Under the pieces are notes generated by a model that searched no databases, was not told the DNA's origin, and saw only the letters and a list, made by a program, of their open reading frames with translations. Made by a program: the position numbers and the translations under genes. Positions 1 through 64,000 of a stretch of DNA of 64,000 bases are shown one piece after another. The stretch lies in NCBI GenBank assembly GCA_000092065.1, contig CP000594.1. One strand, 5' to 3'. Source of the DNA: Ostreococcus lucimarinus (taxonomy: Eukaryota). How positions within the stretch are numbered: position 1 is the first letter of the stretch; every line of letters begins with the position of its first letter.

Positions 1-1
1 C

Positions 2-790
2 ATGCTGGCGAGGGCGTTTCCCGAGGGTGATCCGATGCGGGATTTGGTGACGAAAGAAGATTTGCACAAGGCGGTGGTGGATGGCACGTACGAGGCTGAT
101 GCGGAGAGCGAGCTCGAGGAGGAACCGCCGGAGGATGAAGCGAACGATCCCATTGAGACGAAGACGTACGATCGCCCTTGGCCGAAAGAAACTAATATCC
201 CCACGGAACAGGAAGTGTCGGACGAATTAGAAGCCATGCGCGCCGCTGCAAAAGAACGGCAAGCGCAAATGCAGCAACCGCTCGACGCGGATGGGAACCC
301 AAAATTGGTCTTCAAGGTGAAGCGATCGCGCGAGTCGACGGACGATTTAGTCGCTTCGGCGGATGGCAAAGACGTCGCGATGGACAATGCTGACAAGCAA
401 ACGGAAGGAACGAAACCAGCGGTGGAGATGACGACTGGTACTGATCCCACCGGCGGAGAAGATGAAGAACCCGACGCGAAACGCCCTGCGCCCGAAGACG
501 CCGCCGCGAGCGCCACGCCGCTCGGCGACCAACGCCGCATCGCCCTTAATAAAGTCGTCAATGTCGAATACGGCGGCGACAAGACCGTCCTTCGCTGGCT
601 CGACACCCACGGCTGGGGTCATTACGCCGGTTCGTTCGCCGTCTACGGCGTCTCCCGCCGGACCCTGAACTACCTCTCGATGACAGATTTGGAAAACATT
701 CAAGTCGACGCGCCGGCGCGCGCGCAAATGTTCAGAGCGCTCGATCGCCGTCGCAAGCGCAACGAAAAGTACCGCTTGAACGGCACATGA
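2..790 (+). CDS. 3' part of a gene encoding an acidic protein with a C-terminal SAM (sterile alpha motif)-like domain; 5' end lies upstream of window
   Basis: ORF open to the window start. C-terminal ~70 aa (VLRWLDTHGWGHYAGSFAVYGVSRRTLNYLSMTDLENIQVDAPARAQMFRAL) fits the SAM-domain hydrophobic pattern (WL..hGL.qY...F.....L..LT..DL..lGI). Stop TGA at 788-790. Confidence 0.35.
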   Translation: MLARAFPEGDPMRDLVTKEDLHKAVVDGTYEADAESELEEEPPEDEANDPIETKTYDRPWPKETNIPTEQEVSDELEAMRAAAKERQAQMQQPLDADGNPKLVFKVKRSRESTDDLVASADGKDVAMDNADKQTEGTKPAVEMTTGTDPTGGEDEEPDAKRPAPEDAAASATPLGDQRRIALNKVVNVEYGGDKTVLRWLDTHGWGHYAGSFAVYGVSRRTLNYLSMTDLENIQVDAPARAQMFRALDRRRKRNEKYRLNGT

Positions 791-925
791 CTTTTCATCG
801 CAATTTGCATAGCACTTTTTAGCGTTTCATAAAAACTTTCCACGCGTTCGCGACGAAGTCCATCCGCGTCTCGTCGCGCGGCGCCGCACACCGCGACGCG
901 ACATCCATCGCGAGATCGCGTCACC

Positions 926-3787
926 ATGTCCACCGGATGGCTCCGAGGCGTCGTCAAAGCCGTCCCCAGCGGTGATCAAGTCATCATCGCCGCACCGTGC
1001 GCGCCAGGGGTGCGTTCGCGCGCCGTACCGACCGATTTCGTCGCGCGATGTCGACGCGACGGTTGCCCGATCGCGCGAAACTGACCACTCTCGCGACGAT
1101 TCTCGCGCTCGCAGGCCCCGCCCGGCGTCGAAAAAACGCTCACGCTCGCCGGTATCGTCGCGCCGCGTCTCGGTCGCCGCGACGGGTCGAGCGCGGACGA
1201 GGCGTTCGCGCGCGAGTCGAGGGCGTCGCTGCGGCGCGCGCTCGCGGGACGACGCGTGTCGTTTCGCGTCGAGTACGCGGTGGAGTCGATAAATCGCGAG
1301 TTCGGCGTCGTGTTCACGGAGAGCGGGGAAAACGTGAGCGTGATGCAAGTGTCTAAGGGGCTGGCCAAGGTGAAGGCGCCCGGGGGGAACGATCGAGCGG
1401 TGGCGAACGCGGAGGAGTTGGAACGACGCGAACTCGAGGCGCGAGAAGCCGAGGCGGGGATGTGGAGTAAGGATCCCGCGGTGCTCGCGGCGGCGAGTCA
1501 GCGAACGGTCGTGCAGGCGATGAAAGCGGAGGACGTGCTGGGTGCGTTGCGGATGAAACCGACGCCCGCGGTGGTGGATTACGTGCTGAACGGTGGGACG
1601 GTGAAGCTTGTGCTGACGGGGGACGGCGCGACGCGCGATCAGAATATCACGTTGTCTATCGGTGGGATTTCAGTGCCGTCCGTCGGGCGCAAGGGGGCGA
1701 AGAACGAAGATGGGACAGATCAAGGTCCAGAGCCGTTCGCGCTCGCGGCGAAGCATTTCACGGAGATGGCGCTCCTGCATCGAGACGTGCGGGTGATTTT
1801 GGAAGGTCTCGATCGTCGTAATAATTTCATCGGTTCAATCTTGCCCGCGGACGTGAACGATACGTCGTTCGTGAACGTCGGCGAAGAGTTGTGTCGGCTA
1901 GGTCTCGCGCAAGTGCACGAGGCGAGTGCGGCGGCGTTGATCGGTGGCGCGGCGACGCTTCGCGCGGCGGAGAAGATGGCCAAGGATCAGCAGTTGCGAC
2001 TTTGGCATGGATACGTCCCGCCAATATCTTCCTTGAACGCGATGACGACGAAAGTCTTCGATGCCAGAGTAGTAGAAGTCATCAGCGGTGATTGCATTTC
2101 CGTGGTGCCGACGTCAGGGCCGGATACGTCTGAGAGACGAATCAATCTGTCGTCGATTCGGGCGCCTAGAATTTCCAACTCACGAGATGACAAGTCCAAT
2201 CACGAACCTTGGGCGATAGAGGCAAAAGAGTTTTTGATCTCGCGTCTGATCGGGCGCACCGTATCGATTAATATGGATTACGCACGCAAGATTGGAGAAG
2301 GTGCGAACGAACGAACGTTGCACTTCGCCACGGTGAAGCTGCCAAACAACAAGACGGGCGGTGACCCGCTCAACGTTTCAGAGATGCTTCTCATGCGCGG
2401 TTTCGCGTCGTGCATTCGTCACCGTTCTGAGGAAGAACGTGCGGCAGACTACGATGAGCTCATCGCGGCGGAAAAGAAGGGCGTGGAGAGCAAAAAGGGA
2501 ATGCACAACAAGAATCGCGAGGCGCCTGTACACAGGACGAATGATTTTAGCATCAACGCGCATAAGGCGAAGACGTTTTTGCCGTTTTTGCAACGCGCGG
2601 GTAAGTGCGTCGCTATGGTAGACTACGTCGCCGCTGGACACAAAATTCGAGTTTCAATTCCCAAAGAAGGCGCGGTGATCGCCTTTTGCTTGGCGGGCGT
2701 TCGCTGTCCCCAGCGCGACGAGCCGTACGCCGCCGAGGCGTTGGCGTACACGCGTTCTCGAATTCTTCAGCGAGAGGTGGAAATCGTGGTAGACTCCGTG
2801 GATAGAACTGGAATTTTCCTTGGCACCTTATTTGCGGACAACGGGCGATTAAATCTCGGTGAAGAACTCCTTCGAGCCGGATTAGGAAGCTTGCACCCGG
2901 CGTTCCCGGTGGATCGCGTTCACTACGGTCGCGCGCTCGCGGACATTGAAGCCGCGGCACGGGAAGTCAAGGCTGGTTTATGGAAAGACTGGACCCCTCC
3001 GATCGTCGAAGTAGACGGGCCTGAGGATAGTTCGACCGGCGAACTCGTGCGAGTCGGCGTCACCGAGTGCGTCGCCGGGGGCCGATTCTTCGTGCAGAAG
3101 TTAGATGGGAGTAAGATTCAAGAGGTCACGGACAAACTCGCCGAGCTTTACGACGGCGTGGACACGAGCAAGCCGCACGATGGCGTGTTCGAACCAAAGC
3201 CTGGCGATGCCGTCGCCGCCAAGTTCACCGGAGATGACAAGTGGGCGAGAGCCATCGTCACCGCGAAGCGCGTCGGTGATAAGCCCGTCAGCGTCTTCTA
3301 CTGCGACTTTGGCAACGTCGAGGACATCGGTTTCAATCGTCTTCGACCTTTGAAGGATCCAACGGTCACCACAGTTGCTATCCCACCCATGGCCAACTTC
3401 TGCGCGCTTTCCTTCCTCAAGATTCCTCGCATCGATTCCGATTACGGCTACGCCGCCGCTTCGCACGTCGGCAAACTCATCTCTGGCCAGGCTTTCCACG
3501 CCCGAATCGACGCCCGCGATCGTTTCCCCACCACAAAACCATGGGAAATCGACGCACAGCCCGCGTTCTCGCTCACATTATTCCCCGACGCCAACGCTCG
3601 CGCCGCTGAATCCGTCGCCCTCGACCTCCTTCGCGCCGGCTTTGCGCGCGTCCACCGCCGCGCCGCCGCCCGTCGTCTCGATCGCGACGTCTTCGACGCC
3701 ATGGTCGACGCCCAGGAGTCCGCGCGTCGCGCGAGGGTCGGTCAGTGGGAGTACGGCGACGTCGATTCCGACGACGACGCGTCTTAG
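926..3787 (+). CDS. SND1: Tudor-SN / staphylococcal-nuclease-domain protein (SND1 family). Two exons, 926..1009 and 1115..3787
   Basis: Long ORF with repeated SNase-like (OB-fold) modules. A Tudor domain (KFTGDDKWARAIVTAKRVGDKPVSVFYCDFGNVEDIGFNRLRP) is inserted in the last SN domain. ATG at 926 encodes MSTGWLRGVVKAVPSGDQVIIAAP, matching the SND1 N-terminus (RGIIKMVLSGCAIIVRG...). The same frame hits TGA at 1082 and resumes at 1115 with APPGVEKTLTLAGIVAPRLGRR (cf. SND1 [21 protein letters not shown]). The ORF track's 1256 start is a GTG inside exon 2. Confidence 0.8.
1010..1114 (+). other. spliceosomal intron 1 of the Tudor-SN gene (105 nt, GTGCGT...CAG), phase 0
   Basis: Donor gtgcgt at 1010 lies right after the in-frame GGG codon. 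Acceptor cag is at 1112-1114. The length is a multiple of 3 and removes the in-frame TGA at 1082. Flanking exon translations align to conserved SND1 N-terminal sequence. Confidence 0.6.
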
Positions 3788-3938
3788 CCTTGTAATCGCG
3801 TTCGCGTCTCCCGTCGCGTTTGAACGCGCCGCGCAGGCCGCGCCAAAACCCTGTTCTGGATAAGAAAAGCGAACAACGACGCGCGCGCGCCGCACACCGC
3901 GTCGCGCGACGCCGCCCGTCGGCGCGCACACGACGACG

Positions 3939-5399
3939 ATGCACTCGCACGCGATGCGCGCGCGCGCGCCGCGCCCGCGCGCGAGCTCGCGCGCGTCGAC
4001 GCTCGAAAGCGCGCGCCGAGGCCGATGCGACGGGACGGGACGACGCGCGCTCGGACGCGTCGCGCGAAGCGCGAAGCGCGGCGACGGCGTCGCGACGCGC
4101 GCGCAGGGCGACGTCGACCTGCTGAATCACCTGGGAAAGAAGCGCGTGGTGATCACGGGGATGGGGGCGGTGACGGCGCACGGGGACGACGTGGATGAGA
4201 TGTACGAAAAGCTGTGCCGAGGGGAGAGCGCGATCGCGACGATCGATAAATGGGACACCGGAGAGATCGGAACGAAGTTCGCGGGGGAGATAAAAGCGTT
4301 CGATTGTGGGGATTATATGAATAAAAAGATGGCGCGCAGGGTGGATCCGTACATTGCGTACATGATCGTCGCGGCGAAGCGAGCGCTGGAGTCGGCAAAG
4401 GTGAACTGGAACGACGAGTCGGGGGAACATTACGTCGATAAAGCGTTGAGTGGATGTCTGATTGGTAGTGCGATGGGGGGGATGCAAACATTCGCGACGG
4501 CCACGGAGAATCTCGTGACGCAGGGACACAGAAAGATGAACCCGTTTTGCATTCCGTTTGCGATTACGAATATGGGAAGCGCGCTGACGGCGATGGATAT
4601 TGGATTCATGGGGCCGAATTATTCGATCGCGTCCGCGTGTGCGACGGGCAACTTTTGCATCTTGAATAGCATCATGCACATTCAAAACGGAGAGGCGAAC
4701 TTGATGCTCGCCGGGGCGAGCGACGCGGCTGTCATTCCCATCGGTATGGCGGGTTTCTCCGCGGCGAAGGCGTTGAGCACGCGCAACGATGACCCCGCGG
4801 CGGCTTCGAGACCGTGGGACGCGAACCGAGACGGATTCGTTATGGGTGAAGGTGCGGGCGTTCTCGTACTCGAATCTTTGGAAAGCGCATTGGCGCGCGG
4901 TGCGCCCATCGTAGCTGAAGTTTTGGCCGGGTTTGCGACGTGTGACGCTCACCACATGACTGAGCCTCGACCGGATGGCGTGGGCGTCAACTTTGCCATC
5001 GACAAGGCGCTCGAGATGACTGGCGTGAAGGCGGAAGATGTCAACTACATCAACGCTCACGCCACGTCCACGCCGGCCGGCGATATGGCGGAACTCCGTG
5101 TGTTGCAAAAGAAGTTCAAGGCGTCGGGGGCGAAGATTAATAGCACCAAGAGCTTGATCGGGCACTTGCTCGGCGCAGCTTCCGCCGTCGAAGCCGTCGT
5201 ATGCATCAAAGCCATCACTAGCGGCGAAGTTCACCCCAACAAGAACCTCGAAACCCCAGATGAAGGCGTTGACACCTCGATGTTGGTTGGCACAACGAGA
5301 GAAAAGCTCGACGTGAAGGTTGCTTTGTCCAATTCTTTTGGCTTTGGCGGGCATAACTCGGCGGTCCTGTTCGCTCCGTACAAGCCTAAACGCTCGTAA
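3939..5399 (+). CDS. 3-oxoacyl-[acyl-carrier-protein] synthase (KAS I/II, FabB/FabF family) with an Arg/Ala-rich N-terminal organellar-targeting-like extension
   Basis: Condensing-enzyme fold. Active-site Cys is in IASACATG. The two catalytic His are in HATSTPAGD and GHLLGAAS. The domain begins KKRVVITGMGAVTAHGDDVDEMYEKL. Starts at a verified ATG (3939). Confidence 0.85.
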   Translation: MHSHAMRARAPRPRASSRASTLESARRGRCDGTGRRALGRVARSAKRGDGVATRAQGDVDLLNHLGKKRVVITGMGAVTAHGDDVDEMYEKLCRGESAIATIDKWDTGEIGTKFAGEIKAFDCGDYMNKKMARRVDPYIAYMIVAAKRALESAKVNWNDESGEHYVDKALSGCLIGSAMGGMQTFATATENLVTQGHRKMNPFCIPFAITNMGSALTAMDIGFMGPNYSIASACATGNFCILNSIMHIQNGEANLMLAGASDAAVIPIGMAGFSAAKALSTRNDDPAAASRPWDANRDGFVMGEGAGVLVLESLESALARGAPIVAEVLAGFATCDAHHMTEPRPDGVGVNFAIDKALEMTGVKAEDVNYINAHATSTPAGDMAELRVLQKKFKASGAKINSTKSLIGHLLGAASAVEAVVCIKAITSGEVHPNKNLETPDEGVDTSMLVGTTREKLDVKVALSNSFGFGGHNSAVLFAPYKPKRS

Positions 5400-5496
5400 A
5401 CGACGCTTGATAATGTTATAAGAACTAGTCACCTGAATCACCGAACGTTCCTTCGTGCGTGCGCTTATATTTGATTGCCTAACGTATTGCAAATTG

Positions 5497-8400
5497 CTAA
5501 AAAATCAAATCAAGACCAAATACGGCGCTGATGACAAATAATACACCGAAGGCGAGCGCGACGGCGCTCGATCCACGAGCGATATAGCTCACAAACTTGG
5601 GATTATTCTTCTCCAACGCTGCCGTACCCGCACCAATGCAGTACGTGTACGTCCCCATGGCGATAATGGTTCCGATGAAGAACGTCGCCAAAAAAGAAAT
5701 CGCCTCGACGCGAGGGAGCGCCAGGGCAGGTAAAAGCAGAAACAATGAATCCGGTTGTAATCCATGGATGGTGCCAGTAATATACGTCCATGAGATGAAG
5801 CTGCTATCGCGCTTCGCGGGCACATCGCTCCCATGCGAGTGCGAATGCGAGTGTGAGTGTGAGTGTGAATGTGAGTGCGAGTGACCGCCCATGCTTTCCC
5901 AAAAGCCAATAGCGCCAATAATAATGAGCGTCAAACCGACGATTCCTTGTCCAAACTGACCGATAACTTCCAAGTTGAGCGGTAATTTATCCCTCAAAGC
6001 GATGAAAATACATCCAAATAAAATTTGACCCGTGTTATGCCCGAGCCCCCAAAGCGCGCCCATCAACGCGTTTTGCGCTCTGCTCGGTCCCACTGTCAGT
6101 GGCGTGAGTGCCGCTAAGTGGTCTGGCCCCGTGAGCGTGTGCAAGCAACCGGCTAATAGACCAGCCCATGCAGACTTAAACGCCGTGATTACGCTCATCC
6201 AGTGTGCGACGTGCAAATGTTTGACCCAAATGGCAATCGCTTCGCTGCACACCGAGTACGCTGCGCCCAAGCAACAAAACACGGTGAACGTCGTGAGGGC
6301 CACGGTAGTACTCTTGGACAACGGCTGTCGCCCGAACGTGACAAGCAAACGCACTGAGTTCATCGCCACCATGAGGGTCGCGCCTTCGTGCAGCAATACC
6401 GCCAACCATAGCGGAAACGCGCCGAAGAGAGCGGGAATAGCTGACCCCAAGATTGATACCACGGCGAGTGCGATGTTTTGTCGTAAAGTGCGTCGCGTGC
6501 GCTCGGCGATGGAAAACAGCTCTGGTAATTGAGAGATGCCTCCTTCGTCTTTAGTGAGCAACAGTACATCCGCCGCACTCGCGGCGGCATCGCTCGGCGT
6601 CGACGCGATGGCGACGCCGACATCCGCGGCGGCGAGCGCTGGGGCATCGTTGATACCATCGCCAACCATGGCCACGCGAGGATATTGCTTGGATTTCACG
6701 CGCTCTCGCATTGATTCAACCAGTGCAAGCTTTTGAGACGGAGTCAATCCGGCGTGTACGTCTTCCGGTTTCAACTTGATCTCCTCAGCCATGGCTATGG
6801 CGCTCGTCTTGTTGTCGCCCGTGAGCATGGCCAACTCCATACCCGTCGAGTCGCTCGCCACCTCCCACCATCTCCGTCGGCACTTGCCAGTACGCAGGGA
6901 CTCGATGGCATCGGGCGCCTGCAAATTAAGCGTATCACTAAACCTAAACAGCGCCGGGCTTTCGCCCTCAATCGCGAGCACAGAGAGCACTTCGCCCTCT
7001 TGCGCGATGACCTCGGCGGAGCATTCCGCAGCGCCAGTGTTACACAGCTCGAGCGCAAACTCGGAGCTACCGAATCGCGCACGCTTGCCGTCGATCGTGC
7101 CTTCCACACCACTCCCCGCGATGACTTTGTAATCCGTCACGGGACCGACGTCTGGCAAAATGATCCCCCGCGCCGCTTGCGTCACCGCGGCGGCAATCGG
7201 GTGGGACGAACCGCGTTCGAGGCTCAGCGCGTACGCCAGAGCCTTGACTGACGCGCTCGGAGCAGTGTCGTGTTGCGCACCGTCTTCAAATTGTGTGATA
7301 TTCGTGCAGCTCATTTGCCCCGTCGTGATGGTTCCCGTCTTATCGAGCGCCACCGCGCCGACTTCGGCCAAAGCGTCGAGAGTCAAGCCGCCTCGAATGA
7401 GCACACCTCGCCGAGCCATGGCCCCGATGGCCGCCACGTACACGAGCGGCGACATCAACAATGCACACGGCGCTGCGGAGGATAAAAACGCAAAGCTGCG
7501 ATACATGGCACCGCCGCGACCCAAAAATGGAATCCCGAGCACCATCGGCGCCGCGGCCATGGTAATAAAGGTGATGGCCAATATCGCCTTACTGTAGCGG
7601 TCTCCTATGCTATCGATCAATCGTGAGACTTTCGGACGACGCCGCTGCGCAGCCTCGGTGAGTCGCGCGATTCGCGCCGGTGTGCTCTCCTCGCTCGATC
7701 TCAAGCTCTTCACCACGAGCACGCCGTCGGTGTTCATCGCGCCGGCGGGAATCTCATCGCCGTATCTCTTCATCACCGGCAAAGCCTCACCGGTGATGTG
7801 TTGAATGCTCACTAACGCGCTGCCGTGGACAACCATACCATCCAACGGCACTTGCTGTCCAGCCTTGACGAAAATCATCGTCCCAACGTCGACGTCCGCC
7901 GCGGGCATCTCTCGGAGCGTCGTCAAATCCGGCGTCCCATCGGCGAGCAACTGCACGACGTCCGCCGTCGTGGGCACCGTGCCCCACAACGCCTTCAAAT
8001 CCCCCCGAGCGTGCAGCGTCAATCGATCCTCCACGAAGTGCGCCAGGGCGAAGAGCACCAAGAGCAGCGCGCCCTCCATCGCGCACCCCAAGAGCACGGT
8101 GCCGAACACGGCCAACGTCGTGAGCACGTGAATGTTCACGTTCCCCACCGCGAGCTCGTACGTCACGTCCACAAACTCGGGCGTCCCCGCCAACACGTAA
8201 ACCAGAATCGTGCACACCCGACTGACGTTCGCCGCCATCGTCGTCTCCACCAATCCGCCGCCGCCGACGTGCGTCGCCACGTGCGCCGCCCCCGCGACGA
8301 GAAACAGCGCCCACGACACCACCGCCACCGCCGCGTTCCCGCGCAGGAAATCCGCCACCGCGTGCAAACCAGTGGCGTTAAACATCGCATCCAGCGCCCT

Positions 8401-8889
8401 CTCCGTGCGTCCGCGCGGTGCAAACTCCCCGGAGCTCGTCGCCGCCATCATCCCCGCCTGCGACACGAACTCGTCCTCGTCCGCGCTCATCGCGCCGTCC
8501 ATCGCCCGCGCGCCCCGCGCCTTACCGCACGAGTGCCCACAACACGAGTGAAATTCCCCACCGTGCGCCCGCGCGCGCTCGAAACCGCGTCGACCGCCTT
8601 CCCCGCGCGTCCGCGTCCCGCGTCCCGCGTCCACCCTCGCGAACCTCCCCCCCCGCGCCCCCACGACGCGCGCGCGCTCGCGATTCGACGCCGCGCGCGC
8701 GCTCGACGCGTCCATCCGCGCGCTCGCGCGCGTCCGGTCGCATCTGTCTCGCGCGCGCGTCCCCGTCGCCGCCCCCGTCGCCGTCGCCGCGCGCGCGACA
8801 ACGATGCGCGTCGCCGTCGTCGCGCGTCCGCGCGCGCGCGGCGCGCCCGCGAGCGCGCGCGGCGAGGGCGCGATCGCGTGCGCGCGCAT
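5497..8889 (-). CDS. P1B-type heavy-metal-transporting ATPase (HMA1-like, P1B-4 subgroup) with a ~350-aa C-terminal multi-TM extension resembling NicO/NiCoT nickel-cobalt permeases
   Basis: P-type ATPase motifs are TGEA (actuator), DKTGTIT (phosphorylation), MLTGDN and GDGINDAPAL (hinge). TM6 reads AAPCALLMSPLVYVAAI, which matches the HMA1/CoaT-type SPC/APC signature. N-terminus is a transit-peptide-like Ala/Arg/Thr-rich leader plus an HSCCGHSCG cluster. The C-terminal extension has ~7 predicted TM helices, HTLTGPDH (HX5DH), GLGHNTGQ (cf. NiCoT GHSSVV), and a (HS)9 loop followed by HGLQPDS. ATG verified at 8889. Confidence 0.85.
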   Translation of the reverse strand: MRAHAIAPSPRALAGAPRARGRATTATRIVVARAATATGAATGTRARDRCDRTRASARMDASSARAASNRERARVVGARGGRFARVDAGRGTRTRGEGGRRGFERARAHGGEFHSCCGHSCGKARGARAMDGAMSADEDEFVSQAGMMAATSSGEFAPRGRTERALDAMFNATGLHAVADFLRGNAAVAVVSWALFLVAGAAHVATHVGGGGLVETTMAANVSRVCTILVYVLAGTPEFVDVTYELAVGNVNIHVLTTLAVFGTVLLGCAMEGALLLVLFALAHFVEDRLTLHARGDLKALWGTVPTTADVVQLLADGTPDLTTLREMPAADVDVGTMIFVKAGQQVPLDGMVVHGSALVSIQHITGEALPVMKRYGDEIPAGAMNTDGVLVVKSLRSSEESTPARIARLTEAAQRRRPKVSRLIDSIGDRYSKAILAITFITMAAAPMVLGIPFLGRGGAMYRSFAFLSSAAPCALLMSPLVYVAAIGAMARRGVLIRGGLTLDALAEVGAVALDKTGTITTGQMSCTNITQFEDGAQHDTAPSASVKALAYALSLERGSSHPIAAAVTQAARGIILPDVGPVTDYKVIAGSGVEGTIDGKRARFGSSEFALELCNTGAAECSAEVIAQEGEVLSVLAIEGESPALFRFSDTLNLQAPDAIESLRTGKCRRRWWEVASDSTGMELAMLTGDNKTSAIAMAEEIKLKPEDVHAGLTPSQKLALVESMRERVKSKQYPRVAMVGDGINDAPALAAADVGVAIASTPSDAAASAADVLLLTKDEGGISQLPELFSIAERTRRTLRQNIALAVVSILGSAIPALFGAFPLWLAVLLHEGATLMVAMNSVRLLVTFGRQPLSKSTTVALTTFTVFCCLGAAYSVCSEAIAIWVKHLHVAHWMSVITAFKSAWAGLLAGCLHTLTGPDHLAALTPLTVGPSRAQNALMGALWGLGHNTGQILFGCIFIALRDKLPLNLEVIGQFGQGIVGLTLIIIGAIGFWESMGGHSHSHSHSHSHSHSHSHGSDVPAKRDSSFISWTYITGTIHGLQPDSLFLLLPALALPRVEAISFLATFFIGTIIAMGTYTYCIGAGTAALEKNNPKFVSYIARGSSAVALAFGVLFVISAVFGLDLIF
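5833..5885. repeat. hexanucleotide microsatellite (GAGTGY)n that encodes the (His-Ser)9 loop on the minus strand
   Basis: gcgagtgcgaatgcgagtgtgagtgtgagtgtgaatgtgagtgcgagtga read directly. It corresponds to HSHSHSHSHSHSHSHSHSH in the minus-strand ATPase ORF. Confidence 0.85.
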
Positions 8890-9311
8890 CGTTCGACGCG
8901 CGCGTCCCGGACGCGGCGCGCGCGGGCGTGTGACGCGCGTCGCGACGCGATCGGACGCGCGCTAGGGAAGCCGCGCGTTCGCGGCCGACGATCGCGCCCG
9001 TAATCGCCATTTCGCGACGCCCGACATGGATTTATTTCGGGACGCGCGCGTGGAGATGATAGGTTTAAAACGTCCTCGAACGCGCGTCGGAGGCGCACTT
9101 TTCGCGCGCGCGGGCGATGGATGCGCGCGCGTCGACGACGCGGGGGGCGCGCGCGGCAGAGCGCGGCGGGTCGCGACGGCGACGGCGACGGCGCGGACGG
9201 TCGCGGCGAAGCCCGGACGAAGGCGCGTCGACGCGCGCGCGGCGCGCGGACGCGAGCGACGCGACGCGCGGTCGACGAGAGGCGTGAGTTCGAGTTGGGT
9301 GTTGACGGTGG

Positions 9312-10694
9312 ATGTTGACGACGGCGATGGCGTCGTTTTCGAGCGAGGCGCTTCGCGCGTGGCGCGCGGGGGACGAGGAAGACGCGCGCGAACGCGCGGC
9401 GTTGATCGCGGCGAGCTCGGGGGGCGACGGCGGCGCGGATGGGGCGCGGGGGGGGGGCGACGACGGCGGCGCGAGGGCGAGCGCGCGAGGACGACGCGCG
9501 CTCGCGGCGGCGGCGTGCGTCGCGGCGCTGGTGGGCTTGGGGGCGTGCGCGCGCGCGCACGGTGCGGAGATGAGCGGGCGCGAGCGTGGGGTGCGCGCGG
9601 CGGCGCTCGGTGGGGAGGCGCGTTCGGGCGGGACGCGGCGGCGCGGCGCGCCGAGACGCGCCGCGCCGAGACGCGCCGCGGCCGCCGCGGCCGCCGTCGG
9701 GCAGAGCGAAGCCGAGAGCGGTCTAGTGGTGTTTAATGAAGCGCCGGAGTATACGTGCGCGAAACGGAATAAAGCTTTGAGAGAGGCTGCTTACGCCGCG
9801 AGGATGGGGTCGCCGTGGACGCCGGGGTGTCACTCAAAGCTAGGCGAGGAGGGGTGCACGAAGATTTCAGACGCCGGCGCGCGACTGGCGGCGTTGAGCG
9901 ATCACGTGTACGTCATCTGCATGAAGTGCGATAAAATAGTGCTCCCATTGCAGTGGGCGGGGAAGGTGACGACGGTGCACGGCGCCGACATCGATCCGTG
10001 CTACGGGCGCGCGGCCGCGGATCACTGGCACAAGGCGTCGATGTCGCACGTGCACGCGCTCCTCGACGCCGTCAAGTACCAGTACAAGACGGTGACCATC
10101 GTCGAAGAAGATGCGATAACGGTTTCACCCGATCGCGTGGACGCCAACGCGGGGTTCGACATCGACGGCTTAGAGCACGCGATCAAGAATGACTCGAGTT
10201 GGAACACCGTTCGCGTGGGTTACAGACCATTCTTTTTCGAGCAACAGTCTGCAAACGTCCCAGTCGGTTCGACACCGCATTACGCCTGCCCGCTGGCGTG
10301 TAAGTGCCACGAAACGACGGCGAAAAACGCGTGCATCGTGCGCGAGAATGGATGTGACATGCGAAGCAGCGACTTTTACATGATTCGCATGTCGCAGTCG
10401 CGCGCCATCAGAAAAACCGTCGGCGCGGGGAGCACGATCGACATGGAAGCTTTACGCAACGTGCATCATCAAATGTACGTGTTGCCGCAGCTCAGCTACC
10501 AAGCGAACCTCGATCGCACGCGCGAGCAGCAAGTGAATATGGCTCGACGATTCAGAGACTTGTGCTTTGTGCCGAAAACTCCGTCCGACGAAGTCGTGCA
10601 AGACGCGGCGACGGCGGAGCGCGAGTACGAAGAGCGAGTGAGCACCATCGAGTCCGCGGACTCGACGCGATATATCACCAAACCACAACGATAA
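9312..10694 (+). CDS. putative type-II membrane glycosyltransferase, weakly GT25-like (LPS/collagen galactosyltransferase family)
   Basis: ATG at 9312. N-terminus is a Gly/Ala/Arg-rich cytosolic tail followed by a single hydrophobic anchor (LAAAACVAALVGLGA). The lumenal domain has HVYVICMKCD...HKASMSHVHAL...IVEEDAI, loosely matching GT25 (IYVINL...GEIGCxLSH...LEDDAI). Family assignment is tentative. Confidence 0.35.
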   Translation: MLTTAMASFSSEALRAWRAGDEEDARERAALIAASSGGDGGADGARGGGDDGGARASARGRRALAAAACVAALVGLGACARAHGAEMSGRERGVRAAALGGEARSGGTRRRGAPRRAAPRRAAAAAAAVGQSEAESGLVVFNEAPEYTCAKRNKALREAAYAARMGSPWTPGCHSKLGEEGCTKISDAGARLAALSDHVYVICMKCDKIVLPLQWAGKVTTVHGADIDPCYGRAAADHWHKASMSHVHALLDAVKYQYKTVTIVEEDAITVSPDRVDANAGFDIDGLEHAIKNDSSWNTVRVGYRPFFFEQQSANVPVGSTPHYACPLACKCHETTAKNACIVRENGCDMRSSDFYMIRMSQSRAIRKTVGAGSTIDMEALRNVHHQMYVLPQLSYQANLDRTREQQVNMARRFRDLCFVPKTPSDEVVQDAATAEREYEERVSTIESADSTRYITKPQR

Positions 10695-10812
10695 CCACTC
10701 AGCTCGCGTCCATCGATTGTAGTCTCACGAGAGCCACTTAGCGAACGTCGCGCCGCCGCTCGACCTCGCCGCGCGCCGCGCGCCCGACCCTCCCCACTCC
10801 GCGGCGCGCGTC

Positions 10813-11055
10813 ATGGTCTTCGCCACCGCCGCCGCCCTCGCCCGTCGCGCCCGTCGCGTCGGTTTCAACGCCCTCACGACGAAGCTCGCCAAGAAGGGTT
10901 TCTACAAGGGCAAGGGCGCCGTCTCTCCCGGCGTCCGCACGCGCACCGGCCGGTTCAAGGTCGTCCCGTGGAAGCGTCCCGAGTACGTCGTCCCCGCCAG
11001 CGCGCACGGCGTCAGCGCGTTCGCGCCCTACGTCGAGCGCGCGAGCGTCAAGTGA
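10813..11055 (+). CDS. MRPL41: mitochondrial ribosomal protein mL41 (MRPL41 / yeast MRP-L27 family), 80 aa
   Basis: KKGFYKGKGAVSPGVRTRTGRFKVVPWKRPEYVVPASAHGVSAFAPYVE matches the mL41 signature (RGxKGxG...G..T..G.F......VPEFVVPDLxGFxLxPYV). Verified ATG at 10813, stop TGA 11053-11055. Confidence 0.6.
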   Translation: MVFATAAALARRARRVGFNALTTKLAKKGFYKGKGAVSPGVRTRTGRFKVVPWKRPEYVVPASAHGVSAFAPYVERASVK

Positions 11056-11147
11056 TCGCGCGCGCGCGTCGATCGATCGCGCGCGCGCGCGCGTTCGCGC
11101 GCGCGCGGTTTGTAATTCATTCGTAGCGTCCTAGTCGTCGTCACACG

Positions 11148-11154
<7 letters not shown>

Positions 11155-11180
<26 letters not shown>

Positions 11181-11209
11181 ACGCGACGCGACGCGACGCG
11201 ACGCGACGC
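11155..11209. repeat. pentanucleotide microsatellite (GACGC)11
   Basis: gacgcgacgcgacgc... read directly, immediately upstream of the ATG at 11210. Confidence 0.85.
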
Positions 11210-11929
11210 ATGCGCGCGGTGCCGTGCACGTGCAAGCGCGGCGCGGCGTCCGCGCAGCGGCGCAAGCTGGAGAAGCGCCGGGACGCGCGCGAGGTCGAGC
11301 TCGAGCGCGCGCGAAGGCTCGAGGCTCGAGCGCGCGCCGAGGCGTTTCGACCGCCCGCGCCGGCGCCGGCGGCGACGAGCGAGCGAGAGGCGACGGCGCG
11401 CGTCGAGGAGGCGCGCGATGACGCGCGCGCGAGCGGAGAGGCGCTGCGACGGGCGAAGGAGGAGGCGAGGGCGAGCGAGGCGTGGGACCCGAACCGAGGG
11501 TATAAAAAGTTTCCAAACGTGACGGCGCTCTTCGCGGAGTACGACGCGAAACGCGCGCGATGGGTGGAGACGAAGCTCGAACGCGCGCTGACGATTTGGG
11601 GTGAGGTGACGGGGGGGGAGTTTAAGACGCTGGAGGCGTTTAATTGGTACTACGGGGAGGATTTGGACGCGCGCGACGGCGCGAACGCGAAATCCGTGAC
11701 GTACATGCTGCCCGCGGTGATGAAAGCGTCGGCACCGCGCGCGGTGGCGGAGATATGCGAAGTCGCGTGTCGCATCGGTGCGCCGAGAAGCGGTGCGATC
11801 GATTTAGGGGACAAGCTGCGCGCGCAGGCGGTGGCGAAGCTTGAAGAGGCGGCGGAGTTTGATTTGCTCGAAGACGACGAGTTGGAGACGCTCGAGGCGT
11901 TGAGGAGTTGGGTCGTGGAGGAAAAGTAG
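11210..11929 (+). CDS. hypothetical protein (239 aa): Arg/Ala/Glu-rich N-terminal half, non-repetitive C-terminal half
   Basis: Verified ATG. C-terminal half (NWYYGEDLDARDGANAKSVTYMLPAVMKASAPRAVAEICEVACRIGAPRSG...) is not low-complexity. No family recognised. Confidence 0.4.
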   Translation: MRAVPCTCKRGAASAQRRKLEKRRDAREVELERARRLEARARAEAFRPPAPAPAATSEREATARVEEARDDARASGEALRRAKEEARASEAWDPNRGYKKFPNVTALFAEYDAKRARWVETKLERALTIWGEVTGGEFKTLEAFNWYYGEDLDARDGANAKSVTYMLPAVMKASAPRAVAEICEVACRIGAPRSGAIDLGDKLRAQAVAKLEEAAEFDLLEDDELETLEALRSWVVEEK

Positions 11930-11962
11930 GTGGGAAGAAAACTTCTGTGTTGATGTATTTAT

Positions 11963-11972
11963 TGTAATGTAA
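11963..11972 (+). promoter_or_regulatory. two overlapping TGTAA motifs (green-algal polyadenylation-signal-like), ~35 nt after the stop of the 11210..11929 gene
   Basis: attgtaatgtaag read in sequence. TGTAA is the usual chlorophyte poly(A) signal. Confidence 0.3.
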
Positions 11973-12044
11973 GAACTCGGTTGCGTTGAAGAATTCATTA
12001 CGCGGGCTTTTCGGTGCAAAAAAGTACGCTCGCGCGGGTGCGTT

Positions 12045-12937
12045 TTAAAGCGCCGTCGGGCGCCCACCGTCGACGCCGTCGCTCGACGCCTCGGCGGAGG
12101 CGCTCAAATACCCTTGCGCCCACGCCTCGTCGCGACTCCATCCGTCCTTTCCAGATGAAATCGAATTCACCGCCGTGGGCTTGGGTTCAGACGTGTACGA
12201 CGGTCTAGCGCTCTCGACGCGCGAACCGACGGCGTCGAGAAGATCGTTCGCCCACGGCGCGCCCGGCATCACTCCCGACAGATTGGGATCGGCGAAGTGG
12301 GTCTCATCTTTCGGAGCCACCACGTACTCTCCCAATCGACGCTTGATCGCGTTCAGAGCCATCTCCGCTCGAAGCGTGCGCTTTTCAAGTCTTCTGTTCT
12401 CCGCGTTCAAGCTGAGCACTTCGCGCTCGAGCGAAAAGTCGTCCACGAGCATCTTCGCGCGCTCTAAGTGCATTTGCTCCACCTTCGCCCGCAACCGCTT
12501 GCGGTCGGCGCGCGCGGGCCAACCGAGAACCAAATTCCCAAAAAAAGCGCCGAAAAACCCACCCTTCATCACCCGTCGCGTCTCCGGCTTGAGATTCATC
12601 CACTCCTTTCTAATCGGCTCCGTCACCGGCTTCAACAAATTATTAATCTGCCTCGCCGTCGGCCCAAAGTGATCGACCGCCACGTTCATCGACGGCTGTA
12701 TCAACTTCGCCTTCTCATTCATCTCCTTCGTCACCACGTTCTGCGTCGACTGCGCCCACGTCGCCGTCGTCGCCGTCGCTCGTCTCGTCAGCTCGCTCGC
12801 CTTGTCGAACCACTTCCCCCACCCCCCGCCCTTGCCGTCGCCACCGCTCGCGCTCGTCGAGGCCCCACCGCTCGCGCTCTGCGCGCCGCTCGCGCCGTTC
12901 GGTTCCTTGATCGACCGCACCGCGCGTCCGCGCGCGC

Positions 12938-12974
<37 letters not shown>

Positions 12975-13094
12975 GCGTCGTCCCGTCCCTCGTCGTCGCG
13001 CGCCGTCGTCGCGCGTCGTCGCGCGTCCGCGAAACGCGCCGGGTGCGCCGCGATCGAGTCCGCGCGCGCCGAGTCCGCGCGGCGGCGGCAGCAT
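12045..13094 (-). CDS. hypothetical coiled-coil protein with a (Thr)12 tract and a GWGKWFDK.../FFGAFFGNLVLGW hydrophobic segment
   Basis: Minus-strand ORF. The first ATG is at 13094 (the track's 13151 start is TTG). No family recognised. Confidence 0.4.
12940..12975. repeat. trinucleotide microsatellite (GTC)12 encoding the poly-Thr tract on the minus strand
   Basis: ccgtcgtcgtcgtcgtcgtcgtcgtcgtcgtcgtcgtg read directly. Confidence 0.85.
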
Positions 13095-13430
13095 GGCGCC
13101 GCCGTCGTCGCGCGTCGGCGTGCGCGGACGCGCGACGACGCGTCGCGTCAACGGCTCGGTCGGACGAGGACCGCTACACAGCGCAATTGGAGGTACTTTA
13201 TGACCTCAGCGTTCATATTAGGACGGTGCGTGTACCTATTTACCGGACGAGGACTGCGTCGTATCGGTAAACAGTGCGAGCGACTGACGCTTCAGTCGCG
13301 GTCGCGCGACGGACCCGTCGTCGCGCCGCGGCGCGCGCGACGGACCGCGAGCGAGGCGTCGTCCGTCGCTCGACGTCCGCGCGGCGTTCGCGCGCGCGAT
13401 CGAGGCGCGCGCGCGTCGCGACGGACGACG

Positions 13431-16400
13431 ATGGTGTTCGAGCGGTTGTTGGCGGACCAACTGAACGCGAGGCTCGGGCGCGTGCTCGAGGGCGTCGATC
13501 GCGACGACGTGCGCGTGGGCGTGCTGAACGGAGACGTGCGGATACGGCGGGTGCGGGTGCGGGCGTCGGCGCTGACGAAGATATTGGACGAGCCGAGCGC
13601 GCGGGTGCGGTGCGGATTCGTGGACGAGCTGCGCGTGCGCGTGCCGTGGAGGAACTTGGGGAAGGAGGCGGTGCGAGTGACGTTTCACGGGGTGTACGTC
13701 GTGGGGGAGATCGATGTGAACGGAGACGACGAGGCGCGGGAGAGCGAGGAGGAGCGGAGGGAGAGACAGCGGGTGAAGGCGTTGAGGACGGCGCGCAGGG
13801 CGGCGGACGCGGCGGAGCGGGCGTGGTTGAAGTGGAATCCGGCGGTGAACGCGGAGGCTTTGGAGGCGGAGGACGGCAGGGAGAGCGCGCAGGATGGGGT
13901 GAGGAAGAGGAGCGCGATCGCTGGGCTCATCGACGTCGCCCTGGCGAACGTTCTGATTGAAATTTCAAACGTGCACGTCAGAATCGAGGGCGAGTACGGA
14001 GCGGGCGTTCCGTGGGGAATGGGACTCGTGCTCGAACGCGTGTCGCTGACGACCGTTGGAGAAGATTTCGAAAATGACTTCAAAGTCGGCGGTTTCGCCG
14101 ACAGTTTACGAAAGATGATTGCGTTAGAGCGCGTCGGCGTGTACGCCGATTTCAATTCGCCGTCAGTCGCGTCAGAGACGCCGGACGGTTGGCGAGGCAT
14201 CCGCGAAGACCAATTCGTGCGGCAAATGTCCGCGGTCTTCAATACCGAGGTTGGCGAGCGCATGAAAGAAGGCACCAGCGGCGATGTCGTGATACCGCAA
14301 TCGTACGTATTCGGACCGTTACGAGGAACGGCGACGTACGCGAGAAGAGGTCACGCCGAGGACACCAACACGCCGCTGCATCAATTACGGATGGATATAA
14401 ATTCTATTCAAATCAGCATCAAGTCAACGCAGCTTAAGGTGTTTTACAACATGTACTCCAATTTACGCACCAGTCGCGTGCGGTACACGTATGCGCATAT
14501 ACGCCCAAGGGTCGGCGTCAAAGGAAATGCGCGTTTATGGTGGCGTTTCGCGGGCGCCGGCGTTCAGATGCACGTCGACGAAATACGTAAACGGCGTGGA
14601 TTGGACTTTAAATCTAGTGTTAGCGCTATGGTGCGCATAACTGAGGCTCGCCAGCGTTATATTCCTTTATACGTCAAGCATTTGCGCTCTGCACCGCCAC
14701 CTCCAGAGTGTCTAATCGCCGAACGCGCCGAGCGACGCAATAAGCTTTGGCCACCTAAACTGAAGATTGGGATGTCGACAGAAATTGATGAAATCGAAGA
14801 AGGTATTCCCCTGCAGAGTATTATTACTTTCCGAACGCTGGCGCACGTAGAATACCGGGAGTCTGGCGGGGTGAAAGCGGCGGTAGCGAGAGAACGAGCG
14901 GCTCGCTTTGGCAAACGTCGGGTCGTCAGAGCAGTCGTCGGTCTCGCGGGCGGTGGTGCGAAGAACACGGCAAAGGTATTGAAAGGGCTGTCGGCGCCGA
15001 TTCGTGGTCTTGCTCGAGCAGTTAACAAACGCGACTCGACAGCATTATTAGTCGAGAGGCAAAAGCGTTTGCGAAAGTCGCAACCGGAAGAAGATGATGA
15101 TTCAAACTGGCGAGAAAGTCTAGAGAATACGGTGCAATTGAGCCAGCGAATGGTGGCTCTAGAAGAAGAAGCCGTGCACTCTTCGGTTGAGCTATCCGGA
15201 GTGGTGAATGTTGAAAAAGTATTAGTTTGCATGGTTGATGACGAGGTTGACAATCCAATCGGTGAGCAGGAGATTTTTAGAATAGGTGTCCATGAAGTCA
15301 GTTTGGGAACGCTGCGAGGTTCTGGACGACGAGAACAACGCGTTTCTATCCGCCGATTGGCGATCGTAAGCCCGGAAGGGACACTACTCGATTCCAGTAA
15401 GACCACTGATAATGAAGAGAGAGCGACCTCTCTCGATCGTTCACAAGTTGCGTTATGGGACAAGGCGTCCGAGTGTAACGCGGTGCAATTGCAAATAGTC
15501 AAAGGCGATGTCGAGACAGAAGAAGATATCTTCATAAAGTTTCAGATGAGGCAGTCGATCGTGCACTTATTGCGAGAGCCTTTAGATAGAGTGGCGCGAG
15601 TGGCTGTGCGACACAAAGTGACGACGGCATATCTCGAATCTTTCATTTACGACGATGAAGCGAAACAGCGCAATCACACACACTCCATCGAAAAGCAGGC
15701 AGATGAGTTCAAAATCAGACCAAGAGTGCGATTAGACGCGCGAGTTCACGGTCCCGTGATTATTTTGGATGGCGACGGCGTAAACTTACGCATAGACCTT
15801 GGTACAACGGTAATTGAGTCTATGACGCCAGTTTCAGCTGGCATCGAGAGCTCACTAGCAAAAGAACACAATGTTTTCTCATTTCAATGCACAGGATTCC
15901 AAGTCGGATTTATCGACGATGAATGGGATACGAATTCGAACCGACCTGTGGAAGATGAACAGATAATACTTCCGCTGTTGAGTGCACCGTCGTCAAACAC
16001 CGTCGTGATTCAAAATTTGAATGCCGCATCCGATGCGCCGAATCTCAAGGTGCACTCAAAGTTCAGCGCCATTGATATTTCGGTTTCTCCTGTGCGAGTG
16101 TTTAAGATCCGTTCTTTGGTCAAGGCATTGAAGCCAACAACGTCCATAAGTGAGGAACACGTCGCCGCGGTTGTCACCGAAAACGAGGTCCGAGTGCTGC
16201 TGCTGCAATTGGATGAAAGCGGCGAAGTGTGTTGGATACCGGCGACGATATCGTTGCAAAACAATAGTTCTATGGATATTAGAACGATTAATGGGCTCAA
16301 AAGTCGAACAATTCACATCAACCTCATGGAAAGCAACGGGGCGAGCAAATTGCGAAGTGACATTTGCGCGAAACTCTCCTTGCACAAGGACGTACTCACT

Positions 16401-19400
16401 ATCGGTGAAACTGTGCATTCTTTGGACGAGTTAATGATTTCAGCTATGTCGGATGATAGTCTCAGCGTGATGTTTGATATTGACGATGATGATGCGAGAT
16501 CTCGCGACACGGTCCTGTTCGATGCATGGTACGCACGGATTAACGGCGTCGCTCGCGAAAATATCACTAGGCTGACAAATGCTGCAAAGAACGGCAAGCT
16601 GTCGAAGACTCAAGTGATTTTAAGTGTCGGCGCCGAAAAGCTGTCTGTTCATGTTTTTGCACCTCTCAAAGCACATCCATCCGAAGATGATTCCGCTGTG
16701 ATAAATGACGAATCAGATTCTGAACGAGCGCTCGCAAGCCTTTGTTTCGACGAGCTCAACTACGACTCGTCGTTGGCTCGTACCGTGAAAGTCCATCATA
16801 TAAAAGCAAACTCACTCGTTTTGTACGACAGATATGCAAGTGAAGGTCTTGGACGCGAGTGCATCGCCGGAATTGGAGGACAGGGCTCCGGTCAACCCCT
16901 ACTTACAGTCACGGTCGCCGTTCGCCATCAGAGCGATCCCCAATATTGCGGATTGGACAAGCTGATCGAAGTCGACATTCACAAAGAGTTAGTGATGAAT
17001 ATTCGTCGGCCCACGCTCCTTGCATTGATCTCGTTGAGATTCAGACTGCGTCCACCCGGTTTCAAGATTATTAAGATCATGCCTGATGTATCGTCGCGCA
17101 TCATGATTTCTGGCAAGCTCGTAAAACGGATCAAACGCGAGATACGCGTGAACGTTGCGGCAGTGACTGCGAATGGCTTTTATGATCACGACAAAGAGAT
17201 GGATGTTCCTGTGCTAGTGTTGCGTGCCGAAGATTCGTATTGGAGCACCATTATCAGTCCTCCAACACGTGAAACAAGCGTAAGCGTTGGCACCATAAAA
17301 CTTGCGACGGGACAGATGCAAGCTCGGGGCGCTTGGAATCTACAACCTTCACCCGAGTCGAGCTCAAACATCATACTTTTACGTAATGACGTGTACGACA
17401 GAGGAGAAGAATTAGACGGGGCCGATGTGTCGTGGGAGATCGAGCTCGGAAATTTGGACATAGTTATGACTCCTGAGATGAAGGAAATTGGATCGTGGTT
17501 CGCATTCTTTCGTCAAATAAGACCTGATCATATTGAAAAGTACGTCCACCCATGTGCACGACCTCGAGCTGGATTTCAAGTGCTCAAATCCCGTCTCTTG
17601 ATCAAGATGGACGATCAAAGGATCACCTTGCCCGTCGCCCTCAGCGAGGGCGAGTCAAATCACGACGTCGTCATCAACTCAGGATGTGTAGAAATCACCA
17701 GATCATTTTCTTCGAAAGCAATCAATGAAGCGCATTCAATATTTTGGCAAACAACGGCATTGAGCGTGTCAGAGTTTGAAGTAAGTGTCATCTCATTTGC
17801 GGAGAAGCGGAGAGAAAGCGTTTCTAAAATTACGCAGAAGCCGTTTGGTGTGAAATTGTCTTTGCGGAAGAGAATTGACAGTGGCCCCGCAATCGTGAAT
17901 GAACTCGATGATAAGAACAAAATCAGAGTGCAGCCTATTTTCCTCGACTTATCCGGTAGCGAATTTCGATGTGATCCACGATTCCATCAAGAACATTCAG
18001 TTGAGTAAAGTTCGGCCGAACGTCAAAGTGGAAAATCCTATCAGATGGGGTAGCGTCGGACCGCTCCCTGTTTCAGACGTGCTCGCGCCGGCATCGTTGA
18101 AGTCGATGGAATTGAGCGTTATTCTGAGCAGCGCAAAACTCCGCGTCTTCCGGCTACCGATGCAAAGTCGTCCCCTCTCAACGATAAAGGTAGTTGGCGT
18201 CGACGTGTTTGTCGTAAAAAACTTGAATCGCAAGTCTGGAATCAATCTCGACGCTACCGTGGATATGATTGGCGTCGACGATAATTCTCGACAATCCCAG
18301 AACCTTAAAGTCAAGCACGTTCTCTATGCGGGTTCTCCGAAATTACCATTGCTTCATTTGACGCTCGGTGTGAATGATGACAGCACGCGCCTGCGAATTT
18401 CGCTACAGCATGTAGAAGTATTGCTGCGTGTGGGAATCATTTTGGATACCATACGGACTTTCGCACCTCGAAAATTTGGAGGGGTCTTTTTAGCCAGTAC
18501 GATTCTTCCTCAAGACATTAAGTGCGTGCACGGCAGTGACTTCCATCTCGATAAGGATGTCACTCTGACGAAAAGTACGAGACTGCTGGCCGACGATCCC
18601 AAAATTGTTGCTGGCAAATATGTGCTGCGCGGAGGTGGACATACCATAAAATTCGCCGATGGCAAAGGAGCGATCATTCGTCATTATTCCCATGGCTCTC
18701 GACGCAAGACGATGCCACGCATTATTATCGGTCATGGCGCAACGCTGAAGATTGAAAACGTCACCTTCAATTGTACACGCTCAACATTGTCAAGGTTTAT
18801 CAAAATGATGCCCGGCGGTAGTTACTCCCTCGGTAAGAGTGTTTCCTTTGACGAGACCGAAGAAGAGTTGATACCGGTTCACGATGGTCTTGTTGAAAGC
18901 ACACCAGTTATTGATGCCGCAACAAAGCGTGCAGAAGAAGGACCAGGGCGAAGAATGAAGGAAATTAAAAAGAAACCGCTGTTGGTCGAGGTGGATGTGT
19001 CATGCGTACATATAGTCATCGGTGAAGAATTGAGAGCTGATCAGATCAACTTGATGTTTGGAGTCGATGTGGCAATAATTCGGGACGAAGAATTGAACAC
19101 GACGGGAACTTATCAGCTACTTCGTCTTCGTACGAAGGACACTATGAAACCACCGCTTCTGGAACCAGCAAGCGTGACAATGCACGTTGTATCGCGTGAT
19201 GGCGGCACCACAACTTGCACGGGGTGTGTGACACCTATCAAGATGCAGTTGAGTCCCAACAGGATTTGTATCTTGAAGAATTTCACGGAACGTATTGAGC
19301 GATCATTTGCAATTGCGCCCATCTTGCAAACCGGCGTGTATTCGTGTGTCTGGGCAGGACATGCAACCACTTTAACAAAAAAAGTAACTGAGGCGGGTGT

Positions 19401-22400
19401 GCTCCGACAAAATCAAGCCGGTAGCAATACTTCCTACTCTATCTGGAGACCCGTTGCTCCACCTGGTTACGCCATACTATCTGATGTCGTGAAGTCTGAA
19501 GGAGGAGCTCCTGAAACGCAAGTTTTGATCGTTCGGGATGCGCCCGCTCTGTGCACGTTGCCAGAGAGATTTGAGAAAGTCAAAGGCACCGCAAATCCTT
19601 GCCTGTGGCGCCCGATCGCACCGACGGGTTTCGTGAGCTTAGGCGATATTGCGTCAGTATCGGATGCGGATGAACCGTCGCTGGACGTCGTCCGGTGTAT
19701 TCGAGAAGAGCTCGTGACGAACATCGGTCAAGCGTCTACACTCGCAAACTTTCGCTTGTACGGAGATTTCAGTCAATCGAATACAACGTTGTGGCAAATG
19801 AATAACAGAGTCCGCGGATTCGTGGTGGTCTCGAAGTCGAATATTCGGCCTTACGCGTACGACATTCGCTCCCCTCCTGGATTTCAACGCAAAGTTTCGA
19901 CGGGAACCAAGGAGAAGATAAAGCTGCAGGAAAAGGAGTGCGAGTGTGCCACCGCGGTGAATTTCAAAAAGATTGGCATGGCACAAAACGCGAAGTCAAC
20001 TGTTGGGTTTTGGGAAGTCATTCCGCCTACGGGTTATGTATCCACCGGACACTGCATGAGTGTGGGCAAACTTCCGCCTTTAAGCAGTAGAGTGTTCGCG
20101 GACGATAAACGTACTTTTCGACAACCAGAGTCATATGAAAAAGTTGCTTCAGCGCGTACGTACGGCACCACACAGCGTTTGACAATTTGGAAACCAGTGC
20201 CATGCGCCGGGTTTGTGAGCGTCGGGTTTGTTGTCACCACTGAAGATAACGAGCCTTCTGTGAATGACTCGATCGTCTGCGTCCGAGCAGAATTGGTATC
20301 TTACATGCATCAAAGGAACTGGACTACAGACAACTCTGTTTGGACAGTTGACGAAAATGCTACAGACACCACGCACTTCTGGATCCACAAATGATCACAC
20401 GAAAAATTTCGTTATGAGTGTTTTGACGACTGGCATGACGCCCGATTTCGGCTTTGATATCGGCTTCCTAGAAAGCTCTTCGTTAAGGGGGCAAGTACAA
20501 ATGCCAAATTTCATTATGAAATTCGACGTGCCTCTTGTGAGCGTCGGACTCTCATTTGAAAGATTGTTTCGCAACCAGATGCTCTTCTTGCTTCGATTGG
20601 AAAAAACGAAGTTGAGTTGTACGAAAACGTCGAAATTGAATCTGTCGTTAGATTCTTCGCTGTCTCTCCTGCATAGAAATACGCGACTGGGATACAGTCT
20701 AGAACCCATTGTGGCGCCGTGGAAGTTTTCGGTTCTGTTGGATGACTCAAAAAATGATGTTTCGGGCGTGAATCCCGCGGGGTTGGACATGTTCATTGAA
20801 AGTAAAAAGAAGATTGAGATAATCGTCAATCAAGCCTCCATAGTTGACGCAGTGGATGCCGTGATGCAGTTTAAGAAACCACGCGACAAAAACTCAAAAA
20901 TTGCACATTTGTTGGCTTACGAAGCCGTGCAAAACAACGTCATTGTGAATTCCACGGGACGCGACTTATGGGTTCGCGAACTGAATGGCAATATACAAGA
21001 AGTACCGCCTGGAAATAGCATTTCGCATTTGGTACATGCCGCTGAAACCGAAGCAAATTCTGGATTCGAGAGTGCATCAAATGAGCAGACGATGCGCGGT
21101 ATGACTGACGTCGTTGATGACATGAATCATCACGGTGACGAACAGCTCATTATCGCATACCTGATGATGGATATCGTGGCAATTGACTCGTTGGATGACT
21201 GGCTTTACCCCCGCATAACTTTCAAGATTTGGGATGAGGCTTTGCAGGGTCATCGTACCGATCCATTACCCATCGGCGTTACGCGCGGCTCAGCAAAGTT
21301 ACCGATCCCTCATCCTTTTTTCCATCGCGATAGTGATAGCGAGTTCATCAACAATGACGATATCACCATTATCGTCGAAATTTCTCATATTGGGCCAAAT
21401 GGCGAAACATTGAGCTTCAGTGGTGACTTTGAAGCTCCAATCGAACAACAACGCGGTGGATGGATTGGCGGTAAAACTGGAAGCTGGATAGACTGTGCTG
21501 CAGGCAATGGTGACTCCGTGAGAATTAAGCTGCGCGCTCGAGTGGTGGAAGGTTTGAATGGCGACGCCAGTCACAGAAACGGTAGAGTTGTATCAACTCT
21601 TAAAGAGTCCGCAGAAAACGATTATCAAGAGTAAATTACAAGTTGAATCACCACCTCTCATCGTGTGTCGTACGAATGACATGGTGAAGCAATGGTGGAC
21701 AAGAGATCATCAGCAAAGTAAAAGTGCCCTAAGTGCTTGGAAGCCGCACGTCCCATCGACGTATGAACTCGAGACGAGATATAAGTTTTGTTCGAGTAGA
21801 GCTGAAAACGAGTATAAACTCGTACCTTTTGGGACCATCCTCTTGCCCGGCCTCATCGCGCCTCGCAGTGCGCTCATGGCAGTTGTCTTAGAACATAATT
21901 CAGATCAGCGGGCACCGACTGCTTTTCCCTCGGGGTTCGAAAATATTTGGACGAGCGATAAAAATGATGTCTCATTTTGGAAGCCCATTGCACCAGACGG
22001 TTACGTTGCAGTTGGTAACGTGGTTGCGGCGAGCGCCGAAATGCCTTCCACCGATTGCGTCGTTTGTGTTCGCGAGGATTTGACAAAACTTGCAGAAGTG
22101 CCTCCGGATGTTGCATGGAAATCGAACAGACGATTTCGCAATAATGATGAAAGAGAATTGGCGCTTATTCAAAACGGCCAACTGAGTACTGGTGGATGGT
22201 CGTTCTTGAAGGAGAAAATCAAGCGCACGAGTCCAGGCGTGATTTCGAACGTCATTCCATCTATGCATAGACTTAATGACAGGATGTGCATTCATTCTTT
22301 GGATGACGAAGGTATTCGCGAGTTTTGGATCGATAACCGCACTCATATAGATCATATAAAGCAAGAATTACAAGCTGGAGAGTCAATTCTCGCCATTTCG

Positions 22401-25400
22401 TTTTCTCCTTCCGGGCCGTTTGAGCAAGTGCGTCTTAATCTAGGCGCTTCACACGTTGTTCGTCACAAGACTCACGATTTAGTCTTTGACAGTCAAAAGG
22501 GGCATCTTTTGAGCTATGTTTCGTGCGAAAACGAAACAGATTCTGATATATTCGTTGATGTTCATCCAGCTATGAAGAGAGAACTCACGACTTCTAATTT
22601 GGACATATCTCTGAGTGAGAAGTATGAGTCGCCGAGCGATGTCGCGGATATAGAAGTATTTGAATCGGAACGATATTACCCGTTGAGAGGATGGCGTGCT
22701 CCAAAAGACGCTATCGTAAAAGCTCGTTATAGCAGGCATAAAAGTGGACGAGGTTCGCAAAAACGGTTTCCAGACGTCAAAGCTCCAAAAGGTTTCAGAT
22801 TTGAAGGACCGTGGGAGCTCGACAAACCACCAAATCTGGTGAATGACGACGGTTGGGCGTACGGTGCTATTTGGCTAAGGAAGTGGCCACCGCCTCGTGG
22901 ATCAGACAAAAGTAAAGGTCGTGCAACCCGTCGCCGACGATGGTTTCGTCGTGTCGTTCGATTGAAATCAGCTGAAGAAATTGAATCGCGCGTTTCCCTT
23001 CATAACATGAAGCGAGATTTCATCGAAGATTGGCACGGCACGTTGGCGGTACACGGACGTCTTACGCTACCTTCTTGTTCACGAACCGAGTCCTACATGT
23101 TGGCGTTACGCACGGGGGCTGACGTCGCATCAATTACCGCTCCGTCGTTTACCGAGAGAGATGACGCGCTGGATATTCGTGACGTGTTATCAGAGCAAGG
23201 CAACTGTGCGCTTGCTTACAACAACCTGCACGATCACTTTCTTTTGGTCAAAGAAGAATTGTCGAATGATGTGCAAAGTAGCGCGATAGGTGCTATTCCA
23301 GGCGTCAAGATTCGTGTCGTTGCCCCTGTTCACGTTGTCTCATTGATGGATTGTCCGTCGCAAGTTGTTTTGTACGCCAATGGCGAAGAAAGAATTGCCA
23401 TGCATCTTGCCGCGAACGAAACGAAACGTATCACGGCGATCGATGCAAACTGTGATACAATAGAGGTGCTCGTGTCTTTGTTCGAAGATTATCTCAGCCT
23501 TAGTAACGACAGGCCGCTGCGTCTAGATGTCACCCCGGCTGGAAGTCCACCGGCGCCACAGGTAAACTGGTTGAACATCAAAGGCTATCCGTATGTGGTT
23601 TCTATGCTGTTGATGGAGACGTGTAGAACTAGAATGGCGGGTGATAAATTCAACGATGATCCTTCGCAGCATCTCTTGAGTCTGACGTATCGCAATGTGC
23701 TGATGGTTACAAATGCATCACCGATCGACATTAAGTGTTTGGCGTGGGTCGCTGGCACAAGTACGACAAACGCGCACATAGATGCATACGTTGGGGTACC
23801 CAAAGGCGAGTCGCAACCTGCCATGTTTCTGAAATCGAGTGCGAAAACCCTCGCCAAAGTTTCGAGCAAAGAATTTGTGCTCGGTTTTTGTATCGATTCG
23901 TCTCCAGTACTAGTGAAAATTTCACCAAGTTCTGAGCCCGTGATGTTTACGCTTATGACAGCAAGTGGGGACGAACTTGCCTTTCAATGTTCCGTAGTAT
24001 TATGGGAGGGTCAAAACACCAACGCCGCGACATGGCCAACGCTTGAAGTTGTTTTACAACCCGTGCTCGTGGCGATCAACTTGACTCGAATTCCTCTCGC
24101 GATTCGCTCAAACACTATGGAACACAAGATACTCGAGCCAGGTTCATATCCCACGCCGTTTTCTTTGGATATTAAGTCTTCGAAAAGCGTAGACGAAGTT
24201 GAAGCCGTGCTTAATCAAGCCGCGATTCAAATAGCGGATATGTCGTGTCATTCGGAAGGAAAAGATATACTTTGGAGTTCGCCGCTGCAGAATTTGGTGC
24301 GCTATTCTGGAGCGATGTGGAGCATCCCACAAGGTGCCTCCCCCTTGGCGGATGAAATTAATGCATTTAGAAGACTTGGAGGTATCGACGAGTCTGGCGA
24401 AAACGTAAATTTCAAGGCACCTATCATCGTTCAGTTTCTTGTCGAGCGCGGTGAGCACGGTTGCTTCAGGGTCTTTTTTAGGGGGGGCGACGGAGCATCT
24501 CTGCAGAAGGCGCCAATCATGATCAAAAACCATTTGCACGAACCTTTACTCATTCGACAAGTGAAAGCGAACGACTTTGAGGACGTAGAAAAGAAGTCGG
24601 TGCAAAAGTCCACCGTGCGACTACTGCAAGGTATTAAGAAAGCCTCACACGGCGTAGGACAGTCTTTTGCAATTCGCCCGTTCTCAGCGATATCTTGGGC
24701 GTGGAGCGTCCCAGGTATTCCTATGAGATTGGACAACTTGAAAAAACAGGAGCTCGAGGCAAACGCCGCGGAGCTCGCATTTCGAAAGCGGAAATTTTTG
24801 GAGATATCGAACAATACAGGGGATCACGTCATCATAGAGATAAACGCGTTCAGCTCGCGATTCAAGGGTTTCATGCACCTCGGCGACATGCAATTTGGAG
24901 AACTAGGCAAGCGCACGTTACACGCAACGATTATTGGTGAATGGCGTGACGCATCGTTCGTGATCTTCGTGGTTGATAAAACGATAACGTTTGACAACTT
25001 TTCTTTCACGACTGAAATGACGAATCAAGCGAAAGCATTGACGTTGTACGCGCGGCAGCAAGAAACGCACATCTCTGTCAATTTGGCTGGCTTCTCCGTA
25101 ACAATCATCGATCGCCTCCGCGACTCATTCGTCGAGTTATTCCATCTCACGATCGACGACGTGATGATCAGGCACGGAATCAACTTGAATCAACAGCAGT
25201 TCTGTCTATAGTTATCTCAGAATTGGTGCACTGCAGATAGATTTTAGCACGCATGACGCAAGCTATCCAGTCTTCGTTTGGCACGACCCGGCGGACGGGC
25301 ACTTGCTTGAAGCGTACGCTACTTTGAGTATGAATTCTCATATCGGTGGTGACTCGATCGATGTTTATCACGTCCAACTAACGACAACGAAGAAAGGCCT

Positions 25401-26739
25401 CGTGATTCGCGCCGGTGAAGATCTCGTCTGGACAATCTTGAACTTTTGCAGACTCCTCCAAACGCAACTTCCACAACGCAACGCTTCAGCAGGTTCCGCC
25501 ATCGCGCCACGCGAAACGTTTGTTGGAAAGCAAACCTCACAAGATAGTTTGCTGAATATCGCCACTTTATACGTGGAACCGACATCTTTTGTTGTCACGT
25601 TTGCTCCAAATTCCGATATCCGACCTGCAGACGCCGACGCTCGGATGATCGCCGCGTTGACGTTTGCAAGTTTACAGCGCCTGCATTTGGTGCTCAACAA
25701 ATTTGATAAATTCGATGAGAGCATACTTCGTTCGAATTTGATTCGCGAATTCCGAAACTATTTCAAGTCACAAATGATAGCGCAAACGCTCAGTGTCATG
25801 ACATCGATGCACACGCTGACAAACGTTTCCACGGGTCTAGATGCAGTGAGCAAGGCGGTCGAAACCGGCTTCGGCGTACTCGCGCCTTCTCGTACGGCGC
25901 CTTTGGCTCGTTTGCCATCTTCTGTCGTCGGCCGAGGAAGCAGAAGCGACGGTCAGGGCAACTTTGCGAAAAGTGTATTCGTTGGTCTGAAACGACTGGG
26001 GGGTGGTATTTCTAAGGGAATTATCGGCCTTTTCGTCAGCCCTGTAAAAGGTTGCATGGAAGGCGGCGTCGTGGGCGGGTGTAAAGGATGCGCTCGAGGC
26101 GTCGCCGACTTGGTAGCTAAACCGACCGCTGGCGCGTTAGCTCTCGCCTCAAAGACGGTCGAAGGCGTAGCCAATGCCGCTAAAGGCGTACAGACTGCCG
26201 CGTGGGACATCATCACCACGAATAATGTCTCAAAAGCGTGCATTAAACGCCTCCCCATCGCCGTGCGATCGGATGGCATCATTCGAAGATGGGATGCGCA
26301 CGACGCGTTGGGTGTTTATTGCATGCGCACATGCGTCGTGTCCAGTCGAACACTGGGCATTTCTTACTGTCCGGGCGTGAAAGACTCATTCTCCTCGATG
26401 CATGACATTTTCGGTGAATATTTGTTGCTTGTCACCGACAAGCGCGCGTTGTGCGTTCGGACGCCGGAGATGGACGGGGCCATGCCGGCGCGCGCGCCGA
26501 CTTGCGCGTGGTACATCTCTTGGAGTGATGTGAGCTCGATATGGATCGAAAACTCTGTGATCATAAAGTTGCAGATGAACGTCACGAGTGAGGGCGACAC
26601 TTCCAACCTGGGTGCGCAGAAGCGTGAAACCGAATCTTGTTTTTCGATTCGCGCTAGAGCCCAAGACGAGGCGGCGAACATCGAAGCCGCGATGCGTCAA
26701 AGCTGGAACGCCTACCTGGATACAACAGAAGAAGAATAG
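13431..26739 (+). CDS. VPS13: VPS13-like bulk lipid-transfer protein gene (~4,400 codons), split across five ORF segments in alternating frames: 13431..18008, 17899..20394, 20264..21634, 21558..25211 and 25303..26739
   Basis: N-terminal chorein motif (MVFERLLADQLNARLGRVLEGVDRDDVRVGVLNGDVRIRRVRV) follows a verified ATG at 13431. C-terminal ATG2_C-like motif GVVGGCKGCARGVADLVAKPTAGALALASKTVEGVANAAKGV is in the last segment. Middle segments carry repeated W/F-x-P-x-x-P-x-G-[YF]...G motifs (SYSIWRPVAPPGYAILSDV, LWRPIAPTGFVSLGDIA, FWEVIPPTGYVSTGH, TIWKPVPCAGFVSVGF, SFWKPIAPDGYVAVGNV), as in the DUF946/Vps62-like inserts of plant VPS13s. Segment junctions overlap by 77-131 nt or are separated by ~90 nt, which implies short introns or frameshifts. 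Confidence 0.8.
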
Positions 26740-26789
26740 AATCACAATTAATGATAGTACTAGCAGTAATTCGCAGTGCGCGCGCCGCG

Positions 26790-27491
26790 TCAACGCCCTA
26801 ACCCAATCTTTTTCAACAGCGATTTTGATTCGCTCGCGAGCGCCAACCTCTCCGTGAGCTCGTCAATCTCCTCCTCCGTGAGCTCCGTCTTCACCTGATC
26901 GCCGTCCGGCGATTTCCCTTGTATCTTACGCACGAGATAAATGATGGAATCCCGCTCGTCGTTCGCCTTACGCAGTCGCTCTTGAAGACTTTCCAACAGT
27001 TGCGTCTCCCGTTCGTCCGTCGGCGCTCGCGCCTCCCTCGACCCATCTCCCCGCTCATCCCGCGCCTTCGTCTCGCGCGTCGCCACCATCTCCATCGCAT
27101 CGTTCGCGCCTCCGCGCCTCGCGCTCCCTCCGTCGTCCGCGCGCGCCGCCGCGCCTCGCGCGCCGCCGAACCATCCGAATCCGCGTCTCCCCCTCGCCTC
27201 CATCGCCGCCGCCCGCGCCGCCTCCCGCGCCGCCTCCCGCGCCCGTATCCTCGCCTCGATCCGATCCCCGATCGACTGCCCCCCCCGCTCGCCGAACACG
27301 TCGATGTACGACGCGTACCACGCCCGCGGCGCCGCGCACAGCGTCATCAACCCGAGCGTCATCCACGCGATGCACGCCCTCGCCCGTCGCGTCCCGCGCT
27401 CGTGCGTCGCCCGCGCGTGTTGCGGCGTCACCTGCGCGTGTCTCGTCGGCGCCCGCGCGTCGCGCTCGCGTCGCTCGACGCGCGCGCGCAT
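26790..27491 (-). CDS. hypothetical protein with one predicted TM segment and a C-terminal coiled coil
   Basis: Verified ATG at 27491. TM-like MTLGLMTLCAAPRAWYASYIDVF. C-terminal QLLESLQERLRKANDERDSIIYLVRKIQ is coiled-coil-like. Convergent with the VPS13 3' end. Confidence 0.3.
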   Translation of the reverse strand: MRARVERRERDARAPTRHAQVTPQHARATHERGTRRARACIAWMTLGLMTLCAAPRAWYASYIDVFGERGGQSIGDRIEARIRAREAAREAARAAAMEARGRRGFGWFGGARGAAARADDGGSARRGGANDAMEMVATRETKARDERGDGSREARAPTDERETQLLESLQERLRKANDERDSIIYLVRKIQGKSPDGDQVKTELTEEEIDELTERLALASESKSLLKKIGLGR

Positions 27492-27899
27492 GTTTTCTTC
27501 GATTCGGCGCGACGTCGAGTGGCGCGCGTCGCGTCACTTCGCGCCATGTCGCTTCGACTCCGCTTCGCCGGCCGCGGCGTCGGCGGCGCGGACGACGCGC
27601 GCGAGCGCGCGAGCGACGATCGCGTCTCCTTCGGCGTTTTGCGGCTGTGCGTCGGTCGAGGGACGTTCGCGCGGTGGAAGAGCGTGCTCTTGCACTTTAA
27701 TCCGGAATCCGCGAGCGTCGTCGCGCGCGGACGCGCGAACGCGCAGAAGCGCGCGGTCGAGGTGCGACGAGCGAGCGCGCGACGCGCGACGAACGAACGC
27801 GCGACGCGACGAGCGAACGCGCGACGGCTCGCTGACGATGCGGGCGAAAACTTTAAATCGATGCACTTCATTCGCAGGAACGGTTATCGCCGTTTTTCG

Positions 27900-28754
27900 A
27901 TGTCGATGACGTTTGAGACGCGAGAGGCGTGCGATGCGGATCGAATCGTCGAGGCGCTGGCGCGCGTGGTGGTGGACGACGGCGCGCTGGGCGCGGAGGG
28001 GGAGACGCCGAGCGATTTTGAGGCGCGCGTGACGACGATGAAGGCGGACGTGGCGGCGCAACTGGACGAGGCGAAGAAAATGTACGAAGAGAGGGCGAGG
28101 ACGGGAGGCGCGCCGCGACGATTGACGCTGCGAGAGATGGATAGGAAGATGAGCTTCAGGGACGTCGCGAACGCGGTACGCGCGGACGCGGGAGCGTTCA
28201 ATTGGTACCTGGTTCGCGGAGACGCGAACGGCGCTTCGGAGGTGTTTAACGCCGGCGGCGGGAGCTTGGACGAGATGAAGAAATCGTTGGCGTCCGACGA
28301 GGTGTTTTTCGGGCTTCTGCGCATGGGTTTCGGGCGCGGCGCGTTTCGGCGCGTGAAGCACATATTCATTCACTGGTCCGGCGCCGACGTCAATCCTTTG
28401 AAACGCGGCCAACACAACGCGAATGAGGAGGCGATTCGCAAACTCGTCGGACCGGTGAATCTGAGCCACTTCGCGACTGAGATGGATGAGATGAATCTAA
28501 ACGATTTACTCGACAAGGTGAAAACTAAGGTGGTGCTGGACGGCGAGGCAATCGACGATGTGGAAGATCTGTTCAGTTTGGAATCGTACATGGTTTCGTG
28601 CGAAGACGACGCCGAGGCGATGAAGCGTGAATTTCCCGACGCGATACGTGAAGGCGACGGCGAGGAAGACGAGCAAGAACCAACGTTTGAAGAGGCTTTG
28701 GAGTCCGTGCGGGATAAGTCTCAGCCGTACAATTGGATGTTGTGCACGCTTTAA
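27900..28754 (+). CDS. ADF-H (actin-depolymerising factor homology) domain protein of the coactosin/Abp1/drebrin type, with ~100-aa N-terminal extension and an acidic C-terminal tail
   Basis: NWYLVRGDANGASEVFNAGGGSLDEMKKSLASDEVFFGLLRMGFGRGAFRRVKHIFIHWSGADVNPLKRGQHNANEEAIRKL matches the Abp1/coactosin ADF-H pattern (NW.L..Y.gs...l...GsGgl.el...l.dd.v.Ygf.r......K.vlI.W.Ge.v....kg....h....). In-frame ATGs are at 27861 and 27900. The long 5' extension of the ORF track (from 26919) is Arg-rich antisense noise. Confidence 0.5.
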   Translation: MSMTFETREACDADRIVEALARVVVDDGALGAEGETPSDFEARVTTMKADVAAQLDEAKKMYEERARTGGAPRRLTLREMDRKMSFRDVANAVRADAGAFNWYLVRGDANGASEVFNAGGGSLDEMKKSLASDEVFFGLLRMGFGRGAFRRVKHIFIHWSGADVNPLKRGQHNANEEAIRKLVGPVNLSHFATEMDEMNLNDLLDKVKTKVVLDGEAIDDVEDLFSLESYMVSCEDDAEAMKREFPDAIREGDGEEDEQEPTFEEALESVRDKSQPYNWMLCTL

Positions 28755-28794
28755 AGCCGGCGTTCTCTCCATAGCGACGCAAGGTACCGTAGTT

Positions 28795-28799
28795 TGTAA
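28795..28799 (+). promoter_or_regulatory. TGTAA polyadenylation-signal-like motif ~40 nt after the ADF-H gene stop
   Basis: gtagtttgtaaaacaattgaataaaag read directly. Confidence 0.3.
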
Positions 28800-28841
28800 A
28801 ACAATTGAATAAAAGTTAAAGTTAAAGTTGTTGTCACATTT

Positions 28842-31800
28842 CTAAACTTCGCGCTTCGACTTCTTGCCGCGTAAGATTCCCGCCGCCTTTGCTGATTTCA
28901 CGACGCCACCAAGCTGCGCGCGAGCGGCAACTTTTTTGCTATTGCGTCGATTCAAAAGTTTTGGATCAAGCGGCCAATACGCGTACGGCTCGAGCTTGGT
29001 TTGCTTCGAGTAGACGTCACCAGTCGTCTTACCCTTCGCCTTGTACAAATCAGCGCTGTGGCGCTCGTGCGTCGTGCGCTGCCGTTTGACACCGTTGGAA
29101 TTGTGCGTACCAACCGTACGCGAAGACTTGCCGGTAGCATTCGTCCGCGCGGTGGCGGCGCCTCGCGATTTACCAGTTTTGGACGTGTAACGTGAGCGAC
29201 CGCCTTCAGACGCGTTGTCTTCCTCTTCTTCGCGTCGACGCTTCGCGCCTTTCGCTCTCTTCAACAATCATGAGCTTGCCATCAGCGCCCGTACGGTAGC
29301 CACTGTCATCGTCATCGTCTTCGAACTTCACACGACGACGTTCTCCTTGCGGTAGCATCGATCGGCGCATGGCGCTATCGTCCAACAAATCAAGCGGGGC
29401 GTCGCCGGAAGCAGGAAGTCGTGCACCGCCCGTCGCGCGCTTCGCAGCCGCGGCTGCGGCGGAACGAGGACCCTCGCCACCACCTCGTCTAGAGGCTGGG
29501 GCAAAAGATCCTCCATCACGACCTCCGCGTCCACTTCTGCGCGATCGGCCGTCGTCGCTGTCGTCGCCCTCGTCGTCGCTGAAAATGTCGCCGTCGCGCC
29601 ATTCTGAACGTCTCGCCGTTCGCGTGGACTTGGCGCCGTGTTCACTACCTGCAACGGACGATTTCTTCTTCTTTTCTAATCGTGTCTCCTCGCGCTTGAT
29701 GTGCGCGATAAGTGCCATGTGTTCTTTTGGCATGCTCGCTTCGACGACTTCGTAACCACAACGTTTGCACATGCGTTCCAACACGACACGCACCTTGAGC
29801 TTGAAGCGATTCTTCGAATCTTCCGACCAATGCAACAGCGCTGGGACAAGTCGCGGAAGTTCGGCGGCGAGATCTTGTTGAGGTAGACGCACGACGACAA
29901 CCTTCACGAAGCCGAGGCACGACTTGACCACTTCGCGAGATTTTCCTTCGAGCAACGCGCACACTGCCGGTAAGAGTTCAGGAACGGTGGACACGAGCGC
30001 AGAGGAAAATTCGTAGAGCAAACGAGCGAGAGCCATGATGGTGGCCGATTGCATCTGAGGTGACGAGCCGACGATGCCAGCGAGCACGGTGAGGAAAAAT
30101 CGTCGAACGCCCACACCCATTTGCTCAGTCTCCATCGCCTCGTCGTCCTCCTCCTCTGTAGCCGCGCCGAGCCAGGCGGCGACGCCTGCGTTACCAGAGC
30201 GCGCAACTCCGCGTGCCGCTTCTGCATTCTTGCGCTCGATTGATCGTGGAATGCTTATCAAGAGCTGATACGCCAGCGTGCGCGTGCGCGCGTTGGTTTC
30301 TTTTGTGGCGAGAATGAGTTCGGAGAGAAGCACAGTGAGCGATCCAGTTTCGGCGATGCTCCCGGCACCGTCGCCGCCTTCCTCAGCGTCCGCCGCAGCG
30401 TCGCGTTCTTGAAGCGCTGGTAAAATCTTACCGATAACTTTCAATCGATACCGTCGCGCCGATGGTAAGCAACAATCAACGCCAGAAACGAGGAGCTCTT
30501 CGATTTCCGCCGCGCGCGGTTCAAGCCACTTCCCGTCTTGTGCCTCGCACAGCTCGTTGAGCAACTTGTATGCGCGCTTTTGAATCCACACTTTCCTTCT
30601 CCAGACACGCGGGTTTGGCAATTTTGTAAACCATTTCCAAGCCCTGATCGTCCAAGCCGGAAACGAGCGCGAAGACGAGATCCATGAAGGTGCACCTTCG
30701 TGCGGTCTTGTCGTCTCCGCCCTCCACCAAAGCGTCCGGCGCGCCCGGATCGTCCGCGGTCACTTTGACGAGTTTGCGCAGTACAGTCCTGAAGAAGCCG
30801 CCCAACTGCGCTTGATCGGTCACTTTTGCAAATGCACCGATTGTATGCGACAGCTCACCACGTCGTGACGTCGGTGACGAAACGAAGAGATTAAAAAGAA
30901 TGGGCAAAAAGTTCCGAGCGTACTTGCTCACCGCCGCGAGCTGCGCTTCGGCGATATCAACCGTGAAAGTCGCGGGCATTTGATCATCGTTGGGCTCACC
31001 CGCGGCGATTGTGGACGCACCGTCACCGGCTTCGTCGTCATCGTCGACTTCGTACACACCAGCGCCGATTCTTCCTTGACGAATCAAGCGCTTCAAGCCT
31101 ACGCAAATGGGCCCTTGCAAATCGATTCTCGAACTCAACGCATTGCCTAAATCCTTGGCAATCAACGGAAACGCGTCCGAGGCGTCGCTCGGCCAATTAG
31201 CAAACGCTGGAAACAGGCTCCAAAGTGCGTGCTCGGCGGCACCGCAGCGCTGCGCTTCGTACGAACTTTGAGAGTTTCGCGCGTGCTCGGCGCGAGCGCC
31301 CAACGCGCGCGCTTGCGGCAAAATGGCGTCAGCAAAAAATCCCATATTCGCTCCAACCAAACCAGAGCGCAACAACGGCACGAGCCAAAGTCGTCCAGTC
31401 TCTTGACTCGCTGCATTCATGACGTCTTGCTCGTCCACTTCCATGCCGTCTCCGTCGCCTTGACGGTTAGCGAGCTCGGCGTCGATGGCTTCTTCGAGTT
31501 TTAACGGAAGCGACGCGAGCACCTGCTCAGGACCTATGGCTTGAATCGCCGCCGTGATGCAGTCTTGCAGCTGTTGTTTGCACATCAACTCGCTCGCGTG
31601 CTCGCCCATCTCGCCGAGCGCGTTCAAAGTACCAGCCAAGATTGGCCCGGACGCGGGACCAAGGCGCATGAACGCGCATGTGGCGACGGGAATGGAAACA
31701 GCCCACGCGCCGCGATAGCGGAACCCGATCGCGGACTCAATGCTCGACGCCACGGACATCAACGTCGTCGGTTTGGACGGCGCGGACTTCCCCGCCGCTC

Positions 31801-33280
31801 GCGCAGATGCAATAGCCTTGATCCCTTCTTGCACCATACCGGAATCGATGCATGAGCGCACGAGCGAAATCAACGCTTCGGCGACCTCGGTCGCAACGCC
31901 CTCATGAGGCGACGCGAAGAGCTTCACGAGGGAATGAAACGTCGTCGGCAACGCTTTTGCAGAGGCTTGCGCGTCGATGGCGTGGAGCTTACACTGCGCG
32001 CGAGAGAGCAAGCGCGCCAAAGAAATCACCATCGTCGGCGCCGTGTTCAAGTTCGCATTCGCCACGGCGGCGATGGGCGCCATCAGCCCTACGATCGTGT
32101 CCGCGCTCACGCCTTCGCTGCCGTCATCGGCATCCATCGTGGGCGAATTTGCGAGCGCCAGAAGCGCTTCCGTGGCGTGTTGCGTGAGCAAAGGCTCATC
32201 CAAATCCAATAATCCCGCGCACGCATCCGCGCACGCCCCGCACGCGGGTTCGGCGAGTTCGGGCAACAAAACCTTCATCGCGCCGAGCATGTACAGCGCC
32301 TCCGTCGCCGCCGCCGTCGCGCGCGCGCGAGCATCTTTCGCACCCGCCGCACCTCGCGCCTTTTGCATCTCCGCCGCCGCGCGTTCGGGCGCCTCGCCAA
32401 TCTTTCTCGCGAACGCCGCCGTCATCTCCCCGTACGCCGCCGCGCGCGCCGCGTCCCCACGCACCCTTCGCACGACGTCTCCCAGCGCGTGCACCGCCGC
32501 CTTCCGCACCTTTGGCCTTCCATCGATCGACAGATTCAACGTCGCCTGAAACGCGCGCTTCCCGTGTTTCTCGCTCGTCTCTCCTCCCGACTCGCCCTTC
32601 GTCGTCGCCGCCGCCGCCGCGCACGACGCCAACAATCTCGCCACGTGTCGCATGCTCTTCGGCGACCTCTCGCTCACCACTCGTCCGCATCCCATCACCA
32701 CCTCGATCGTCCGCTCCATCTTCGCCCGTATCACGCGTCCATCGACGTCCGCCGCCGCCTCGGCCGCGCACGCGCACACCGCCTCGAGCGCCTCCAGCGC
32801 GTCCTCGCTCCCGTCCGTCCCCGCCCGCGCGCTCGCCCGCTCCAGCGCCCCGAACGCCGCCGCGAACACCGACGTCGCGTTCACTCGCATGTCTCCCTCC
32901 GCGATCGCGCGCTCGACCGCGTCGCACGCGCGCACGACGCGCGCCGAGCTCGCGCTCGCGCTTCGTCCGTGCGCGCGCCGCAACCGCTCGAGCGCGCCCT
33001 CGGGCGTCGCGCGCGCGTCGCGCGCGTCCGCGGTCGGGCGCGCGTCGTCGTCATCGCTCGACGCCATCGCGTCGAGCGCGTCGAGCGCGTCGAGCGTCGG
33101 CGCGCGCGCGAATGGCGTCGCGCGCGCGTGGCGGCGGATGGCGGCGATCGACGTCGCGCGCTCGATCCGACGCCGTTCGCGCGGCGCGCGCGGAGGGGCG
33201 CGCGCGAGCGTTTTTATCGGCGAGTCCGTCCGCGCGACGACGCGCGATGACTCGCGTCGCGTCCACGCGCGACGATTCAT
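28842..33280 (-). CDS. RRP12: RRP12-like pre-ribosome nuclear export / HEAT-repeat protein, in three ORF segments: 30521..33280, 29206..30621 and 28842..29267
   Basis: VSKYARNFLPILFNLF, SKNRFKLKVRVVLERMCKRCGYEVV (cf. human RRP12 SKNHFKLKVRHLLDRFVRKFGFELV) and GADGKLMIVEESE (cf. DGRLIIREEAD). The C-terminal segment has GKTTGDVYSKQTKLEPYAYWPLDPKLLNRRNSKKVAARAQLGGVVKSAKAAG (cf. [41 protein letters not shown]). Segment overlaps at 29206-29267 and 30521-30621 imply two short introns or frameshifts. N-terminal ATG candidates are at 33280 and 33067. Confidence 0.7.
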
Positions 33281-33646
33281 TCATTCGTGCATTCATTCAC
33301 GGTTCGCTGGCTACCGCTAACGCGCGCGCCGGCGCTGGCTATCGCCGATGCGCGCGACGACGCGCGCGCGATCACGCGCCCTCGAGCGTCGCCGCGCGCG
33401 CCTCGCGCACGGCGCCCGCGAAGGCGTAGAACTGCGCGACGCTCATCTCCATCTGCTCGAACCAACGCCCGTCTCGCGCGTCGTCGTCGCTTCGCGCGTC
33501 GTCGTCCTCGAGCGTCAGCCTGACGACGACGCGCGAGACGCCGCTGGCGTTCGTCTCGCTCGTGCTCGCGGTCACGGCGAGGCGCCAGGCGAGATCGACG
33601 CACCGCGGCGGCATGGAGTGCGGCGCGCGCGGGACACCGCGACGCG

Positions 33647-34657
33647 ATGGCGAACCCGTTCGCGACGCTCGACGGCGACGCGCGCGGCGACGACGGGCGA
33701 GACGACGGCGAGAGTGGCGACGCGGCGCGCGGCGCGCGCGCGGCGACGGCGGCGACGCGCGCGAGACGGACGACGACGACGACGACGAGGGCGGCGAAGA
33801 AGCGCGAGACGGCGGCGCGGCGAGCCGAGGCGGAGGCGATGCGCGCGCGCGCGCACGCGGCGATGGCGATGGAAAAACGAGAGGACGATCGTTGGGGGAA
33901 GGTGGCGAAGGGATCGGGAATCGCGAGGAAGGCGGCGAAGGAGATGGCGAAGACGATGACGACGACGGCGGCGAGGGACGACGACGACGCGACTGGAGAG
34001 ACGACGACGGAGACGACGGAGACGACGGAGACGACGACGACGACGAGTGATGCGATGGCGAAGGTGAGTGAGGTGTTCTGGCACACGTTCGAGGACACGG
34101 GGGCGTCGTGTTGGTGCGTGCGAGTGGAGGACGAGGACGGCGAGTCGACGACGATGTCGATTACGAAATCCGTGCCTCGCGCGAGAAAAATTCCGAGCGA
34201 TGGGGGCGAACGACCGGTGTTGGTGAGCGGCGAGATTCGACTATTACTCGCTGAGTGGGACGATCGCACGCGCATCGATCGAGCGAGGCGCGCGAAGGCG
34301 AAATTGAAGGCGGCCAAGGCGGCGGCCAAGGCGGCCGCGGAGGCGGCCGAGGCGCCGGCCGAGGCGCCGGCCGAGGCGCCGGCGGTCGAGACATCGCCCG
34401 CGCCGGTGGCGGAGACGCTGTCCGCGGCACCGCCTGATTTCGGCGCGACGCGTAGAGCGCCGCCGCCCGGGTTCGAAAAACCTGCGTTTCGAGTCGTGCA
34501 CGTGCCGGTTGTCGATCCTGCTGTCGAGGCGAGGCAACGCGAGCTCGAGGCGCAAGTCGCGGCGTTGCAAGCGCAACTCGCCGCACAGCAGATGATGCAA
34601 CAGACGACGTACGCGCCACCGCCGCCAAGCTTTTCGGGAGGATCATCGATCTGGTAA
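33647..34657 (+). CDS. Stm1 / HABP4-SERBP1 (PAI-RBP1)-like RGG-rich ribosome- and mRNA-associated protein
   Basis: Verified ATG. N-terminus MANPFATLDGDARGDD matches the family signature M..NPF.LLDDD. Followed by RG-rich low complexity, a poly-Thr/Glu-Thr tract and (AEAP)n. Family assignment rests mainly on the N-terminal motif. Confidence 0.45.
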   Translation: MANPFATLDGDARGDDGRDDGESGDAARGARAATAATRARRTTTTTTRAAKKRETAARRAEAEAMRARAHAAMAMEKREDDRWGKVAKGSGIARKAAKEMAKTMTTTAARDDDDATGETTTETTETTETTTTTSDAMAKVSEVFWHTFEDTGASCWCVRVEDEDGESTTMSITKSVPRARKIPSDGGERPVLVSGEIRLLLAEWDDRTRIDRARRAKAKLKAAKAAAKAAAEAAEAPAEAPAEAPAVETSPAPVAETLSAAPPDFGATRRAPPPGFEKPAFRVVHVPVVDPAVEARQRELEAQVAALQAQLAAQQMMQQTTYAPPPPSFSGGSSIW

Positions 34658-34732
34658 CTCGTTATTTGTTCGTTGTAATTGTCACATTGACAAATCTAGC
34701 AAACGCGAGCGCAAAATAATCTACAAATAATC

Positions 34733-35185
34733 TCAAGACGATTCTTCGTCGTCGCAACGCTGGAACTCGAGCTTCATCTTTCGAGGCGCGGGCCACGTAG
34801 AGATAGCCGCCATAACGACGTCGAACGACTCTCCACGAGTGGAAAATCTGATTTGCTCTTCGCCTTTTTTAACGCTCACTCCGCCGTAGTCCATTTCGCT
34901 GTTGAACACGATCGCCGACGTAGCGATTAATCTATCACCCACGCTAATCAGGCCGCTCTGCTCGGCCGCACCGCCGGGCACGAGTTCTTCGACAAAAATA
35001 TTTCCATTTTTATCGTTCGCCAGAAACATGCCGAGCGGTTTCTTCAGTTCCACCGCGTATCTCGCGCATCCCGGGGGAACCGGTTCGTCGTCCGCCGCCG
35101 CCGCGCGGCGGCGGGTGAGCCGACGCCGAGACGGTCCCGCGCGCGGCGTCGCGACGGCGCAACGAATGGCAGCACTCGTTGTCAT
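34733..35185 (-). CDS. small PDZ-domain protein with an Arg/Ala-rich N-terminal (transit-peptide-like) leader
   Basis: Verified ATG at 35185. VELKKPLGMFLANDKNGNIFVEELVPGGAAEQSGLISVGDRLIATSAI fits the PDZ fold (GLGF-like loop, betaB-betaC, GD.Ll.vng). Confidence 0.5.
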   Translation of the reverse strand: MTTSAAIRCAVATPRAGPSRRRLTRRRAAAADDEPVPPGCARYAVELKKPLGMFLANDKNGNIFVEELVPGGAAEQSGLISVGDRLIATSAIVFNSEMDYGGVSVKKGEEQIRFSTRGESFDVVMAAISTWPAPRKMKLEFQRCDDEESS

Positions 35186-36387
35186 CTGCGTTCGAAAATA
35201 AGAAGCGAAAAAGTGAAAATGTCAGTCTTCGTCCGCTCGCTCGTTCATCGTCTCAGAGAGTATGGTCACAAAATATCCACATTGGGTATTCGGTAAAGTT
35301 TTTGGGTTAAAGGTTTTCATCTTCCTTGACGACGGCGCGATGAAGTCGAAGAAAAACGAACGTCGAGAACGACGACGACGACGACGGATGTAGCAGGGGT
35401 TCTAGAGGCCGTTAGTCATGGACAGACACGAAGCCCGCTTTACCCAAGCGTCACTCTACGGGCGTCTTCTGACGCGTCCGCGAATCTTTGAATCGCGGCG
35501 CGCACGTTCGAGATAAATCTCGCACCCAACATCGATCGAAAAGTAAAATGAATCCATTCAGCGGCGTGTCAGTGTTTCGTGAATCTTTTCACCGCGCCGA
35601 AACGCTCTAAAGGTGTCCTAAGATATATTGACGAAGTCATCACCCACACCGCCGAAACGGCGAGAAAAACCAAACAAACAAACCAACGATCGCGTCAGGA
35701 ATCAAAAATGATTTCGTTTCAAAGGAAGCCACTGAACACGGAGTCCTCAATTGAACTATGCCTTGATTCGAGCATCACCCGCGTCGTCGTCCGTCGTCTT
35801 CGTCGTCTTCGTCGTCGCTCGACGAGAGAAAAATCCACCCGCCGCTCGCGCGCGTTTCCAAGCCTCAGCTTAACGAGATTCACAAGTTTGATCGTCACCG
35901 AAATCAGATGGTACGGACAAGTGTGTCTCATCATCGGCTTCGCGCGCGCGACGGGCGGTCGCGCGTTTTCGTTTATCCGGCTAGCGTTCCGGCGTCGCGG
36001 GACCGGCCCGCGCGCCTCGCTCACGGTTCGCCGCGTCTCGCGCGTCGGCTCGCGCTCTCGCGCCCGTCCCGAGAGACGCGCGCTCGATCGCGTGCGTCAT
36101 CGCTCGACGGTGGTTTATCTCGGCGCGACCGAGCGCTGCGCGCGTCATGAGCGGGACGCGGCAGTGACTCTAGAGTGGATCGGCCTCTCGCGTTCTCGCG
36201 CGTCGCGTCGTCGTCGTCGTCGTCGTCGTCCTCGTCGCGTCGCGTCGCGTCGTCGCGCACCTCGTCGCGCGTCTCTCGCGCGCGCGTCTCGCGTTCGCGC
36301 GCGCTCGCGTCGCGCGGTGCGGTCGGGTCCGATTCGCCGCCGCCGCCGCACACCGCGACGCCGCGTCGACGCGCCGCGACGACGCGC

Positions 36388-37422
36388 ATGGAGACGGACG
36401 CCGACACCGGACGGGTGCGCGTGAAACCTGCGCTCGAGGCCGTGCGCGCGCACGACGGCCCGCTCGAGATCGATCTCGGGACGCTGCGCGTCGTCGACGC
36501 CGCGCCGCTCGATGTCACCGCCGCCGACTCGGGCGAGGCGGAGGCGCACGCGCGCGAGCGCGCGCGAGACGTCCTCCAGCGCCTGGTCGCGGAGTTGTTC
36601 GCGCTGCCGAGCGAAACGGACGCGCACGGACGGTTCGCGCAGTTGCCCGAACCGACGACGACGTTCCCGAGGCTGCGCGCGTTGCCCCCGAGCGAGGCGC
36701 CGCTGACGAAGTGGGAAAAGTTCGCGAAGGAGAAGGGGATCAAGAAACGGAAGCGAAGCAAGGAGGTGTTCGATGAGAAGACGGATGAATGGAAACGGCG
36801 GTATGGGTATCAACGCGCGAGGGACGGGAACGATGTCATCATCGCGCCGGGGAAGATGACGGACGTGCCGGGGAAGACGGAGGACCCGTTTACGCGCGAG
36901 GAGCGAGAGAAACGGGAACGGACGTTGAAGAATCGAGAGAAACAAGATAAGAATTTGATGAACGCGGTGGCGGAGAAGGGTGCGAAGGCGTTACCGCCGA
37001 CGCTGCGATTGGCGGTGACTGGTAAGAAGGACTCCGTGGGGAGCGGGAAGCTAGGGAAACGGGAGATGAAGGACGTGGCGGCGCGCGTCTCGCACTCCAC
37101 GGCGTCGGTCGGCAAATTCAACGCCCCAGTGCCGGGAGACGATAAGGTCAAGGTTCGCGGCAAGCGACGTCAGTTTGCGAGCGTGACGGATATGGATTCT
37201 GAGCGTAAGAAGAGCTCGGAAATCATCGATAAGTTGCTCGCGAAGGAGAAGCGCGGCGGCGTCGTCGACGTCAACGCGGCGGCGCGGAAGATTCAGCAAG
37301 AGAAGGAAAAGGCGAACCGCGTGAGCAAGCGCAAGAAGGCTGACGGCGAGAGTAAGGAGCGGGCGTCCGGTAAGCGAGGGAAACCATCCGCAGCCGGAGG
37401 CGCTCGCGCGAAGAAGAAGTGA
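36388..37422 (+). CDS. RRS1: RRS1 (ribosome biogenesis regulatory protein) homologue
   Basis: PLTKWEKFAKEKGIKKRKRSKEVFDEKTDEWKRRYGYQRARDGNDVIIAPG (cf. RRS1 PLTRWQQFARLKGIRPKKKTNLVWDEVSGQWRRRWGYQRARDDTKEWLIEVPG) and VSHSTASVGKFN (cf. VAKVSTASVGRFQ). Lys-rich C-terminus. In-frame ATG at 36388. Upstream track extension from 36175 starts at GTG in Ser/Arg low complexity. Confidence 0.7.
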   Translation: METDADTGRVRVKPALEAVRAHDGPLEIDLGTLRVVDAAPLDVTAADSGEAEAHARERARDVLQRLVAELFALPSETDAHGRFAQLPEPTTTFPRLRALPPSEAPLTKWEKFAKEKGIKKRKRSKEVFDEKTDEWKRRYGYQRARDGNDVIIAPGKMTDVPGKTEDPFTREEREKRERTLKNREKQDKNLMNAVAEKGAKALPPTLRLAVTGKKDSVGSGKLGKREMKDVAARVSHSTASVGKFNAPVPGDDKVKVRGKRRQFASVTDMDSERKKSSEIIDKLLAKEKRGGVVDVNAAARKIQQEKEKANRVSKRKKADGESKERASGKRGKPSAAGGARAKKK

Positions 37423-37581
37423 TTAGATTGTGATATAACCAAACGACGACACGACGTTAAAGAACCGTAACAAACATCGCGAGTACATGTCGCGACCCGG
37501 GGCGACCACGACTTATGTTCCCTCGTATAGTTGCGTCTTCTCATAGTGATTTGAAGTCGTAAAGTATGAAAAAAGTTGGTG

Positions 37582-37679
37582 ATCAACAGGTCCGGAGTTC
37601 GATTCTCCGAGGCCCCTACGACAGACCCATACCTAGGGCACTCGGGGTCTTAGCTCAGTGGTAGAGCGGTTGACTGCAG
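37582..37679 (+). tRNA. circularly permuted tRNA-Cys(GCA) gene. The 3' half (positions 38-73) is at 37582..37617 and the 5' half (positions 1-37) is at 37644..37679, separated by a 26-nt linker
   Basis: 5' half GGGGTCTTAGCTCAGTGGTAGAGCGGTTGACTGCAG matches eukaryotic tRNA-Cys-GCA (GGGGGTATAGCTCAGTGGTAGAGCATTTGACTGCAG...) through anticodon-loop position 37, then diverges. The missing 3' half, A-TCAAC-AGGTC-CGGAG-TTCGATT-CTCCG-AGGCCCC-T, lies 27 nt upstream. It closes the anticodon stem (GTTGA/TCAAC), makes a T-arm (CGGAG/CTCCG, loop TTCGATT) and pairs 7/7 with the acceptor 5' strand (GGGGTCT/AGGCCCC, one G-U). A/B-box order is therefore reversed, as in permuted tRNA genes of red algae and prasinophytes. 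Confidence 0.7.
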
Positions 37680-37812
37680 TTAAAAACCATTTCTTTTTTG
37701 GACGTTTCTCGTCTCGACGCGTTTAGGGCACTCGGGGTCTTAGCTCAGTGGTAGAGCGGTTGACTGCAGTTAAAAACCATTTCTTTTTTGGACGTTTCTC
37801 GTCTCGACGCGT
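37634..37812 (+). repeat. 2 x 90-bp perfect tandem duplication containing the tRNA-Cys 5' half plus its T-tract. The second 5' half (37734..37769) has no adjacent 3' half
   Basis: tagggcactcggggtcttagctcagtggtagagcggttgactgcagttaaaaaccatttcttttttggacgtttctcgtctcgacgcgt occurs twice, head to tail. Confidence 0.85.
37694..37699 (+). terminator. RNA polymerase III terminator-like T6 tract 15 nt after the tRNA 5' half
   Basis: ttcttttttgg read directly. An oligo-T run is the Pol III termination signal. A second copy is at 37784..37789. Confidence 0.5.
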
Positions 37813-37909
37813 AACGCGATAGACGTGCGCGCGCCGACGTGTCTTCGTGATGTCTTCGTCTAAATCAGCACTTCACTTTTTATCACAATAGTTGACGACG
37901 ACGACGCGT

Positions 37910-39706
37910 CTATTTCTTCGCGACGACTTGCGCGAAGCTCACTTTGACCTTCTTCGCCGCCGCGGTCTCCGTCCCCGCGTGTAAATCATCGTTGAGCGAG
38001 TCCAATTGCGTGATTGAATCGTCTTCTTGCATTTCTTTGCGTTTGCGAGCCGCCTTCGTATCGTCTCCCAGGGGCAAAGGTTTCTCTTCGGAGATTTTCT
38101 TTTCCTCGTCCTCCGCGCTCGCCGCTTTCTTCTCCTTCTCCGGCGCGTAGATGTCCTTGACGTAGCCGTCGATTTCTTCTTTCACGAAGCTCGGTAAATC
38201 CTTGCGCTTCAAATATTTGACGTTCGCCTGCATCCCGGGTACCCAGTTCGATTCCCCAGTCGCGCGATCCATCCACGACGTCACAGTCATTTGGAACTGC
38301 TCCACCGCGGGATTCAAGTTGAGCGAAACCTTCTCCTCCTTCTTCTTCAGGCTCGAAGGAAATAACCCCAAGAACAGCGTGACGTGCGAGTTTTCGTCCT
38401 TCTCCGGATCTTTGTACCTCGACGTGCCGGGATGCGCAAGCATTTGCCCTCCCGTGGCGTTTTCGATGCCTTGGATTAAAAGCTTGATTCGCGAGCCGAC
38501 CCAACCTTCCCACTTCTTAAAGTCATCTTCGTTCTTGGCCGAGATGGTAACCATCAAATAATGCTTGTATTTTTCTAAAAAGTTCAACGAACACCACAGC
38601 TGCTCCCACTTCGCGGTGTTTAAAAGAATCATCTTGGTCACTTCCTTGCCGCGCTTGAACTCGGCTTTGAGCACCTCGAGCGTGCTGACGCTCACGTTGA
38701 ACGTAGAGTTTTGCGCCGGATACGCCGGAGTTAAGATTTTCATCAACTGATATCGCTCTGCCTTGTTCACACGCTCGTCCCACACTCGCATCCCGGGTAA
38801 GCCTTCGTCGACGATGGGTACGAGCATCACCGGCGTCGTCCATTGCCACGCCGACCATAGTTGGAAAAAGCTGTACACGAGCATGGAAGGTGCGGCGTTG
38901 GGGTACAACTGACACACGCGCGCTACTAAAATCGCCAGGTTTACGCCACCGAAAAACCCGACGACGTTGCTATACACCCCGCGCCGCTGCGCCCACAGAC
39001 GCAACGTGCGAAGCGCCACTCGAAACGCGTCGTGGTTTGGCACGACGCGCAACAACTGATCCGCCACGCGACAACCATTCAGGGATTTCACCCCTGGGTC
39101 GTCCAAATTCATCATCACCGACGTCTGACACACGTCTAAGTCCTCTGGCACGTGCGTGTACGACGGTAAGCTCGTGTACGCCATATCTATTTCAAAACCT
39201 CTAAACACGAGTTTGATTTCTGGCACGATGGCGTCGCGCACGGGCACGATGCTCTCCGTTCCAGGGTGTTTCCGCATCACGTCATAAAACGACCCTTCGT
39301 AATCATTCTCATCCCATCCAAAGAAATCCTCCTCTCGGCTCAGATGTCTCGGCCCGAGGCACAGCGTATCGATATCCGCAGCCGGTCCGTGCACGCCCAA
39401 TCTATAGCTCCCAAACGTGTACAAGTTACACGACGGCCGCATATCCTCTGTGATCCCCTTTCGCTCGCTCGCCGCCAGCACCCAGTCTTGCAACAACGCG
39501 TTTATCTCCCCCAGCACCTCCTCGCGTCGCACGCACTCGTCCGCGTCTTCGTACACGTCCTCTTCCCGCAGTTTGTCATCGAGCGCCTTGCTCAACTTTT
39601 CGTCGAACGCCGTCGGCATCTCGTTCGACATCACGCGATTCAGCGCCTCCGCGGACGCCGACTGGGTCATGACCGACGGTGCGGAGGGCGTCTGCGCGCC
39701 GATCAT
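37910..39706 (-). CDS. canonical nuclear poly(A) polymerase (PAP, Pol-beta nucleotidyltransferase superfamily)
   Basis: Verified ATG at 39706. N-terminal region KLSKALDDKLREEDVYEDADECVRREEVLGEINALLQDWV. Catalytic segment FGSYRLGVHGPAADIDTLCLGPRH carries the metal-binding aspartates. Central and RNA-binding domains follow, then a Lys/Glu-rich C-terminus. Confidence 0.85.
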   Translation of the reverse strand: MIGAQTPSAPSVMTQSASAEALNRVMSNEMPTAFDEKLSKALDDKLREEDVYEDADECVRREEVLGEINALLQDWVLAASERKGITEDMRPSCNLYTFGSYRLGVHGPAADIDTLCLGPRHLSREEDFFGWDENDYEGSFYDVMRKHPGTESIVPVRDAIVPEIKLVFRGFEIDMAYTSLPSYTHVPEDLDVCQTSVMMNLDDPGVKSLNGCRVADQLLRVVPNHDAFRVALRTLRLWAQRRGVYSNVVGFFGGVNLAILVARVCQLYPNAAPSMLVYSFFQLWSAWQWTTPVMLVPIVDEGLPGMRVWDERVNKAERYQLMKILTPAYPAQNSTFNVSVSTLEVLKAEFKRGKEVTKMILLNTAKWEQLWCSLNFLEKYKHYLMVTISAKNEDDFKKWEGWVGSRIKLLIQGIENATGGQMLAHPGTSRYKDPEKDENSHVTLFLGLFPSSLKKKEEKVSLNLNPAVEQFQMTVTSWMDRATGESNWVPGMQANVKYLKRKDLPSFVKEEIDGYVKDIYAPEKEKKAASAEDEEKKISEEKPLPLGDDTKAARKRKEMQEDDSITQLDSLNDDLHAGTETAAAKKVKVSFAQVVAKK

Positions 39707-39833
39707 GATCGCGGGCGACGACGCGCGCGCGTCGATCGCGTCGGAGTGTGAAGTCGGGCGCGATTAATTTCGACGGCGCGACCGTATTTCGCGGCGCGCG
39801 CGCGCGCGTTCGTTCGCGCGCGATTCGGTTTCG

Positions 39834-40724
39834 ATGCTCGGGACTCAATCTCGCGGTCACGCCGCGGGCGATCGCAAGAGCGCGCTCGTGCGCTACGGAC
39901 TCGTGGCGATCGCGTTGATGAATGTCGGTGTCGAATTGATTAAGATGTACTTTGGAACGAGCGCGCGCGGCGTGGAGGGGCGATACGGACGCGTGCGCGC
40001 GGAGGTGGCGTCGGTAAATCATCGCACGTCGTCGCTCGAGCGGACGATGCCGCGCGCGGATGCGCTGGCGCCCGAGGTGGAGGAGACGCGGGCCGAAACG
40101 GCGGCGGCGACGGCGCTGGCGCCCGAGGTGGAGGAGACGACGACGCCGGCGAACGTTCGGCGGCGAGAGAGAGAGTGCGGTTCGCCCGCCGTCGATGGCT
40201 ACGCGCACGTAAATTTGACGTGCTTGGCGATGAGTGCGACGGCGAGAGAATTCGCTCACGCGTCGGCGAGCGGGCGCGAGAAGTTGCGAGCGCACATCGA
40301 AGAACACGCGTCGTACGACGGCGTGGCGGTTCGTTGGGGAATCCATCACACGACGGAAACCGCGGAGGAGTGCGGTGAGCGGTGCAAAGAACACGTGGTA
40401 AAGCCGGACGGAATCGGTGCAGAAGTTTTGCCGTGCAACGTGTTCGTTTGGTGTCCCAAAGACGTCGGTGAGGGCGGTTGCTTTGAACCAGACGCGCACC
40501 AGCACTTCGCGGGCGACTGTTGGCTCAAGTTTAGCGAGACTCCGGAGAACGTCGAGGTGAACCAGCGAGGGGCCAACGACGCACCTGGGTTCGTGAATAA
40601 GGATGGAAAGACGTTCGCCGAGCGACACGCGAACGCGCCGAAATTAGTCCATTGGTCGAGCGGCGTGCTGCTTCCGGAATCGATGACAGCTTCGAGCACG
40701 CTCGGGCCGCGCGCAACGTGGTAG
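39834..40724 (+). CDS. hypothetical Cys-rich protein with an N-terminal hydrophobic anchor and an internal direct repeat (ALAPEVEET x2)
   Basis: Verified ATG. TM-like LVRYGLVAIALMNVGVELI. Cys-rich C-terminal half (GERCKEHV...LPCNVFVWCP...GGCFEPDAHQHFAGDCWLKF). No family recognised. Confidence 0.4.
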   Translation: MLGTQSRGHAAGDRKSALVRYGLVAIALMNVGVELIKMYFGTSARGVEGRYGRVRAEVASVNHRTSSLERTMPRADALAPEVEETRAETAAATALAPEVEETTTPANVRRRERECGSPAVDGYAHVNLTCLAMSATAREFAHASASGREKLRAHIEEHASYDGVAVRWGIHHTTETAEECGERCKEHVVKPDGIGAEVLPCNVFVWCPKDVGEGGCFEPDAHQHFAGDCWLKFSETPENVEVNQRGANDAPGFVNKDGKTFAERHANAPKLVHWSSGVLLPESMTASSTLGPRATW

Positions 40725-40768
40725 ACATGTAGAAAATTTGTTGTTATACATATACTTGTACACTTTGA

Positions 40769-41035
40769 TTACTGTACGCGGGCCATCCAGTTTGCAGGCG
40801 GTGACCAGGTTGTCACCGCCGCATGGTGATCTCTCTGGTCTTTAGGTGGGCAAGGCCCCATAGCCAAAAACTTCAAAGAACTACTATATTCCAGCGTGTC
40901 CAGTGCTTCCACATTGCGAAGCTTTTCGTCATCTCTTTTTTCCACCAACACGCAGAATTCATTTACTTCCACTGCCCAGGCCTGGCCGGTGTTTCTTTCT
41001 ATTTTGTACATGCCGGCTCTGCATTGGAGGCCCAT
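40769..41035 (-). CDS. second small tandem ORF (~87 aa) starting MGLQC, same strand and frame as the MGCCLS ORF and separated from it by an in-frame TAG
   Basis: The ATG encoding MGLQCRAG lies ~27 nt downstream of the upstream ORF's stop. Coding status uncertain. Confidence 0.25.
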   Translation of the reverse strand: MGLQCRAGMYKIERNTGQAWAVEVNEFCVLVEKRDDEKLRNVEALDTLEYSSSLKFLAMGPCPPKDQRDHHAAVTTWSPPANWMARVQ

Positions 41036-41062
41036 ATTGAAAAGCTTAGCCTCGTTGACTTG

Positions 41063-41389
41063 CTAACAAACTTTCTCAAATGCCTCTACCATTTTCGGCG
41101 GTGTGCAACCCACCGGGAAGCGTATAGCAGACCAGCATCGGATCGTTTCACAAATGGGCCACCCCCCCATGTCCTTCAGTGCGCCGTTCAAGATATCTAC
41201 AAGCTCGATCGCCACGGGTGAGTTTCTCGACCAATCTGGGTCACGGGCACGCATGTAGAGAGGCGACGGCGCATGGGTTTTCAGCAGGGGGGCGATGCGC
41301 CAGGACGTGAAGTCGTGTTTCCCCTGAACTTGAAGAACTGCGAGCAGGTCGGGGTGATAGAATGCTGGGGTGCTCAGGCAACAACCCAT
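41063..41389 (-). CDS. small ORF (108 aa) starting MGCCLS (N-myristoylation plus palmitoylation-type motif), inside a low-GC island
   Basis: Verified ATG at 41389. The N-terminus MGCCLS fits the MGxxxS/T myristoylation consensus with adjacent Cys. No family recognised. Local GC is ~50% against ~68% in flanks. Confidence 0.3.
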   Translation of the reverse strand: MGCCLSTPAFYHPDLLAVLQVQGKHDFTSWRIAPLLKTHAPSPLYMRARDPDWSRNSPVAIELVDILNGALKDMGGWPICETIRCWSAIRFPVGCTPPKMVEAFEKVC

Positions 41390-41595
41390 GATGCGCTGTG
41401 TTTCTTTTCTCGGCCACGCGCGCGTTTTCTTTTGTCCGCCTCTCTCTCGCGCGCGCGTCGTCGAGTGATGCTGGTGCCGCTCGTGACGGATTTAAGGGCG
41501 TGAACACCCGCGTGTAAAAGCAGACACTTTATATAGCACTTTGGGAGGTTAAAAGGTGTCCCAAAGTCTCATACATTGGCCTATACTTTGGCAAC

Positions 41596-41637
41596 ATCCC
41601 GCGCTTTGATTACTGTACAGTAATCAAAGCGCGGGAT
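41596..41637. repeat. perfect 42-bp palindrome (atcccgcgctttgattactgt / acagtaatcaaagcgcgggat)
   Basis: The reverse complement of the right 21 nt equals the left 21 nt exactly. Related motif copies are at 40761..40788 (ctttgattactgtacgcgggccatcc) and 61487..61516 (tacagtaatctatacccgggata). Confidence 0.9.
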
Positions 41638-41730
41638 ACCGTGGAATGGACTCGGAAAAACCTCTAGAAGTTCGGCGGCGCCATTCCGCGCGCGATCTCA
41701 GCGGGCGAGCGTGATCACCAACGTGGACCG

Positions 41731-43800
41731 ATGAGGCACCGATCGTACCGTGTATGCAATGGACGCACGCTCGCACTCATCGCGCTCGTCGTGCTTGTCG
41801 CACGCACGCAGCGCGTCTTCGCTTCGCCGACCGACGAGCGAAGATTCTGGACGCCCACTGTCGTCGCCGTGGACGACGGCGTCGGTTCGAAGATCCGACG
41901 CATGGGAAACGATGTGGAGAAATCGAAGTCTTTCGTGTTTGAGAACACGGTAGCGGAATCGCTGACAAGAGATGGCGTCGTCGCGGTGCGAGTGCGAGGC
42001 TTGAACGAAGCAAAGACACAGAGCGCAAAACTCTTCATGGATTGCGCGCGGGTTACGGATAATGTTGCAGTAGAAGAGTACGACGATGGATCCAGGCGCG
42101 TGACGCTCGCCACGACGACGAAGCAGAGGGGGAGTGGTTTCGGGGAACCCACGTCCAAAGCATGTAAGAAGTTCGAGGTCACGACGAAAATGCTTCGCGC
42201 GAAAGTTTCTGTGGCCGAACAAGCAATCACGGACGTGTTTCAGAGCAAGTTTTCAGATCTGAGTGAATTTGCGAACGGGGTACTGATGCAGGGAGAGAAC
42301 GGCGAGACCTATAAAACTTTCTCGGAAGTATTGAAAGACTGCGAGCACCTTGAACATTTTCACGGCTACACGATTTCACCACAACAAAAATTGAAGAATA
42401 GTAAAGTGCGGACGATCGAAGAGCACACGGATCAAGGTCTACTCATCGCATTCGTCCCGGCCATAATTGTCGATGCAGTGACGGGAAGGCGCGATAAGTT
42501 TTCCTCAACCGGCGATTTTTATATGACGCTTCCTGGGCATCGCAAGGTGCTTCTCCATTTTGACACGCTTCCAGACGATGTCGTTATTTTTATGCTGGGT
42601 CAAGCAATCGAGCAACAAATCACTCCCAAACTTGCAAACGGCCTTGAGCTTCACGCTGTACCACACGCAATGGATATGCCCAATCTTAAATCTAATCAGT
42701 TCAGATTTTGGTATGGGCGAATGTTCCTCCCACCTGAGAATGCCTTGGACGAAAGCCATGGTCTCTCTTTTGGGACAGTGCGCGCTAACATCATCGAAGA
42801 TTTCGCACGTGGGCTGAAGACATCCGTGGGATGTGGTCGTGAGCTCCTCTCCGTGGCAGGGAGCGGTTCATGCGCTAGCAACCAGATATGGTGCTGGATG
42901 CGATGCATGAATCACTCAGCGCCGGCGAGCAATCCACTCACATGCAGGACGGGTCATAGTGTCCAATGTTTGAGCCAAAGACTGGAAGTCTGGACGGATG
43001 CCGACAGTCATGGTGATTATAATCCTGGATGCACCGACGAGACCAACGAGACAAAGCCCGTCACCGATCCACCGACCATCCCAGCTCGAGCAGCCTCTTG
43101 TACAGATGGAAACGCCTGGGAAACTTTTTTGAACCACTCCGAATATGAAAACAGCTTGGAGCTGTTACAAGATAAGTTATATTTACTCTGGACTGTTCAA
43201 AATGGTAAGTTAAAAGCCCGAGTTGCCTTCAATGGCAAGATTGGTTGGTTTGCTCTCGGCATCAAAAACCTAGGAGGGAAACACAACGGGATGAACGGGG
43301 CGAACATCGTCATGGGCGTCCACGACCCTCATCCAATGGGTCACGACAGCAATTTCGGTTCTCCTTATGTTGGAAAGAGCAGTGCGAAACAATACAAAAT
43401 CCACGATCATTCTTCTGCTTTTCGACATTGGAATGACACTGCTGACGTTGCCTCACCCTTCGTGAGTTCGACGACGTTCAATTCATGTTTCAGTTGTATG
43501 CGTTTCGAGACGGCCTCGATACGGGGCGAGGCTCTGAATCTCACCTCTGGTATTAATGAACTCATCTGGGCTGCTCATGATGGCACTTACCTCAAAGGCT
43601 ACCATGAAGTACAAGGATTCGATCGGAGAGATGCACGCGGGCATCTCACGCTTGACCTGACGCGAAATTACGGTCGTGTAACGTGCGGCTTCTCAAGAGG
43701 CTGGGCTGCGGCGAGTCAAACATGTGCTTTTTCGGCAGCAAGCACTCCTTCAGCGATAGTTTCTATATCCATTGCTGTCATTGCAATCCTCGTTATGTGA
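41731..43800 (+). CDS. secreted or GPI-anchored-type protein with a 2OG-Fe(II) oxygenase-like core followed by a DOMON-like domain
   Basis: Verified ATG. Signal peptide is MRHRSYRVCNGRTLALIALVVLVARTQRVFA. EEHTDQGLLIAFVPA...GDFYMTLPGHRKVLLHFDTLPDDVVIFMLGQAIEQ...LELHAVPH resembles the HxD...H double-stranded beta-helix motif. The C-terminal LYLLWTVQNGKLKARVAFNGKIGWFALGI...ANIVMG...ELIWAAHDG resembles DOMON. A hydrophobic C-terminus (AIVSISIAVIAILVM) follows a Ser/Ala-rich linker. Confidence 0.5.
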   Translation: MRHRSYRVCNGRTLALIALVVLVARTQRVFASPTDERRFWTPTVVAVDDGVGSKIRRMGNDVEKSKSFVFENTVAESLTRDGVVAVRVRGLNEAKTQSAKLFMDCARVTDNVAVEEYDDGSRRVTLATTTKQRGSGFGEPTSKACKKFEVTTKMLRAKVSVAEQAITDVFQSKFSDLSEFANGVLMQGENGETYKTFSEVLKDCEHLEHFHGYTISPQQKLKNSKVRTIEEHTDQGLLIAFVPAIIVDAVTGRRDKFSSTGDFYMTLPGHRKVLLHFDTLPDDVVIFMLGQAIEQQITPKLANGLELHAVPHAMDMPNLKSNQFRFWYGRMFLPPENALDESHGLSFGTVRANIIEDFARGLKTSVGCGRELLSVAGSGSCASNQIWCWMRCMNHSAPASNPLTCRTGHSVQCLSQRLEVWTDADSHGDYNPGCTDETNETKPVTDPPTIPARAASCTDGNAWETFLNHSEYENSLELLQDKLYLLWTVQNGKLKARVAFNGKIGWFALGIKNLGGKHNGMNGANIVMGVHDPHPMGHDSNFGSPYVGKSSAKQYKIHDHSSAFRHWNDTADVASPFVSSTTFNSCFSCMRFETASIRGEALNLTSGINELIWAAHDGTYLKGYHEVQGFDRRDARGHLTLDLTRNYGRVTCGFSRGWAAASQTCAFSAASTPSAIVSISIAVIAILVM

Positions 43801-44142
43801 CGCGGAAGTTTGCATTCTTCACGATCTTTCAATCGACACCCGAAACAGTCTGAGCACGCACCGACAGTCACGCCGTTGTAGGTCCCGGCGTGATAACAGA
43901 ACTCTTCGCTTGATGCGAGTGCGTTCGTGCTCGCGTACGCACTCGAAACGGTGCAGTCGGCGTGAGAGAAACACACGTCGCCCGGGTCCGCGCGCGCGGT
44001 GTGCGCGACGGCGAGAGCGAAAACGAACGGCACGAGGAGGTTCTGAAACATTTTTGGTGTGGGTTTAGCTCGCGAAAAAGTTTCAGCGAGGCTTGACGTG
44101 CGCCGCAAAGTGAGGTTCGGAGATCCGGAGATCCGCCGGTTG

Positions 44143-44310
44143 ACGCCCCGCGGGGCGTGTGTGCCAGCCCGTAGGGTTTAGGGGATCGGACATATGGAGC
44201 CTCACTATTAAGACACACTGTCATATATATTAATGGATTTATGACAGTGTGTCTTAATAGTGAGGCTCCATATGTCCGACCGCGGGCACACATCCCCGCG
44301 GGGCGCCAGC
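44143..44310. repeat. MITE-like hairpin element. Perfect 38-bp inverted repeat (44187..44224 / 44241..44278) with a 16-nt AT loop, nested in a longer imperfect palindrome and flanked by ccccgcggggcg on both sides
   Basis: cggacatatggagcctcactattaagacacactgtcat / atgacagtgtgtcttaatagtgaggctccatatgtccg are exact reverse complements. Outer arms gccccgcggggcgtgtgtgccagcccg / cgcgggcacacatccccgcggggcg are imperfectly complementary. Confidence 0.55.
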
Positions 44311-44640
44311 AGGGTCAGGTCGCAATTTTGCGTTTTCCCGCTCAGCCTTCACTAGAAACGTGTCTAAACCGGCCACTTTTTAAATCTTGTTTTTTGCTAG
44401 GTTTTTACTGTCTCCGGGTCTCGGAGGAATCGCGTGGAGTGACCGGTTATGGGTTTAGTGGTTGGAGGTCCTGTGAGGAACTTTCTCTCCGTCACTTTTT
44501 TTCCATTTTTGAAAAAAAAAACGTCACATGTAAACTTTATAAATAAACCTATAACCTATAACCTATAACCTTGAAGGTTGAAATTTCTTAAGACCCGGGG
44601 TCCGCTGTTAAGGGGGGTCGGAACGCACAGAGAAATCGGG

Positions 44641-45180
44641 CTCGTCGTCCTGTGTATCAGCAGTCCTGTAGTAGGAAGTCATTTTTTGCTGTTTTGGGCA
44701 TCCCTTGCGTTCAGAGATTCCATTCTGAAGAAATCTTAAGCGAGGGCACCAAAAACTCAAGGTCTCAACGGTCGCACGCTTCAGACTAGTTACATCTTCT
44801 GTACCTCCAAGCAGCGAAGTGCTCCTGTGTGTCAGGTTTGTCTCACCAAACACCGAGATCTTCGAGAAGACGAACACGTTCCGCTGAGAGTTTGCACGTG
44901 CACCTGTCTTCCTTTGCCTGATTTGTGAGCCATCACCCCAGATTTGAATGTGGCGTATCTTATCGCGACACTCTCGCTTAAGATCTCTTCAGAATGGAAT
45001 CTCTGAACGCAAGCCGTGGATGTATTAAACTGTGAACGAGGCTAGTCATGGTTCGATTTTTTGGATTACAAGTGTAGGTCTACTTTTACGTTTCGTGGAC
45101 TCCGCTTGAGTCGGCCGATGTCACCACGTCAGGTGTTTCGAGTGCACTAGAGACGTGACCGCCGATACACAGGACGTCGA
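44641..45180. repeat. nested inverted-repeat structure: inner arms 44703..44746 vs 44966..45013 (44 bp, 1 mismatch), outer arms 44641..44660 vs 45161..45180
   Basis: Inner arm cccttgcgttcagagattccattctgaagaaatcttaagcgaggg pairs with its reverse complement ctctcgcttaagatctcttcagaatggaatctctgaacgcaagcc. Outer arm ctcgtcgtcctgtgtatcag pairs with gatacacaggacgtcgagc. Confidence 0.6.
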
Positions 45181-45837
45181 GCTCGGCGTGCCTGATTTCA
45201 CGACTCGGTGACCATGGTTTGAAACCGAAATGACCATCGGCTTCAGGCCCAGGCGCGGCCGCAATGCTACTTTAAACTTAATATATTTTTTTTGAAAAAA
45301 GAGTAGTAAGAGTAATAAAAATAAACTTTTTTTTTGAGTTGGGGCACCCCAACATGATAAAACCGCACATCGCGGCGAGCCATGCGCGACCATCAATTTG
45401 ATGTCATGTCTAGTCAGGCTCTCGTGGTAAAAACGTAAGATGTGCTTATTACAGCATATGCCAATTGCGCAGTAAATCTCGAAGGACGACATCAAACATA
45501 TCACAGAGCGCGCGCTTCACACCGTACAACACCATCTAAGGTACTTTCGACCGACGTTTTAGGCAATTTTGACTCGCCGACTGGTCTTTTCCAGTTGTGA
45601 CGTCAGATTCGATACGATACTGGGTTACGATGCGTTGAGTTGGACTGTAGAGGCCTGTACCCTTACATGCACATCTTCCATGGAGCGCTGGAGAAAAGGC
45701 ATTGTTGCATAATTATTGTCAAAATATAGATATTTTAATTTGACGCCACCATTATTAACTTTAAAATCAAGCCAGATCGCGACGACACTGAACATTTGAA
45801 TGTGTATTCACACTTGAGAGACACTGGTTTCGGCAAC

Positions 45838-46821
45838 TCACGATCGAGTACCGAAGACAAAATTAGCGCACTTTTTTCTATCATCTGCAGAATGCGAGTT
45901 TGGCGCATTTTTTACTGCGTCGCAGTGTTTCTTAGCCGCTTTGCACTGTTTGGAGCAGACATGCGGACATGCTGCCACCCAGGTTGGGTTGGAACATAGA
46001 TGGCGCCTGCCTTCCGGCTTGCCGCAGCCCCGCGGAATCGATTCACAGGGAGCCATGTTGGGTAGATCAGGCGTTTCCCAGACGGTACCAGAGATACCAT
46101 CGAAACCTGGGCACGTGTAATCGTCACTCAGAGTACAGCCAGTCGCCGCCGAGCCTTGACAAGATCTTTTCCAACCACCCAAACGCCTATGGCCCTTTGT
46201 ACGCTTTTGGCAAGTACCCGTCGACACGTTGTACGCTTGTTTAGCTTCCTTAGTATCAAACGAGTGACACACGCATGAATCAATCAGTGGCAAAGCGCGG
46301 ACCTGTACGGCCGGCTCATGCTCGCACGCCCAACACGAGTGTCCTCCAATACTGATCCCGAACCGCTGGCGCATCTCTGACGCGCAGACTTTCGCGCGTT
46401 CCTCCTCGTTGAGCTCCATTCCCGCGCAGGCACAAGCGCACTGTGCACGCGACCACTCCACTCCATCTGTCGCACCAACATAACCTCTCATATCATTCTC
46501 CAGTTGGGCGTGTTGGTCGTGGCATATTCTCGCACACGCCGCGAATGTCTTCATAGATTCTGGTAGTCCGTAGTGCACCGCGGCCTGGGACACCGCGTCG
46601 TCATCCATGAGTTTCCACCCCGTGACCCCCGAGCTCACTGGCCGCCGCCGCCGCCCGAGCTCACTTGACGGTGCATCCAAATCACCGCCCGCATCGCCTG
46701 GGTCCGTCGCCACCGCCGTGAACGGCGCATCCGCGTCAACGCCCGCGGCGACGTTCAGCGCCGCGGCCCCCACGAACAGCGCCAACGTCAAAGGTGACAC
46801 ACATTGCCTTCGAAACCCCAT
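45838..46821 (-). CDS. hypothetical secreted Cys-rich protein (signal peptide, ~30 Cys), possibly with a C-terminal ShK-like Cys knot
   Basis: First ATG at 46821 (MGFRRQCVSPLTLALFVGAAALNVAAGVDA, signal-peptide-like). The track's 46962 start is TTG. Many spaced Cys (CACACAGMELNEEERAKVCASEMRQRFG...HLCSNPTWVAACPHVCSKQCKAAKKHCD). Confidence 0.4.
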   Translation of the reverse strand: MGFRRQCVSPLTLALFVGAAALNVAAGVDADAPFTAVATDPGDAGGDLDAPSSELGRRRRPVSSGVTGWKLMDDDAVSQAAVHYGLPESMKTFAACARICHDQHAQLENDMRGYVGATDGVEWSRAQCACACAGMELNEEERAKVCASEMRQRFGISIGGHSCWACEHEPAVQVRALPLIDSCVCHSFDTKEAKQAYNVSTGTCQKRTKGHRRLGGWKRSCQGSAATGCTLSDDYTCPGFDGISGTVWETPDLPNMAPCESIPRGCGKPEGRRHLCSNPTWVAACPHVCSKQCKAAKKHCDAVKNAPNSHSADDRKKCANFVFGTRS

Positions 46822-47111
46822 CCCGCGCGCGCGATCTGCTTTTTCGTCCACGCGGCGTCCACTCGCGAACGCGCGGATACCGTTCGCTCTCTCAGCGCCC
46901 TCCACGTCCGATCGGTTCGGAAGTGACGCGCGCGCGCAGAATAGTTTCGCGTCACAACGCAATTATTCATTCCCGTGTTGATTTTATTCTATTCCAGGGG
47001 GTATGGGTATAGAGTTTACAGTGCCTTCGTACGAGATATTTCCCAACACCCTTTAGTACCAAAACCTAATTGCGTATCTTCCCTCACTTTCCGACGTCAC
47101 GCGCGCACGCG

Positions 47112-50100
47112 ATGACGTCGGCGACGCCGAAACGACGGCGCGCGCGCAGATTTTTGTATGCGTTCGGAGGACCGACACTCTTATTTAACCTCATGCGCGT
47201 GTTTGCCATGTCCGGGCTCGTGGCAACAATTACAATGTCAACAGCCGCGGGCGCCGCCCACGGTGGAGGTGCGAGCATGGACGAGGGACCGGCGCAAATG
47301 CATTATATGCCTGATCGATTTCGCAGCCTCGCGGGCGGCGGCTGGCTTACTATCTCATCGAGAGACGTGCACAAGAGCCTGATGCCCATGCCTGGGATGC
47401 GCGGTGGCGGGGAAGGCGCGAATGAGTCAGCAGTAAGTGGCAGCGCGATGAAGGACGAGGTGAAGATCGATCTGGCCCACGGTGACCCAGACGGTGAGCG
47501 ATCGTGCGATCTCGTGCATTACAAGTCATCCTCGAATGAGTTGGTGTGTTCACCACGTGCGGTGGATTGCTGTTTGGACGGACTCACGGCGCAGGAGCTC
47601 GCCAGCGTAAGCGATGGGTGCCCGTCGGTGAGACCAGAGCTGAACGTCGAGGTCAACGGTCAGCGATTGACGTGGGGCAGCGCTGGTAGAAATGGAAGGG
47701 ACACGCTCACGGACGAAAGTCTCAAAGTGAGCCATGGGCAGACGCCGACGATCGTGGCGGTCGAGCCGGCTGAGGTTCGTCCCGGTGAGTTGATCACGGT
47801 GTACGGACGAACGTGCTTTGGCGATGTTTGGAAGAAAGATGAAGATGATGGTTCGTCTCTACGTGATGATCCCGACGCACTGCGAGATCTATTCTCGGTT
47901 GAAGCGAGCGCAAGAGAGGATCCGCGCCAAGAAATTGGATTGGAAAAGTCTCTCTACAAGGTGCTCATCGGTGACCTACCGTGCGAGGTTCGAGATCCAC
48001 TCACAAACAGGTACTACCGATCCGAGCGCGGCGATGGTCCATACACAGCCCACCGGCAAACAGAGTGTGGACCCGTTAACGGTTGGTTTCAGTGCCGTGT
48101 ACCCCAAGACATCGATTCCGGTCTTCATCTACTTCATTACGAGACGTACACCAGAGGCAATGCTGTGATCCTGTCTGAGGCGCTCAGATGGAATGCATCG
48201 GACGCGTCCAAGGGCTACGTGCTGTCAGTGGTTGATGATAAGTCGGAAGATGAAGATCCACCGCGTGTTTATAACATAACGCAGCTCTCGAAGGATGAGT
48301 CCAAACAGCGACTCCTTGTTGAGGGTGCGTCTCTTGATGCGCCAAATATCGTCGTCGAGCTTGACGGGGAGCGCTGTGGTGGAAAAAAGGTTGTGTCCAG
48401 ATCTGGCATCGAGGTTGAATGCTCAGGTTCAGCTGGAGCGAGCTCGCAGTATCACTACGGCCCCCCCGCGTGGCTGCGTGAAGACTGGGTGTTCAAGGAC
48501 AAGAATAATAAGTTTGTCGGTGGCAAAGCGTGGTCTAACGCTCTCCACGTTTTGAAGCAGCGTGGAGAAAGGTACAACCCTCTCGCCGACGAAGTCATGG
48601 ACGCTTTAAGCTCGGCATTGGCAACGAATGGCATTGTCCGCGGGTACAAGATCGAGAAAGTTCAACAGTATCTCACGAGCCCATCGGTTGGATCACCATA
48701 TGTTGAGGCAACTAGCGGCATGAAAGCGGCGCACGCCGGACTCATCCGTCACCGAAGGATACGGAATGCTGTGTTTGAACGTGTAAGCGGAGTCATCACC
48801 GCCAAAGCAAACGGGCGAATGCGCGTGGCGATCGCCAATGCGGCGGGCAATAACATGGTGCTTCGTGTGCGACATGTTTCCGACAACTTAAATGTATTCA
48901 AACCTTGGTTGTTAGTTTCCAAATTTTGCGGCACCAGATACAGCAGACAAAACATTTATCGATACGGCTTTTCACAGTGGTTCAGTGTTCGTGGTAACGA
49001 AAAATACTATATGGAATTTCTGATGAACTTGGACCCCAGATACTTGCACAATTTCGGGGGATTCGATGTTAAGATGGAATTTTCCTACGACGCGGGTAAT
49101 CCTGCGGGATCAATTGGGCAACTTACGCACACGACAACGCCTCACGTGCCCAAACGAGCGCATGGTGGCGATTACGTCGTGCGCTTTAGCGGCGCTTCGA
49201 AAACTGCGATCAGATTCGCTCATAATGCAACTTCTTCAAGAAGCAATTTTGAGTGGAAACTCTTCAGTGGCGGCAAGACCATCGAGTTCAATACGAAGAA
49301 TTGGTTGCATGCACGCGAACACGTGCGGAAAGTTAGAGACGCTCTGCGATGGGCTAACTGTACCGCGCTGCCTGAAGACTCAAAGATGTGGGACGCGGAC
49401 TCGACCCATTCTTCGCACCCATTCGACGTCGAGAATCGATGGCTCATGGTGCGTGATACGCAGACCTTCAAAGAGCCCACCACAGATTGGAACTTCATAT
49501 GGCAACGTCGCATGGGCGGATTCAGAGGCGCGTCGATCGACTGGAGTACCTCGTACTGTTCGACACACAGTCAAAAATTTGATTTGTCGTCACTACCCCC
49601 AGGAAGAGTCATCACTCCTTCTTCTCATTTCGACGTACCTGCATCTTCTCGTGCGACGACGAATAAGTTTCTGAACTTTGCCTACAAAGTCACTCCGGGT
49701 ACGCGAGCGACCTTGTTACTTCGTCTAAAGTACCGAAGCGGTAATCGGGACATATCGACCACGTGCGCGGTTCTCCTCACCCATGAACAAGCGACTGGGA
49801 ACGTGAAGAACTTCGATCACCCAGCGTGTGTGGACCTTCGAAGCGTCTTCAAGGATGATGGAGAGTGGCACTTTATTTCATTCGATTGGCGAACTGCGTT
49901 GGCCGGTGGTGAGTATGCCCCGAGTTATTTGGGCGAGGCTATGTTCCCGCATAAAGTGCAAGTTCAACTCGATGGTATCGGTGTCGGCGCGCAGAGATTC
50001 CTCGGCAAGTGTCCGAATAAACAGCGCTTAGCGGAAATGTATGTCGGTGATGAAGGAAGTGAACTGCGCGGTTACCTCTGGTTGGATAGCGTTTCTGTGA

Positions 50101-53100
50101 CACAGGAACGCTACTCTCCTCAACGAGTCGAGACGCCCTCTGCACAGCTCGGAGGTATGCAAGAAGGCGTTCACGCAATCACAGATATTGAATATTCGGT
50201 CATCAGCCGAAGCGATGGCTCTAAGTGCAAATCGCTGTCGGACTGTGATATCATCGTGAGCCTGCGTCAGGTGAAGAGATGCATTGATGCGCAGTCGCGA
50301 GGCGATTTCAATATTTCGCCGATGGTGATGTCACAGACGAGTCCAAACCCGCAACCCGCGACGGTCTCGTGTGGTCGTCACTATGCAGCGAACTGCTCGA
50401 CTTGTCCGTGGAAGGTGTCCGCGGAAGGTGTCCGTGGAAGGTGGATGGGCTGGAAATATTGCAATGGTGCGTGCGAATGGAGATGGCACGGGCGTATCAA
50501 TGCAGGTGGCACGTGCGTGTCAAAGCCAGCTCCAACTCCTCCGGCAATAACAGTCACGGATCGTACTTCTTCAACACGTGGAACCGTCACTGCACAGATC
50601 ACAGGGGGGACGATGACGCAATTTTCCACCTCTGCCAATTCATCTGAAGTGCAGGACGCATTACGTCATGTCCTCGGAGCGCACGACGGAGGCTTCGTGG
50701 TGAGTCCAAGCATGGATTTGTTTGATGCGTGCGGTGTGAGCGCTCATCGCATGCGCGTTGCGCATGCGAGCGATCTCGAATCGATCCAAGCGCGGTACAA
50801 AGAAGTCGTCAATGGTGTGCCCCTGGGAATGCTACCGAAATCTTCCCGAGGCCGCACTGCGGAAAATGACGCAGGTCTCCTTAATATAACTGTGAATGTC
50901 TCAGGCGGCCTCGCTGAGATAGTCGCGACAGACGAGTCGAGCGATTTCATCGGTATGGTGCCCCTGGACACGAGAACAGATCTCGATGTGCGCGCCTTGA
51001 TTCGCGGTGGCGACGCCGTGTTGGCGACGGCTGTTGTGACGGATGGCGACACAGTCGTACCATGTTCTGTCTCACCTGACCGTATGTCTGCGACTGGCTT
51101 CAAACAAGTTCCGAACGGGCAGGCATTCGTTGGCGATGCTTCTTGCCACATCATTGTGCCACACGAGGAAGTTGCATCTGACGCGACCGTGCACGCTCCG
51201 ACGGAGTTGAATCAGGATGGTTTTCCCTCACTCGGTGAGTCCGTGAGTCAATCGAGTCCGACAGACCAGAAACGTCGACGGGACGTCGAAACTATCCGTC
51301 GGCGCAGCATGTCAAACTCGCTAAAATTTCCTGGCCATGATACCTGGGCAAAACGAGATCTATCGATGAGTAGATCCGATCTTGGACGATTAACAGTCAC
51401 AGTGGTTGGTTTTGGTGCGCGTGTGCACAACGGCGCCGCGCACCGTAGAGCTGCGAATCACGCGCGGAAACTGTTGAAAACGGAACTCGTCGCGAAGGAT
51501 GCAGGTCAGGGGAGTCTCAACAATACGAAAAGCAAGTATGAATTTCCGGCGGGCGCGGGTCGATTCAGTGATCCATCGACGTGGGGTCCTCGGGGAGTGC
51601 CGGACCAAAACTCGACGGATATGCTCTTTATTCCTGCCGGTTTCAATCTTACTCTGGATGTCGCCGATACGTACTTCCGCGTGTGGGTGATTGAGGGGCA
51701 CCTAAATTTCCAACGGGGCATGAACATCACGATGCAAGCAGAAATGATCGTCATCAACGGCGACGACGCACACTTTAGCATTGGGAGTGAAACACGTCCC
51801 TTTGAAGATCAGGCGAATATCATCATGCACGGTCACTGGCGATCCCTCGGCTTGCCCAAATATGGGGTGAAGTGCATCTCACTGACGAGCGGACGATTAA
51901 CATTCTATGGTCAGCACGTCACGCCTTGGATGGAACTGGCCACTACGGCTTCAGCTAACGCAAACGTTATTTCCGTCAGAAGCAAGGAAGGCAAGACTCC
52001 AGATCTCGCCGGATGGAAACCGGGTGCGAGTATTGTGGTGACGTCAACCTCTTACGGGGACAGGAGATGTCGGCAAAACCGTACAGACGACTGTCAACCC
52101 GAGGAGCGCGTTATTGAATCTGTCACTCCTAGAGGCAACTTTGCGGACATAACTCTCGATCGACCGTTGAAGTATGAACATTTGGGTGAATCCGTGAATG
52201 TGGCGGGAAGCCCCCGCGGGGCTACGATTGAGCGTCGTGCTGAAGTAATGCTTCTCACGAGAAATATCAACGTGCGCGGCACGACTGAACACAATGGGTA
52301 TAAGCTCGTCGGCTTTGGCGCGCACACTATGATGATGTCTGGTCAAATGGTGTTGAAAAATGTTGAATTCGGCCCAAACGTCGGACAGGCCTTCCAACTG
52401 GGTCGGTATGCCATCCACTACCACACGCCCAATGAAAAGATGTTCAAATATGGTTTGACAGCCTCAAATGACCCGAGGATGCAGGGCGCAGACCAGCGCT
52501 TGAGTCGTGTGGAGGGAGTCTCGGTCCACCAATCAAACAACCGTGCGATCGCGGTGCATGGTTGTTATCGACTGAACATCATTAACAACGTCGCGTACAA
52601 CATCTTGGGACATGGGATGTTCGTTGAAGATGGTGTGGAAATGTGGAACCTCTTCAAGGACAACGTTGTTTCTCTAGTGCATCGCTCTTTCTCTCTTTTG
52701 AACACTGATCAAACACCTGCAGCGTTTTGGATATCGAACGCTAACAATTTCTTCATCGGTAATCGAGTGTCATCGAGTAATCATCATGGATATTGGTTTG
52801 ACCCACCAGGAGGACCTACCGGACCGTCGTCGCGAACGCTCACGGGGCCTTTGGAAATCCAAAAATTAAGCACTCGGAAGGTACCGCTCGGCCAGTTTGA
52901 AAATAACAGAGCCCACTCGAATGGCCACTCCGGACTTTGGATTGATCAAATAAACACGGTCTTGCAGCAAGGCGGCAGGCTCAGAATGTACATGGTCGGT
53001 ACCCACGTATGGAACAATGGAATCAACGGTTTCGGAATGATTACCGGCGTTGGGCATCTACAGATTGTGAATACGTTTGCCATGGGCAACGGGATTGACA

Positions 53101-56100
53101 TCATGTATATCAAGTCGACTGGTGCGACGTGGGCGATGCCGACGAATGGTTGGTCCGGTAACTTGGTGTACAACGCCACCCTTCGCGGTGACCCGAAACG
53201 CAATACCCAGGCAATCGGCTGTCCGCACGGCGGATGGGTAACATTTAACGATATCCTCATTAGTGGCTATCAAAGTAGGTTGCCCCCAATACACCACTGC
53301 GCTGTGTGTCCGGGTTTCAAAGGCGGCATGGAAGTTCGTTTCATGAATATGAAATTCGTCGACAGTGATACAAGGCGGCTCCGCGGTGGTTCAACATCTC
53401 GACCGCGCGTATTCTGGAACGGGTACAACTCCAACCTTTTGCTCGACGTGGATGGGACCCTGAGTGGATCGCCAGGTCCACGATGGGCGCATTCAGTCAA
53501 GGGCGCCAGTGATGATCCCAGGAACCGGCCGACGGGTCATTTTCCGCCAGAACACTGCACCCTCAATGATCACATCGGAGGTGTTGTTTGCGACGCCAAC
53601 ACTGTGTCGTTGCGAGAGGTGCAGTGGCGCCGTATCAAGCCCATGACCCTTATACCCATGGCGATGCAGACAGCACCTGATCAAAATGCAGGGCAAGTGA
53701 ACTTTTATCATTACGACCATATCGAGCGACGTTTCAATTGGCGTACGACATTGGTTATGGTTAAAAGTCCGAACGCGAAGCCATACATCCATAACTTTAC
53801 GTTTAAGTTTAAAACATGGCAAATTGATGACCCGGACGCTTGGTACATGGAGGTCCGTGAGCTTCAGCCCAATGAATGGGCTATAATGCGATTCCCCACA
53901 CTCCGCAATCCGTGGCGTTGGAACTTGAATTCAAGAATACCGACGGTCACATTGAATAACTACAATCAAAGTGATTATAGTTTCAATGAGAGCAAGGCCA
54001 TCACCACCACGAGCAACGAATGGCTGAGTTGGAAAAATCACAAGTTCGGCGACCACACATACCTACCCGTTGTGGAGACAAGGGATGTTAATGTAAAGCC
54101 AGATCCAGGGCTGCTCGATATCATGATATCTGGCAAGCGCGAACAAGGATGGACACAATCGTACGCCCTCGGTGCCAACTATGATGGCGCGCGTGAAGAT
54201 ATGCCCGTCTGCACCACTTCATGCGGAAGCTCGGCAAAGTCAACATGTGGCATGAAACGCTACAACTGCAGACCGGGCGACAAGAAACGATGTTTGCCGA
54301 TGGAAAAGCCTGCAAACTGCTTCGACAATCGACCTATACCCGAGGTAGATCCCGAGCCTAAAACTTTTTCCTGGTGCGACTCAAACGAAGTTTGGTCTCC
54401 GCCGGCATTCGGGGATGACGTCATGATCAAGGCTGGTTGGACGGTCATCTTAGATGAAACCTGTCTGGTGACCAACATAACTAGACACGTGGATTTATAT
54501 GGGTCCCTGTTGCTTCGTGATCCAGGCGCTGGTAAAACCATCAAGTTCCGAGCGCAGACCATCCACGTCGCGGCTGGGATTGGATACCTCGAAGCTGGTG
54601 ACCAGGATGATCCGATATCGAATGGCGACGTTCGTATCGAGCTTTATGGGAACAGATTTTCTAACGCTCGAATGGGCTACGGTATGGAGACAAAGTACAT
54701 CGCCGTTCTCGGACACCTCAGCCTCGTCGGAAAGGCGAGCGTGGAGCAAACGTGGTCGACGCTTAGAAGCGATGCGCCCGCGGGAAGCAGTACAATTGAA
54801 ACGACAGCCTGTGGCGGTTGGAATACTGGCGACACGCTCATGATTGGTGGCGCTATGCACAATTGGACCGGGATCAAGCATGCTTGGTTTTTGAGCGCGG
54901 AGCGCTGTGATATTTCCTCCATAGCAGTTGCGAGCGAAGGTTGCGTCATACGGTGTACTTCCAGCTTCAACTACACGCACTCAGGCCCGGCCCAAAAGCA
55001 CGAGGTCAGTTTTGGTGGAATGCCAGTGACTCTCATGCATAGGCGCTCTCCAGGTGGGCGCGTGCAGGTAGTTGGCATGGAAGACAAAAACAAGGCACTG
55101 GCAGAGCAGCACTATGGTGCTGTTATTACTATCCTGAAACCGAAAAAGAAAGGCTATGACGCAAAATTGGCTAAGAGATTCAAGATAGAACTCAAGACGC
55201 CCGAGCGCATGCAAGCGGCAACTGAAAGCATGAAACATGATCCCCCGCCTGAATGCCACCGCAGACAAGGTTCGGCTGTGATCGTCAATGTCAACTTTGC
55301 GCATTGCGGTCAGCGGCACTCTAGTCGCGCGTGTGTTTCTTTTGCCGCCGGTATTGGCGCTGAGTATCGAGCTACGTTCGCAGAAACGACATCGATGGCA
55401 CTCGTTGCGAACAACACATTTGCGGACGCCTACAATTTTGCCGTGAGCGCAGCAGGAGATGGAATTATTATAGAGAATAACGCCATCGCACAAACCTATC
55501 ACGGTGGATTCGAGGTCTCTGGTGCGAACAACACAATGTCTAATAACGCAGCTGTTCGATTATTCGACGATGTTAGTGATTACTTTCACGACATTGGGTC
55601 GGTTGGTTTCAAGTTGTCGGGATCAGGGAAATGGTATACTAACGTCGTCGCCTCCGTGCAGTACACTGGGTTTAAAATTCCTGGATATCCGTGCGAAATG
55701 ATGACTCCAGACGTGGAGGATGAGGGTTTAGACGTTCGCGCTGTGACCACCGTTCCCGCCGAACCTACAATGCGTGACCTTCGCGCGTATGGTGGCATGG
55801 TAGGCGTGAATCTGCGGGGCGGGCGTACTCGGATGGTCACACGTGAACCGGTGGAGGCCTACGCGCCGCTCGAGTGTCGCCAATGGAGCGACTTCGAGAT
55901 TCGTTCAATGGTTTGGTACGGCGTAACCACGTTTGGTCAGGGAAAAACGTCTATTGTGTTGAAAAACTTTAATATTTGGGACACCGGACTTGGTTTCGCG
56001 CTGTGGATGGTCAACGGTGGCTCAGCCGCAGGTTCGAGCAGCGAGCGAGGGCATTTCGCAGAAATCAGTGACACGACGATAATCGGTTCTGCAAGTCGAT

Positions 56101-58946
56101 GTAGAAACGACGGCATTGGGTTTCCCGCGTTTTACTTAACGGCAGAACCGTACCGGCCGGATCAAGGAGTGAAAACGCCATCGCGCTTTGGTGGAACGAC
56201 GCTAAGAAACATAAGGTTTCGCGATTTCGGCGCATGTGAAAAGAAAGGCGTTCGTCAAGTTCGTCAAAAGAATTACGCATTGGTGAACGCCATGAACCGT
56301 GGGCGATACGCGTGGGTTTACTACGACAACGCGAACCCCGTGCGATCTTCTGGCTTGAGCTTTAAGGGTGTACCATTCGAAAACAGGTTACTCATGATCC
56401 ATCCAAGCTGGGGTCGAATAGGCAATGGGAAATGGGGCTGTGCCCAAATGTACTGCGACGGACATCGCAACACGTTTGTGATGGATGAGGACGGTTCGCT
56501 GCTCGGTGATAACGCCGCATTCGGGACCATCTTGCCCGAAAACGAGATTGGTTGGTTCAAGAAACTGGCCTATATCGATCCGCTCAGCCGTGACATTCTT
56601 GAAGATTTGGTTCCATTCACACACCAGTGGCTGCCCAACGGTACCAAACTGACGCCCATGCGAGGGAAGCTCTACGACGAGCCAGGCCATCTCAAAATGG
56701 GCTGTCGAAAGGAGGCTTCATGGCAGGCGTGGCTCTGTCCCGAACACAGGCACAGGCAAATAATCCACGAAAGTTTGGACGGCGATCACACGAAGAGGCG
56801 CATCTCCCCAACTTCTGTTCTCACAGAGCTACCATCTCAGAGCAAGCGTTTCATGTCTCTGTACACTGGGCCTGCGAAATACGGAGGAAACTGGGCAGGT
56901 AAAATAACCAGACATAACACACTCTGGATTACCGGCCATGTCGGCGCGACGCACACGATCCACCACTCGAGCACGAATCCATCCATTTCGCGCGTAACAT
57001 TTGCCGATGCCACGGAGGATGAGGCCGTGCATGTCAAGCTTTATTACGGCGTACCAAATCGTGTCGACGTTTACGTCGATGGAAGGTACGTCCCACCGCT
57101 TGCGAACATCACTTGGGATCAGCCGGACGTTCCTGATATCAGTAGCTCGGGCAGTCTTGAGACTATGCCACACGGCGCGAACTTTTACAATCGTCTGAAC
57201 GGTTATCTCGAATTCGTGCTGAGAGGCCCTAAAGAAGTGCAAATTCGCGTCTCGAACATCGTCGTACTCAGCGCTACCGTCACAGTCACCGAGGACACAT
57301 TCTTCGTGCCGGGAATAAAAGCACTGGTGAACAACATTCGTCTCTTGCTTAACATTCCGGAGGAACGAATCGCAGTCGCGGGAGTTGGCGATTTCAAGCT
57401 AGCGAAACAAATCGCAAAAACTGAAGCATCCTCCCTTGGGTCATCTGGAGACAGTACTGAGCACGTCATCGAATTGCTCATAGAGGAGGCAACTACAACA
57501 CAGCTCAGTTCGAGCGAGGAAGACGTCGAAGACGTAGATCCGGTCGCAGAGGCAAACGCGTACTCGAACTCTAGTTCTGAGCTTACTTCGCTGGCTCGGC
57601 GTGTGCAGCAAAACGCTAAAAATTTGACGTTGGGAACTGCTCTGGGGTTGGCAAATTCAACATTACCAGTTGAAAAGTCACCTATTGACATGGTGGCGGG
57701 CTGGACGTGTGAAACCAGAATGTATAACGATGGCACTTGCGATTGTGATTGTGGCGCGTGGGATCCTGATTGTGACGGTGGGCAGACTATCTTGCGAGGC
57801 TGCCCATCGCACGCGGAGATCAACAGCACCGGTACCCCATTTGAATTCGCAAATAGTGTACGGGCATACTGCGTTAACAATTCAGACGTCGTGACGTGTA
57901 GTTTAGCAGTGCCTCCTGATGACCTCTGCAACGAGTGGCCATGCCTGGATAGTGATCCGTCTGATGTTCTCGTCTCTTACTTACAACGGGCCTCTAGTAA
58001 TGAGTTAAAATGCGTCAAGCGGCAGAGTTCGCCACATGCAATGCATACGGGAGAGTGTGCTTTAAGCATGTTGGACGAGCGTGGCGACACCCTTGAACCG
58101 ATTCTGAGCTGGAACTCCACAGATTTGCCTGCTTCACCACAACCACAAACGTCATCTTCGGTACCGTCTTCACCGCGTCCGGATGTCCCCGCACCAGTAC
58201 CGTCTTCATCGCGTCCGGATGTACCCGCACCAGTACCGTCTTCGCTGCGTCCAGATGTACCCGCACCGGTACCGTCTTCGCCGCGTCCGGATGTACCCGC
58301 ACCGGTACCGTCTTCGCCGCGTCCGGATGTACCCGCACCGGTACCGTCTTCGCCGCGTCCGGATGCTCCGCATCGAGGCCCCTCACGAGAGTCAGCACAA
58401 GCGCGACGAGACCGCCGTCGTGACGACCGCGCGCGTCAAAGACGAAGCATTAGAAGGCTTCAAAGACAAATCGCTAGAAGATTTTCTGTCTCACAGGAAG
58501 ACTTGAGAAATGCGACAACATTGAGCTCGATTGTTGAGCTTGCGCAGGCTGAGGTGCAAGAAGCCCAACGCTCCGTACCAACACTACAGACGAAATATGA
58601 GTCGGCGAAGGCTCTGTACAAAGGGAACAGAACTACTACAAATAAAGCGGCGCGCCGCCAGGCAAAGATAAATTTGCGCGTTGGAAGAAAACAACTGAGG
58701 CGCGCGAACAAGAAGCTTGAATTACTTGAAGAACTCAGCAGGGCACTCACCACACCGGAACAAGGCGGCGCTTTTGCCCTTGGTATCGGTAACCCACGCG
58801 GACGAGAAAATTCGATGCTCGTCGTCGCTGTCGCGATGGGCGCGTGCGCCATGGCCTCCCTCGCCGTGCGATCTCACCGCAGAGCGAACAAACGACTTTA
58901 CGTGGATGAATCCACGGCACTCTTGAGGAATCGTAGGCGTTTTTGA
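47112..58946 (+). CDS. giant (~3,940 aa) fibrocystin-L/PKHD1L1-like single-pass membrane protein. Order: signal sequence, TIG/IPT-like domains, G8 domain, parallel beta-helix (PbH1) repeats, second G8 domain, beta-helix region, 6 x 11-aa Pro-rich stalk repeat, coiled coil, C-terminal TM, short cytoplasmic tail
   Basis: First in-frame ATG at 47112 (the track's 47070 is TTG). Signal-like MRVFAMSGLVATITMSTAAGAAHG. TIG-like QTPTIVAVEPAEVRPGELITVYGRTCFG. G8-1 is FSDPSTWGPRGVPDQNSTDMLFIPAGFNLTLDVADTYFRVWVIEGHLNF...IVINGDDAHFSIGSETRPFEDQANIIMHG. PbH1-like runs include NRAIAVHGCYRLNIINNVAYNILGHGMFVEDG...NANNFFIGNRVSSSNHHGYWFD. G8-2 is SWCDSNEVWSPPAFGDDVMIKAGWTVILDETCLVTNITRHVDLYGSLLL...GDVRIELYGN. 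Stalk repeat is RPDVPAPVPSS x6. TM is MLVVAVAMGACAMASLAV, tail RSHRRANKRLYVDESTALLRNRRRF. Confidence 0.8.
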   Translation: MTSATPKRRRARRFLYAFGGPTLLFNLMRVFAMSGLVATITMSTAAGAAHGGGASMDEGPAQMHYMPDRFRSLAGGGWLTISSRDVHKSLMPMPGMRGGGEGANESAVSGSAMKDEVKIDLAHGDPDGERSCDLVHYKSSSNELVCSPRAVDCCLDGLTAQELASVSDGCPSVRPELNVEVNGQRLTWGSAGRNGRDTLTDESLKVSHGQTPTIVAVEPAEVRPGELITVYGRTCFGDVWKKDEDDGSSLRDDPDALRDLFSVEASAREDPRQEIGLEKSLYKVLIGDLPCEVRDPLTNRYYRSERGDGPYTAHRQTECGPVNGWFQCRVPQDIDSGLHLLHYETYTRGNAVILSEALRWNASDASKGYVLSVVDDKSEDEDPPRVYNITQLSKDESKQRLLVEGASLDAPNIVVELDGERCGGKKVVSRSGIEVECSGSAGASSQYHYGPPAWLREDWVFKDKNNKFVGGKAWSNALHVLKQRGERYNPLADEVMDALSSALATNGIVRGYKIEKVQQYLTSPSVGSPYVEATSGMKAAHAGLIRHRRIRNAVFERVSGVITAKANGRMRVAIANAAGNNMVLRVRHVSDNLNVFKPWLLVSKFCGTRYSRQNIYRYGFSQWFSVRGNEKYYMEFLMNLDPRYLHNFGGFDVKMEFSYDAGNPAGSIGQLTHTTTPHVPKRAHGGDYVVRFSGASKTAIRFAHNATSSRSNFEWKLFSGGKTIEFNTKNWLHAREHVRKVRDALRWANCTALPEDSKMWDADSTHSSHPFDVENRWLMVRDTQTFKEPTTDWNFIWQRRMGGFRGASIDWSTSYCSTHSQKFDLSSLPPGRVITPSSHFDVPASSRATTNKFLNFAYKVTPGTRATLLLRLKYRSGNRDISTTCAVLLTHEQATGNVKNFDHPACVDLRSVFKDDGEWHFISFDWRTALAGGEYAPSYLGEAMFPHKVQVQLDGIGVGAQRFLGKCPNKQRLAEMYVGDEGSELRGYLWLDSVSVTQERYSPQRVETPSAQLGGMQEGVHAITDIEYSVISRSDGSKCKSLSDCDIIVSLRQVKRCIDAQSRGDFNISPMVMSQTSPNPQPATVSCGRHYAANCSTCPWKVSAEGVRGRWMGWKYCNGACEWRWHGRINAGGTCVSKPAPTPPAITVTDRTSSTRGTVTAQITGGTMTQFSTSANSSEVQDALRHVLGAHDGGFVVSPSMDLFDACGVSAHRMRVAHASDLESIQARYKEVVNGVPLGMLPKSSRGRTAENDAGLLNITVNVSGGLAEIVATDESSDFIGMVPLDTRTDLDVRALIRGGDAVLATAVVTDGDTVVPCSVSPDRMSATGFKQVPNGQAFVGDASCHIIVPHEEVASDATVHAPTELNQDGFPSLGESVSQSSPTDQKRRRDVETIRRRSMSNSLKFPGHDTWAKRDLSMSRSDLGRLTVTVVGFGARVHNGAAHRRAANHARKLLKTELVAKDAGQGSLNNTKSKYEFPAGAGRFSDPSTWGPRGVPDQNSTDMLFIPAGFNLTLDVADTYFRVWVIEGHLNFQRGMNITMQAEMIVINGDDAHFSIGSETRPFEDQANIIMHGHWRSLGLPKYGVKCISLTSGRLTFYGQHVTPWMELATTASANANVISVRSKEGKTPDLAGWKPGASIVVTSTSYGDRRCRQNRTDDCQPEERVIESVTPRGNFADITLDRPLKYEHLGESVNVAGSPRGATIERRAEVMLLTRNINVRGTTEHNGYKLVGFGAHTMMMSGQMVLKNVEFGPNVGQAFQLGRYAIHYHTPNEKMFKYGLTASNDPRMQGADQRLSRVEGVSVHQSNNRAIAVHGCYRLNIINNVAYNILGHGMFVEDGVEMWNLFKDNVVSLVHRSFSLLNTDQTPAAFWISNANNFFIGNRVSSSNHHGYWFDPPGGPTGPSSRTLTGPLEIQKLSTRKVPLGQFENNRAHSNGHSGLWIDQINTVLQQGGRLRMYMVGTHVWNNGINGFGMITGVGHLQIVNTFAMGNGIDIMYIKSTGATWAMPTNGWSGNLVYNATLRGDPKRNTQAIGCPHGGWVTFNDILISGYQSRLPPIHHCAVCPGFKGGMEVRFMNMKFVDSDTRRLRGGSTSRPRVFWNGYNSNLLLDVDGTLSGSPGPRWAHSVKGASDDPRNRPTGHFPPEHCTLNDHIGGVVCDANTVSLREVQWRRIKPMTLIPMAMQTAPDQNAGQVNFYHYDHIERRFNWRTTLVMVKSPNAKPYIHNFTFKFKTWQIDDPDAWYMEVRELQPNEWAIMRFPTLRNPWRWNLNSRIPTVTLNNYNQSDYSFNESKAITTTSNEWLSWKNHKFGDHTYLPVVETRDVNVKPDPGLLDIMISGKREQGWTQSYALGANYDGAREDMPVCTTSCGSSAKSTCGMKRYNCRPGDKKRCLPMEKPANCFDNRPIPEVDPEPKTFSWCDSNEVWSPPAFGDDVMIKAGWTVILDETCLVTNITRHVDLYGSLLLRDPGAGKTIKFRAQTIHVAAGIGYLEAGDQDDPISNGDVRIELYGNRFSNARMGYGMETKYIAVLGHLSLVGKASVEQTWSTLRSDAPAGSSTIETTACGGWNTGDTLMIGGAMHNWTGIKHAWFLSAERCDISSIAVASEGCVIRCTSSFNYTHSGPAQKHEVSFGGMPVTLMHRRSPGGRVQVVGMEDKNKALAEQHYGAVITILKPKKKGYDAKLAKRFKIELKTPERMQAATESMKHDPPPECHRRQGSAVIVNVNFAHCGQRHSSRACVSFAAGIGAEYRATFAETTSMALVANNTFADAYNFAVSAAGDGIIIENNAIAQTYHGGFEVSGANNTMSNNAAVRLFDDVSDYFHDIGSVGFKLSGSGKWYTNVVASVQYTGFKIPGYPCEMMTPDVEDEGLDVRAVTTVPAEPTMRDLRAYGGMVGVNLRGGRTRMVTREPVEAYAPLECRQWSDFEIRSMVWYGVTTFGQGKTSIVLKNFNIWDTGLGFALWMVNGGSAAGSSSERGHFAEISDTTIIGSASRCRNDGIGFPAFYLTAEPYRPDQGVKTPSRFGGTTLRNIRFRDFGACEKKGVRQVRQKNYALVNAMNRGRYAWVYYDNANPVRSSGLSFKGVPFENRLLMIHPSWGRIGNGKWGCAQMYCDGHRNTFVMDEDGSLLGDNAAFGTILPENEIGWFKKLAYIDPLSRDILEDLVPFTHQWLPNGTKLTPMRGKLYDEPGHLKMGCRKEASWQAWLCPEHRHRQIIHESLDGDHTKRRISPTSVLTELPSQSKRFMSLYTGPAKYGGNWAGKITRHNTLWITGHVGATHTIHHSSTNPSISRVTFADATEDEAVHVKLYYGVPNRVDVYVDGRYVPPLANITWDQPDVPDISSSGSLETMPHGANFYNRLNGYLEFVLRGPKEVQIRVSNIVVLSATVTVTEDTFFVPGIKALVNNIRLLLNIPEERIAVAGVGDFKLAKQIAKTEASSLGSSGDSTEHVIELLIEEATTTQLSSSEEDVEDVDPVAEANAYSNSSSELTSLARRVQQNAKNLTLGTALGLANSTLPVEKSPIDMVAGWTCETRMYNDGTCDCDCGAWDPDCDGGQTILRGCPSHAEINSTGTPFEFANSVRAYCVNNSDVVTCSLAVPPDDLCNEWPCLDSDPSDVLVSYLQRASSNELKCVKRQSSPHAMHTGECALSMLDERGDTLEPILSWNSTDLPASPQPQTSSSVPSSPRPDVPAPVPSSSRPDVPAPVPSSLRPDVPAPVPSSPRPDVPAPVPSSPRPDVPAPVPSSPRPDAPHRGPSRESAQARRDRRRDDRARQRRSIRRLQRQIARRFSVSQEDLRNATTLSSIVELAQAEVQEAQRSVPTLQTKYESAKALYKGNRTTTNKAARRQAKINLRVGRKQLRRANKKLELLEELSRALTTPEQGGAFALGIGNPRGRENSMLVVAVAMGACAMASLAVRSHRRANKRLYVDESTALLRNRRRF
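58156..58375 (+). repeat. 33-bp tandem repeat x6 (ccgtcttcrccgcgtccggatgtmcccgcaccrgta) encoding (SS[PSL]RPDVPAPVP)6 inside the giant gene
   Basis: Read directly. Units differ by 1-2 synonymous or conservative substitutions. Confidence 0.85.
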
Positions 58947-59029
58947 ACAGTACAATTTTGTCATACCTACAGTCGCAAGCAAAAACGCCACATTCAAATT
59001 TGGGCGTCCCGCTTAAGATTTCGGTACCC

Positions 59030-59072
59030 TCGCTTAAGATTTCTTCAGAATGGAATCTCTGAACGCAAGGCG
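59030..59072 (+). repeat. third copy of the cgcttaagatttcttcagaatggaatctctgaacgcaag repeat also found at 44703..44746 (inverted) and 44966..45013. Adjacent 58990..59012 matches a further piece of the 44.9-kb region in inverse orientation
   Basis: ccctcgcttaagatttcttcagaatggaatctctgaacgcaagg matches 44966..45013 at ~95%. gccacattcaaattt is the reverse complement of aaatttgaatgtggc at ~44941. Confidence 0.6.
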
Positions 59073-59544
59073 TGAAATCACTTAGCCATCCTGCCCGAGT
59101 CTGACGAAAGTAGCAAAGTAGCACTTTTTGCACGCCTCCCAAAGGTGGCCCCTGGGGAAATTATTTATTTTGTGGAGTGGTGAAAAATAAAAATTCCCAC
59201 TGGATACCTTCTGGGACACTGCTTTTTTGCTACTTTTGCTACTTTTTCGACGAGATCGGGGTACTGCAAAGCACACGGCGAAGACGGGTGGCCGATGATC
59301 CGTGTGCGCGTGTCGCCTTTGATGGGTCGCTCCCGTTCATGACTCAAGAGTTGTCGCGCGACCTCGCGCGTGCACGAGGGTGCCACGTTTTAGGTACCAG
59401 AGGTGCCCATTTCTTCGTGGTAAGATGGTCCCTCGTGTATCACGCCGCTCCCCTTTAAGCATGAAAAGTTGTGTCCAATATATTGCGCGCGATGTCCGAT
59501 GGTACATCATACAATATCATAGTTAAGCCACACTTATCATACGA

Positions 59545-59705
59545 CGGTGGCGGTCCACCTGTCGGTCGTCACAGAAAAGTTGCGTCTGAGACTGAGGATG
59601 TGTGTTGCTCATGTGTCTTATATATACCTCATACATACATATATTAACATTTACAACGATATGTATGGGGTGCCCAGCCCATCCGCGCGGCGTGGCTTCT
59701 GCCGG
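59545..59705. repeat. copy A of a ~150-bp dispersed repeat (ggcgg.ccacctgtcggt...gaaaagttgcg...gaggatg...ctcat.aatacatatatta...ggtgcccagcccatccgcgcgg)
   Basis: Alignable by eye to 60450..60613 at ~75-80% identity with indels. Both copies end in the identical 22-mer ggtgcccagcccatccgcgcgg. Confidence 0.6.
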
Positions 59706-60024
59706 TTTTTGCCATTCGAACCATGAGAAACTACAACTCTATAATAACTTAAACTTAAAATTTTTTTAAGTTTAAGTACCTACACGTTAGTAATTTTGAA
59801 AATTTTTGTGACCCGTGACTCCCAAGCAAAAAGTCGCGCGTTGCTCCAGTGGCTGGGCACCCAAACATGGACCCAGACTCATGAATCATGAACCGTGAAT
59901 AGCCGAGTCCCAGGATTGACGAATCATGACTCGTATCAATCCGCCGCTCCCGAATGCGTGTGCCCCGTGTGACGAAATCGTCTCCGGGATCCGGAGGAAA
60001 AAACCTCCAGGAGGAAAACCTAAA

Positions 60025-60116
60025 GCGCGCGATCGACGTCTCCGAACGTCAAAGCCCGCCGCCTCCCTCCGCGCGCGATCGACGTCTCCGAACGTCAAAG
60101 CCCGCCGCCTCCCTCT
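60025..60116 (+). repeat. 2 x 46-bp tandem duplication (gcgcgatcgacgtctccgaacgtcaaagcccgccgcctccctc)
   Basis: Read directly. The copies differ at 1-2 positions. Confidence 0.8.
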
Positions 60117-60449
60117 GCGCGTGCTCGCGCGCCCGAGGAACGGTCAGCGTTTCCGCTCCGGCGTCCAGTAGGAGTTCCCGTGAAACGGACCAAAAGGAGG
60201 CTTTGTTGCGTGTTTGCCAGTTTTCGAGGACGTTGGAGTGAGAGGGCGCTTGCCGAGATGCCCTCCATCTTGATCTCGCGCGAAAACTGTTTCATGTTCC
60301 GCCGGGCCATCGTCGCCGATCGCGTCGCCGTGCATACTGTCCACGGGCTTAAAAAGGTCGCGGAGGTCAACGTTATCACTCATGGTCATTTTTTGACGTT
60401 TTGTTTCTGTCGCGCCCGACATCTTGCGTCGGAGTGGGTCAATGGCGAC

Positions 60450-60613
60450 GGCGGCGGCGGCCCACCTGTCGGTGTTTACGGAAAAGTTGCGGCTCGAAAT
60501 GAGGATGGCGTGGCCCATGTTTCTTATAGATACCTCATGAATACATATATTACAAGTTATAATGCTATTAATATATAATTGATTGGATGGGTGCCCAGCC
60601 CATCCGCGCGGGC
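60450..60613. repeat. copy B of the ~150-bp dispersed repeat, lying just 3' of the GIY-YIG ORF
   Basis: See copy A (59545..59705). Confidence 0.6.
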
Positions 60614-60644
60614 TGTATCTAGCTAGCTATGTATGTGCGACGGA

Positions 60645-61145
60645 TTAAAAACAGCACCAAATATTTTTTAAACAGCACCAACATTTTTTATAGTCGGTTT
60701 CATCGGTTTCCTCGATGGTCGAGCCTAGTTCCAGTTCACCGAGGAGCTGCTCGTCTTCTTCATGCAACCACGGTTCGTCCGCGCGTCCAGGCACAACGTT
60801 CGGACACTGGTTCACAAAATGGCCCAACTGACCACACCTGAAGCATCGATCACCCGCACCTCGCATCATGAGTTCGATAATCTCGAGGTGCGATCTCGGG
60901 AGAACGATCTGACTGAACGTCCCACCGCGTACGTTCTCAACGCCGTGTTCGGCCATGAGTCGTAACACGTGCTTGTCCTCGTCAAATGGTCCACATTCCT
61001 CGATGAACAGTCGACGGTACGGTTTGTATTTTTTCGTCCACGCGGCACCCATGCCGCGAAAATGGTCGTCGATCCTCGACCTGTTGTCGCACCGCCCCAC
61101 GTAGTATTTGCCCTGCGCACACGCGAGGCCGTATATCAGTGACAT
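60645..61145 (-). CDS. GIY-YIG nuclease-domain protein fused to a CCHC zinc knuckle and an acidic, Cys/Trp-rich tail (166 aa). Candidate selfish or mobile-element nuclease
   Basis: Verified ATG at 61145. N-terminus MSLIYGLACAQGKYYVGRCDNRSRIDDHFRG...AAWTKKYKPYRRLFIEE...HVLRLMAEHGVENVRGGTF carries the GIY...YYVG, conserved R, and catalytic E / N-V-R-G-G elements of GIY-YIG nucleases. CFRCGQLGHFVNQCP is a CX2CX4HX4C zinc knuckle. C-terminus is ETDETDYKKCWCCLKNIWCCF. The ORF lies in a ~50% GC repeat-flanked island. Confidence 0.55.
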   Translation of the reverse strand: MSLIYGLACAQGKYYVGRCDNRSRIDDHFRGMGAAWTKKYKPYRRLFIEECGPFDEDKHVLRLMAEHGVENVRGGTFSQIVLPRSHLEIIELMMRGAGDRCFRCGQLGHFVNQCPNVVPGRADEPWLHEEDEQLLGELELGSTIEETDETDYKKCWCCLKNIWCCF

Positions 61146-61269
61146 GATCCATGTGGTCTAGTGCCCCCGGGCCGTCGTCGCGCGCGCCGCGGTGTGCGGG
61201 GGCACGCAGACCAGCGGCGGCGGTCGAGTCGCAGATGCGTCCATCACTGACGTCGAACGAGAATCGGGA

Positions 61270-61440
61270 TCACCCGTGGGTCCGTTGGCGCCCCGCGGGT
61301 GTGTGTGTCAGCCCTCAGGATAACCAGCCGCGCGAGGATCAAATCAAACATGGACCCGAACTCGCGGGTGTCGACACGGTCGGTCGGACATATGGAGCCT
61401 CACAATTTGGCCGTATGACCACATATATTAATTTATGTAT
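61270..61440. repeat. partial (left-half) copy of the 44.2-kb hairpin element: cgccccgcggg + gtgtgtg + cagccc ... cggacatatggagcctcac... + atatattaat
   Basis: ggtcggacatatggagcctcacaatttggccgtatgaccacatatattaatttatg resembles 44187..44240 (cggacatatggagcctcactattaagacacactgtcatatatattaatggattt). The upstream gcgccccgcgggtgtgtgtgtcagccc resembles 44145..44170. Confidence 0.5.
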
Positions 61441-61873
61441 GGCTATCATCCCGTGCTATCCCGGGGGTAAATTACAGTACAGTAATCTATACCCGGGATA
61501 GCGCGGGCTGAATAGAATAAATCCAGTAATATACGTTGTTTTTTGGTGTTGCACATTTTTTTAGTGTTACACCGCGCGTGCAAGCGACACTTCGTCCCGC
61601 GGTGGCGGAAGTTCTGTCATCTATAGAAAGCGATCTTCACCATTGATCAGTTCGATTAGCTCTGTTCTTTGAGCGTACTCATTATTCTTGGATCACTTAA
61701 ATAATCTTAAGCGGTGACAGAAAAAACAAAATTTTGGTGATTTTGGTGATAATCCGACCGACCGAACAACACGCGCGCTCGAACGAACGTCGAGTGTTAC
61801 GCCATCATTCGTCCGCGCTCTTGCACGTGAACTCGAGGCACCGACGAAAGAAAAATCACCACATAATCGCCCG

Positions 61874-63805
61874 ATGCCTCTCTCGACGCGCGCCATGCGC
61901 GAGGCCGAACTCGACGTCGATTCCTTCCGGACGGACCTCTTCGCGAATCGCGACCGCGCGCGTCAACGGCGGGAGCGCCGTTCGAGGCTCGGACTCATGT
62001 TCACGTGTGCGTTAGCGATCGTGGCGCTGATGATATTCGTTGACAATGCGTGCGCAGAGGCCATAATGAATGACGTCGGTGAAGCGGTAATGCCGAAGAT
62101 GCGTTTCCAGCGCCAACCCCATAACACCATCGCTAATCTCGGCGGATGGAAGAAGTGGACGAAAAAAGCTTCAAAAGCCGCGAAGAAAGCAGCCGATCAG
62201 GCAGCCGCGGCGCGGGCAGCCGCGGAGGCAGCCGCACGGGCAGCCGCAGAAAGGGCAGCCGCGGAGGCAGCCGCACGGGCAGCCGCGGCAAAGAAAGCCG
62301 CGGAGGAAGCCGCGAGGAGAGCCGCGGAGGAAGCCGCGGCGAGGGCAGCCGCGGCAGAAGCGGCCGCGAAGGCAGCCGCGGAGGAAGCCGCGGCGAAGGC
62401 AGCCGCAGAGGCAGCCGCAGCAAAGAAAGCCGCGGAGGAAGCCGCGGCGAAAGCAGCCGCAGAGGCAGCCGCGGCTAAGGCAGCCGTGGCGCAAGCCGCA
62501 ACCGACGCGTACGACGCGGGTAAGACACTCGCTGGAAACACGTATTCCCAGACACTCTCCAATGTGAGAAACAAGTTTGGCGATGCCAAAGTGAACGCGT
62601 ACTTCGGTAACCAGAGAGATATGCTGCAAAATAAGTACGACTCGGCTAAGGGCTTCACCGATGCCGCTGTGAATGACATGAAGTCCGAAGTGAAAGAGCT
62701 CAGGAAGGATCTCGTCGGCGTCGCAGAAATGGTCGTCGCTTTCTTTAACGGCTTGAATTGCAACATCGGCCCATCAACGATGACCAGTTTTACCACGTCT
62801 TTGAAAAATGCTTTCAAGTCCAGCGGTACTGCTGATTTGGTAAACAAAATTAAAAACGAGCCGTCGCGATTCTACAGAGACATGGATGCGGCGACATGCG
62901 ATTTGATCTGGAATACGGTGTTCACTTCATCTTCTGCTGCCATCACGACCTTCGGGACTGCCATTAAGACGCTTAAGAGCGATTGCCCCGCGCTCGGTGG
63001 TGCCAACCCTGCGTTTACGCTCGGTTTCACACTCGACGTCGACGTAACCTTTGCGTCAAGGACGGGCGGCATTGGCACAGAGATTGGCGTCGGATTTGAT
63101 ATGACGGGCCAAAAGTTCTGCTACGTCGGCGGGTGTGTCACTGCTGGCCGGACTTTTGGTTCCAACTCAGCTGCCAACGCGGATCTCACTCCAGGCCTCG
63201 CTTTGTCCGGCTACAAAGAACTCACTTCTGTCCCGGGTGAATGTTCTTTGCTCGACGTCGGCATTGATATCAATCTTCCGACTCCCATTAAAGTCGAGGG
63301 CGGCGGCGGCCTCACATATCTGTATGGCGGAGGTATGGGAGATTTTGTTGGCCTTTCATACCCAATGGAGCTCGGCGCTGGTGATCCGGTGCCTGGTGCT
63401 GATGTTTCCATCAAACGTGGCATGTGCTGCACGCCCATCTGTTTGAAGACGGACGGTACCTCGTGCGCGCCGACGAACTGGAAAAACCCGTGCCCGACGA
63501 TGGCAGATCCGAATGCGTACCTAAATCTCATCACGACGTCGTCGAGCGCTGCTCTTGGTGGAGAGCGAACGCTCGATATGAGCCACGAGGACCATACTAA
63601 GTACTACCGACGCATCGGTGATCCGAAATCGCACACATACGATGCAATCTCTGAGCGTCTGTCGCAGTCGACCATCGTTGCTTCAGTGTTGACGATCTCC
63701 GTGCTGGCGCTCGCCATCGTCGCACATCGTCGCCGCGTCGCTCGCAAGATTACCGCGGACGAATCCACGCCTCTTCTCGAAGAAGCGTGCTTAAAACATG
63801 AGTGA
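61874..63805 (+). CDS. single-pass membrane protein. Order: N-terminal signal or anchor, ~100-aa Ala-rich helical repeat (AAAEAAARAAA-type), Gly/Thr/Ser-rich globular ectodomain, C-terminal TM, short tail ending DESTPLLEEACLKHE
   Basis: Verified ATG at 61874, with an alternative in-frame ATG at 61997 before the hydrophobic LGLMFTCALAIVALMIFVDNACA. C-terminal TM IVASVLTISVLALAIVA followed by HRRRVARK. No family recognised. Confidence 0.5.
   Translation: MPLSTRAMREAELDVDSFRTDLFANRDRARQRRERRSRLGLMFTCALAIVALMIFVDNACAEAIMNDVGEAVMPKMRFQRQPHNTIANLGGWKKWTKKASKAAKKAADQAAAARAAAEAAARAAAERAAAEAAARAAAAKKAAEEAARRAAEEAAARAAAAEAAAKAAAEEAAAKAAAEAAAAKKAAEEAAAKAAAEAAAAKAAVAQAATDAYDAGKTLAGNTYSQTLSNVRNKFGDAKVNAYFGNQRDMLQNKYDSAKGFTDAAVNDMKSEVKELRKDLVGVAEMVVAFFNGLNCNIGPSTMTSFTTSLKNAFKSSGTADLVNKIKNEPSRFYRDMDAATCDLIWNTVFTSSSAAITTFGTAIKTLKSDCPALGGANPAFTLGFTLDVDVTFASRTGGIGTEIGVGFDMTGQKFCYVGGCVTAGRTFGSNSAANADLTPGLALSGYKELTSVPGECSLLDVGIDINLPTPIKVEGGGGLTYLYGGGMGDFVGLSYPMELGAGDPVPGADVSIKRGMCCTPICLKTDGTSCAPTNWKNPCPTMADPNAYLNLITTSSSAALGGERTLDMSHEDHTKYYRRIGDPKSHTYDAISERLSQSTIVASVLTISVLALAIVAHRRRVARKITADESTPLLEEACLKHE
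62190..62490 (+). repeat. 9-nt-periodic GC-rich coding repeat (gcagccgcg / gaggcagcc / aaggcagcc ...) encoding the Ala/Glu/Lys/Arg helical repeat
   Basis: Read directly. The antisense frames give the spurious RLP/RGS-repeat ORFs 62133..62423(-) and 62146..62478(+). Confidence 0.75.
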
Positions 63806-64000
63806 AGACGATTGAAGCTTCTTCACTTATTCGCGGGCTTCGTCCCGGCGCCGCAATTTTCGCCCTTTATTTCACTTCAACTCAACTAAAACTAAAAGCC
63901 TTTAAATACTCCTTAACTACTCAAGTACTTTTTGTAAATCTTGCAATCAAAACTTTCGTCATAAGCTGTCGCGCGTAGCTTTATCGGGAGCGACCTGCGA

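Follow-up and report, generated by a model that had tools for sequence, protein, structure and literature searches.

A single reading frame on the + strand of the window, the 64,000-nucleotide stretch analyzed here, probably represents (at a rough probability of 0.7) a functional single-exon gene of Ostreococcus lucimarinus CCE9901; its product would be a fibrocystin-L (PKHD1L1) family member, a type I membrane glycoprotein with a role in the cell coat or in adhesion. The finding adds a divergent member to a family with previously described green algal representatives and is not a novel type of system. Green algal fibrocystin-L homologues are noted in PMC13566292, which cites Pei & Grishin 2017, and in PMC13424714.

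Gene integrity and family placement

The frame spans 47070-58946 in the ORF list, with the first ATG at 47112 giving 3,944 codons and no internal stop, in agreement with the single uninterrupted ~11.8-kb ORF proposed by the first-pass annotation. The chance of a frame this long was ~1e-74 by simple arithmetic, taking ~53% GC and ~4% stops among random codons. It was intact over the 3,898 available codons in three independent environmental contigs (L006-L008), each with only 3-6 nucleotide differences, and was uninterrupted in short-read contigs from two lineages. Against a 96%-identical short-read contig (L009, 1,354 codons) the measured dN/dS was 0.27, while against the assembly L005 it was ~0.35 overall and lowest in the first G8 domain and helix (0.21) and the post-helix/SEA region (0.17). 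Judged from these codon ratios, the gene is under purifying selection. One transcript-like contig (L003) showed no poly(A) tail at its 3' end. A lookup of the full-length product with ten alternative starts found no entry in the public protein collections searched, so proteomic or comparative studies relying on these collections may miss the protein.

An exhaustive HMMER search with aa 1480-2679 returned 3,569 matches, the top ones being giant proteins (3,000-6,600 aa) with at least two matched stretches each. Ten top matches were looked up and three of these were named: a fibrocystin-L-like/PKHD1L1 protein of Branchiostoma (E 1.7e-67), PKHD1-like 1 of Amia (E 1.6e-65), and a G8 domain-containing protein of the protist Mucochytrium. 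BLASTP against the Amia protein, which contains TIG x14, PA14, G8 x2 and CEMIP_beta-hel x2, was colinear over both modules, with one alignment of 794 aa (aa 1411-2204, E 7e-67) and another of more than 570 aa (aa 2428 onward, E 2e-39). The order of signal, IPT, PA14, G8, helix, G8, helix, SEA-like module, transmembrane helix and short tail is the family order. Together with the two Pfam G8 domains, these alignments support the assignment of the predicted protein as a divergent member of the fibrocystin-L/PKHD1L1 family, and the earlier suggestion that a unicellular alga has a fibrocystin-L-like giant bearing two G8 domains was upheld.

The closest relatives were P0137 (EukProt g3352.t1, 4,370 aa), P0138 (an SRA-derived contig, 3,544 aa) and the metagenome loci L001 and L002. 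Their overall plan is the same, with the aa 700-1420 module, a degenerate IPT/PA14 start and the Cys-rich DGxCDCxCG module all present, although identity is only 22-38% outside the core; the alignment to P0137 spans 3,176 residues at 38% identity. Towards the C-terminus of P0137, a different Pro/Thr repeat (TPPNTGESTPT x4) and an EGF-like motif precede an end resembling a GPI signal; the tail of P0138 is 70 aa long. In the SEA loop these two proteins retain a dibasic site, unlike the Ostreococcus protein.

Domain plan of the protein

Table 1. Features of the giant gene, its product and the flanking DNA, in window coordinates.
Feature	Position (nt)	Strand	Residues (aa)	Basis
Complete CDS, single exon	47112..58946	+	3,944 plus stop	ORF list, translation
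N-terminal hydrophobic segment, probable signal peptide	47175..47261	+	~22-50	Kyte-Doolittle scan
Three degenerate IPT/TIG-like domains	47289..48449	+	~60-170, 212-370, 384-446	orthologue, hhalign
PA14-like domain	48459..49211	+	~450-700	hhalign
Clade-specific module (~720 residues)	49212..51371	+	~701-1420	alignment of homologues
Cys/Trp-rich insert private to this lineage	~50364-50516	+	~1085-1135	alignment; overlaps short tandem repeats
G8 domain 1	51579..51941	+	1490-1610	Pfam PF10162
Small insert and parallel beta-helix 1	51942..53111	+	~1611-2000	Pfam PF24606
G8 domain 2	54396..54764	+	2429-2551	Pfam PF10162, 69.7 bits, E 2.8e-19
Parallel beta-helix 2	55209..56171	+	~2700-3020	Pfam Beta_helix PF13229
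Post-helix beta-rich region	56334..57236	+	~3075-3375	AF2, Foldseek
SEA-like beta-alpha-beta-beta-alpha module	57237..57701	+	~3376-3530	alignment, AF2 pattern
Cys-rich region, DGxCDCxCGxxDPDC motif	57702..58076	+	~3531-3655	alignment
Pro/Ser-rich stalk, 36-bp x 5.8 tandem repeat	58159..58365	+	~3686-3755	TRF, motif positions
Arg-rich then helix-prone juxtamembrane segment	58380..58751	+	~3757-3880	sequence reading
Transmembrane helix	58809..58874	+	3900-3921	hydropathy 2.18; conserved in relatives
Cytoplasmic tail (23 aa)	58875..58943	+		sequence reading
Divergently oriented Cys-rich neighbour, signal-like start (Met at 46824)	45838..46962	-		translation
MITE-like element, nested terminal inverted repeats (upstream island)	44637..45185			repeat search
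Second palindromic element, upstream, nested inverted repeats	44136-44313			repeat search
Solo copy of 41-nt inverted-repeat arm (arms at 44704/44973)	59030..59070			k-mer search; 84 nt past stop codon
Downstream repeat island	59541..60611			repeat search, TRF

Only two segments exceeded the hydropathy threshold, aa 22-42 and aa 3900-3921. The first is preceded by a basic KRRRARR stretch and lies in an N-terminus that was 87% conserved in L005, and the second is followed by the 23-residue tail, matching the signal-like start, single transmembrane helix and short tail that had been described.

The TIG/IPT repeats of the first-pass annotation were recovered not as a long array but as three degenerate copies, which became visible only with the help of the orthologue and of profile-profile comparison. 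Pfam TIG gave no match in the giant protein, even segment-wise at E <= 10, while the orthologue P0137 passed Pfam TIG at the aligned position. A TIG HMM custom-built from 1,007 IPT domains of related giant proteins matched the region weakly, and hhalign of the clade alignment against TIG gave probabilities of 91, 86 and 69% for the three domains. The median among 87 large homologues was 10. A PA14 profile derived from 69 PKHD1L1-type sequences matched the adjoining PA14-like domain in hhalign with a probability of 95% (E 3.3e-8). Compared directly with the PA14 HMM, the giant protein gave a weak match (E 0.0016, aa 553-638), and the relative P0138 reached E 4.5e-8 with the PKHD1L1-type PA14 HMM; the support in the giant protein is at the level of profiles and not of Pfam.

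The clade-specific module makes up 18% of the protein, matched neither Pfam nor PDB entries, and among the fetched homologues was present only in P0137, P0138, L001 and L002. We considered this middle region as a degenerate IPT array and rejected the idea because the TIG probability was <1% across aa 690-1420. An AF2 model of the same residues (11-row alignment) had a pLDDT of 35.8 and was discarded. A word-index homology search with aa 181-1100 found no match; it also missed P0137 and P0138, which were later found exhaustively, so its negatives are weak evidence. No significant PDB match came from sequence searches with the first 1,483 and the last 1,548 residues.

Both G8 domains exceeded the Pfam cut-off of 22.9 bits, the first with 88 bits (E 5e-25, profile positions 1-124 of 124) when its segment was scanned alone. 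The beta-helix regions predicted to follow each of them were also found: CEMIP_beta-hel (PF24606) at aa 1734-1942 with 149-157 bits, and Beta_helix (PF13229) at aa 2758-2814 with 39 bits in the whole-protein scan, the latter colinear with the second module of PKHD1L1. Helix 1 matched TMEM2 (8c6i) at E 7e-29 and keeps the motifs GRYxIHxH, NRAxxVHG and FxEDGxExxN. The HMMER alignment skips TMEM2 residues 168-316; the lectin-like GG insert is absent from helix 1, and no ILEI/GG Pfam match was found in the protein. Self-BLAST did not detect the internal G8/helix duplication because the copies are too divergent.

The post-helix region (aa 3020-3425) is common to dozens of giant homologues. AF2 with a 14-sequence alignment placed it mostly at pLDDT 70-90, and its only significant Foldseek match in the PDB was TMEM2 8c6i (E 1.3e-10), part of whose ectodomain it resembles. 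The SEA-like module that follows aligns with the SEA-like region of homologues and shows a beta-alpha-beta-beta-alpha pattern at moderate pLDDT, with no SEA profile match and no significant structural match. Its beta2-beta3 loop reads KLAKQIAK, without the RxKR site, whereas RRKRR-type motifs occur in most homologues; PMC13566292 describes SEA domains with a basic cleavage motif in fibrocystin-L. The Cys-rich region is common to P0137, P0138 and P0142 and had no Pfam match.

A Pro/Ser repeat stalk is present as had been proposed, although the suggested (RPDVPAPVPSS)6 with a 33-bp period was not: the period is 36 bp (12 aa), giving five full units RPDVPAPVPSSx and one partial unit. Comparison of the repeat number between lineages, as the annotation had advised, gave 5.8 copies here and 8.0 in both L004 and L005. 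The juxtamembrane segment contains RxRR-type motifs (RDRR, RQRR) and was at least 88% conserved in these two assemblies, and the tail bears DESTALL, a motif of the acidic dileucine type that reads DESTPLL in L004, L005 and L009.

Among named proteins, animal fibrocystin-L gave the best matches, with 33-35% identity over the core. Like fibrocystin-L, the algal protein is a giant single-pass surface protein that starts with IPT and PA14 domains and continues with two pairs of G8 domain and parallel beta-helix lacking the lectin-like insert; the post-helix region is likewise conserved, a putative SEA-like module precedes the anchor, and the tail is very short. The animal proteins have about 12-14 IPT domains forming much of the protein, whereas the algal one has its three degenerate copies and the clade-specific module standing where the array would be. 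It also lacks the RxKR motif in the SEA loop, adds the Cys-rich DGxCDCxCG module, the 12-aa Pro-rich repeat stalk and the Arg-rich, helix-prone juxtamembrane segment, and comes from a host without cilia. Fibrocystin/polyductin (PKHD1) has the same ectodomain order (IPT-PA14, G8-PbH1, G8-PbH1, SEA, TM), with a spacing between the G8 domains of 808 aa in the human protein against 939 aa here (PMC13424714). PMC13424714 and PMC13566292 describe ciliary, nuclear and mitochondrial signals in the fibrocystin tail and Notch-like proteolysis at a furin site; the algal protein has no furin motif in the SEA loop and a tail of only 23 aa. TMEM2 (CEMIP2)/CEMIP (PDB 8C6I) is similar in that its G8 domain runs on into a parallel beta-helix assigned to the same Pfam family, with the conserved helix motifs, and in the post-helix resemblance. 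TMEM2 is a type II protein with one G8/helix module and two GG domains, one within the beta-helix after the G8 part and the second at the C-terminus (PMC10206443), while the algal protein has two modules, no GG domain and a C-terminal anchor.

Proposed role and competing explanations

As disease proteins, fibrocystin and fibrocystin-L are associated with ARPKD and deafness DFNB124, and they are usually discussed with cilia or stereocilia; their ectodomains are not known to have an assigned function. The first-pass annotation had linked the algal protein to scales or flagella, a suggestion that falls because Ostreococcus is, as far as we know, naked and non-flagellate, with neither structure. 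That a eukaryote among the smallest free-living ones, with no cilia, wall or scales, has a conserved homologue under selection argues for an ancestral cell-surface role of the family.

The most likely role, judging from the domain types, is that of a glycan-binding cell-coat or adhesion protein. The ectodomain of ~3,850 residues comprises three IPT domains, the PA14-like domain, the ~720-residue module, two G8 and helix modules, the TMEM2-like region, the SEA-like module and the Cys-rich region; the whole protein is probably the largest at the cell surface. In the plasma membrane of a wall-less, non-flagellate cell it would be a major component of the coat (glycocalyx) or of adhesion. The PA14-like domain and both beta-helix modules may bind glycans, either of the cell's own surface or external, as would follow from the kinds of domain present. 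The AP/SP/VP-rich stalk is probably O-glycosylated, like hydroxyproline-rich glycoproteins of the green lineage, and would hold the ectodomain off the membrane at a length that varies between lineages, while the acidic dileucine-type motif of the tail may direct trafficking. With the RxKR site of homologues missing from the SEA loop, any shedding would need the juxtamembrane Arg cluster instead. PKHD1L1 is the surface-coat protein of stereocilia (PMC6707252).

An unlikely competitor is that the protein is chiefly an enzyme, in which one or both G8/beta-helix modules cleave cell-surface polysaccharide as reported for TMEM2/CEMIP, the substrate being perhaps an acidic algal or bacterial exopolymer and the rest of the protein a scaffold. 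We know of no hyaluronan in Ostreococcus, which counts against this explanation. The helix 1 matches to CEMIP and TMEM2 favor it, and with the conserved His/Asp/Glu motifs shared with TMEM2 all retained, a catalytic role is possible; many bacterial homologues with a single G8 domain point the same way. The parallel beta-helix is a typical fold among polysaccharide hydrolases and lyases (PMC10206443), and intrinsic hyaluronidase activity has been reported for TMEM2 (PMC10474455). However, that activity is disputed: TMEM2 has no assigned active site, its purified ectodomain was inactive in one study, and the mutations that abolish its activity sit in lectin-like domain 1, which is missing from the algal protein (PMC10206443). 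The closer relative PKHD1L1 is moreover known for a role in the coat, not for enzymatic activity (PMC6707252).

We consider it very improbable that the G8/beta-helix modules were recently acquired from bacteria, or that the frame is non-functional or decaying and rightly skipped by gene callers. Many bacterial G8 proteins do match helix 1 at ~30% identity, but the best matches are eukaryotic giant double-module proteins, at 33-54% identity and above the bacterial single-module ones, and similarity to the eukaryotic family extends to the IPT, PA14 and putative SEA-like parts. The missing protein entry would suit a decaying frame, against which stand the intact short-read contigs of two lineages and the dN/dS of 0.27. 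The GC3 of the gene is 0.56, below the 0.69-0.82 of housekeeping neighbours, and may reflect low expression; the neighbouring VPS13-like and DOMON genes have a similarly low GC3. The copies in the long-read assemblies L004 and L005 are frameshifted, and we rejected their reading as pseudogenes: the same-lineage short-read contig L009 is intact, and in L004 a neighbouring ATPase gene is fragmented by frameshifts too, a sign of errors in assembly.

A receptor tied to cilia or flagella, in the manner of vertebrate fibrocystin, is hardly credible in a host that, to our knowledge, has no flagella at any known stage and whose protein tail shows only the dileucine-type motif, family membership notwithstanding. 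The fibrocystin tail has a ciliary targeting sequence, but at 192 residues it is unlike the algal tail of 23, which is nearer the 9 residues of fibrocystin-L (PMC13424714).

For the glycan-binding coat or adhesion protein that we favor, Ostreococcus offers a compact, haploid and genetically tractable system in which to study the double G8/beta-helix core.

Neighbouring gene and flanking repeats

The Cys-rich neighbour had no Pfam match and was observed at the same head-to-head position in L005 with 80% amino acid identity. Nucleotide homology to L004 and L005 covered only this neighbour and the giant gene. It is conceivable, though rather doubtful, that the two genes (45834-58938) form a surface cassette relocated between close Ostreococcus lineages, a fast-changing surface locus such as a contact site for prasinovirus, grazer or mating partner; if so, the ancestral role of the fibrocystin family would not be ciliary. 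Beside this we observed that MITE-like repeats border the two genes and that stalk length is variable.

Repeat islands on both sides of the gene, which the first-pass annotation had pointed out, were confirmed, with inverted repeats upstream and direct and tandem repeats downstream. The 41-nt arm found past the stop codon has a counterpart in L011, where a 170-nt copy of this element lies downstream of the giant gene. The downstream island contains a ~150-bp direct repeat (59541-59690 and 60448-60611, 907 bp apart) and a 46-bp x 2.1 tandem repeat at 60025-60121, and the island differs in length in L007 and L008.

Coding capacity and neighbourhood of the giant gene

ORF listing and translation placed a single plus-strand ORF at 47070-58946, with the ATG nearest its 5' end at 47112 and 3,944 codons without a stop from there, in agreement with the large uninterrupted ORF described in the first-pass annotation. 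At ~53% GC, with ~4% stops among random codons, an ORF of this length has a chance probability of ~1e-74. The surrounding ORFs were ordinary eukaryotic genes (Tudor-SN, beta-ketoacyl synthase, P-type ATPase, VPS13-like, RRP12, RRS1, poly(A) polymerase). Three neighbouring proteins (the poly(A) polymerase, the DOMON protein and a downstream protein) exactly matched proteins of Ostreococcus lucimarinus CCE9901, which confirms the unicellular alga as host. To our knowledge Ostreococcus is naked and non-flagellate, so the earlier suggestions concerning scales and a flagellar fraction do not apply.

Three metagenome contigs (L006-L008) were open at all 3,898 available codons, with 3-6 nucleotide differences each from the window, and a contig of a 96%-identical lineage (L009) was open throughout its 1,375 codons (dS 0.10, dN 0.027, dN/dS 0.27). 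Two long-read assemblies (L004, L005) were colinear at ~92% nucleotide identity and showed repeated frame switches, which we read as assembly errors because a neighbouring ATPase gene of L004 was fragmented likewise and L009, of the same lineage, was intact. The dN/dS against L005 was ~0.35, with minima in the first G8 domain and helix (0.21) and in the post-helix/SEA region (0.17). P0138, an SRA-derived relative, was observed alone on ~11-kb contigs in at least 10 sequencing runs, which would fit one long mRNA in this relative; no poly(A) tail was found on a transcript-like contig of this type.

With ten alternative starts, the exact giant product was not among 15 billion public proteins, where the neighbouring O. 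lucimarinus proteins were present, and the accessions of the DOMON protein (ABO99582) and the next plus-strand gene (ABO99583) are consecutive. The reference annotation therefore probably lacks a full-length model of the gene. Of close copies, exhaustive HMMER searching recovered nothing longer than short fragments (P0139 and P0165; 88-94% identity).

Across 1-64000, GC in 2-kb windows ranged from 47% to 73%, and GC3 was 0.49-0.57 in the long genes (giant, VPS13-like) and the DOMON gene versus 0.69-0.82 in housekeeping genes. The VPS13-like gene (12468-26739, plus strand; GC 47-55%, GC3 0.49-0.57, well under its neighbours) was split among five consecutive ORFs with VPS13_N, Vps62-like and VPS13_C matches, which implies short introns or frame changes. 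Two NCBI accessions, numbered 34-35 apart, exist for each identical sequence of the poly(A) polymerase (37910-39706) and DOMON protein (41731-43800), suggesting that the O. lucimarinus assembly contains a large segmental duplication of identical sequence.

Family placement and domain order

Profile searching with Pfam recovered both G8 domains and the beta-helix regions that had been proposed (Table).

Table. Features located in the giant protein and its gene.
Feature	Position	Source
Hydrophobic segment, N-terminal	aa 22-42	
PA14-like domain	aa ~450-700	hhalign
G8 domain 1	aa 1490-1610	Pfam
CEMIP-type beta-helix	aa 1734-1942	Pfam
G8 domain 2	aa 2429-2551	Pfam
Right-handed beta-helix match	aa 2758-2814	Pfam
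Post-helix region	aa 3020-3425	
Stalk tandem repeat	nt 58159-58365	
Hydrophobic segment, C-terminal	aa 3900-3921	

An exhaustive HMMER search of 1.84 billion representatives with aa 1480-2679 returned 3,569 matches (426 below 1e-30), the best being mostly proteins of 3,000-6,600 aa, each aligned in two to four stretches. Named proteins among the ten top matches examined were Branchiostoma fibrocystin-L-like/PKHD1L1, Amia PKHD1-like 1 and one G8 domain-containing protein from Mucochytrium, a protist. By BLASTP both modules were colinear with Amia PKHD1L1 (TIG x14, PA14, G8 x2, CEMIP_beta-hel x2), with aa 1411-2204 aligned to Amia 2074-2870 (E 7e-67) and aa 2428 onward to Amia 3018 onward (E 2e-39). 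The fibrocystin-L-like assignment is upheld by these matches and, judged by sequence, the protein is a new divergent member of this known family rather than a new kind of system.

The TIG/IPT repeats proposed earlier hold only in reduced form, as few and weak copies. Pfam detected no TIG in the giant protein; the closest full-length relative (P0137, EukProt, 4,370 aa; 38% identity over 3,176 residues) passed Pfam TIG where it aligns with aa ~384-446 of the giant protein. A custom TIG HMM from 1,007 IPT domains of related giants gave clear matches in P0137 and P0138 and weak ones in the giant protein, at colinear positions, and comparing the clade alignment (three sequences) by hhalign with the TIG alignment of this HMM gave three matches (91, 86 and 69% probability). 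For a PA14-like domain the same procedure gave 95% probability (E 3.3e-8). No TIG similarity was seen at aa 690-1420, where the TIG probability was <1% and neither Pfam nor PDB yielded a match. Of all homologues fetched, P0137, P0138 and the metagenome loci L001/L002 alone carry the module at this position, and an AF2 model of it (pLDDT 35.8) could not be used. In a set of 87 homologues, each 2,500 aa or longer, the median IPT count was 10, with three or fewer in only 8, including both closest relatives. A Cys/Trp-rich insert (CSTCPWKVSAEGVRGRWMGWKYCNGACEWRWHG...) at 50364-50516 (aa ~1085-1135), missing from P0137, P0138, L001 and L002, overlaps short tandem repeats of 13 bp and 23 bp; it resembles a recent expansion that kept the reading frame.

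C-terminal architecture and proposed role

The post-helix region, past helix 2, is common to dozens of giant homologues, and C-terminal to it our alignment of this part revealed a conserved beta-alpha-beta-beta-alpha unit, with RRKRR-type motifs in the strand 2-3 loop of most homologues. Such a unit agrees with the SEA domain and its Rx[KR]R site known from fibrocystin and fibrocystin-L (Pei & Grishin 2017, cited in PMC13566292). In the same alignment the SEA-like loop of the giant protein reads KLAKQIAK and has no Rx[KR]R motif. Built on this alignment, an AF2 model spanning aa 3000-3680 (mean pLDDT 58.9; 70-90 over most of aa 3075-3430) had TMEM2 as its sole significant PDB match in Foldseek (E 1.3e-10), and a weak profile match (E 0.004) fell on TMEM2 residues 955-1011.

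Past the SEA-like unit follow a Cys-rich module, whose motif DGxCDCxCGxxDPDC is common to P0137, P0138 and P0142 (another protein match), a Pro/Ser stalk, an Arg-rich stretch with RDRR and RQRR motifs, Pro- and Gly-free helix-prone juxtamembrane segments, the TM helix and the tail. The two hydrophobic segments are the only ones in the protein and, with a 23-residue cytoplasmic tail (RSHRRANKRLYVDESTALLRNRRRF), match the predicted signal-like start, single TM and short tail; a candidate coiled coil before the TM is plausible by eye. L004 and L005 keep at least 85% of the whole part C-terminal to the SEA-like unit, including an acidic dileucine-type motif (DESTxLL).

The RPDVPAPVPSS-type tandem stalk exists as first described, but with a period of 36 bp rather than 33 bp and 5.8 copies (five full 12-aa units RPDVPAPVPSSx and one partial). 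Copy number differed among relatives, as the first-pass annotation had proposed to compare, with 8.0 in both L004 and L005; short-read contigs had 3-4 units, possibly collapsed. Stalks of more distant relatives were unrelated in sequence (e.g. TPPNTGESTPT x4 in P0137), which argues that the repetitive spacer is a recurring feature, independently acquired. At the C-terminus of P0137 (aa ~4230-4370), an EGF-like motif and a final hydrophobic stretch take the place of a TM helix and tail; this stretch looks like a GPI-anchor signal, echoing the GPI anchor recently reported for platelet PKHD1L1 (PMC13566292).

The giant protein shows type I topology, and its ectodomain, rich in glycan modules, is homologous to fibrocystin-L. 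By analogy with PKHD1L1, it is probably a coat or adhesion glycoprotein on the naked cell surface, which would bind glycans through its PA14-like domain and two helices. Under the general O-glycosylation rules for green-lineage hydroxyproline-rich glycoproteins, the AP/SP/VP stalk would be O-glycosylated and could act as a spacer. PKHD1L1 itself is described as a stereocilia coat protein (PMC6707252). Enzymatic depolymerisation of glycans is a possible alternative on sequence grounds, since the conserved helix motifs of the TMEM2 comparison are kept, but the family has no known active site, the activity of TMEM2 itself is disputed (PMC10474455, PMC10206443) and the domain carrying TMEM2 activity mutations is missing from the giant protein. 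The TMEM2 ectodomain (8C6I) was the only solved structure matched by sequence, and the alignment covered the G8 part and then skipped TMEM2 residues 168-316. In TMEM2 this span is where lectin-like domain 1 is inserted, according to the structure paper (PMC10206443), so the giant protein lacks the insert characteristic of TMEM2/CEMIP.

Fibrocystin-L-type proteins have already been reported in green algae, alveolates, euglenozoans and haptophytes, according to PMC13424714 and PMC13566292, and no paper in the literature searched linked such proteins to Ostreococcus. The giant protein differs from fibrocystin-L in being IPT-poor, with a clade-specific module, no furin site and its own stalk. It is of interest for a host without cilia, for the missing annotation and for how the two-gene unit and repeats behave.

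The two-gene unit and surrounding repeats

Head-to-head with the giant gene is a Cys-rich ORF (45838-46962, minus strand) whose start, with Met at 46824, is signal-like; ~290 bp separate the two ATGs. Pfam gave no match for this ORF, which was 80% identical in L005 in the same arrangement and could be a co-regulated partner. Comparing the window with L004/L005, and also with L009, L012, L016 and L017 (further environmental loci), we observed that nucleotide homology to the ~92%-identical lineage was limited to the 374-aa gene and the giant gene (45834-58938), ending at both borders. In that lineage a TPR/RPAP3 gene and a cation ATPase flank one border and a CID-domain gene the other, versus DOMON and the 61874 gene in the window; by alignment, the genomic surroundings of the two-gene unit therefore differ between close relatives.

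MITE-like elements with inverted arms of 41-43 nt were observed upstream of the giant gene (44637-45185 and 44136-44313), with a further arm copy at 59030-59070, 84 nt past its stop, and another partly at 61384. The insertion state appears to vary between populations, given a 170-nt copy downstream of the gene in the environmental locus L011 (~1370-1540). The downstream repeat island (59862-61278) measured ~1.4 kb in the window versus ~0.83 kb in L007/L008, otherwise 99.8% identical, and this length difference is a structural polymorphism.

Follow-up and report, generated by a model that had tools for sequence, protein, structure and literature searches.

Proteins that join a GIY-YIG nuclease domain to a zinc finger are encoded by giant viruses, among them Orpheovirus (A0A2I2L4G4), Yasminevirus (A0A5K0U8Q4) and Klosneuvirus (A0A1V0SKB8), and by prasinovirus-like viruses represented in metagenomes. 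In the searchable literature we found no experimental characterisation of giant-virus proteins combining GIY-YIG with a CCHC knuckle. A related layout occurs in virophages and polintons (Mavirus MV06, OLV1), where an N-terminal GIY-YIG domain is followed by a C-terminal C2H2 Zn-ribbon (Yutin et al., 2013, PMC3671162). Mobile GIY-YIG endonucleases have been documented in chloroviruses in a study that reports no movement of mobile elements in viruses of Ostreococcus or Micromonas (PMC4468942). In Ostreococcus tauri, a gene annotated as a GIY-YIG nuclease (ostta16g00515) is induced together with DNA-repair genes (PMC4855317); its orthology to the gene described here could not be established.

A protein of the same family as those of the giant viruses, at 33-76% identity, is encoded in the nuclear genome of Ostreococcus lucimarinus. 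Its gene lies in a 64,000-nucleotide stretch of contig CP000594.1 (hereafter the window), which also contains eukaryotic housekeeping genes. The gene and the parts of its product are as follows.

60645 to 61145, minus strand: nuclease coding sequence including the stop codon (ORF list, exact-sequence look-up, Pfam, 689 homologues)
60855 to 61145, minus strand: GIY-YIG nuclease domain, amino acids 1-97 (alignment of 119 homologues)
60798 to 60848, minus strand: CCHC zinc knuckle, amino acids 100-116 (Pfam PF00098, alignment A3, PDB knuckle matches)
60723 to 60776, minus strand: HTH (Myb/GcrA-like) remnant, first helix, amino acids 124-141, EPWLHEEDEQLLGELELG (alignments)
60648 to 60683, minus strand: Cys/Trp-rich C-terminal tail, CWCCLKNIWCCF (alignments)

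The first-pass annotation had described a minus-strand ORF of 166 amino acids that opens directly with a GIY-YIG core and continues into a zinc knuckle, and both domain calls hold. The translation begins MSLIYGL...KYYVG and is identical to O. lucimarinus CCE9901 XP_001421470.1 (ABO99763.1, UniRef A4S7K6) by exact-sequence look-up; the gene is already annotated in this species. Of the two profiles proposed for checking the ORF, zf-CCHC (PF00098) matched at 28.4 bits against a cut-off of 20.8, and GIY-YIG (amino acids 2-56) reached 21.2 bits, just below its cut-off of 22.6. The GIY-YIG model gives 25.4 bits for a viral relative (L029), most family members have a precomputed PF01541 match, and a family profile compared with the PDB retrieves UPF0213 BH0048 (E = 2.5e-8) and EF2693 (9e-7). 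The protein conforms to the GIY-YIG alpha/beta fold and has, at its N-terminus, the strand motifs LIY (residues 3-5) and YYVG (14-17) with a spacing of about 10 residues. Alignments of 20 and 119 sequences show Y5, Y14, Y15 and G17 to be invariant or almost so, and across the 119 homologues this also applies to the putative catalytic set Y5, Y15, R24, H28, E56 and N71. R24, H28, E56 and N71, invariant in alignment A3, are predicted to be catalytic by their spacing relative to R27, H31, E75 and N90 of I-TevI. All four knuckle ligands (C101-x2-C104-x4-H109-x4-C114) are likewise invariant in A3.

Behind the knuckle, the closest relatives carry a complete module of which about 36 amino acids are missing from the O. 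lucimarinus protein. A Myb/SANT identity for this module was set aside, the intact version giving sub-threshold Myb/HTH matches only, and we call it HTH-like. Members of the subfamily almost always end in CC[FW] (the viral proteins of contigs L027 and L028 likewise end in WCCF). In more distant viral homologues, the part that aligns with this tail is the second zinc knuckle. Ankyrin/DARPin matches in the PDB were weak, fell inside the GIY-YIG domain, were unsupported by the model and were discarded. Searches of PADLOC (defence-system membership) and NCBIfam returned no match for the protein.

The family is large: a word index gave 689 matches, 3,331 cluster representatives (50% identity) matched at E<=1e-10, and IMG/VR holds 455 viral loci with family members, many of them in giant-virus MAGs. 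Foldseek on BFVD retrieved proteins of Yasminevirus, Klosneuvirus, Fadolivirus, Orpheovirus (“GIY-YIG nuclease with Zinc finger domain”) and Marseillevirus. The family is characteristic of nucleocytoplasmic large DNA viruses. The pairing had been described as nonstandard; it is indeed no transposase architecture, but in giant viruses it is very common. The comparison with prasinovirus and giant-virus genes suggested in the first pass led to the closest relatives, which are 70-76% identical and lie in prasinovirus-like contigs. Those in L027 and L028 (70-74% identity) neighbour genes for proline dehydrogenase, ThyX and an FkbM methyltransferase, another with about 75% core identity (L115) occurs with asparagine synthase, PhoH, DUF5824 and DUF5904, and the homologues in L018 and L019 occur with NCLDV capsid, AEP primase and VLTF3 genes. 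In a neighbour-joining tree without support values, where the comparison sequences are metagenomic only, the algal gene is nested inside the viral clade. We therefore favour, as the probable reading, that a prasinovirus-type nuclease gene was captured by the host lineage, in which it is now fixed and C-terminally truncated.

The exchange may instead have run the other way, from an ancestral Mamiellales gene, still represented by the O. lucimarinus copy, into prasinoviruses, which are known to take up host genes. Homologues of the P0003 group (69-76% identity) lie beside canonical histone H3, the P0003/P0204 homologue also adjoining FtsH, ClpP and a DEAD helicase; by its neighbours this group could be a second algal carrier, and the gene hence an older host gene. 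The FtsH-nuclease adjacency recurs in viral contig L038, which would fit with the pair having been captured en bloc from a host. Against this, O. lucimarinus is the only named cellular source of a homologue among the top 120 matches, and the subclade sits within a giant-virus radiation that comprises thousands of sequences (18-50% GC). Contigs of the L022 type, moreover, have virus-like ORF density and 52-53% GC, as do viral L018 and L115. Together with the gene's absence from the corresponding site in related algae (below), this makes an ancestral host gene an unlikely source.

The DNA around the gene had been described as a low-GC island bounded by repeats. It contains the following elements, none of them assigned to a strand.

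59012 to 59074: solo TIR-like fragment of the MITE-like unit at 44704-45013 (BLAST)
59541 to 59690: about 150-bp direct repeat, copy 1, 3' of the nuclease gene (repeat search, BLAST)
60025 to 60116: 2 x 46-bp tandem duplication, 98% identical (repeat searches)
60448 to 60611: about 150-bp direct repeat, copy 2, ending 34 bp 3' of the stop codon (BLAST)
61418 to 61539: palindromic hairpin repeat, lying in the divergent spacer that separates the nuclease gene from the gene for a 643-aa protein (DNA fold z = -4.5)

This “island” is a long, repeat-rich intergenic spacer of O. lucimarinus nuclear DNA with one intact single-copy nuclease gene. There is no real drop in composition 3' of the giant gene: GC is 51.8% in the noted region, 53.1% in the giant gene, 51.3% in the gene for a 689-aa protein and 56.2% in the whole window. 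Values of about 49-55% extend throughout the 41-61 kb stretch, and a foreign low-GC island was rejected, since GC here does not fall below that of the flanking 20 kb. The window's other low-GC block (12-26 kb) consists of a VPS13-type housekeeping gene. The two diverged 150-bp repeats exist at the coordinates first given (about 75-80% identical, BLAST E=2e-25), but both are found 3' of the ORF they were said to bracket, beyond its stop codon, and enclose the 46-bp tandem instead, itself as first described. Fragments recurring near 44 kb are also real: 59012-59074 has counterparts of 93-94% identity at 44703-44761 and 44970-45018, and 61381-61441 has one at 44186-44282, the hairpin belonging to a small dispersed family with further members at 44186-44279 and in L108/L109. 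The recurrence claimed near 41 kb amounts to a weak palindrome match of 43-49 bp (E=1e-4). A 124-aa ORF at 60144-60518 has no Pfam match and was dismissed as spurious, and apart from the nuclease ORF none longer than 132 aa occurs in 58947-61873. As a whole, the first-pass observation is partly confirmed.

Two further segments of the locus differ between strains.

59817 to 60643, no strand: 827-bp spacer segment (repeat copy 2 and the tandem), missing in L026, a contig of a closely related strain
61144 to 61277, no strand: 134-bp GC-rich segment abutting the ATG, missing in L026

All eight same-species contigs recovered (L001, L006-L010, L026 and L111) have the nuclease gene at the same locus with its frame intact, only indels in the flanks varying; the presence/absence polymorphism between strains that the first pass proposed to look for was not found among them. 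The gene occurs once in the window and under one NCBI accession, genome copy number being judged by accessions, of which genes duplicated in this genome show two. The 827-bp difference is probably a deletion in L026, because the more diverged contig L110 spans the boundary at 59817. A mobile insertion of this segment was also considered; a 23-mer common to both repeat copies was found in five metagenome stretches, one of them the same locus and one a diverged orthologue spanning the boundary, which makes deletion the more likely event. In L026 the ORF begins 24 codons upstream and encodes 190 aa. In related Ostreococcus-like contigs (L112 and L113/114) the gene for the 643-aa protein and its downstream neighbour are kept, no nuclease homologue is present at the orthologous site beside it, and the genes upstream are unrelated, so that synteny breaks. 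The locus is thus not syntenic in these relatives, and the gene's absence from their orthologous position still supports a past insertion, although it is also expected from ordinary horizontal transfer or rearrangement.

Such an insertion could have been the work of a free-standing homing-type or selfish nuclease that cuts its target and has its gene copied into the break, which would explain both the arrival of the gene and its varied viral positions. Klosneuvirus-like viruses carry several paralogues per genome and one GVMAG carries two, at least three different gene neighbourhoods are seen in prasinovirus-like contigs, the synteny break falls in repeat-rich DNA, and the chloroviruses provide a documented precedent for mobility. 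The O. lucimarinus gene, however, is a single copy fixed at one locus in eight independent contigs, and repeat searches of the window found no TIRs, TSDs or bounding repeats around the ORF. The sole candidate TIR of the island (59031-59048 / 61696-61713) is an 18-nt match at 83%, by our estimate near chance level, and the outer end of 59012-59074 faces the nuclease gene, so this fragment cannot be the terminus of an element containing it; bounding by MITE TIRs was accordingly rejected. Related viral contigs are syntenic around the gene (L027 with L028; L018 with L019 near the AEP primase), and the report of no mobile-element movement in viruses of Ostreococcus and Micromonas (PMC4468942) points the same way. 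The domain is closest in sequence to the UPF0213/SLX1 type, the protein has no reverse transcriptase match, and it lacks a long sequence-specific DNA-binding domain, its DNA-binding parts being the 17-aa knuckle and the truncated HTH-like remnant only. We regard a selfish nuclease as improbable at this locus. Of the first-pass interpretation, the domain call, the viral comparison and the alternative of a domesticated nuclease are supported; the uncharacterised, repeat-bounded selfish or mobile element and the unusual pairing are not.

The captured gene might also be a decaying remnant, its frame still open but without function in the alga. Compared with its nearest relatives the protein is short of about 36 aa of the HTH-like module, there are large indels in the flanking spacers, and variation within the species shows no clear sign of constraint: strains differ by six non-synonymous and two synonymous changes, L001 has a 12-bp in-frame duplication adjoining R24/H28, and the start codon is replaced in L026. 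These eight strain-level changes are too few to show relaxation. Catalytic residues and zinc ligands are all retained, and every contig has an uninterrupted frame. At 0.62, GC3 greatly exceeds the overall GC (39-41%) of those low-GC viral contigs that hold close relatives, which suggests long residence without loss. Decay seems very doubtful.

Under capture from a virus, an ancestor of O. lucimarinus would have acquired the nuclease gene from an infecting prasinovirus, and the gene would have landed at what is now the synteny breakpoint and become fixed. It would then have lost the HTH-like module at its C-terminus while retaining nuclease, knuckle and CC[FW] end. Over the long term the nuclease is under purifying selection, with dN/dS at 0.13 in comparison with L022 and at 0.10 for the viral pair L027 and L028. 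A larger endogenous viral segment was rejected: when 12-27 kb, 40-47 kb and 58.9-64 kb of the window and the L026 extension were compared by tblastx with 85 viral loci, only the nuclease gene matched. The GIY-YIG domain (Tyr5/Tyr15, Arg24, His28, Glu56, Asn71) is predicted to cut DNA at a phosphodiester bond with the chemistry usual for GIY-YIG enzymes, and the knuckle to bind single-stranded or distorted nucleic acid. From these predicted roles, the likely substrates would be nicked, branched or single-stranded intermediates of replication and recombination, not a long specific homing site. More speculatively, the alga may have domesticated the enzyme, for example in a response to infection or DNA damage; or the nuclease's own cutting may have made the break that joined the gene to its neighbouring block and caused the synteny breakpoint; or the FtsH-nuclease pair may move en bloc between Mamiellales hosts and viruses. 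We consider these ideas rather remote.

The locus is one more clear case of the gene exchange already known between Mamiellales picoalgae and prasinoviruses, and reveals no new class of mobile element. It also highlights a very large and experimentally untouched giant-virus family (about 3,300 clusters at 50% identity), for which a host-encoded copy in a culturable alga, a relative of the genetically tractable O. tauri, offers a practical route to testing nuclease function.

Among known systems, I-TevI-type homing endonucleases differ from the O. lucimarinus protein in having a linker and a sequence-specific DNA-binding domain; the algal gene is associated with no intron or intein and gives no evidence of current mobility. 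Unlike the Penelope-like retroelement endonuclease, it is linked to no reverse transcriptase ORF. The virophage and polinton proteins resemble it in fusing GIY-YIG to a small C-terminal zinc module within the giant-virus mobilome, but by description theirs is a C2H2 Zn-ribbon and not a CCHC knuckle (PMC3671162). The bacterial UPF0213/YhbQ proteins and SLX1 share its nuclease core and the signature H..G.G...T. SLX1 is also parallel in layout, an N-terminal GIY-YIG domain preceding a zinc-binding module; that module is of RING type, and the combination of a URI-type GIY-YIG with a C-terminal RING/PHD zinc finger that defines SLX1 is absent from the algal protein. Compared with the giant-virus proteins, the O. 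lucimarinus copy resides in a cellular genome and is without the HTH-like module or second knuckle that viral members carry after the first. With them it shares the order of GIY-YIG and then CCHC knuckle and the matching invariant residues, and with the prasinovirus subclade it has the C-terminal CC[FW] in common.

The best-supported reading of the nuclease locus is that the Ostreococcus lucimarinus lineage acquired a single prasinovirus-type nuclease gene. The window comes from the nuclear genome of a compact eukaryote, O. lucimarinus CCE9901 according to exact sequence matches, and has large ORFs for Tudor-SN, a P-type ATPase, RRP12, poly(A) polymerase, a cofilin-domain protein and a VPS13-like protein. 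The gene and its domains are:

60645..61145, minus strand: nuclease ORF, 166 aa, exact-sequence match to XP_001421470.1 / ABO99763.1 / UniRef A4S7K6
aa 2-56: GIY-YIG, Pfam 21.2 bits, just below the 22.6 cut-off
aa 100-116: zf-CCHC, Pfam 28.4 bits, cut-off 20.8

The database name of XP_001421470.1 is 'CCHC-type domain-containing protein', and the first-pass annotation correctly called both a GIY-YIG domain and a CCHC knuckle, whose residues are kept. In alignments of 20 and 119 homologues, Y5, Y14/Y15, G17, R24, H28, W36, T37 and E56 are (near-)invariant, as are N71-V-R-G-G75 and C101/C104/H109/C114. We take the spacing Y5-Y15-R24-H28-E56-N71 to be equivalent to Y6-Y17-R27-H31-E75-N90 of I-TevI. 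The AlphaFold2 model (119-sequence alignment) averages pLDDT 86; values are at least 95 throughout the nuclease domain and the knuckle, and 54-80 in the tail.

The domain pairing had been described as not standard for a transposase or homing endonuclease. It is indeed no transposase architecture, but it is a common one in giant viruses, because its homologues are numerous and viral. A word-indexed search returned 689 homologues, the majority with both PF01541 and PF00098, and 1.84 billion cluster representatives, searched exhaustively, yielded 3,331 at E<=1e-10. Relatives are encoded at 455 IMG/VR loci, many of them in giant-virus MAGs (median GC 29% across the 80 loci fetched). Foldseek against BFVD identified proteins of Yasminevirus (four paralogues), Klosneuvirus, Fadolivirus, Terrestrivirus and Marseillevirus LCMAC, and an Orpheovirus 'GIY-YIG nuclease with Zinc finger domain'. 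The suggested comparison with prasinoviruses and giant viruses was well placed.

Among the closest relatives, a 195-aa homologue with 70-74% identity on two contigs of 39-41% GC (L027/L028) is flanked by proline dehydrogenase and ThyX, close to an FkbM methyltransferase and an ABC1 kinase, which we take to be a prasinovirus-type gene set. Another (L115, protein group P0006, ~75% core identity) neighbors asparagine synthase, PhoH, glycosyltransferases, DUF5824 and DUF5904. Contigs L018 and L019 carry NCLDV capsid, VLTF3, PCNA and AEP primase, and each has the nuclease gene within a few kb of an AEP primase-NUDIX-DUF5775 group; the 224-kb contig L015 (29% GC) also has NCLDV capsid and VLTF3. In an NJ tree built on the conserved 118 residues, without support values, the O. 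lucimarinus protein clusters with protein groups P0003, P0005, P0006 and P0004/L027/L028, and this clade is sister to P0007-P0010 within a wider giant-virus radiation. Transfer in the opposite direction, from host to virus, is possible but less supported than acquisition by the alga. The GC3 of the nuclease gene (0.62) is nearer to that of its low-GC neighbors than to that of housekeeping genes (0.69-0.74), and far exceeds the 39-41% overall GC of the low-GC viral contigs.

The origin of the P0003/P0204 group is ambiguous. Its homologue follows an FtsH gene at a distance of 12 bp, precedes a Myb gene by 7 bp, and is adjoined by a canonical histone H3:

about 7796-10994 of L022-L025 (also L002-L005): H3, FtsH, nuclease homologue and Myb, with 7-50-bp spacers

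These contigs have 52.7% GC and a virus-like ORF density, in which they resemble viral contigs L018 and L115. FtsH and nuclease genes are also neighbors in an IMG/VR locus (L038), and the FtsH proteins are 74% identical. The carrier could be an H3-encoding prasinovirus-like virus or an uncultured alga; features other than the H3/FtsH/Myb packing look viral.

In the nearest relatives the knuckle is followed by a ~40-aa segment (PWSHEEDxRL..G.S..E....H.R..GAI.SR.KR), which leads into an acidic stretch and a CC[FW] terminus; remoter viral members have a second CCHC knuckle in place of this segment. Since its Myb, HTH and GcrA matches are all sub-threshold, we call the segment HTH-like. The O. lucimarinus protein keeps the first helix alone (EPWLHEEDEQLLGELELG) before a Cys/Trp tail with the same WCCF end as L027/L028, and so is a truncated derivative. 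A decaying remnant is possible but less supported than the main reading. Comparison with the L022 homologue gives a dN/dS of 0.13 (dS saturated), and the viral pair L027 and L028 gives 0.10. Same-species sequences differ by 2 synonymous and 6 non-synonymous changes plus a 12-bp duplication, too few to judge. This in-frame duplication (RIAD), in another strain at the same locus (L001 4605-5117), sits beside predicted catalytic R24/H28, and that variant's six amino-acid changes cluster at aa 24-53.

The gene had been placed in a repeat-bounded, low-GC mobile island. The repeats themselves are real:

59541-59690 and 60448-60611: ~150-bp repeat copies, 75-80% identical, E=2e-25
60025-60116: 2x46-bp tandem
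44704-45013: MITE-like unit, 310 bp, with 41-bp terminal inverted repeats (97.6%)
59012-59074: solo TIR-like copy of that unit, directly downstream of the giant-gene stop codon

Both ~150-bp copies, however, lie 3' of the nuclease stop codon and flank the tandem duplication rather than the gene; the sole inverted pair spanning the gene matches over 18 nt at 83%. The 59012-59074 fragment was ruled out as the terminus of a gene-carrying element because its outer end faces the nuclease gene. Fragments are shared with ~44 kb as proposed, but the link to ~41 kb is just a weak palindrome match. Palindromic hairpins form a small dispersed family in intergenic spacers (41596-41644, 44186-44279, 61418-61539; L108/L109), and the 61.4-kb copy has a DNA fold z of -4.5. 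Nor is there an island-like GC drop, since the region has 51.8% GC against 53.1% in the adjacent giant gene and 56.2% in the window; the entire 41-61 kb stretch is at 49-55%. The window's other low-GC block (12468-25211, 47-50% GC) is the region of the VPS13-like giant housekeeping gene, so low GC by itself is no sign of foreign DNA here.

The adjacent giant gene (47070-58946, plus strand) is an intron-less 3,958-aa ORF for which the L026 record gives G8, beta-helix and CEMIP domains; a Pro-rich repeat within it is encoded by a 36-bp x 5.8 tandem repeat (58159-58365). The ORF may be unannotated, to judge by the GenBank accessions, which run from ABO99582 to ABO99583.

The locus is fixed. No second nuclease copy was found in the window by tblastn, and the protein has one accession pair in the genome, whereas duplicated genes have two. 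Those are the poly(A) polymerase (37910-39706, minus strand) and a 689-aa 'DOMON' protein (41731-43800, plus strand), whose two NCBI accessions each imply that the record with the nuclease gene (708,927 bp) contains a second, identical copy, produced by a recent segmental duplication. The 689-aa protein turns up in 267 collection blocks; at the four places listed, the gene next to it differs from the one in the window. The order 643-aa gene, nuclease, giant gene is found in all eight independent same-species metagenomic or Logan contigs (99.1-100% nucleotide identity), with polymorphism confined to the flanks of the nuclease gene. A contig from a closely related strain (L026) lacks 59817-60643 (827 bp: repeat copy 2 and the tandem) and 61144-61277 (134 bp next to the ATG). 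As a result of the second gap, the L026 ORF begins 24 codons farther upstream. L110, which is more diverged, reads across the boundary at 59817, and this makes a deletion in L026 a likelier source of the 827-bp difference than an insertion in the window. Beyond the window's right end, L026 (334-1605 and 1728-2012) holds a 423-aa Prim-Pol gene (PF09250, E=6e-9), about 2.3 kb past that end, and a second copy (91.5%) of window 59234-59527. A 23-mer common to both repeat copies occurs in five metagenome stretches only, and thus there is no high-copy element. A homing-type selfish gene is possible, though less supported than a single captured gene.

Related contigs L112 and L113/114 (62-63% GC) encode homologues of the 643-aa neighbor (56-69% identity). 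Downstream synteny is kept (490/499-aa gene, 89% identical); upstream are unrelated housekeeping genes (314-aa ORF, DEAD helicase, SURF1, DWNN), and neither the giant gene nor a nuclease homologue occurs within 10 kb. The nuclease gene sits exactly at the synteny breakpoint and was therefore inserted, or borne by a rearrangement, in the O. lucimarinus lineage.

The first-pass observation is partly confirmed and its interpretation partly supported; the repeat-bounded, low-GC mobile island was not borne out. On the best-supported reading, the acquired gene, now C-terminally truncated, is fixed in a repeat-rich spacer, at the junction of a rearrangement. From family chemistry and domain content, the knuckle may direct GIY-YIG cleavage to single-stranded or distorted DNA, which fits the loose association of viral copies with replication/recombination genes (AEP primase; in L029, an RNase_T/PD-(D/E)XK exonuclease).

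PADLOC and NCBIfam contain no family matching the protein, and we found no paper in the searchable literature characterizing the pairing. At the sequence level the family profile is nearest to UPF0213 (BH0048, E=2.5e-8; EF2693, 9e-7) and matches SLX1 only faintly (E=0.09). Matches to the knuckle include TUT7, HIV nucleocapsid and similar proteins. Among described proteins, a GIY-YIG-Zn-ribbon protein of virophages and polintons (PMC3671162) is the nearest analogue. The nuclease adds a new, cellular representative to a giant-virus nuclease family that is known but uncharacterized.
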